Assembly: GCA_010093995.1 (NCBI GenBank)
Contig: ML992509.1
Location: 1 to 40,407, forward strand
Length of the DNA: 40,407 nt
Direction: 5' to 3'
From: Elsinoe ampelina
Lineage: Eukaryota
The position numbers were made by a program, and so were the translations under genes. A model generated the notes under the pieces. That model was given only the letters and a program-made list of their open reading frames with translations. It was not told where the DNA came from and did not search any database. Shown here piece after piece: positions 1 to 40,407 of this stretch (positions are counted from its first letter, which is position 1; every line of letters begins with the position of its first letter).

Positions 1-503
1 CTAAATATATATCTTTACTATATTAATATTTATTATTATTAGCTAAAATAAGAGATTAATTAAGCTAGAGATCTATCTAGCCCTATCTTAGTAATATAGA
101 CACTATTAGTAGATACCTTAGCTAATAGATTAACTAAGTTATTACTACCTAGAAGGTATAAGGCCTTCTTATAATAGCTATCTCTCGAGTTAGTAGTCTA
201 CTAACTAGCTATAATAGCCTTATAGCTATTTAGTAAAGGGGTGTATTAACTAAGGTATAAGCTAGAGCGCTAAGAAGGACCCTAATTTAGTTTATCCCCT
301 AGTGGAACTAAACACTTATCTACTACTCTACTAATTTATAATTAAATTAGATAGTTATTGTCTTAATCTATTACTATTAAGGAGTTCTTTTGATTTAGCT
401 ATCTTTTAGTACACTAGGTTAAGTATTTATGTAGTTACAATCCACCTTATTTTAGTGGTGTAGGCAGTAATTAATCCTTTTTCCTCCCCCACACAAGTCA
501 ACA
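1..503 (+). mobile_element. 3' end of a RIP-degraded Ty1/copia LTR retrotransposon (RNase H C-terminus, PPT, 3' LTR)
   Basis: Frame 1 from base 1 reads LNIYLYYINIYYY*LK*EIN...LVDTLANRLTKLLLPRRYKAFL**LSL. Reversing C>T/G>A gives ..LRHIDIHHHWLKQEV....ADTLADGLTKPL.....F...LSL, the copia RNase H tail (HIDI..HW, ADGLTKPL). A purine tract AAAGGGGTG (235-243) and an LTR follow. Strong TpA excess and CpA/TpG depletion. Confidence 0.85.
244..503 (+). repeat. 3' LTR of the copia element (~260 bp)
   Basis: Starts TATTAACT (RIP-altered TGTTGACT) right after the PPT and ends AGTCAACA (496-503), its reverse complement, giving TG...CA termini. The partner LTR lies outside the window. Confidence 0.75.
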
Positions 504-539
504 GTACTACCAGGTCACGTGCTATGAATGCCACGAGCT

Positions 540-909
540 CTAATGCTGACGACCAGTGAGCGGACTGGTGAGTCTGTCCGCTGTGTTGCCAGCCTGTTTG
601 CCCAATGGATTCTGCAACGCTCCGCCCGCAAGGTTGCTGATACCCTTCTTAAGGTCCTTGACATCCTGCTGGTCCGAAGCTGGGACTTTGTCGATCTGGC
701 CTGCACAAGTTATTAGCACAAATCCTGATAGAATGGGGGAGATGCCTACCTTTTACAAGATACGAAGCCTTGTTCTCGCCCATGGTCTGAAGCGCCTTCT
801 CCTCCATTGCGCGCTTCCATTGCGGTGGGATACCGAACAGATAGACGTACGCTGCGGCTAGGGCAAGGATGCCAGCGAGAGCAGTGAAGAATGAAGCTTT
901 GGAAGGCAT
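540..909 (-). CDS. Small hypothetical protein with N-terminal hydrophobic (signal-anchor/TM) segment, 2 exons
   Basis: ATG at 909 (MPSKASFFTALAGILALAAAYVYLFGIPP...SYLVK). GT-AG intron 701-749 with GCTAAT branch site. Exon 2 reads GQIDKVPASDQQDVKDLKKGISNLAGGALQNPLGKQAG...RQH, stop 540-542. Confidence 0.8.
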
Positions 910-1352
910 GTTGGTGGGTATGTTTCGTCTTCACTGGTAATGTCGAACTGTCTGAAAGGCGAACTGAGAAATGAGAAATGAAATGCAGAACTTGATCCTT
1001 CTCTTCTCTTAGCAGAACCTGTTCCTTGCTGGCCGTGGTCTACGCGTGCGGGCAGCAAAATGACGTACATTGGTGGGCTGCCAGAAGCCGATCTTCCCAG
1101 GTCACGACACACCTTGAGTCCACCACGGATTTCTCCCCTTCATTCATGTGTAAGTCATACTGTTCGGGTGGGAGCTGCTGCATCGTCGCCCAAGTCCGCT
1201 CCTCTGAACGCCTGCAATGCATGTAGTCACGCGAACCAATAGATAGCCGGACGTGAGAAGCGGAGCTCGCCGATGAAGCTCACAGGAAGTGTGGAACAGT
1301 ATCGTTGTTCTGTATCACCTCATGTTTTGAACTCACCGACTTCCCATACAAC

Positions 1353-2814
1353 ATGAATGAAGACGTAAAGTATGTGCTGTCGCTACAAGCGGTCCGTGAT
1401 CGCACAAGGCAGGTGGAAAAGGTCGCCTCGGCTGGCAAGCTGAACCATTTCGACTACCACGAAGACCGCCTTGGAGAAGTAGCCGACTTTGTGGTGTCCG
1501 TCATCAAGGTAGATTCCGCATGAAAGTTACCCTCCAGACGTTCTGAGACCTGACCTAGGATATATAGCGCGACTATGGACCTGATAAGTACGACACCATC
1601 CCGCCACACGGACGATGGCAGCACTTCGAAGTCGGCGGAACTCCACGCATCTCGAACTTGCTATCAAAGTGGCGGGATGAAGGCTGCGATACTACGGAGC
1701 TCACCCGCCGACTCATTGATCTATTCTTCGTCTCAGTCCTGCTTGACGCGGGGGCAGGTGATGTCTGGAAGTGGACAGAGCCCAGTGCGGCGAAGACATA
1801 TGAACGCAGCGAAGGCATAGCTGTTGCGAGTCTGTACATGTTCAAGGAGCATGCTTTCTCGGCTTCTACAACTGGTGAAGAACCAATCGTTGATGGTGGG
1901 TTAATCTTTGTCCGTCATGTGTAGTGGTTCTACCAGCTGACATACACAAATAGGTCAAGGCTTGAAGCAGTTGACTACTGAAACACTTGCCAATGGATTT
2001 CAGATCTCCGCCTCCAACCCCATGACGGGACTAGACTCTCGCGCTAGTCTTCTCCGCGCTCTAGGAGATTCTCTACTCAAGCTGCCTGATGTGTTCGGAG
2101 CAAAAGGCCGCCCCGGCAATATCGTGGGCAAGTAAGACAAATCCGTCCGCCGAGCGACCGCTAACCTCAACATCAGACTACATGATCGGTAAAGCGAACA
2201 GTACGAGCGAACTAGACGTTCTGACCTTTTGGGACGTTCTGCAGACTCTCCTCATCCCGATCTGGCCCAAGGACCGCACGACACTATACGGCCATCCTAT
2301 TGGCGACGCCTGGCCGCTTCGACTGCTCCAAGGAGCAGATCCAGATTCAAAGGAGGGGGAGGTCAAACCCGAACACATTCAGCCTTTCCATAAGCTCACG
2401 CAGTGGCTGACATACTCCCTGACCGTCCCTTTCGAGCGCCTGCTTGGCCTCAAATGGATCAATACCGACGCTCTCACAGCCCTGCCGGAGTATCGCAATG
2501 GCGGCCTGTTCGTTGATCTCGGAGTCCTTTCACTCAAGAAAGAGTCTCTCGACAGAGGTCTGAAGGCCTCAGGAGGCGACCTGCCACTTTACGAGGCTGG
2601 TGACGACGTGATCATTGAGTGGCGAGCTATGACACTCGTGCTTATTGACAAATTGTACAGCATCATTCTGCAACGCATGGGCGATGTGCACTTGACAATG
2701 GCACAGCTCCTCGAGGCCGGCACATGGAAGTCAGGCCGAGAGATCGCTGGGAAACGTCGACCAGGGACAAAGTCAAGCCCGATTTTGATCAAGAGTGACG
2801 GGACGGTCTTCTGA
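1353..2814 (+). CDS. URC4: DUF1688 / Urg3 / URC4-family protein (uracil catabolism), 4 exons
   Basis: Motifs LSLQAVR, IPPHGRWQHF, LIDLFFVSVLLDAGAG, RSEGIAVASL, PFHKLTQWLTYSL, LPEYRNGGLFVD, EWRAMT, LEAGTWKSGREIA, SDGTVF*. Introns 1509-1567, 1896-1953 and 2128-2176 (GC-AG). Confidence 0.9.
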
Positions 2815-2930
2815 TGGAATCTTGATGCCATTAAAAGTACAGTTGTTTCTACATAATTGAGCGCTGCGAACATGAAAAAACCCATGAAAAAAAAAATGGA
2901 ATCGGTGCGTCTGCTCGTACCGACCACCTC

Positions 2931-4934
2931 TCATATCGCCCGCGTCATTGCCCGTACTGTGTCGCGTGCCATCATCTCCAAATCGAGCATCCTTTCATGC
3001 TCATCTGCATCATTGCTCCCTACCGATTGCCCTGCCATGATAAAGCTGTCTACTACGTGGGTGTAACGGTTGCCCATGGCTGCTTCCAAGGATGCGATCA
3101 ATTCATTCGATCTTGCCGAAATATCGGCAGAGGCATATGCGAGTTCTTGTACAGGGGCAAGTGACGGACGAACGGAAGTCCCGCCGAGAAGTCGATGTTT
3201 GAGCTCAATCAGGTCCAGGTCGTGCTTTGCGCTTTGCGCGACAGCGCCATCACGATCGTTCTCTTGTATTGTGTCTATGTGGTGGATTGACGGTTCGGAG
3301 AAATGCCGCTTAGGTATAGAAATGGGTCGGACGTCGGATCGAGCTGTTGAGTGGTGCATCAGAGCTTGCCGTAGCGGTTGCCAGAGACCAATCTCCAGTA
3401 GCGTGCAGCCAACGCTGTAGACATCGAAGGACTTCTGGAAGGGATGATGGACGGTGCTCAGAAGCCGCGGATGTCGATACAGGTCAGAGTCGATCTCCGA
3501 TGGCATCGGCTCAGTCATTTCCCACGGGTTGTCGAGACGGGAGTACGTGTACCCTCCGATGTATGTTGTCCATTCTGATAAATTGCCTATCTGGACTTGG
3601 TCCGATCGTTTCTGGCGCCTAAGGAGGAGGATGTTACCGGAGTGTATCCCCTTGTGCAGCCATCCAGCAGTATGAAGGTCAAGTAGAGTCTCTAGCAGGG
3701 TCAATGCAAGTGAAAGTCTGGTATTCAGAGACGGTGTTGGCAACTGTGAGAACATCTGCTGGAGAGACCGTAGTTGCAACACTGGTTGTGTAGCGTATGT
3801 GCTTCTGTCGTAAGAGAGTGCACGGAGCCGTGGAGCATTGAGGCTCTCTGGAAGATCAAAGACATATCCATATCTCTTCCCAATCTGATCGACAACGTAA
3901 CCACGACATTGTAAGCTATGAAGAGTTGGCTCGATGTCTCTCAAGAAGCTTGCAATGTCATTGACCCTCTCAGACATAACTCGATCGTCCAGATCAGCGA
4001 CATACTTCCACTCCAAGAGTACAGAGCGGCCAGCATATTCGGCTAGCGTCCGATATGCCTCGCTTCGCGCTGCGCGGCTCAACGTCAACAGCCGCATGGA
4101 AAGTCTGAGGCTGTCGGCAGGCGCGTCCTTACTGGCTCTGTCTATTAGAGTGTCATCCTGCGATATGACGGAGTCCACCTCTGACAGGGGTGACCGGCGC
4201 CCGCTTTGAACATGCTCCTTGGGTGGGTCATCCAATCCGAGCCGTAGTCGACTCCGTTTCATTCTTGCAGCTGCTGAGATTGCAGAAGAGGATGTGTCTT
4301 GGCACCCCTTGCTGATGGCGATGAGTCTATGATCTGCTCTGGCTCCGATCACAGTGCTGCGTAGACACGCCTCGAGCATTCGCTCCATTCTGCGTTGTCT
4401 TGCATCTTCAAGGAGCGACCTTAGATCGCTAATGTATCCTTTGACCTTAGCCAGAAGCTTTTCGAATTTTTCTTCATCCAATGTGACCCATTTCAATCTC
4501 TTCCAAGGTTGTGTCCTCTTCAAGAACACACTCACATCGAGCCGCTCGGACCATTTGCGTTCGGGCTCGGAGGAGCGGGGTTCGATCAAGCTGTCCTGGT
4601 CGATCTGTTCGACGGTATCGTCTGTTGCTTGCAAGTCGATACCATACCGCAACTTCAATTCGCTCAAGTCCGTTAAAAGAGTCTCGAGTTGGGCCAGAAT
4701 GCCTGGCACGAGGCTCGCATTCTTCGCGCTGACCAATAGTGTCGGAGGGTCTTCGGTCAGTCCGGCTTCTTGTGCCCAAGTCGTCAGTAGATGCAGAGCA
4801 AGCGACGTCTGAAAGTTGATGTCCGATACATCACGCTGATAGTGTCGTGCTTTACCTAGAATCACCAGCCCCTTCACGCAACCGTGAAGGCAGGTCAGAC
4901 TGAGGGCCACAATGCTGAAAACATCTGCGGGCAT
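2931..4934 (-). CDS. HeLo (prion-inhibition and propagation) domain + kinase-like (pseudokinase) protein, 667 aa
   Basis: Hydrophobic N-terminal helix, then HeLo-type motifs (LLTTWAQEAGL, LSELKLRYGI, KRLKWVTLDEEKFEKLL..VKGYISDLRSLL). C-terminal kinase-like lobe: RLSLALTLLETLLDLHTAGWLHKGIHSGNILL, DLYRHP, FDVYSVGCTLLEIGLW. Single long ORF. Confidence 0.8.
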   Translation of the reverse strand: MPADVFSIVALSLTCLHGCVKGLVILGKARHYQRDVSDINFQTSLALHLLTTWAQEAGLTEDPPTLLVSAKNASLVPGILAQLETLLTDLSELKLRYGIDLQATDDTVEQIDQDSLIEPRSSEPERKWSERLDVSVFLKRTQPWKRLKWVTLDEEKFEKLLAKVKGYISDLRSLLEDARQRRMERMLEACLRSTVIGARADHRLIAISKGCQDTSSSAISAAARMKRSRLRLGLDDPPKEHVQSGRRSPLSEVDSVISQDDTLIDRASKDAPADSLRLSMRLLTLSRAARSEAYRTLAEYAGRSVLLEWKYVADLDDRVMSERVNDIASFLRDIEPTLHSLQCRGYVVDQIGKRYGYVFDLPESLNAPRLRALSYDRSTYATQPVLQLRSLQQMFSQLPTPSLNTRLSLALTLLETLLDLHTAGWLHKGIHSGNILLLRRQKRSDQVQIGNLSEWTTYIGGYTYSRLDNPWEMTEPMPSEIDSDLYRHPRLLSTVHHPFQKSFDVYSVGCTLLEIGLWQPLRQALMHHSTARSDVRPISIPKRHFSEPSIHHIDTIQENDRDGAVAQSAKHDLDLIELKHRLLGGTSVRPSLAPVQELAYASADISARSNELIASLEAAMGNRYTHVVDSFIMAGQSVGSNDADEHERMLDLEMMARDTVRAMTRAI

Positions 4935-5468
4935 TGCGAGTGTTCTGAGACGAGAGATGGCACGAGAGCAAGGTTATAAATATGACTTCCACAGGGAAGA
5001 GCTGAGCTGGTGCCATATACAGGAGCGCGGGCTGAACAGAATGGGTGTGGTACTGCGCCTTCGTTGGCAGACTTGCCTTAACTTGTACTGAGCAGCGCCA
5101 CCACACCACGTCCTGATTGGCACATTGCTCAAGAGCTGCATGTCTAGCCTTTTGTGAAACGTGAGATGCATGTTTTCGGGATCGTCGTTCAGGTTGCGAC
5201 GAGGGACACGCGGAACGGTTGCAAAATCTGCATTGACCACATGTTGTGCATGTGAAGAGTGGGTCAACTGTAGCCGCTGAGGGCGATGCACCCGCCTGCA
5301 TTGCATTGCCAGCAAGTGACCTCATGATTGGCTGTGCCGCAGAGGCTGGCAATGGACTGCGGCCCTGCCTAAGCGCCATATTCATTGCTTGAACATGTCC
5401 GGCCTCTGTTCTCCGCGCGCTCTCCATCGGCAGTCGTGTTGCCTGAGCACCGCACCAACTCTTGAGAT

Positions 5469-6663
5469 ATGGCTCCAAAAACCATATCCATCATCGGAGG
5501 CTTGGATTATGACTTGATAATGATCGCGAACCGTATTCCAGATGGCGGCGAGAGTCTACTAGCGAACGAGTATCTGGAAGCCCTAGGCGGCAAGGGAGCC
5601 AATTCCGCGATAGCGACATACAGGACTTGTCACAAAAAGCCCCAAGGCAACGATGCGTCGGCCGCCACTGATTCGATTGCGGTACGCAGGAATCCAGATC
5701 GTCCAGTCTCTCGACCACCCTACAGGCCTAACGGAGCCAAGCTCGATCTCGACATAAACGTGAGAATGGTTGGTGCAGTGGGTGACGACAAGTATGGTGA
5801 GCGCTTCTACGCCGAGTTGGAGAAGAACGGTGTGGATTCCTCCGGGATTGTCACAGTGCCAAATACCCAATCGAGCATTTGCTTTGTTATGGTAGAGAAC
5901 TACACACGAGAGAATCGTTGTCTCTTCACGCTTGGGGCTACGGCAACGTGGAAGAAGGAAGATTTCCGCAAGGTCGAAGACCTGGGACATGGCCTGCGAC
6001 CAGACTTGTGCGTCGCGCAGATGGAAATCGACAAAGAGGTTGTTGAAACAATGATCGAAACTGCTGGACGAGCCGGCATTGACTTTGTGCTCAACGCAGC
6101 GCCGGCGAATCCGGTGACGAAGAAGACCTATCAGTGGATCACACACTTCCTGGTTAACGAAAGTGAAGCCGCAATCATGTCAGGGCGAGACCTCGACGAG
6201 GTGAACGAAGGTACGTGGGGCACTATCTGTCGAGAATTCCTCAAACGAGGTGCAAAGAATGTGGTGATTACTCTCGGTGCCAAAGGAGCATACTATGCAA
6301 ACGGAACGCAGACGGGACATTGCAGGGCGTACAAGGTCAAAGTAGTGGATACCACTGGCGCAGGGTACGTAGCCTCGATTATCGGTAGACAAAGACCGGA
6401 GACTAAGAACGAACAGGGATACTTTCACAGGCGCTTACTCCTCAGACTACTTGCGGCAGAAAGAAGCTGGACGATGGGACATCGAAAAGGCTGTCATCCG
6501 TGCAAACAAAGCGGCGGCTATCACTATCACCAAGCTCGGTGCTCAGCATGGCATTCCATGGTCTGATGAGATAGATGCTTTTGATGCACCCCTGAACGAC
6601 CCCGACTTGTCGGAGCTGTCCATCTCAGACACGAGCTTGTCTGACAGGTGGCGCAGCCGCTAG
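5469..6663 (+). CDS. Ribokinase-like PfkB-family sugar kinase, 2 exons
   Basis: PfkB signatures GGKGANSA, VGAVGDDKYG, NAAPA, LVNESEA, VITLGAKGA, VDTTGAG|DTFTG. GT-AG intron 6365-6416 restores DTTGAGDTF. Stop 6661-6663. Confidence 0.9.
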
Positions 6664-6745
6664 AAGTACTTGATCATGTGAGAAGGGCAGCTGCATGGCG
6701 GGTAGATCGTCGGTCGACCTATAGATTGTCTGTCGAGTTTAAGAC

Positions 6746-8377
6746 TCAGTAACATGATGTACAGAAGACGATCTCGCCTTCGATGCGTAACCGCCTTTTG
6801 ATATTCTTGGCATCAGGACGTCTTTCCGCCGTACGTTGAAGCATCCGAAAAGTCTGGTCCTTCAGTAATGTGCTAACAGAGTCCCGGTCTGGTATTAGAT
6901 CATCTAGCCAGTCGTGGACTTTGTCTAGATTTTCACGAAATGCGTAGGCATTTTCCCGGTGTGCTACCCGACGATAGCTTTGGTAGTCTTCCAGACTACG
7001 TTTGTGCCTGACAGTGAGCATCTCACTGAATACACAGCCGAGGGAGAAGATGTCTGCTGCTCGACCTCTGGGTTGGCCTTCTGGAGGCCAGTAGACTGGT
7101 GTTCCGAAAGTCATGGTATCCAGGGAGGTTGAGCTTTCCAGACCGGAGAAGTCCTTAGCGCAACCAAAATCTGCCAGATATGGCTGATGGTCCTTGATCA
7201 GAATATTGCTTGGCTTCACATCCTCGTGTTTGATCTGCTTGGAGTGGGCGAAATCCATGGCACCCACGAGACAGCCAAACCAGGTCGTAAGATGCATCAG
7301 CTGAGTCCTCGGAAATCCATCATCAGCGCAGCTTCGAAGAAATTGTCGCAGATCGCATTCCGCAACCGGTAGCATGAACAACCCATAGGTGTCGCCCTCG
7401 AAAACATGGAATTGTACCGAAGCAATGTGGTGATGCCGTAGCTTTTGCATGATGGTCACTTCGTTCAAGACCTGCTGCTCTACAGTCGGCCTTGATCGTG
7501 GATCGCTCACACGAATGACCTTGTGTGCATAGAATGTGCCGGTGGAGGTCTCGCGCACTTTGTGAACTTCCCCATACGTCCCCTTACCCAAAGTTTCCTG
7601 CCATTCGAATTTGACGCTTGTTTCAAAGGGGTTGTACGGGCCCGCTGTCGTATTGTAATAACTGGCCTCGGTATAAACGTTCGTCCTTGCTGCGGCCTGA
7701 TCGAAGGCAGCCTGTTTCACTAGTTGCTCCCACTCTTGTTTGAGATGCGCTATCGCTTGGGTTGCGGAATCGGTCTGTGCTACAAATGCTTCGAAGTCGA
7801 CTGTCAAATAATGAGACTAATCAGAGGTGTAGAGGCGCTGTTACTGACCTTCCGTTTGTTGGTGGTCCAGCAGTTGGACCATCATATCATAACAACCCAT
7901 ATAGGTCGCAAAAATGACCTGAAGCGGCTTCTGCACGACCTCGTTGTCCGGAAATAGGGGCAGTTCGGCGCCGAAAGCTGGTACTACGTCGCACAACCGG
8001 GGGAGGTATTTTCGAACGAGGTCATCCTGCTGTCGAGACTCTAATGCCTTCTGTGAGATATCAGCTCGCCCTCACGACCAGTACGGGCATCTAACCTCGA
8101 TAGCCTCGAAGGCCTTGGACCAGAATACCGAGCTCAGTGAATTCGCGTCGTCCAAGCCCATCGACTCGTCGAGCGCGCTCACAAACGCCACAATCTGATC
8201 ATGATGTCGGAGAAAACGAGCCAGAAGTCTCTCTGGATCTCTTTCGCCGATAATGATGCATGCCTGCTTGAATTCGCGGTGGAAGCGTTGTTCTCCAGTA
8301 ACTTCGGCGCTTGACCCAGTGATCGGAAGGTCGGACAGGAATGTCATCCAGGTCGAAGAACTCCCTGAGTTCGACAT
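6746..8377 (-). CDS. Ser/Thr protein kinase with an N-terminal helical domain, 3 exons
   Basis: Complete kinase motifs LGKGTYGEV, YAHK, NE, HEDVKPSNIL, ADFG, GTPVYWPPE, DIFSLGC. Upstream exons join in frame via introns 8051-8095 (GTTAGA..CACAG) and 7801-7848 (GTCAGT..GACAG). ATG at 8377. Confidence 0.85.
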
Positions 8378-8918
8378 CGCAGCATGGTAGATCGCCAATC
8401 TCGTGTGGCTCGTGACACTATCGGGCGGTACTCACATGCGTTCTATCAGCAGCAAAGCATTGTGAGGGCTGTGGTTCGCGCCGCACGAAGGTGGGGGTCG
8501 CAAAGGGTACAACGAGAAGACCTCATAGGCCTACACTGCTTGCGCACTTGCCTACTTTAGGAAATTCGTCAAAGGAGCTTCATAAGAAGAGTGGTCAACC
8601 TGAACGTGTTCGACATCTTTTCAGCGACTCCTATGTGATTTGACAAGCTGTCGCAGTTTCTCCGCCAGAACGAGAGCAACAAAAGGTTTGGCAATAGTTT
8701 GAGGTAAAGTTTGTACGTCGTCAGATTCTTTTGTGGTGGAACGGCAAGAATTGTCACGTGATCTTGGCGGAAACGACCCGCTTTCCTCTCTCCTCTGCGG
8801 GCGCGAATCTGCTGCGACCACCAAGCCAGAGCCAGAGTCAGCACCTTTCACGCTCGCGACCGCGTCGGACCCCATCGACATTCCCGCGCAGCGTTTGCAC
8901 ATCAATTGCTCGCCAACC

Positions 8919-10932
8919 ATGGACCGCAGTCGCAAGCGCAAAGCTGATGCTGCAGAGAATGGCGACACTCCAGTCAAAAGGCAAAAATTGCCTGCGCTCA
9001 ACACACCCGAGGCCGTCACTGAAGTTGGCATGCAGTTGATAGAGTCGATGAAGGCCGCCAAGGACAAAACAGGTCGGAGCATAACTGATCTGTTCTTGAC
9101 TCTCCCCGACAAGCGTGAACTTCCCGACTATTACGAACTCATCAAGCTCCCCATCGCGATCGACACGGTCGAGCGCAAGCTGCGCAAACATGGCTACGCA
9201 ACTCTGTCCGAGGTTGAAGGTGATTTCAAGCGCATGGTCAACAACGCGAAGCAATACAATGATGATGGGTCAGAGGTTTTCGCAGATGCAGAGCGGATAC
9301 GAAAGATGTTGCACAACTGGATGAAGGTGCACAATCCAGCATACAAGGATCCGAACTACATTGCGACAGCCACACCTCTGCCAGGCGATAAGACAGGGGG
9401 TAAGAGGACAAATGGCCATACCAGTCAAACACCGGACGTCGATGTCAAGGAAGAAGAGCCAAAAGCTAAGCGACCGACCATAACTCTGTCGACCAAGAGA
9501 AGGACATCCGAGGCGCAGACGAACATTTCTGCAGCTGCGAAGGAGAAGTCGGCTCCCGCCTCGACCGACACTGCTTCGACGAATGAGTTCCAAGGCAAGT
9601 CGTTCGGACAGGTACAAGAAGCGATACTGGATGAATTCATGCAATACAAAGATGAAGAGTAAGTGCTTTCGGCACACTTTTGTGGACAAGCTGACAGCGA
9701 CAGGGGTCTGCAAATCTATCAACCATTCTTTAACCTACCGTCGAGAACATACACGGACTACTACCAACTCATCAAGAAACCAGTCTGTCTCAAGTCGATA
9801 CAGAAGCGGGCGAGAGGTCAACATGGCCGGGAGGCGGCTTCAGGTATCACTGACTTCAAGACATGGGACGCGTTCGAGGATGAGGTCTCTTTGATCTGGA
9901 AGAATGCTCAAGAGTACAACGAAGACGGCAGCGAAATGTTCAATCTTGCCGACGAGTTCAAGGCAAGTAATGTCACGAAGTAGCACTGATCATTCGCTAA
10001 CATACCACAAGGAGCACTTTCTGTCCAGACTGTCTGAAGTTAAGGCCAAAGTCGATGAGCCACAAAGCACACGCATCAAGCTCAATGCACGACCGAAGCA
10101 GGTCTTGCACTTGGGCTCAAAATCATCATCGACAAGCGCAGCCTCACCAGGTGTCACTGTAGACAACGAGGCCCTCGAGCGACAGCGACAGCTGGTTCGA
10201 GCGGGCGTCAATGGCCATCAAACGCCACAGCCACCAAAAGCAGAATCACAAGCTCCGTCGGACCCGCGACAGACGTCCACGCCCCCGACAGCTGTCAAGA
10301 CTGAGAGGTTGGCGGCTTCGCCAGCACCCGAATTAGCACGCGTTGCTAGTACCGGGCCAGATGTCCGTGCCAGCCCCCAAGGGTCAATGCCGCCACCAGC
10401 CCGGATCCCTAGCGGGAGTCCATTCCCAAACGCAACTCCGCTTGCGCCGGCGACATACACACCGTCACTGGCGCCTCAGACTGCTACTTTCGGGGAGACA
10501 TTCGCGAGGACCAAGCCTTTATCGGAAGCGTTGTTACCGAACATACATCTTTCGAGTCATCCCCAGCTTAACAGCGCGAAGCCTTTCAAGCTTGACATTC
10601 CCGCGTCTCCGGAGTATATTCAGCAATCTGTCACGGTCATGCTTCCTGCCACTCAGTACGCTTTGCAGGCCACCCCCACGGTGTCACAACAGCTGTCTTC
10701 AGGTAGACAGTACAAACTATTCGTGACTGCCAATGGCGTACGAGTGTCACCTTCTATCAGACCGATGGTCAATGGCGACCTCACTAATGGAGTGGAGAAG
10801 AAGCAGGTTTACGACATCTCGCTCATGCCAGGCGTCAATCGTATAGAGATTGAGATAGTCGCTGTCACGGGCAGAGGTGGTACACTGGAAGTAGAAAAGA
10901 CTACAGTCTTTGCAAACTTGATGAAGTACTGA
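8919..10932 (+). CDS. RSC4: Double-bromodomain chromatin-remodelling subunit, RSC4-like, 3 exons
   Basis: Bromodomain 1: LFLTLPDKRELPDYYELIKLPIA...MVNNAKQYN. Bromodomain 2: PFFNLPSRTYTDYYQLIKKPV...IWKNAQEYN. Then a Pro/Ser linker and a beta-rich C-terminal domain (PGVNRIEIEIV). Introns 9659-9703 and 9963-10011 (GC-AG). Orthology to RSC4 is inferred from architecture. Confidence 0.8.
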
Positions 10933-11268
10933 GCACGAGGCGGGTCTGGAGGAGTGCATTATGAAATTTCGGCCAAGCACCAGTCGTGACGAGCACGAGG
11001 AATGGGGCAAGTCTGGATTTAGATACCCCATCAGCATGTCATTATAGGTTAGCATGCTATGTATGAAGCATTACTATCATAAATTCCCAAGTCATGTATA
11101 TTGTATATTCTGCACGTGTGTGCATCGTCGCATGAATGAACCAATCCCTTGGCATGCATCAAAAGCCGACGCCCAACCTCGGCAACACGTCCAAAGCCTC
11201 CTCCAGCCCGTTCACTCTTCCCTCCACCTACCAACCTCCCATCTCCCACCCACACAAACAATGCAACA

Positions 11269-12795
11269 ATGACCTCCCCCGACTTCGCCGCCGCACAACA
11301 ACGCATCCTCGCCCGCCGCACCGCCCGCGCCGCCCCCAACCCAACCAATCTCCCTTCCCTCCCCACTCACCTTCCCGCACAACTCTCCGCTCTCCCCCCT
11401 CCCCTCCTCGCCGCGGCGCAAACTTCTCTCACCTTCCTGCACTCCCTGCGCTCACCTTACGGTACCCGCCCGGCCTTTCGCGTAGGCCAACTCGACGCCG
11501 AGCTGCTGGACGAAGAACTGCTCACGCTCTTCAAGGCGCAAGTGGGAGACGGACTGAAGTACTTCGGCGCGCATCTGGGTGAGGAATGGGGGTTGGAGAT
11601 ACAAGCCGCGCTGAGGGCCGTGTTGTGGAAGCTGAGTATTTGGGATAAAGGGGTGAGTTATGGGGGGTGGTTGCAGGGGTTGAGGTATGGGGATGCGAGA
11701 GGGGGGGAGGGAGGGGTGTTGGGACGGCCGACGGGGTGGCAGAAGGTCGTGTATGGGGTTGTCACGGTGGGGGGGAGGTATGGTTGGGAGAGGTGGGAGG
11801 AGTGGTTGCTTGATCGCGAGGGAGGGAGGGAGGAGGAGGGGTGGGTGGAGAGGTTGGGGAGGGTGACGAGGACGGTGGGGATGGCGCATGAGGTGGCGGC
11901 TTTTGTGAGCTTTTTGGTGTTTTTGTATAATGGGAGGTATAGGACTTTGGTGGATAGGGTGTTGGGGTTGAGGTTGGTGCCGACGAACGCGAGGACGAGT
12001 AGGGAGGTGAGCTTTGAGTATTTGAATCGGCAGCTGGTGTGGCATGCGTTCACGGAGTTTCTGCTGTTCATACTACCGCTGGTGGGGATTGGGAGGTGGA
12101 GGAGGTGGTTGGTCAAGGCCTGGAAGAAGGCGAAGAGCATGGTCACGAGAAAGAGCGAGGACGAGGATGATATCATGGCAAAGGGAGAGTTGGGATTCTT
12201 GCCCGAGAGAACATGTGCAATCTGCTACAAGGACCAGAACCCGACTACCGGCGCAAGCGAGGCGGACATCGTTGCGGCATCGAGTGGTGGAGGTGGTGTC
12301 ATTGGCAGTGCACAAACAGATGTCACGAACCCTTACGAAGCGATACCCTGCGGCTGCATCTACGACTTTGTGTGTCTAGCGCAACGGATCGAAAGCGAAG
12401 AAGGAGAAGGCTGGACGTGTCTCCGCTGCGGAGAGACGGTCAAAGAGTGCAAGCCGTGGTCAGGAGATGTCATTGAAGAGAAGCCTTCAAGATCAACCTC
12501 CGGTAGCAAAGGATCACGGAAGAGTGTGGTCTTTGCGGACGCTGGTCTAGCTGGTGAAGACTTTGCAGCAGAGGACGACGAGGATGACGGAGAAGAAGAG
12601 ATAAGCCGCGTGCTATCTCCGGTGGATCCAATGCCTCTGGAAGATGAAGCCGCAGATGATACCGGTCCATCTGATCGCGACACGGTAGACGATAATGAGT
12701 TGATCGGAGAGTCAACCGAATGGGTCGGCTACGAGGACGCAGAACAGGACGTGGACGGAGCTTCAGAAATCTCAGAAGAGGACGTCGAGGATTGA
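11269..12795 (+). CDS. PEX2: Peroxin-2, peroxisomal RING-finger E3 ligase
   Basis: RPAFRVGQLDAELLDEELL, FLVFLYNGRYRTLVDRVLGLRL, SREVSFEYLNRQLVWHAFTEFLLF, LGFLPERTCAICY, NPYEAIPCGC..., WTCLRC, acidic tail. Likely start MTSPDFAAAQQRI at 11269. Confidence 0.95.
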   Translation: MTSPDFAAAQQRILARRTARAAPNPTNLPSLPTHLPAQLSALPPPLLAAAQTSLTFLHSLRSPYGTRPAFRVGQLDAELLDEELLTLFKAQVGDGLKYFGAHLGEEWGLEIQAALRAVLWKLSIWDKGVSYGGWLQGLRYGDARGGEGGVLGRPTGWQKVVYGVVTVGGRYGWERWEEWLLDREGGREEEGWVERLGRVTRTVGMAHEVAAFVSFLVFLYNGRYRTLVDRVLGLRLVPTNARTSREVSFEYLNRQLVWHAFTEFLLFILPLVGIGRWRRWLVKAWKKAKSMVTRKSEDEDDIMAKGELGFLPERTCAICYKDQNPTTGASEADIVAASSGGGGVIGSAQTDVTNPYEAIPCGCIYDFVCLAQRIESEEGEGWTCLRCGETVKECKPWSGDVIEEKPSRSTSGSKGSRKSVVFADAGLAGEDFAAEDDEDDGEEEISRVLSPVDPMPLEDEAADDTGPSDRDTVDDNELIGESTEWVGYEDAEQDVDGASEISEEDVED

Positions 12796-13754
12796 TCTCA
12801 GGCATTGGGCGACCCAGAAATTGATCACGAGTATCCTCATGCGCAGAAACGCCAAGGCCAAATCTGTCGGTATGAAGTGATTGACGTACCATTTCGGACG
12901 ACTAAGGTAGGGAAGTCTGCCAGGCACACACTGGACGAATGGCAGTCCTCGTACGTACAAAGCCGGCCGCCGGGACTCCTGACTGTCTTATTGACAGTTG
13001 TTGAGTGCCAAAAATTGGCAAAAAGATACAGCACGAAGGATTCTCGCATAGTCACCTACTGCAATACTAACTCCGCGATCAGTTGCTTAAATATGGCAGA
13101 TCTGACGGGATGCCTTGCTTTCAACTGTCTGTGGCCGTATCTGCTTGAAGGCACGTGTTACCGTAACAAGAATCTTGTCTTTGTCGTCGTTCCACAGGGT
13201 CGCAAGAAGCTGTGTACGAGAACCATTCCTCAACGTTGCCACAGCCGTGGACACGACACAAGATCATCCTTGGAACGCATCCTGCGCCTTATACCACCTA
13301 GAGCGTAGTTTCTCGCCAGCTCTTGCAAATGATGATCCTGCAGACTGGGTCCGAGTTCACCGAGGAACAGCTCGCATATTGTTCCTCGAGACGTGGATGG
13401 CGGCTTCGGCTCGCCCCAGGACCTATCAGGACTGGATCTTGCTATTGACAGGTCGCATAGCCTGCCGTAGCTCCACTGTCGATACTATCCAAAAGTCACT
13501 CAAGCAACCGAGCTTTCCTGGTATACTGCTTCGGTGGGCCACCTCAAGGCAAAGCATGCACCCTTTCCATGTGCGAAGGAGCAACGTCAAAAGTCATTCA
13601 TCTCTCAAGAAGATCTTGATGTACAGGCCATCAAGTAAACCGGACCTCGAAACTGCCAGAGGGAGAGCGATGGTACGCTGAGCGCAACGGTCGGTCATCT
13701 GGTAGTAACACAGCTCATAAACTACCAGGGTGAGGCTCTCAACTACAGATGGCA

Positions 13755-13794
13755 ATCTGCATGGTTCGCGCACAATGATCTACATGGTTCGCGC
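13755..13794 (+). promoter_or_regulatory. 17-bp direct repeat ATCTRCATGGTTCGCGC (2 copies) upstream of the 6PGD gene
   Basis: 13755-13771 and 13778-13794, one mismatch, about 210 bp upstream of the ATG. Regulatory function is inferred. Confidence 0.4.
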
Positions 13795-14007
13795 GAGCAG
13801 AAAGCTTGTGACGCTTCTGATGGAGCTTTCCCCAGGATTTGGACGTCGACATGCCGTCATCAGCACGGAATGATTCTGCTGATGATCTCGACTCGCAACA
13901 CACTTGGATCATCCTTTGGGTTTATCTTCCAGAGATGGTTGCAGTCCGAAAGCTCCTCGAACACCAACCTCATCGCCTCCCGAAACACCACTCAGAGGTC
14001 AGCAATC

Positions 14008-15594
14008 ATGGGTATCGACAAGGTAGCTCTACTTGTCTGGGGAGACGATCATTCAATCGCTGAAACATGTGCAGATCGCAATGATCGGATGCGGCAGCAT
14101 GGGCGGTGGCATGGCCTTGCTGTTTGCAGAGAACGGTATCAGTGTGTCCCTTCAGGATCCATCCAAGGCCGCCATGAAGGGCATCAAGAAGCATGCTGAG
14201 AAGCAGGGGCTTGGTGATCGGATCAGTATCCATGAGGACTACGCTTCCCTCACCAAATCTCTGGGCACGCCGAAGGTACTTTTTTTCAGTTTGCCTCATG
14301 GCAAAGTGGGCGACACTGTCTACGAGGGACTCGAGCCATACCTGGGCAAAGGCGACATCATTGTGGATGCTGGCAACGAGCACTGGCAGAATACAGAGCG
14401 CAGGCAAGGAAAGGCTGTCATTCGAGGCATCCGCTACGTAGGCATGGGTGTCAGTGGAGGATACCAGGCTGCCAGGAGGTATTTCAAACCATGACCCCGG
14501 GAGAAGTACAGGTTGCTAATCCTAATTGCAGAGGTCCCTCGATGTGCCCTGGCGCAGACGACGAATCCCTCGACATTGTACTGCCGCTCCTTCAAAGAGT
14601 CGCAGCAAAAGACGACAAAGGGAATGCATGTGTTGCAAAAGCAGGACTGGGAGGATCAGGACACTATGTGAAGATGATTCATAATGGTATCGAGCACGGC
14701 ATGATGAGCGCGGTCTCAGAAGCATGGGGAATCATGGTACATGGTCTGGGTATGTCCTACGACGAGGTGGCAGAAGAGTTCAAGAGATGGGACAGCGAGG
14801 GAGAATTGAAAGGTACCTTCCTCGTCAATATCGGGATTCGGATCTGCACGGCGAAAGACCCGAAGACTGGGGAGCGTGTACTGAGGACGGTAGCGGACAA
14901 AGTCGTACAGGATGTCACCGGTGAAGAGGGTACCGGTATCTGGTCCAACACCGAGAGTGTTGAAGAGCACATTCCAGCGCCGACGCTTTCGACAGCACAC
15001 TTCCTGCGACTGGCTTCTTCCGACCGCGCACAGAGACGCAAGATTCACAACGCTTTCAGCAAGTCTTGGGACCCACAGAAGATCTCCATGTCCGACAAGA
15101 AGCAGTTCCTCGAAGACCTCCGACAAGCAGTCTACGCAGCGTGTCTGTGTTCTTACGTTCAGGGTCTCAACGTCATCAGCAAGACCAACAAAGATCGAGG
15201 CTGGCACATCGACTTTGCTGCTGTCTGGCAGATCTGGCGAGCCGGCTGCATCATCCGAGCGGACTACATTGCGGAACTTATACGCTCGCCTCTTCTTGAT
15301 TACAAGAACCAGGACCTGACCAATATGCTCTACCAGAAGCCGATCGCCGACGACCTGGTCAAGTGCAAGCCAGCACTACAACGCATTGTCGGCCAAGCTG
15401 TCGCGCACGATCATGTGGTGCCTGCCATTAGTGCAAGCTTGGAATACCTCAAATACGAGACGGGGCTGGAGTTGCCTACTCAGTTCTACGAAGCGGAGCT
15501 GGATTACTTCGGCAAGCACATGTACGATAAGAAGGATGAGGACAGCGAGTTGCCGGAGCAAGGCAAGTATCACTTCGAGTGGAAGCCAGCGTAG
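14008..15594 (+). CDS. 6-phosphogluconate dehydrogenase (decarboxylating), divergent second-type paralog, 3 exons
   Basis: IAMIGCGSMG, DAGNEHW, GMGVSGG, GPSMCPG, GSGHYVKMIHNGIEHGMM, GTGIWS, WRAGCIIRA, DYFGKHMY. Introns 14023-14074 and 14479-14531. Confidence 0.92.
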
Positions 15595-15804
15595 ATGGTC
15601 AATCAGACACCCAGTACGAGAGATGACATACACGGAGGTTCACCAAAGAGGCATGGATGAGGACACTAGCAGAACCCAGCCTGCAGGATATATACATACA
15701 ATCAGCTGGTGACGAAGCTAAGCATAAGCATAAGACATGACCGAGCATGACCCTCCCCCTCTTGGAGTCCATCGTATCCTTTTGCAATCAAGGCTAGCCA
15801 GCAA

Positions 15805-17553
15805 TCACAATCTCCCAAACTCCCAGGCCGCCCTGAGGACAACCAACCCCCCACCATGACTCTCCACCGTCCTTCCCCTCCCTCGATCATTCAGATCCCT
15901 CCCCCGTCTTCCTCTCTGCACTTCTCGCCCCCCTTCCTCCTGCCCCTCCTCCTCCTCCCCAGCCCTCGGGTTCCACCTCTCCCACCCCTCCCCCTGCCCC
16001 ACCGACATACCCGTCCACACCTCATCCCTCGTCAAGCCCCTCCTATTCCTATAATCCACCGCACCCGCAGGCAACACCCCACTCTCCAAGCCCATCTGCT
16101 CTTCCCCCCTGCCGTCCCCCCCTCGCAGCCCAACAGTCCACCACGGGCCCATCCTCCCCTCCCCATCTCTCGTCCCCCACGCAGCCCTCGCGTTCCTCCC
16201 CACCCAGCCCGCGTAAGAAAGGCAACTATTCCTGTGCAGCGCGAAAGTCGCCGCGTCGGCCCGGTGGGTTCTCCCGGGGATTCTCGGGACGACGGGCAGG
16301 GGTTGGCAGAAGTGCGTCAGGTGCTGGAAGAAGATACCCTTGAACGTGTGGCCGTCTTGGTTGCACGTGCCTCTGGCGTCGCAGTGGTCTTCGAGGATGC
16401 CGGAGCGGCCTAGGCCGGACCAGATGGGGTGGTGTTTCCCGGAGGGGGAGAAGCCTGTTGCGGTCATGACGTTGGTGATCAGGGCGTGGGCGTCGAGGAG
16501 GTAGGTCACGTTGGCTGTGGATTCCCATAGCCCGCGTAGGCCGGAGAGGATCACGCCTTGGTTGTATGTGTAGACCATTTCGTTGCGGTCGTCGCATTTG
16601 CCGGTGCCGGTGCGGTTGCGCCAGGACCAGCCTGAGACGTGGAAGCCGTCGACGTAGAGACCGTGGTGGTTGGTCATGTTGGAGGAGCGGAGCCAGGTGT
16701 AGGCGGTTATGGCGGAGGTGAGGTGGGTGGGGGAGTGGGGTGGGGCCGGGTCGAGGTCGAGGCCTGAGGGGGCGAGACGGGACAGGAAGGGGGTGGAGTT
16801 GTCGTCGCCGGGAAAGTGGAGGTACATGCTGATGCTGGCTGAGATGAAGAGTTGGTTGGTGATGGCGTTTTTGTAGGGGGCGAGAGAGGGATTCCAGGTC
16901 ATGCCGCCGTTGCAGAGGCGCGTGTCCCAGCCTTTGGCGGCCAGGTCGTAGAAGATGCGGGCTCGGTGGGCGAGGGCGGGGATGAATTGGGTGGCGTGCC
17001 ATGGACTGGTAGATTGAAGGGAAGAGTTGTGGGAGGTGATGAACTTAATGGATTGGAGCCAGCCGAGGACAACCCAGAGCATGTCGTCGAAGGCCTGGTT
17101 GCGAATGGCAAAGGCATTCTCGCCAAAGTAGAAGGCTGTGTTGTGGGCAAAGTACTTGTCGATATCGGACTGCAGCAGAAGAGCTTCGGTGGAGGTCAAG
17201 ACAGGCGAGCTGTATAGATGCTTGGAAAGTGACATGAGAGTCGATGTCACGTAGGTATTTATCACGGCGGCAGTCCAGTCGATGGCGGTGGGCCATGTTC
17301 CAACCCACAGCTGATACCAGCTGTCCTGCATGACCTTGAGAGCATCTTGTACATGTTGCAATGAACCGGTATCAGAGTTTGTGACATGTTTGAGCCTTGA
17401 AGCAGTGTCGAGGAGTGGATCTTGAGGCCTGACTCCAGCATCTGAATAGCCCTGAACACCCCCGTAGAGGGCCCCGGATGAAGCACCGAGATCGGCATTG
17501 ACCAATGTCAACCACCCTGCAACAGCAGACAATAGAACTGAATGTACTCTCAT
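15805..17553 (-). CDS. Secreted glycoside hydrolase family 76 protein (alpha-1,6-mannanase/Dcw1-Dfg5-like fold)
   Basis: Signal peptide MRVHSVLLSAVAGWLTLVNA. Catalytic DD in AFDDMLW. CNGGMTW, YKNAITNQLF, YTYNQGVILSGL, TFKGIFF. Confidence 0.9.
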   Translation of the reverse strand: MRVHSVLLSAVAGWLTLVNADLGASSGALYGGVQGYSDAGVRPQDPLLDTASRLKHVTNSDTGSLQHVQDALKVMQDSWYQLWVGTWPTAIDWTAAVINTYVTSTLMSLSKHLYSSPVLTSTEALLLQSDIDKYFAHNTAFYFGENAFAIRNQAFDDMLWVVLGWLQSIKFITSHNSSLQSTSPWHATQFIPALAHRARIFYDLAAKGWDTRLCNGGMTWNPSLAPYKNAITNQLFISASISMYLHFPGDDNSTPFLSRLAPSGLDLDPAPPHSPTHLTSAITAYTWLRSSNMTNHHGLYVDGFHVSGWSWRNRTGTGKCDDRNEMVYTYNQGVILSGLRGLWESTANVTYLLDAHALITNVMTATGFSPSGKHHPIWSGLGRSGILEDHCDARGTCNQDGHTFKGIFFQHLTHFCQPLPVVPRIPGRTHRADAATFALHRNSCLSYAGWVGRNARAAWGTRDGEGRMGPWWTVGLRGGDGRGEEQMGLESGVLPAGAVDYRNRRGLTRDEVWTGMSVGQGEGWERWNPRAGEEEEGQEEGGREVQRGRRGRDLNDRGRGRTVESHGGGLVVLRAAWEFGRL

Positions 17554-18267
17554 GATGAGAACAGATCCCAAACCTCCTCAACCACAATCCATGACTGACA
17601 AAGACGAGATGGAGGTTCCTGCCTAGAGGAAACAACGGTGAACGTTTGGATATTCCTCGATCTCGGATCATGACCTAGGCCAAGTGAAGTGGATTTGATC
17701 ACGAGACATGCACGACGCACGTTTGGTTCACCCGAGTGCGCCACCATCGTGGGTGGAAAGAAATGAGGGGTATAAAGTGAGGTATCTTGGGAATCTGTAC
17801 ACTGCAGGTGGTCGCAAACTTTAGACTGAAGCGCTTTCTCCTTGGCACGCAGTTGCTCCTCGTCACCCGGGTTCTTTGTTCGCCCAGCTAGGTACTTCAT
17901 CGATGCTCTTTTTGGCGGATTCTCCAAGCGTGAAATTCCCGTGAATGCAGAGCCGCAACTTGGCCCGCCGCACTGCAACGGAAATAATGCTGCTTTTCCT
18001 ATTGGTCAATTCCTGTCCGTCGGGCTTTGAAGTGCGGATCATTTTCCATCTCAACGCGGGGCAGCCAAACTTCCTTTCACCATGGAACGGAAATCCGCTG
18101 CCCCTCTTTGCGGCGGAAAAGCTCTGCTTGGGCACGATGGACTGCAGGTAGGTTTCTCTTCGCTATATCACTATCCGAGGTGTGTCGACCTCGTGTGTAT
18201 TGTTTCTGTCCTTTCCAACGAACTTCTCTTTCAAACCACGGGTCGGAGCTATAGCACATCTCCAGCC

Positions 18268-20136
18268 ATGGACCCAGAGAATCTTCAAAAGCAGCGGGAG
18301 CCAGAGGAGCCACGATTCCTTTCTTTCAAGCACAAGCCCTTTGGCGAGAAGAGACCCAATGGCGAGCAGATCCTCAATCGCTACTCCTCAACCCTTACCC
18401 AAGGCCATGACTTTCCCGCTGCCCAAGCAATGCTCTACGCTGCTGGTATCCCGGATGAGAAGACCATGAAGAACTCCCCTCACGTCGGCATTGCCTCGGT
18501 CTGGTGGGAAGGCAATCCATGTAACATGCATCTGCTGGATCTGGGCAAGGCAGCCAAGGCGGCTGTCGAGAAGCAAAACATGCTCGCGTGGCAATACTCG
18601 ACCATTGGTGTATCAGATGGCACCACCATGGGGGGAGAAGGCATGAGATTCTCTCTGCAGACCCGTGAGCTTATTGCCGACAACATCGAGACTATCACAT
18701 CGGCCCAACATCATGACGCCACTATCACCATACCCGGTTGTGATAAGAACATGCCGGGGGTAGTCATGGCAATGGCCCGCACCAATCGTCCAGCACTCAT
18801 GATCTATGGTGGCAGTACTCAACCAGGCCACAGCAAGCTCCTCAACAAGACCATCAACATCACCACCTGCCTCGAAGCCCACGGTGCCTACATTTACAAC
18901 ACCCTGTCCAACCCAGATGACCCCTCGCAAACCAAGGATGACATCCTCTCCGACCTCGAGCGTAATGCTTGCCCCGGCGTCGGAGCCTGCGGCGGAATGT
19001 TCACAGCCAATACCATGGCCACTGCGTGCGAGACACTCGGCCTCACCCTGCCAGGCTCTGCTTCCACACCCGCAGACTCCCCAGCCAAGATGCGAGAGTG
19101 TGCCAAAGCCGCTGAAGCCATCCGCACCTGCATGGAACAAGACATCAAACCCCTCGACCTCCTGACCAAAAAATCCTTCGAAAACGCCCTCGTCATGATG
19201 ATGGCCCTCGGCGGCTCCACCAACGGCGTCCTCCACCTCCTCGCCATGGCCGGCACCGCCGGCGTCCCGCTCACCCTCGACGACTTCCAACGCGTGAGCG
19301 ACCGCATCCCCTTCATCGCCGACATGGCCCCGTCGGGGAAATACCTCATGGCCGACCTCTACGCCATCGGCGGCATCCCATCGGTCCAAAAACTCCTCGT
19401 GGCCGCCGGTCTCCTCGACGGCACCACCCCGACCATCACAGGCAAGACGCTCGCGGAGAACATCTCCGCCTGGCCCTCCCTCCCGCAAGACCAAGTCATC
19501 ATCCGACCCCTCTCCCGCCCCATCAAAGCGACAGGCCACATCGAGATCCTCCGCGGCAACCTGGCCCCCGGCGGCGCCGTGGCCAAGATAACAGGCAAAG
19601 AAGGCCTGAGGTTCCAAGGCAAAGCGCGCGTCTTCGACAAAGAACACGAGCTCGACGCCGCGCTCAACGCGGGGCTCATCCCGCGCACCGAAAACCTCGT
19701 CCTCGTGGTGCGCTACGAGGGCCCGAAGGGTGGACCGGGCATGCCTGAGCAACTCAAGGCTTCGGCCGCGATCATGGGGGCGAAACTCACGAACGTGGCG
19801 CTGATTACCGACGGGAGGTATAGTGGGGCTAGTCATGGGTTTATCGTCGGGCATATTGTCCCCGAGGCCGCGGTCGGGGGTCCGATTGCTGTGGTGAGGG
19901 ATGGGGATGTGGTGACTATTGACGCCGAGAGGAATGAGATTTCGATGGATGTTGGGGAGGAGGAGGTGAGGAGACGGTTGAAGGAGTGGAGGGCGCCCAG
20001 GGCGACGGTGACGAGGGGCGTGTTGGCCAAGTATGCGAGGTTGGTGGGGGATGCTAGTCATGGTGAGTCTTTGTGAGATGAGGGGTTTAGGGAGGGGATA
20101 CTGACTGTGATAGGGGCGATGACGGACTTGTTCTGA
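18268..20136 (+). CDS. ILV3: Dihydroxy-acid dehydratase (IlvD/Edd family), 2 exons
   Basis: GNPCNMHL, GVSDG, PGCDKNMPG, GACGGMFTANTM, GGSTN, RYEGPKGGPGMPE, ITDGRYSGASHG..VGHIVPEA. Terminal intron 20063-20113 gives ..DASHGAMTDLF*, stop 20134-20136. Confidence 0.93.
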
Positions 20137-23100
20137 TGACTGGATGGGTCTGGGATGGTGAGATGGGGAAGGTGTCGGAGATGTTGTGGTTGGTGCATTG
20201 ACAGATCGATGGCTGTATGATTGAGTTATGGCATGTCGTGGATGAGAAGAGGCATGGAGATATATCTGGTAGGTTTCGCCATGTAGGCAACATCTTGCTC
20301 GTGAAACAGTTGTAAATGGAGGTGTGCTTGTCAGATTGTGCTATATAGATGATAATGAGACATCCAGGGCCAGCATGGAAAGTATGACGAGCATGACATT
20401 ACCTTCATTGAACGCTTACCTTCTCTTTGTGTCCGGTGTCACAACAATCGTACTCGCGCCGCTCGGAACAAGCGAGAGTCATCTTCTTTGCCCTCGTCGT
20501 GTCAACAGATGCTTTATATGTCGTCGCCATTGGGCTTTGTTTCTGAGAGTATGACTCCAGACTGTTTGCAATCGATGCATGTCTACACACATGCGAGGTG
20601 TCTTGGTCGTCAGCACCACGACGGTGGACTGCACTGGACTTGCATAACAGCCTGGATCATAGCTAACAGTCCTTCCAGATCTTCTCCCTACATTTAGTGT
20701 CGATGCACTATTGTGTTCAAGGCTGGAAGACTGATAGGTGCTGCTCTCTGTGGACGCGTCAGTGGTCTTCTTTTCTGGTAGGTGACAGGTCTCTTACCCC
20801 TTTCGTCGACGTGAAGGTGGCATGGGTGGCAAGTGGTGTCACGTCATGTAACGATGATACACCAAAGCAACACCCGAGCTCATCGTCGATATCATCGCCG
20901 CCACTGACCCTCACCAGCATCCTCATCTCGTTGACAGATGGTCGAAGCAACTTCGTCCCCTCGAGTCCCTCCCAGCCCTACAGCCCTACAGACACCATCT
21001 CCTTGGCAAGTCATCTCTCTTTCCGAGGTGTCGCTGTCCCTGCCCAGCCTGTCCCAAAAGGGAAGCCCTTGCGAGACAAAGATCTTCCCAACCCAAGACT
21101 TTTGACTACTCTGTCATGTCGTGCATGCACCTCTCTCGTGACGAGAAGAATTTCAAGCTTCTGCCGTGTATCAGGTATTCATGGCACGGAGCCGGCTGTC
21201 CATGTTGGCTTCACGTGTCGGGCTGACATTCGGTTCATGTATAAGCGACGTGAGAACATGGGGCCTGAAGGTGAGTTGGCTGTCGCTGGGTTTCAGGAGG
21301 ACGTCATGCAGGGTGATGGGCTGAGGCTTGTCTGGGAGCTCGGTCGTGGTGCGTGTGATGTGTTGTGGCAAGAAGGGCCGACGTGTGGAAAGGTCATGGT
21401 GTTGGGGAGGCTGGCAGGGAGGGCTGGCACTATAGGAGCGTGTCTCTTGTGGTCCGATTAGGACAATGCAATTTGACGATCGTCATTGAGAAGGACATTG
21501 TCCTCGACCATGTGTGTCGTGTGATGGACCAAGTACGCGTGGTGGTTGACAGATCGATCGTGGATGCTTGTCATTGAGGATGGAATGTCGTTACTGACTT
21601 TTCGTCTCTGGCCGTATAGCGTGTTATCAAGAGTCGCTTGTAGAGTTCATGTTTTGGAATATAGGAGCCCCACTGTGGTCCCACCGTTTATTCCAGTGGT
21701 AGCCTGTATATACTGGTGTTGAGTAGCGCTTGAATGTCGAATCAATTAGCCAGCTGAAGCAAGCCACCATCAACCGATCTTAGCGAGCATTGATACGTTG
21801 CATTTCACATTGCCTATCGTCTGACTCCTTAATGCAAATAGTCCATGTATTCTTGCTTCACTGCAATCCCAAGTGGGATGAGGCATTCCCACTACCGTGG
21901 ACGAGCTCAAAGCTGAACAGGAGATGTAACGTTAAACAAAGCTTGTAGTACTGACCAGCAGACCGACATTCTGCTTGACTCAATATCCGAATAGTCTGGT
22001 GGACGGACAAAGCAATAGGCTGAAGTAGCGGCTTTTAGCAAACCAGTGTGCTGGGTCAATTAGGCACTCAAGCAGGTCGTCATGGCTATAAGGCAATCTT
22101 GTAGCAACAGGATTCGCCTATACAGTAGGCATGCATAGTTAGCCTCGACGACCAAAGTGGGACCAGCACGGGGAGGAGAGTTGGGGAGGCTCCGGGGGTC
22201 CGCTGTCAAGATTTTTGCCACTCCCGGGCAGTGCAACTGTTGGACCACGTGCAGTTCGAGCAATTTCAAGGAAGCCCAACCTCGGAAGGTGTTGCCATGA
22301 AACGTCAAACGCAAGATTCCAAAAGCGACTTAGGCGTGCCGGGCGATATTGGGTCTTCTAGGCGAGCACGGGCCAACCAACATGGTCTTGAGTGGCTTGA
22401 TGCAGGTACTGCTGGCCAGTGTCCTATTCTCAGAATGGCGGTTGCAATTATACACGAGAGATGTGTCCAGTGGCGTCCGGTCGGCTATGGTCGTGCCGTT
22501 CAGTCTTGTACAAGACGTGAATGAACTCAAATATAGGATCTGCATCCACGAGGTGTGTGATCTTCAGTGATCCGCGTGGTCACACGTGGGTTGACAATGC
22601 AGATCTTGCATGAGGTTTGTGTTGCAGATCATAGACGAGCGAGGCCAAGAAAGTATAGTATGTTGCAAGAGTTGGGAGAGGCTGCAGAAGATGCAGATAC
22701 TCCGAGATGCGAGTGGCTCGTTCCCTGCGTGGTCTGTCCAAGGTTACAGCCGGTATCAGGTGGCCTTGAAGATGTCAAGCGTGGCTTCAACAAACCTAGA
22801 GAAAAAGATCCTCGTTACAGTGGTATTGATACGCGCTGGTTTCGATGATTTGAATTCGTAGTCTACTGTACAAGCCTTGCTCCCAAGGTCGGTTGCGATG
22901 ACCCTCTATGAGAACAAGGAAACGTGAAGTTGTGTCCGTCCCTGCATGATCCATCTCCTAGCATCCCATTGTCACCACCAGCCCATGCGCCTTGAAGTCT
23001 CTCGTCCAGGACTTTGGAATGCTCCATCAAATTGGACTCCTCTCAACCCATGAAATGCCGTGATCTGTAACGGGACCATGTCTAAGCAGAATAATACAAG

Positions 23101-23230
23101 GCTAAAGCGAGTGTATAGCCGGGGTATCATATCCAATGACCCGATAAGCTTCTCCAGTGGTCTGAATGCAATAAAAACAAAATTCTAGCGAGTGAAGTGT
23201 TTGCAAGAAGCGAAATTGTAGGCGTTTCCA

Positions 23231-24469
23231 TCATTGCATGGGCATAAAGGTAAATTGATGGCTGGCATCCGGGTGGTGTGGGTGTTGGAATGGATGAGGT
23301 GGCATTCCTCCAGGAGGCATGCCTTCTGGCATTTGTGGTTGAGGGTAGATTTTGGCCCACTTTCGAGCACAGTGTTTTGAAGGCCATCGTTCTTGGATCC
23401 CAAAGTCTAGCATCTATTGAGAAGTCAGTCCTCTGATTAAGTGACAGGCGATGTGAAGTTTACCTTTGAGCTTATGATATCCCACTTGTACTTCTCCCAG
23501 TATTCGTGTGCCAGCTTGAGAGCCTCAACATCCTCGCCTTGCCAAACTCTGAACTTCTCACGTAGTCGCTTGTACCTCATCTGCAGAGCCGCCACCTGAA
23601 ACGTCTTGCCATGGTGAGATCCGAAGCGAGCAGCAATGTCTTTCCAGGGTAAGCCTTCCTCCTCTTTCAAGGTCACCAACAGTCTGTCGTCCTCACTCAA
23701 ATCTGCACCTGCGATTGAGCACGTGCGCTTCCGTCGTTTGCCATTGGCGTCTACAGCGTCGTCATCATCGTCTCTCGAACGCTTCGTCGCCAACCCTGCG
23801 GGATGTGGAGCCAGTGTCGGATATTGCCTTCTGGGCTGTGGTTGCTTGATCTCAGGAGGACTTGGGCTAGCAAAGATCTCGTTACCGAGAACGCTGGGGA
23901 CAGGCGGGTAGACTGAAGGGTTGAAGTTTGAGGATAATACCTGAGCATGCTCAGACATCGGATAGTGCAGTCCGAGTCCTTGCCGAGGGTCTGGCCAGTT
24001 TATCGAATCGGCCGAAGGCCCGAATGTACTGGGGCTGCTTCGAGGTCTGTTGTCGAGAGAAGAGATGGGCCGGTTCTGAAAGTGAGATGGAACCATGCTC
24101 AACGGGGGAGGGAGCGTAGTGTAGCCATGCGAGGACTCATGGGGTAGAGGTCTGCTGTATGTCGACCAGGGGGATCCATGAGTGGAGACTGCATGTGGGA
24201 TGGGGGTAGTGCCCGCAGAGGTAGTTGGCGCAGTGAAGCTGGCTTGGTCATCCGCGGAAGTTACGAAAGGCCCAAGGTATGGGTCGTTATACGAGAGCTA
24301 CAAGCATTGAATTAGTATGCCGTTCCAACAAAGGGCATGCAATCCCACATACAGGTTGACTTGGATATGACCATCCAGCAGCAAGAGAGTCTGGTCCGGG
24401 TAGCTCGCCCGTAGATACAGGGAGACCACCAGGACCATCGAGAGTAGGATAGGACATGACGGCTGTCAT
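23231..24469 (-). CDS. Myb/SANT-like (helix-turn-helix) nuclear protein, probable transcription factor, 3 exons
   Basis: Pro/Ser-rich N-terminus and basic NLS KRRKR. Myb-like repeats LSEDDRLLVTLKEEEGLPWKDIAARF...LQMRYKRLR and WQGEDVEALKLAHEYWEKYKWDIISSKMLDFG..WPSKHCARKW. Introns 24298-24352 and 23414-23463 keep the frame. Confidence 0.85.
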
Positions 24470-27400
24470 GCTTTCTGTTAGATTGTGTATGATGTCGAAG
24501 AGATGGAGTGGACGTCTGTGGTCGTATGAAGTGACGTTGAAGCTTACTGTACCGCACTCGAAGGAATGAGAGATGCAGCACAGGAGTTAAAGAAGACCGT
24601 AAAAGGAAAGAGGTGGCATTCCCAGGTTATTGGTTGGATGAAGGGGTGTAGAGGGCGAGGCTCGACAGGACAGGTTAAGCATGTAACGTGGTAGAGGGGC
24701 ACGAGAAGGCTTTGTAGGTGGCTCGGGGGATGAACGGGGTGGCTTTGACCAATAGATGTAGACAGGTGCAACAGAGAAACAAGGCTTGGCCAGTGGTCGC
24801 AGAGTCGCAAGAGGGGCGGGGGCCTATTTGGGGAGATGGGAAGAGAATGGGAAGCTATGGTGTCTACAATTACTTAGCTCTGGACAGATTTAGGCACTTT
24901 TGATGATCGGTCAAGGAGTGCTAACCGCGTTTGAAAGGGTGGGAGCTGGAGCGTGGCCAGGGTGGAGACTCGAGAATGACAGTAGTAGAGAGCCTAGCAG
25001 ACAGTGTAGGAGCATGTCAGGTCGGCATGGAGCCAGAGCCAAAGCCACGAGCCATAAGCCATGAGTAGTGGAACCTGTGGAAGGATCGAGTCGTGCATGG
25101 TGGTGCAGCCGCTAGGACGCCGCACCGTGCTTGCGAGCATTTTTGGATCTTGCGGATGGCGGGACAGCGGGCGCAAGGTACCGTTACCACGATCACCTGT
25201 CGTGTGTCGTTGGGTAGGAGGAGGGGAGTCTCCCCGAAAGGCGATGAGCAACAAGACGGTGCGCGACCTGACCGCCGAAGAGGCACGGACGACGCCATGG
25301 AGTGTCTGTGCCGATGCGCTTGCAGCAGAGTTTGCCACTAAAATTCAGCCGCTCCCGGATGAGAGGCCTTACCGGGTCCCGCGCTCGTCGAGGGCGAGGA
25401 GGCAATACTGGCATAGGTAATGTCACGTCAGCGTGCAGTTCCGTCTGGTCGCTCGCCGTCCATCGCGTCCTCCGTGGTGGTGGCTCTTTCGTCCCCGACA
25501 TTCAAGACGGAAGCGGCGTGATCTCGGCCAGATATGAAACCAGGGCCAGAGAAGGATTATGGACATTCGAGTCTGGAAATACTGCTGCGTACTGACCGGT
25601 TGAAAGACTGCTGCGTCTCCAATAGCGTGCTTCCCTGACCGGCCATGAGCTGAATACCGTGCGTGGTAAGACGCTGATGAGAGGGGCATGGATGTGGCGT
25701 ATCCACCGGTCATTCACCCAAAGATCTCTGATCAGTATTTTGGTTACGTTCTTCCAGGAAATAGTCGAGGCTGCGGTTCATCAACCAGCGAACCTTACCC
25801 TGTAATCTGACGGCGCCGCGTCTATGGGGAATCCTTTATCAATCCTCGGACACGTCTTTGACTCGCCGATCGAGTCGAAGACCCTCCTGTCTAGAAGTGC
25901 TATCCTATTCGGTGCTAACACACATGGAAATGCGGGACATGACGACTTGTCTGTCACCAGATCCTAGCTACTTGAAACATCAGGCTCAACCACGGTGAAA
26001 TCCTGTCACGATGATGGTACAATAGACTCATGGACAGCTATTTTGGACTCTCAGGGAACTCATAACCCTATTGTACATTACGCCAAGGTAGCTGCCACGG
26101 CTGGGCGTGCACATCACTTTGCTCGCAAGCATTCGCCGTATGGATGAATACTGCTGCAATTGAATCAGAAAGATCATATAGTTTCCGACGTCGATCGGTC
26201 TAGGTCTTTTCATCTGGCAAATACGGCCAGGCAGTGTTCCAGACGAGATATATTTGGCCAAGCTATTCTCGATGTCGAATACTACTTCGCCAGTCCAGCT
26301 AGAGGAGGATGGATCCAAGATGGAAGCTAAATATAGGAAGCAAAGACTCCGCTGGTACGGGCCTGAGCGTTGCGGCTACTGTACGAACTGTAAGTTAGCA
26401 CTAGAACAGAGCTGCTCGACCGCTTTTTGGCTCCCCACGACCAATCACGTCTTGACTCAGGGTCGGAATTCGGGACAGAGCACGAGATTGGGTGGGAAAT
26501 TAACTCTCTTTCTGTCCCTCTTCTGTCCATCATGGTTGCATGCTTTCTCGTCAGGATGAGCAAGTCCAGCCTCGATCATGCTGCCCTTTGTCGATTGTTG
26601 TGCTCCTTGGGCGTCTTCCACCATGCATCTGGAAGTCCGGTACCTCCATCTTGGCTCATGCTTGCTTCCTGGTCGAGTGCTGCTATTGCTCCGTCGTCTA
26701 CAGATGTTTGACAATTGTCTGCGACGAATCCTTTGCCGTCAATGATTGCAGGCATATCCCAGGATCGGTTTTCAGTCCACCTCGAAACACGATGGCGCTC
26801 TCGTGCCAAACCTCGCAATTCATTTCTCGCAATAGCAGATTGATGCGAGCTGGGCAATGCTCGCTTAGCATGTGCTTTCTCGATACAGCATGACTTGGGA
26901 CGATCTGGAATTGGGGGACCTAACGAGCTCCAAATTTGACCATATAGACCCTGAACAAAACTTTGTGCAGACCATGTGGTTTAGCACCTCCACCGACAAG
27001 ACAACCTTGGTGCACCCATGGTCGAATAGACTTTGGTCAAAGTACCCAGTCTCGCGACTTCTCGCATAGGAACTCAAAGAGAAGATCATCTACCACAAGC
27101 TCGCCAGGAAAAGGCTGCTTAGGAGATCTTCATGCTCATGTGGAGGGTACCCACCAAGGAAACACATTTCCTGACTTATGCAACCTCGCCTACCCTTGCT
27201 AATTCACAGCGATCCTACCTTTCTCCGTCTGGAAGAGCGTGCCGGGCATTGCCGGGCACGTTGCAGCACGTGTGGAAGAGCCTGTCCCCACCCCGAGTGT
27301 CAATCAATGTCCCGACAACCAGCCTTTATGGCTCTCGGCCCAATCATCATTTCTTATCACTGTCAAATACTACCATGGCCTGATCAGCTATAGTGCTGGT

Positions 27401-27552
27401 CGCATCGGAAAAACCTCGTCTGTCTCTCGTCCTGATGTCGGTACTCCTCCGACGGGAACCAATACTATTGCTTTTGAGACACATAGACTCTGGTCCCTCC
27501 ACTTTTCCATCTCATAATCATTCGCCAAGTCTGCAGTCCGGCACACACACTC

Positions 27553-28745
27553 TCAATCTCGACTAGTGGTAGGGTCCCAGGCGCATGGCGCATACTCTCC
27601 AGTATCCAGGGACTTCATGTCCTCCTCGGACAATTCAAAGTCGTACAAGTCCCGGTTTTCTTCGATCCTACTATGCGTAACAGACTTGGGCAATATCACA
27701 AAGTTCTGTCAATGTGTCAGCGGGCAAACTCTATGTCCTAATGGTTACCAACGGCATGGCTGCCATTTGGATGCCTTAGTGGCCTCAGGTTGATCTACCT
27801 TTTGCAGTCCCCAGCGAAGCAGAATTTGTGCACCGGTCTTGCCGTGCTTCTTCGCGAGTGTCTGGAGTGCTGGCTCCTCCATTCGTTGCGCACGAACAAG
27901 TGGCGAATATGCCTGTCGACAATTAGCCTGGACACTTCTGAAACATTGCAACCGCAATTCTTGCCTCCAAGATCACACCTCGCTTCTCGCACCATTGAAC
28001 AATGTCCAGACGAGCCAGCCAAGGATGTAACTCGACCTGATTCACGCTCAACACACCTCCTTTCCCCTTACCCTCTTTAGCTTCAGTGGCTTTGATGTAC
28101 TCCTCCAACTCTTCCAAATGATGAACGCCATAATTCGACACTCCGATGCTTCGAACTTTACCCGCTTCTACCGCCTCTACTAACGCCTTCCAAGCTCCCA
28201 GTCGATTGGACTTGCCGCCATATGGTGAATGCAGTAAATACAAATCTGCGAAACCTTGTTAGCAAACCTTTCTCCGTTTTGGTAGGAGCATGGCAGTGAT
28301 ACCGATATAGTCAAGACCAGTCTTGGATAACGATTCGTCTACGACGCTCTTTGCGTCTTCATAATTGACACTCTTGGGGGGCACCTTTGAAGTGAAGAAT
28401 AACTGCTCTCTCGGCACACCACCTCCCAACATTCCTTTACTGCTCTGTTCTTCATTCCTATACGCTGCTGCCGAATCGACCTAGATCTCGTGTTAACTCC
28501 CGGTGAGATCCTGCGACATCCTTCCGTACTGACATGACGATACCCGTTACGGACCGCATGAGCCGTCACATCTTCCGCCACGCCCATGGGCCTATAACAT
28601 CGACGAATCAGCCGATTTCCAGGCACCGTCTGACCATCCGAGATCCATGAGGATCTTCATCTTACGTTTGGTACACGCCAAGTGCTAGCATGGGAATACT
28701 GTAGCCCGAGGGCATCTTGATGGTTGACTCTATCGTCAGAGGCAT
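27553..28745 (-). CDS. Aldo-keto reductase (2,5-DKG reductase/Gcy1-like), 6 exons
   Basis: IPMLALGVYQ, GYRHVDSAAAYRNE, LFFTSKV, LDYIDLYLLHSP, GKVRSIGVSNY, VNQVELHPW, EAYSPL, AQILLRWGLQK, VILPKSVTHSRIEEN. Five introns, one GC-AG (27913-27964). Confidence 0.93.
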
Positions 28746-31183
28746 CGTCGCTTGAGTTGACCCTGCTCTACAGAAAGGGGAGAAGCTGATCCTGGTCGCG
28801 GTGGTTCCGAGACACTTGGTGACTGCTGATCGAGCACCGGATAATCCGATTTGGCACTGAAGCATCACCTGTCTTGGGTGGATGGCCTGAAGCAGAGCTG
28901 ACGAGTCGTGCGAGAATCGGTCCTTTCTGATAATGATTGGTTGCAAATTATTGCCTCAAGTTGAAAGTCAACTTACTGCAGCAGACCTGCTTGGATGATC
29001 AGGCAGACAGATCGGCACCAATGGAGCCTATGATACTTTGTGATGGGTGAACTGTCATATCAGCATAAGCACGTCTTGAAGCTGAAGAGGTCGGGTGATG
29101 TCACCTCACGTCGCAAGCGTGGGACTTCTGCACCCCGCTCCTCTAATTTCGGCCGAATCGGCCCCCACGCAGCCGCGGTCTGTCCATCATTGGGAAAAAT
29201 CCTCTCGCATCAGGCACCACATTGGTGAACCGTACATCATGGTCAATCGTTGCCCCTTCGCGACCCGTTATGGCCGATTTTCCGATCAAGCTTGACTCTG
29301 AAGCAGTCACATTCGAGCAATATACCTGTGACCTACCATCAAGCGGCGACGATTGATGCAAACCATGTGTCAAGCAGCCACCATCTTCGGTGTAGCACAC
29401 TGCTGCAAACGCCAGACACCAAACCTGCATGAACCGCAATAAATCGGCATGGGACGGCGACGGCGCCAGTCCAGCAATCTATTTTACCGAACACACAGAT
29501 CGGATACGTTTCCCTGTCCAATGGTCCACGATCCGACGAGGAGATCCCACTTTATCGTGTCCCGCCGGAGAGGGTTTGACACCAGGAATACATTTGTAAT
29601 TTCACTACTTCCCCCGATGGGATGGTGCCGCACCCAGGCGACGCCGCGAAATGGGACGAGATATCGCCCATGGTCAAACAGGAAAAGCCACTTTCTTCTC
29701 CCCAGGTTCTATGAACTATGGCTGTCCCGAGCACCCATCTGCACAGACTCTGCTGCAGAGAGCCTATCAGGCATTTACTGTACTTCTTGGCTTAATATAT
29801 CTGGCTCTAACCTTGTTTCTGTCGTCGGGCCTCCCAATGCAAAGCCTCACCGACATTACGCTGATGATTTGTATACATGATCTTCTGAACCTTCCATGTG
29901 TACTGTGACAGTTTTGGTACATTCAATGACTAGGCCTGCAGTGCTACGCGTCGTAATTTGTCCCAAGCGACACATATCGGTCGTCGGAGTATCCGAGAGC
30001 CTTTGGAATTGTATCCATACCGTTCTTCTGGTAGCGAAGGGTTTCGCGGGTTGCCTATTTTCTTTGCGGCATCAAGACTTGAAGGCCACCGCCATTGCAC
30101 CTCCTCTAGACATTCGTCGCGCCCGCGAGAAACTTACTCTCGTTCGCACTCGCAGCGGTCAAGTTGACGCGCGGACAAACGCCATCCTCCACTTTCCGTC
30201 TGCAGAGCCGCAACATGAAGCTGTCAAGCAGATTGCTTGAACCAAGAATTCGAACATTTGCACTCGTCTCAATCAAAGCTCCACTCTGAACTCACCGCAA
30301 CCTTGCAATCCCACCACATGATAACAGACAACCACTCTCATCTCGTCTACAGCCTGTAATGCATCAGTCATCGTCTCCATACAATCTTCGATACCATCAC
30401 CACCACGAGCAAAACGACCCAGTATTCCTCGCTTGTGGCGTCCCTCCGCTCCGACCCGTCAGTGACCGTCACACGGCATATCAAATTATTACTCTACAGC
30501 AGCGCAGTAGCGGCATCAGCAACGCGCGTCATGCTTCCTTCCCGCTCTTCCTCCGGCAGCTGATTCGAGATCACCTCACTCGTTCGACAAAGTGTACCTG
30601 AACGCCGCCATCTCGCTTGCATATTCCTCTGCTGACGGCTGATCCGCCGGAAGGAGCGCAGCGTCAGGCACTCTCGAAGGATTCGAGGAAGGGAGGGAGG
30701 GAGGAACGGGCCAATCCAGCGGGAATATCCAAAGGAAGACCGATCGAAAAGACGTACTGCTTGCTGTGCTCGCTGACGAGCTGAGCCCATGCTTTCGCGC
30801 CTTGGGACCTGCTTTTGTCCTCGCTGGTCAGATGGGCCCTTGAACGTGAGACATGCATGCATCGAATACGGATGTATGCGTGAAGAAAGCACCGAAGCGC
30901 CGTGGCTGACGATGCATTTGGATATGCTTCTGCACTTCGTCTGCACCGCCGTTGAGGCTGAAGTCGAACCGGGATGATCCCACAGTCACGTCTAACGTGC
31001 TCAAGGGGGTTGAGAAGCACACCCCCTTGGGAAGCAGCTCGCTTAATTAGCAATATATGGAAAAGATGCCGCTCCCTCCCGCGTTTTTTGGCCAATCATA
31101 GAGTGCCTATCTCGGCTTGCGAATTGGACTATTACTCTAGCTTAAGCTATAATATCTTTACTACCTTATAACCCCCCCCCCCT

Positions 31184-32411
31184 ATAGCCTCTAACAACAA
31201 AGAAGCACTTATCTAAGAGGCGCTAGAGGTTCTCTAAGATCTATAAAACACTACTAGTATTTAAGAAATTGCCTACTACTTCTAGATTAGTAATAGTACT
31301 CTATTAAAAAGAAGCTAAGGAATTAGTAGTCTAAGGCCTTAAGTATATAGCTACCTTTAGTAACTATTACCTCTATCTAAGGCCTTACTCTATAAGTATA
31401 TTAAGTTCCTTATTAATAGTAGTTTTCTATCTAAATCTAAGTAATTAGTCTACCTAGCTAAGTAACTACTCTAATATTAATATGTAGCTCTTAACTCTCT
31501 CTCTTATTCTTAGCTAACTATACTTAGTATAAACTAGTTCTTCTTCTTCCTCTACTATTACTCTAAACTAGTACGCTACTAAGTATAATCTTTAGAGAAC
31601 ACTTGTGCCTATTAGACTTAAAACCCTTAGGCAATCTAGGCATAGTTTAACTATCTAGCTAGTATTATTACTAACTATAGTATTAAGCTTAAAAATATCT
31701 ATAATATAGACGAAACTAGCTTTATAATAGGAAGAGGTACTAAGCAATTTTAGATAGTAAGAAGAGATAGTAAGAGCATAAACAATATAAGGAGTAAGCC
31801 TAGCTAAAGAACATAGGTAATAGCTATTAAGGCTATAAGTGCTACTAGCTAAATAATACTTCCTTATATAATTATAAAGGGGGTAACCTTTATAGACTTA
31901 TAGTATAGACTTATTAAGAGGTTACTAGAGAGCAATTTAGTACGTTATAGATTAATTAGAGTCTTCTCTAATAGCTAGTCTTTAAACCTTTACACCGCTA
32001 AGTAGATTAAGCACTTTATTAAGTATATAGTACTAACTAATCTAGAGGACTATCGACTACTATTACTCGATAGCTACTATAGTTATAAGAGCGTTAAGTT
32101 CCTTATAGTATCTTAGTATTACTAAGTAATTATCCTCTAGCTTTTGCCTTATATAATACACCTTCTTTAGCCTCTAGATATTACTATTTTTAGCCTCCTT
32201 AAAGACGCTTATAAAGGCGAATTAGACTAGCTATCTTACGCTGGCGTAACTAAGGTTACTAACCTTTACTTTCTTAACTACTTTAGTTAAGTTTATAACT
32301 CTGTTTTTACACCTTATATATAGTATAAAGCCTTCTAAATAGCTAGTATCTACTCTTTTAATCTAGAGGCTATACTATCTAAGATTAATCGCTAACTTAC
32401 GCCGCTAATAA
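31184..32411 (+). mobile_element. pogo/Fot1-type (Tc1/mariner superfamily) DDE transposase relic, 5' part
   Basis: From ATA (ex-ATG) at 31184: HTH-like ASNNKEALI*EAL...SI*EIAYYF*ISNSTL. NIYNIDETSFIIG (~31694; NIYNMDETGF). YRLLLLDSYYSY (~32051; LLLDGHxSH). HLL*PLDITIFSLLK (~32158; HLLQPLDV..FGPLK). ASIYSFNLEA (AGIYPFNP). Confidence 0.88.
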
Positions 32412-32615
32412 TAATTACAACTAGTAAGATAAGGGAGTTAATTACGTCTATTCGTTAAGATATTAAGACTTAGAAGAAGAAGAAGAAAAGCTAGTATATA
32501 AAGCACACGTAATATCGAGGGTAGAGTAGCTAGAAGCTTAAGCTATAATACCGAGATTATATAACTAATCTAAACTACATTCTAACTAAATCTAGTTCGT
32601 ATCTATCTTATATTA
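32412..32615 (-). repeat. 3' LTR of the gypsy element
   Basis: Aligns without gaps to 38400-38603. TAAT...ATTA termini (RIP-altered TG...CA). Adjacent minus-strand polypurine tract AAGAGAGAAGGTAG. Confidence 0.93.
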
Positions 32616-35600
32616 CTACCTTCTCTCTTAAGTGTATTTACTCTTAAACGCTATTATATATTATTTATTAATCTATTTTAGCCTTAGCTTATCTATGTAA
32701 GAGTCTAGATAGTTATATAGTACATCGGCTACTCCTTTAAGATTGTTAATTAGCCACTAGGTAAAATTCTCTAGATAGCTCTTCTAGCTTATATAAGTAA
32801 CTAGTTTACTATATAGCATATGTATATTAACTATGTTATTTACCTCGTATTTCTCTTTACTATTAACTTCTACCGGAGGTAGTTCCTTAAAGGCTTAGCC
32901 TAGTAGAGAGTTATTTAGATACTTAGTAAGTAGATCGGCGTAGAATATAGAGTAGATTCGTTATAGCGCAGCTAGTAGATCTAGCTTATATACTAATAGT
33001 AACTACTTCTTAAGGATCTTATATAGACTAATATATTTTAGTAGTAGCTTTAGATTACTATATAGCTAGAGGTTCTTTGTTAATAACTATACTAAATCGT
33101 CTACCTTAAACTCTATTAGCTAGTAGTACTTATTAGCTTATTCTACTATACGCGATTAGGCAATAGCGAGGTTAGCTTTAGTAATAGCTAGCGCTTCTTC
33201 TAGTTGTTTAGCAAGTGCGCAGATGTCGACCTTATTTAGCTTAGCTCTTGTTAATAGTACGTTAGAAGGGAGTTAGAAGCTTAGCCTTAGCTTATATTCT
33301 CTAGTAACCTCGAACAGTAATAGCTTAGTACTCTCTAATAGGTTAACGTTAGTAGAGAACTCTATAACTAGTAGAATAAGAGTCTAATTGCTAAAGCGTA
33401 TAGTATATAAACGAATAACTCGCTCGAACTTATAATTTATAATCTCTAATTAGCTATCTATCTATAGATGCTCTATAGTAGATAGTTTAGTAGTAATCTT
33501 TAGGATTTAGTAGAGCCTCTTCTATACGTCGCTAACGAACTAAGGGCCGTAATCTAAGGTAATACTATTTAGTAGGCTATGTAGTTTCTATATATAGAAG
33601 AATAATAGCTTAGCTATCTCGAATATAGAGGTTTCTTCTTCTCTCTAGAAGTAAGAGATTAAGTATTGTTCCTTAGATAAGCGATTAATAATATATAGTA
33701 CTACGTTATAGCTATCTACTAGAGGTAGGCTAGTAACAAAGTCTATAGTAATATATTACTAAGGCCTAACCGGAATAGGCAATAGCGATAGGGGGCTAGC
33801 TAGTAAGCTATAGTAAGCCTTTAAGCGCTTATAGTTGTAATAATTAGCGACGAACCTCTTAACGTTAAGATTGTACTCGGGGATATAGAAAGTAGACTTA
33901 ATTATAGTAGCCGTCTTAGTAGCTCCTCCGTATATATAATTCTTCGATATATAGACTCCTTAGATAACTTTTGTAGCTATAGAGAAAGACACGATTAATC
34001 GGCTAGTAGTGTATAGTATTCTCTTCTTAATTATAACATTAGTCGATAGTAACTATTTCCTCTTTAGGAAGGCTCCTATTATACAGTAGACGCCGCGAAC
34101 TGTCTCGAAGTTAAGGTCTTATAAGTTAGCTTTAGCTACTTTATCGAAAAGAAGTAAAGGCTCTTCTATAGTAGAGATAGGTACTATATAGGTGCCTAGC
34201 TTATAAGCCGAAATAGGCAGCGAAATAGGTAGTAAAATAGGTGCTAAACTAGATCTTAGTTTAGCCTAGATTAGTAATCTAGCTTAGATACGACCTAGAT
34301 TTAGTTCGTTAATAATGTGCTAATCTAGCACTTTATGTAGTAATAGCGTCTAGCGTAGATTAGAGTCTTCCTTCGAACGTAGTACGTCTCTATTTCTCCT
34401 TATAAGTGTATTAGCCTTACTATTAGCGGCGCTAGGCCTATATATAATCTTAAAGTTAAACTACGTAAGGTAGAGAGCCTAGCGCGCTTAGTAGCGTAAT
34501 AGCTTCTAAGTCTTTATAAAATGCATTAAGGATTAGTAGTTAGTAAGGACGTAAATAGCCTTATCGAATTAAGTACTTATAAGCTTAGAGGCCTATTTCT
34601 TAAAGGCTTAGACGATTACTAATAGCTCCTTGTTATAGATTATATAGTTACATTTAGCTTTGCTTATAGATTTACTAAAGAAAGTAATAGGCTAAAGAAC
34701 GTTAGAATTATTATATTACGATAGGATTCTAGTAGTAGTAGTATTAGAGGCGTTAGTCTCGATAACTACTTACTTCGAGCGATCGAAGTACGCTAAGATA
34801 GAGACACTTATAATAGTATACTTTATGTAGTTAAACGTAGTAGTGTACTTATCGTTCTATAGCGTAGCGTCCTTCTTAGGTAGGTCGTTTAATAGCTTAG
34901 CGATAGTACTAAATCCCTTAATAAAGTAGTAATAGTAGCTATAGAAACTAATAAAGCTTCTTACCTAAGTAGTGTTACTAGGGGCTAGTTGTTTCTAGGC
35001 TTATATAGCTTTAACTTTCTTTAGATCTATCTTAACTCTATCTCGACTAATAATAATACTAAGATACTTTACTTCTATTAGGTAGAACTTGCTCTTCTTA
35101 ATGTCGGCGTTTAGGCCTAAATTGTAGAGATATTAGAGTACTAGCTTAATATGCTTAGCGTGCTCTTAGCGAGTACTATCGGTATAGATAAGAATATTAT
35201 TAAGATAGATTAACACGAAGCGCTTGAGTATATTAACAAAGTTATAATTTATAAACCTCTACTACACTATAGAGGCGTTAGTAAAGCTAAATAGTATTAC
35301 TAACTACTTAAAGTTGCCTATATATATAGAGAACATAGTAAGGTCTTTACTATTAATAGAGTTATAGAGGTAGTAGAAGGCTTAATAGATATTAATCTTA
35401 CTAAACTATTTAGCTTTACTTACGTACGTAAGTGTTTCTTTAATAAGAGGTAGAGAATAGATGTCTTACTTAGTTACCTTATTAAGGCTATAGTAATCGA
35501 CGTAAAGGCGAAGTTTACTACTAGACTTATAAATAAAAAGAATAGGTAAGGAATAGCTAGCCGAGCTTAGCGTAATAAAGTCTTTATTAAGGTACTTATA

Positions 35601-38399
35601 GATAAATAGCTCTACTATGTTAAGCTCCTTTAGTAATAGACAGTAAAGAGATTTAGTACGTAGTAGTTTAGCTCTATTCTTAAGTATAATTCGATTATTA
35701 AAATCCAGCTAATATAGAGGGAGCGTATTAGATTACTCTTTAGAGAAGACGTTAGTAAACTCTTATAGCTCTTCTAGGAGAACTACTATAGGGTCTAGTT
35801 CTAGCTTAGAAGCTATCCGATAGTAGTCCTTAATATTCTTTACCGAGATTATAAACACCTTGTTCTCTTAGTATTTAGCTACTAATACGAAGGTAGCGGC
35901 GCTAATAAAAGCAATAGTTAGCTCTTCTTACTTAGTGTTACTTACGTAGGCAGGTACGTAGAAGAACTTATATATTAGCTAAGTACTATAAGAGATTAGC
36001 TTAAACTCTTCCTAATTTAGCTTAAAGTTCGACCTAAGAGCTAGTAGTCGATATAGTCTAGTTTGTCCTATCTCGGCGGCTAAGCTAGAACCTAGTTTAT
36101 AAGTTAAATTAGAACTAAACTAGTTCCGAACTAGAGTAGTAGCTTTGCCGAGCTAGATTCCTAGATCTAAGCTAGGCTTAGATCTAGATTCTAGCCTTTT
36201 AATTAGCTATAGTAGCTCCTACTTAATAACTATTAGTAAAAACTCTTCTTTATATATAACTTAGCTATACTTATAGTCGATAGTAGCTCTATTAGCCTTA
36301 AGCTATTTAAGGCTAAGAATAATATTAAATCGGCTAATATCTATAATACGGAAGGTAGTAAGGTTATTTAGCTTACTAGAAACAGTAGTAGTAAGAGAGA
36401 CGCTATAAGTGACTTATTCTATTGGAACACTATTATAAGCCTAAAGCTAAATAGGGCTAGCTAGTGCCACTAGATAGCTAAAACTCTTTAGCTTATTAAG
36501 AATGTTATAGTTAACTATAGCGCCGATAAGCGCGCTAGTGTCGATAAAGGCTTAAAGTATAATAGTGCAAGAGTAGTTATAGAGGTTATAAATAGTAATA
36601 GGAGTTATAATAGCGGGGATATAGTAGCTAACGACGCTATTTAATAACCGCATATCTCTAGATCTATCTCGAATTGCCCTTGTTCTACTAGAGAATAGAA
36701 CTTGTCCTCTAGCTACTTGTTTCTCTAGCTAGATAAGTCGGTAAACTTATAATCCATTTCGGGGTTAAACTAAGGCTAAACTAGATCTAGTTCGTAAGCC
36801 GAACTAGTATCGACTTAGTTACTTAATTCGGCTAAGCGATCCTAGAGCTATTATATCTCTTCTATAGCGCTAATACATATAGGACATATAGTAGCGTAAG
36901 TAGCCTTCTCTAAGGCGCTAGCTATACACTTAGTAGAGATATAGCTAGGCTTACTACATGCGTAATAGGTGAGTATTAGAGCTAGACAAAAGAGCTACGA
37001 GGCTTCTCTAGTAATAGAGTAGAAGGTAGCTAGGGTAGTAGGCGTAGAAGTAGAATAAGGTACATAGATTAGTACTATAGTAGCGTAGCTTATAGCTAGG
37101 CTAGAGCGCAAGGCCTAAGTACGCTTAGTAATAAGGTTACTCTATTAGATATTACAGTTAGTAGCGTAGGCCTTTATAATAAAGGTAAAGAGGTTATTAG
37201 TATCGAAGTTAATAAGAGCGATATATAGTTTATTAGATATCTTCTAACGTAACTAGTAGAGCTATTTATCCTTAGCAATCTTAGCGCAAAGAGTATACTT
37301 ATTAAATTCGCTAATAAAGGAGTTAAAAGAGGTATTACGCTAGAAGAGGCTAGCGAACTAGGCGTACGTAGTAGCCTTATAGTTAGGGTCTTTAAAGCGC
37401 TAGGCTAAGATACTAAGGGTAGCTTTAATATTAAGAGTGTTATTACTAGCGGAGTCTATAATAAGAGTATATACTTCGCTAGAAAGGCGTAAGTAGAGAT
37501 AAGTAAACTAGGTTACCTTAGTAGAGAAATAGTTAGTATTAGCGCGTATCTTATTCTTTATCTAGTGCTTAAAAACCTCGAACTGTTCTAGAGTACTACT
37601 AGAGAAGATAGCGAGGTCTAGTATCTTTTTAGACAACGTAGTACTATATATAAAGGGAGCTAGTATAGCGTGTCTTATCTCGGCTCTTAGCTAGGCTAGT
37701 TTAGCCTTAAGTTTGCTAATGTCTATAAGGTAGCATATAGTTTAGATAGTAAGATTATTAGTAGTGCTATTAGTAGTATCTAGTTCTATTAGAGCATTAT
37801 CTAACTAGTTATATAGGTCGAGAGTATTAGTATATACTAAGTTATATATAGTAACCTATTTGTCGTAGGTAGACTTAATAAAGATAAAGGCCTTATATAG
37901 AGTAGTTATCCTATCTATCTCTTATAGCCTCTTTTTAAGGTTAGTGTTACTAAGGTAGATAAGGTTATAATAGGCTAACTAGACTAGTTTATTATTATTA
38001 TTAGTAGAGAGTAGAGGAATCTTACTTACGTAGTAACTATCTTCGCTATAGTTAGAGCGAGCTATACTCGGCGTAGTTAGTCGTAAATAAAATAGTATAA
38101 AAAGTTAACGCGTAATAAAGAAAATATTAAAAATTTTTAGCTAGCGGCCTACTTTCTTTAAGAGTCGTCTATAACTCGACTTATTACCTTCTTCTTATAT
38201 CTTCGAGGTTTATAGTATTAACCTATATAGTAGTAGCGAGGATCTATTATAATATACATAGGAACTATAGTTATAATAGCTTCTTCTTTAATTCTTTAAT
38301 TCTTCGTAAGTAATAGTTAGTAGTTATATAAGTAGTAGAATAACTAGATAATTTAATAGCTCTATCGCTTAGTTATAGTTATTTAAAGTCTCGATATAG

Positions 38400-38603
38400 T
38401 AATTACAACTAGTAAGACAAGGGGGTTAATTACGTCTATTTGTTAAGATATCGAGACTTAGAAGAAGAAGAAGAAAAGCTAGTATATAAAGCATATATAA
38501 TATTAAGGGCAGAGCGGCTAGAAGCCTAGGCTACGATACTAAGATTACGTAACTAATCTAAACTACATCCTAACTAAATCTAGTTCGTATCTATCTCGCA
38601 TTA
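38400..38603 (-). repeat. 5' LTR of the gypsy element
   Basis: 204-bp direct repeat of 32412-32615. TATA-like TTTATATA and a CTT tract on the minus strand. Followed by a self-complementary primer site at 38386-38397. Confidence 0.93.
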
Positions 38604-38608
38604 AATAA

Positions 38609-38960
38609 GAGAAGATAATAACTCCTTTAGGCCCTTTAATAGTTTACTACTTATAACTCTATTAAATTACTATTAATTTAAGTAAGTTCTTTACTATCTT
38701 ATAACTATAACTACCTTACTAGAGGAGTTACTCCGGCTAGTCTTAGCTCTTATATATACTTATACTAGAGTAGTTTTTAAGTTAGGTTAGGTACTAGAAT
38801 TGCTACCTATAACCTAACCTATAGCGATACTAGTACCTAAAGCTTAGTAACTGTAACTCTCTAAGCCTTAGGTAGTGTTACTTAGCCTTAGGTATATAGT
38901 TAGTTATAGTATTACTTATAATACTACCTAATAGTACCTATAGGTGCCTAAGAGTTAAGA
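38609..38960 (+). mobile_element. Probable 3' remainder of the Fot1-like transposase after the gypsy insertion (right end approximate)
   Basis: With the gypsy element and one TSD removed, the frame continues from ..SKINR*LTPLI into REDNNSFRPF..LITLLN. This resembles the TP-containing C-terminal region of pogo transposases. No TIR confirmed. Confidence 0.5.
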
Positions 38961-39142
38961 AGTAGATATATATCTTAAGAACTTAAGATTTAGAAATTAA
39001 AATTTAAAAGTTAAAGGTTATAATTACGTTTATTAATTATACTAATCTTGCTAGTACCTCCTATCTACTCTTATAGCCTACGCCTTACTTACTTATCTAC
39101 CTTTATAGAATAATTGTCCTTACTATAAACTGTCTAATTGTC

Positions 39143-39677
39143 CTAGTTATATATATTAAACTTTATATAATAGCAACAAGTAAGCTATAAATCTTTCTAG
39201 TTAATAGTAACTTACTTAGCATAAATACAATTAAGGTTTATATCTAAGAATATTAGTATCTATAATAGTATTAAATTTAAATAATAGATACCTTCTATAT
39301 ACCTAATAATAAATGCCTCTATTACTTCCTAAAGTGCTTTAAGAGCTTTAGATTAGATATAAAAGCTTTTACCTTAACAAATATAGTCTCTAATAATCTT
39401 ATAGACAAGGCAGCTAAAGAGGAGCTTATAGTAGAGAAGTTTAGTTAACTTCTAGTAGTAATAAATCTCTTAGAGAGTAATAGCTATATAGTATTAGTAA
39501 TGTAATATAATAATTAATTATAATAATTATACTACTAGCCTTAAACTTGTTCTTCTTTCTAGAAGCAATAGTTGTCTTATAAGGTTACTTAGTAGTAGAA
39601 GTCTTAGGTCTACTAGATAACTTACTCTTATAACTATAACTATAGGTTAGTACTATAGTACCTCTCTTAGGAGGTAT
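39143..39677 (-). pseudogene. RIP-inactivated divergent histone H3-like gene, 3 exons
   Basis: Spliced literal translation: (I)PPKRG...RKKNKFKAST ITL*EIYYY*KLTKLLYYKLLFSCLVYKIIRDYIC*GKSFYI*SKALKAL*EVIEAFIIRYIED INLNCIYAK*VTIN*KDL*LTCC. Transitions alone convert it to AGTVALREIRRYQKSTELL.RKLPF.RLVREI...RIQS.AL.ALQEA.EAF.VG..ED.NL..IHAKRVTI.QKD.QLARR. GT-AG introns 39484-39532 and 39244-39291 carry CTAAT branch relics. The 3' end is approximate. Confidence 0.9.
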
Positions 39678-40407
39678 AGTTACTATTACTACTAAGGATA
39701 GAGTCTTAGGAGATACTTATAATATAAAGTAATCTTATAGTAGTAAAGGTAAGGTAGTAGAGAGTATAGAAAGTAATAAGGTAGATATAGTAGTAGTATA
39801 AAGAAAGATAAGTAGAAAGAGAAGAGGTAAAAGAAGTAGAAGAAGAGAAATATATAATAAGAAGAGAAATACGTAATAATTTAGTAGCTAGTAATAGCAC
39901 GGCTAACAATAGGAATATAATATTATAATAGAAATATAAAATTAGTAAATTAGAAATGTATAGTATAAAAAATACTTACTTATTATAATATTATTTATAA
40001 TAGTAAGGTATATAATATTAGATTTATTTAAACGCTTAGAAAAAGAAGAATCTAGATATTATAGAGTACTAACAATAAGTACGTAATAATCTAGCGTAAT
40101 AATATAATACTAATTTAGTATATTATAATTCTTAAAAACCTTACATTTTATATTTTATATTCTACCCTAGCTACCTTATTATTACTTTATATATAGTAGA
40201 AGGCTATATTACTCTTCTCTATTCTTCTTCTTCTTCTATTAACTTTCTTTCTTTTTATCTCTACTGCCCTTTTATTTCTACGCTTTTAAGTTTAACTTTT
40301 ATATCTTATTTTACTATAGTAACCTCTCTAGATACTCTTATAGCTAATATACCTTCTAATACCTCTCCTAGTAGCTCTCCTAAGATTAAGAATAAGTTTA
40401 ATAAGTT

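Follow-up and report, generated by a model that had tools for sequence, protein, structure and literature searches.

A RIP-degraded histone H3-like gene retaining two introns within a multicopy repeat of a fungal genome

Genes for histone H3-like (H3L) proteins that travel with transposons were described in Pyrenophora tritici-repentis (Ptr), in which Manning et al. (2013) counted 26 nearly identical, transcribed H3L genes; according to the sections of that report at hand, the carriers are a 5.6-kb hAT element, composed of a transposase gene, a central ORF, the H3L gene and TIRs, and a 2.3-kb derivative (PMC3538342). Hane and Oliver (2010) listed repeat R25 of Stagonospora (Parastagonospora) nodorum SN15, with 23 copies, a length of 3320 nt and a G+C content of ~19–29%, which after deRIP matches a Ptr 'histone H3', that is, an H3L. 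In the available portion of that paper R25 is re-classified as originating from an endogenous gene region, and its similarity to transposons is given as weak (PMC3017866). Dhillon et al. (2019) reported hundreds of H3-like copies within a hAT element of Pseudocercospora fijiensis and five other Mycosphaerellaceae. In the passages of that article consulted, the consensus of this hAT element shows no resemblance to that of Ptr, and the discussion presents the Ptr event as the capture of a transcript (PMC6710886). As far as these excerpts go, RIP-degraded repeats bearing an H3-type gene (PMC3017866, PMC6710886) and a living hAT-H3L system (PMC3538342) are already published, and the locus described here is not new in kind.

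The H3L pseudogene occupies positions 39143–39677, minus strand, of the window, by which we mean the whole 40,407-nt stretch of DNA that was analyzed. Its reading comprises 145 codons and a stop (146 in total), is interrupted by nine premature stops and begins with ATA in place of ATG. Exon 1 (39677–39533, 145 nt) encodes a divergent N-terminal tail and ends in KKNKFKAS, corresponding to the family motif KK.KFKAG. Exon 2 (39483–39292, 192 nt) contains the histone-fold helices alphaN to alpha2, with a loop L1 lengthened by three residues relative to H3, and exon 3 (39243–39143, 101 nt including TAG) supplies alpha3 and a family-specific C-terminal tail, in which the codons TAT TAT ATA AAG TTT read YY.KF. 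Intron 1 (39532–39484, 49 nt) shifts the frame and intron 2 (39291–39244, 48 nt) is in frame. Both run from GT to AG and hold a branch-site-like TACTAAT, placed 9 nt before the AG in the former and 8 nt before it in the latter; TACTAAY occurs only four times on the gene strand in 1615 nt. The original prediction of a three-exon, minus-strand gene with two short GT–AG introns and branch sites, absent from the list of open reading frames, proved accurate. The gene is real and its boundaries, 39677–39143, are exactly those predicted, the introns have the lengths and branch sites given above, no ORF of at least 50 amino acids covers the gene, and all four quoted histone-fold motifs are present in the frame-2 translation. 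This copy is dead and functionless now.

To place the pseudogene among the histones, we used the translation of exons 2 and 3, with X at each stop, as the query (P0001). The match to the Pfam Histone model (PF00125) had an E-value of 3.1e-5 and a score of 24.6 bits, which is 1.8 bits short of the curated cut-off of 26.4, the scored translation containing nine X. When the PDB was searched with P0001, the best 60 of 172 matches were all H3-type chains, the top one with an E-value of 9e-8; these 60 consisted of H3, H3/CENP-A chimeras, one 'H3mm15' and one 'Histone domain-containing protein'. That the top match is an H3/CENP-A chimera is explained by loop L1 of the pseudogene, which exceeds that of most H3L proteins by three residues and in this is like CenH3. 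A library of 1.84 billion representative proteins yielded 66 with E-values of at most 0.001 to P0001, and an H3-type sequence was found in each of the 14 that were fetched (14/14). On these comparisons the pseudogene belongs to histone H3, rather than to H2A, H2B or H4. Chance similarity to a histone was considered and is rejected on the Pfam, PDB and representative-library matches together with the RIP-directed codon test described next.

In the codon test, we counted the codons of the pseudogene able to encode the corresponding residue of the Ptr H3L protein P0084. With T>C and A>G reversals only, 92 of 137 aligned codons could do so, compared with 47 of 118 when the codons were taken as read, and with 68/135 and 63/139 under two control substitution models. 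The test score was 418, against 207 ± 12 for shuffled codon order. The assertion that the likeness to H3 returns once only C>T and G>A changes are reversed is supported by the excess over the two controls. RIP is indicated by a TpA/ApT index well above 0.89 and a (CpA+TpG)/(ApC+GpT) index well below 1.03. The gene has values of 1.83 and 0.25, respectively, and the genic part of the window (1001–31000) has values of 0.57 and 1.27; the mutation of the H3-like gene by RIP is thus borne out by extreme indices. The further claim that the gene is mutated to saturation held in part: it is near saturation, and saturation is incomplete because eight CpA and five TpG dinucleotides survive in its 535 nt.

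The closest intact relatives were identified among metagenome ORFs and annotated proteins. ORFs P0005, P0007, P0011 and P0012 have a common ...RYY.KF tail and an in-frame insert that is read through after ...FEG. Searches seeded with P0005 and P0084 led to named relatives, among them the Ptr proteins P0084 and P0085, annotated as 'Histone H3' and representing clusters of 19 and 6 sequences, and further members in P. teres, P. seminiperda, Paraphoma chrysanthemicola, Massariosphaeria phaeospora and Alternaria gaisen; A. alternata contributes 16 sequences on 9 contigs. The family of P0084, P0085 and their relatives is the H3L of Manning et al. (2013), as characterized in the sections of that paper at hand (PMC3538342). 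A scan of metagenomes with the H3L alignment returned 80 loci, in none of which (0/80) was the H3L tail found; these were ordinary, mostly intronless H3 genes.

Four features were taken as diagnostic marks of H3L, namely KFKAG before alphaN, Y in GYFE, N.N in alpha3 and the RYY.KF tail, all of them picked from the present alignment without a published definition, with the groups named after the sequences had been viewed. The pseudogene bears the YY.KF tail at its C-terminus, N at the alpha3 position that changes from C to N, and KFKA before alphaN. H3L, by majority, departs from canonical H3 at 18 columns; there, the residues reachable by RIP reversal are H3L-only in ten, H3-only in two, both in three and neither in three. 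Two maximum-likelihood trees pair the pseudogene with P0094 as its sister, both on the H3L side of a starred branch (97/94 and 98/94), a placement made unsure by its very long branch (3.8–4.4) and odd composition. Because of that branch and composition, the family assignment is founded chiefly on the diagnostic marks and on gene structure. In the AU test, a clade with canonical H3 was rejected (p 0.009), and a clade with two CenH3-like metagenome proteins was 7.8 log-likelihood units worse (p 0.07), which is disfavored and unrejected. Compared with the same CenH3-like pair, the reachable residues are H3L-only at five columns, Cen-only at three and both at three.

Taken together, the marks, the trees and the AU test support the earlier claim of an H3-like gene separate from canonical H3 and akin to the H3-like genes of Pyrenophora tritici-repentis. 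The pseudogene is neither canonical H3 nor clearly CenH3, and is best placed by its sequence in the Pleosporales H3L family that includes Pyrenophora tritici-repentis, P. teres, Alternaria and Paraphoma. It resembles CenH3 (CENP-A) in being an H3 variant whose N-terminal tail is divergent and whose loop L1 is extended, and in having an H3/CENP-A chimera as its top PDB match. However, we did not find it to be a member of CenH3: set against the two CenH3-like proteins compared, it bears the C-terminal tail and the alpha3 marks of H3L, and it is multicopy and dead, which is impossible for an essential centromere histone gene.

The introns provide a separate line of comparison with intact relatives. 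One of the two sites lies after the FE-G codon and the other inside the codon before VALREI. Intron 2 corresponds in place and length (48 nt) to a 16-residue in-frame read-through in P0012, P0005, P0073 and P0011, and in the intact relative P0076 the reading frame continues across an insert at the position of intron 1. The structure of the pseudogene is accordingly that of an H3L-type gene. P0012, which is a Logan ORF, is 99% identical to the Ptr H3L protein P0084 over the aligned columns, and the annotated P0084 is spliced where P0012 reads through its 16-residue insert; therefore the Ptr-type H3L gene has an intron. Since both introns are kept in the dead copy and P0012 contains the read-through, the H3L lineage was propagated as genomic DNA rather than through a transcript. 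This agrees with the original prediction, which held that the gene was copied as DNA rather than retroposed, and which is supported by the coincidence of both intron positions with those of intact relatives. If P0012 represents a Ptr-type element, its read-through would argue against the transcript capture in Ptr as it is stated in the available discussion of PMC6710886.

The FE-G site was also encountered outside H3L. The CenH3-like proteins P0008 and P0010 and the H3 variant P0019, all metagenome ORFs, likewise contain a read-through insert at FE-G. The site is therefore not exclusive to H3L, and from these ORFs an intron at the FE-G position seems to be common to fungal H3 variants.

The copy number of the locus was assessed with contigs from three public runs, placed on 36000–40407 at a likeness of at least 80%. 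X1 and X2 are two runs of one sample (organism A), which is possibly the source of the window itself, and X3 comes from organism B. The fraction of sampled words of 30408–40407 present was 0.66 in X1, 0.63 in X2 and 0.05 in X3. Over the four bins covering the gene, the summed contig depth was 2282–5741 in X1, 4313–10766 in X2 and 5623–12881 in X3, and single listed contigs had depths of 108–265, 191–310 and 121–185, respectively. The bin 38646–38792, which lies in the spacer to the left, had summed depths of 555, 599 and 1517 in the same order, and the adjoining gypsy element reached 8,000–109,000 in X1, 9,000–104,000 in X2 and 1,500–145,000 in X3. The interval 38793–40407 as a whole shows a depth pattern like that of the H3L gene itself, with contigs 80–99% like the window in the three runs. 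In X1 and X2 the summed depth over this repeat is 10–45 times that of a single contig. We take this to mean no more than that organism A has diverged copies numbering about ten to a few tens, an estimate that rests on summed depths of short contigs, and these do not equal copy number.

Alternative letters recur in many separate contigs: 39422 G>A was present in 8, 3 and 10 contigs of the three runs, 39747 A>G in 14 X2 contigs and 40338 T>C in 35 X3 contigs. Transitions account for 452 of the 478 places of change in X1. Together with the RIP indices, this transition-dominated divergence between copies shows that the repeat carrying the H3L gene fits a RIP-mutated repeat. The summed depth and the many variant contigs over the gene and both flanks bear out that the gene is multicopy, as had been claimed, and many dispersed copies of the H3L gene and its flanks are present. 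We therefore delimit a multicopy, RIP-diverged repeat at 38793–40407, based on contig depth, variant contigs and RIP indices, with its right end beyond the window and its left end falling between about 38650 and 38940; the single X3 contig joint is at 38766. One X2 contig joins 39306, in exon 2 of the H3L gene, to the start of a gypsy LTR at 38400, and thus another copy of the H3L repeat sits in another context. It seems that this other copy, in the same sample, was split by the same gypsy family. In organism B, which has only 0.05 of the exact words, many contigs are 80–99% like the H3L repeat. As these X3 contigs match 38793–40407, the repeat family is common to two organisms.

A short imperfect inverted repeat, TTAGGTTAGGTA ... 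TACCTATAACCTAACC, spans 38781–38822, right at the start of the high-copy H3L repeat, and may represent either a subterminal structure of the element or a chance occurrence.

The repeat is the last component of an AT-rich block. The G+C content is 0.50–0.64 up to ~31 kb, and 0.25–0.35 from 31 kb to the end of the window. The block opens with a relic of a pogo/Fot1-type DNA transposon on the plus strand (31150–32407), recognized by a DDE_1 domain at 31817–32225 (25.1 bits, cut-off 22) and severed by the insertion of a RIPed 6.2-kb Ty3/gypsy LTR retrotransposon on the minus strand (32408–38606). The latter has two LTRs (32408–32615 and 38396–38603, 88% alike), an RT_RNaseH domain at ~34568–34853 and an integrase SH3 domain at ~32918–33098; no TSD could be confidently read in its flanking letters. 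The gypsy element looks complete and is similar in length to the S. nodorum gypsy family X15, for which the available part of PMC3017866 gives 6231 nt, a resemblance only. A low-copy spacer of 186 nt (38607–38792), fully RIPed, with no CpA and no TpG, separates the gypsy LTR from the H3L repeat. The immediate left neighbor of the H3L repeat in the AT-rich block is consequently the gypsy element, not the Fot1-type relic, and the H3L repeat comes last and runs off the right edge.

We then considered what carried the repeat. No transposase or other Pfam domain was found in the H3L flanks (38607–39142 and 39678–40407, six frames, X at stops), and over the whole AT-rich block Pfam detected only DDE_1, the gypsy domains and Histone, with no hAT transposase or dimerization domain. 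Within the window, which includes only 730 nt of the repeat upstream of the gene, no TIR or TSD of the H3L repeat was found. The case for mobile carriage is consequently built on copy number and the precedents published for Ptr and S. nodorum, and we infer the identity of the carrier because the window extends only 730 nt beyond the start of the gene. By analogy with those systems, the carrier would most likely be a hAT-type DNA transposon or a non-autonomous derivative of one. The letters at the possible left end, 38766, begin TAGAG, which resembles hAT termini, and this is no more than a lead to a possible hAT terminus at that position.

The resemblance to the Ptr hAT-H3L system, as far as the sections at hand describe it (PMC3538342), extends to the same protein family (92/137 reachable codons), the tail and KFKAG motifs, intron 2, the multicopy state and the position of H3L as the terminal gene of the repeat unit. 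In contrast, the Ptr copies are near-identical, intact, transcribed and little affected by RIP, whereas the present copy is RIP-destroyed; no hAT transposase, central ORF or TIR is seen in the window, and the N-terminal tail reads MPPKRG... here and MARTK... in Ptr. R25 is likewise a RIP-degraded Pleosporales repeat, and its kind, copy number, composition and gene content match those of the present repeat, the comparison being one of statistics in the available text, not of sequences (PMC3017866). The H3 copies of Mycosphaerellaceae, in the excerpts consulted (PMC6710886), also reside in a DNA transposon, are confined to AT-rich blocks and have all been killed by RIP with stop codons; however, they lack introns, as copies of a captured transcript, and stem from the H3 gene of the host itself, whereas the present copy has both introns and belongs to the H3L lineage.

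Our observations are probably best explained by a dead H3L copy that was amplified with its introns in a DNA repeat and killed by RIP, the carrier most likely being a hAT element. According to this explanation, H3L would be an H3 variant lineage of Pleosporales whose gene, with its two introns, came to lie inside a DNA repeat unit of at least 1.6 kb. The unit was amplified to roughly tens of copies in this genome, as the contigs show, and RIP detected the copies as duplicates and introduced the C>T and G>A changes that are visible as nine stops and a lost start codon. The carrier may have resembled the 5.6- and 2.3-kb hAT-H3L elements of Pyrenophora tritici-repentis and the 3.3-kb R25 of Stagonospora nodorum, and the H3L copy would later have come to lie beside the pogo/Fot1-type relic and the Ty3/gypsy element in one AT-rich block.

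We weighed this explanation against three others. The pseudogene might be a host gene present only once and never mobilized, a paralogue of H3L or CenH3-like type, killed by RIP leaking from the gypsy and Fot1-type repeats. Two bona fide transposons do lie directly alongside in the same AT-rich block, neither a transposase nor a TIR was found beside the H3L gene within the window, and the intact H3L genes annotated in several Pleosporales genomes may be ordinary genes there. However, RIP leakage extends a few hundred bases only, and extreme RIP here spans at least 1.6 kb; moreover, numerous distinct contigs match the gene and its flanks, at 10–45 times the depth of a single contig in X1 and X2, and the adjacent spacer is close to single copy. 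We regard a solitary gene as unlikely. The original prediction had envisaged multicopy cargo of a mobile element and had named the Fot1-like element to the left as one possible carrier. The multicopy part stood, whereas carriage by the Fot1-like element, with H3L inside its terminal repeats, is quite unlikely, since the 6.2-kb gypsy element and the low-copy 186-nt spacer separate the Fot1-type relic from the H3L repeat and high copy number begins only at ~38.8 kb. Terminal repeats joining the two were sought by transition-tolerant local alignment of 30900–31400 with the reverse complement of the right-hand region. The score was 63 against 38600–39300 (shuffle maximum 75.5) and 76 against 39300–40407 (shuffle maximum 73), not clear of shuffles. 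The published carriers of the H3L family are hAT elements in the available part of PMC3538342, the same part in which Manning et al. (2013) describe a Ptr Tc1/mariner element with a foreign ORF, a precedent for such cargo; the convergent orientation, and the closeness of relic and gene if the gypsy insertion is subtracted, also speak for a Fot1-type carrier.

It is highly improbable that the locus arose by segmental duplication of the host's canonical H3 or CenH3 gene followed by RIP. The reachable identity to canonical H3 (80/113) is as high as that to H3L proteins, yet the diagnostic columns favor H3L over H3 by 10 to 2, the YY.KF tail, the alpha3 N and KFKA are all H3L marks, and the canonical H3 clade was rejected at p 0.009. 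An origin from CenH3 would be in keeping with the long, CenH3-like loop L1, the H3/CENP-A chimera as top PDB match and the unrejected clade with the CenH3-like pair (AU p 0.07), against which stand the columns distinguishing H3L from that pair, 5 to 3 in favor of H3L.

The present locus adds one genome, and probably a second organism (that of X3), to the few fungi in which an H3-type gene was multiplied in a repeat and then RIPed. Beyond what the consulted sections of PMC3538342, PMC3017866 and PMC6710886 describe, it provides a dead copy in which both introns are kept, alongside intact H3L in several Pleosporales genera. The general picture, transduplication followed by RIP, is unchanged by the introns or by the spread of H3L. 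Intact H3L proteins with the same marks over several Pleosporales genera point to an origin older than a recent event in Ptr. We tentatively raise the possibility, which we consider open to considerable doubt, that H3L is an old, intron-bearing H3 variant lineage that has traveled with a DNA transposon through Pleosporales, rather than a recent transcript capture in Ptr. On such a reading, H3L may be intact and expressed where RIP is weak (in Ptr and perhaps in P. teres and Alternaria), and may have been amplified and then killed by RIP in this genome, in the organism of X3 and in the R25 repeat of S. nodorum. If an old transposon-borne lineage is indeed involved, a transposon family would have long maintained its own histone, implying that the histone serves the element.

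Elsewhere in the window, a long ORF on the minus strand at 2934–4973 was found to encode a prion-inhibition-and-propagation (HeLo, PF14479) domain protein whose affinities are Pleosporales-like and no more specific, its best named relatives being from Pyrenochaeta and Lophiotrema, with 46–51% identity.
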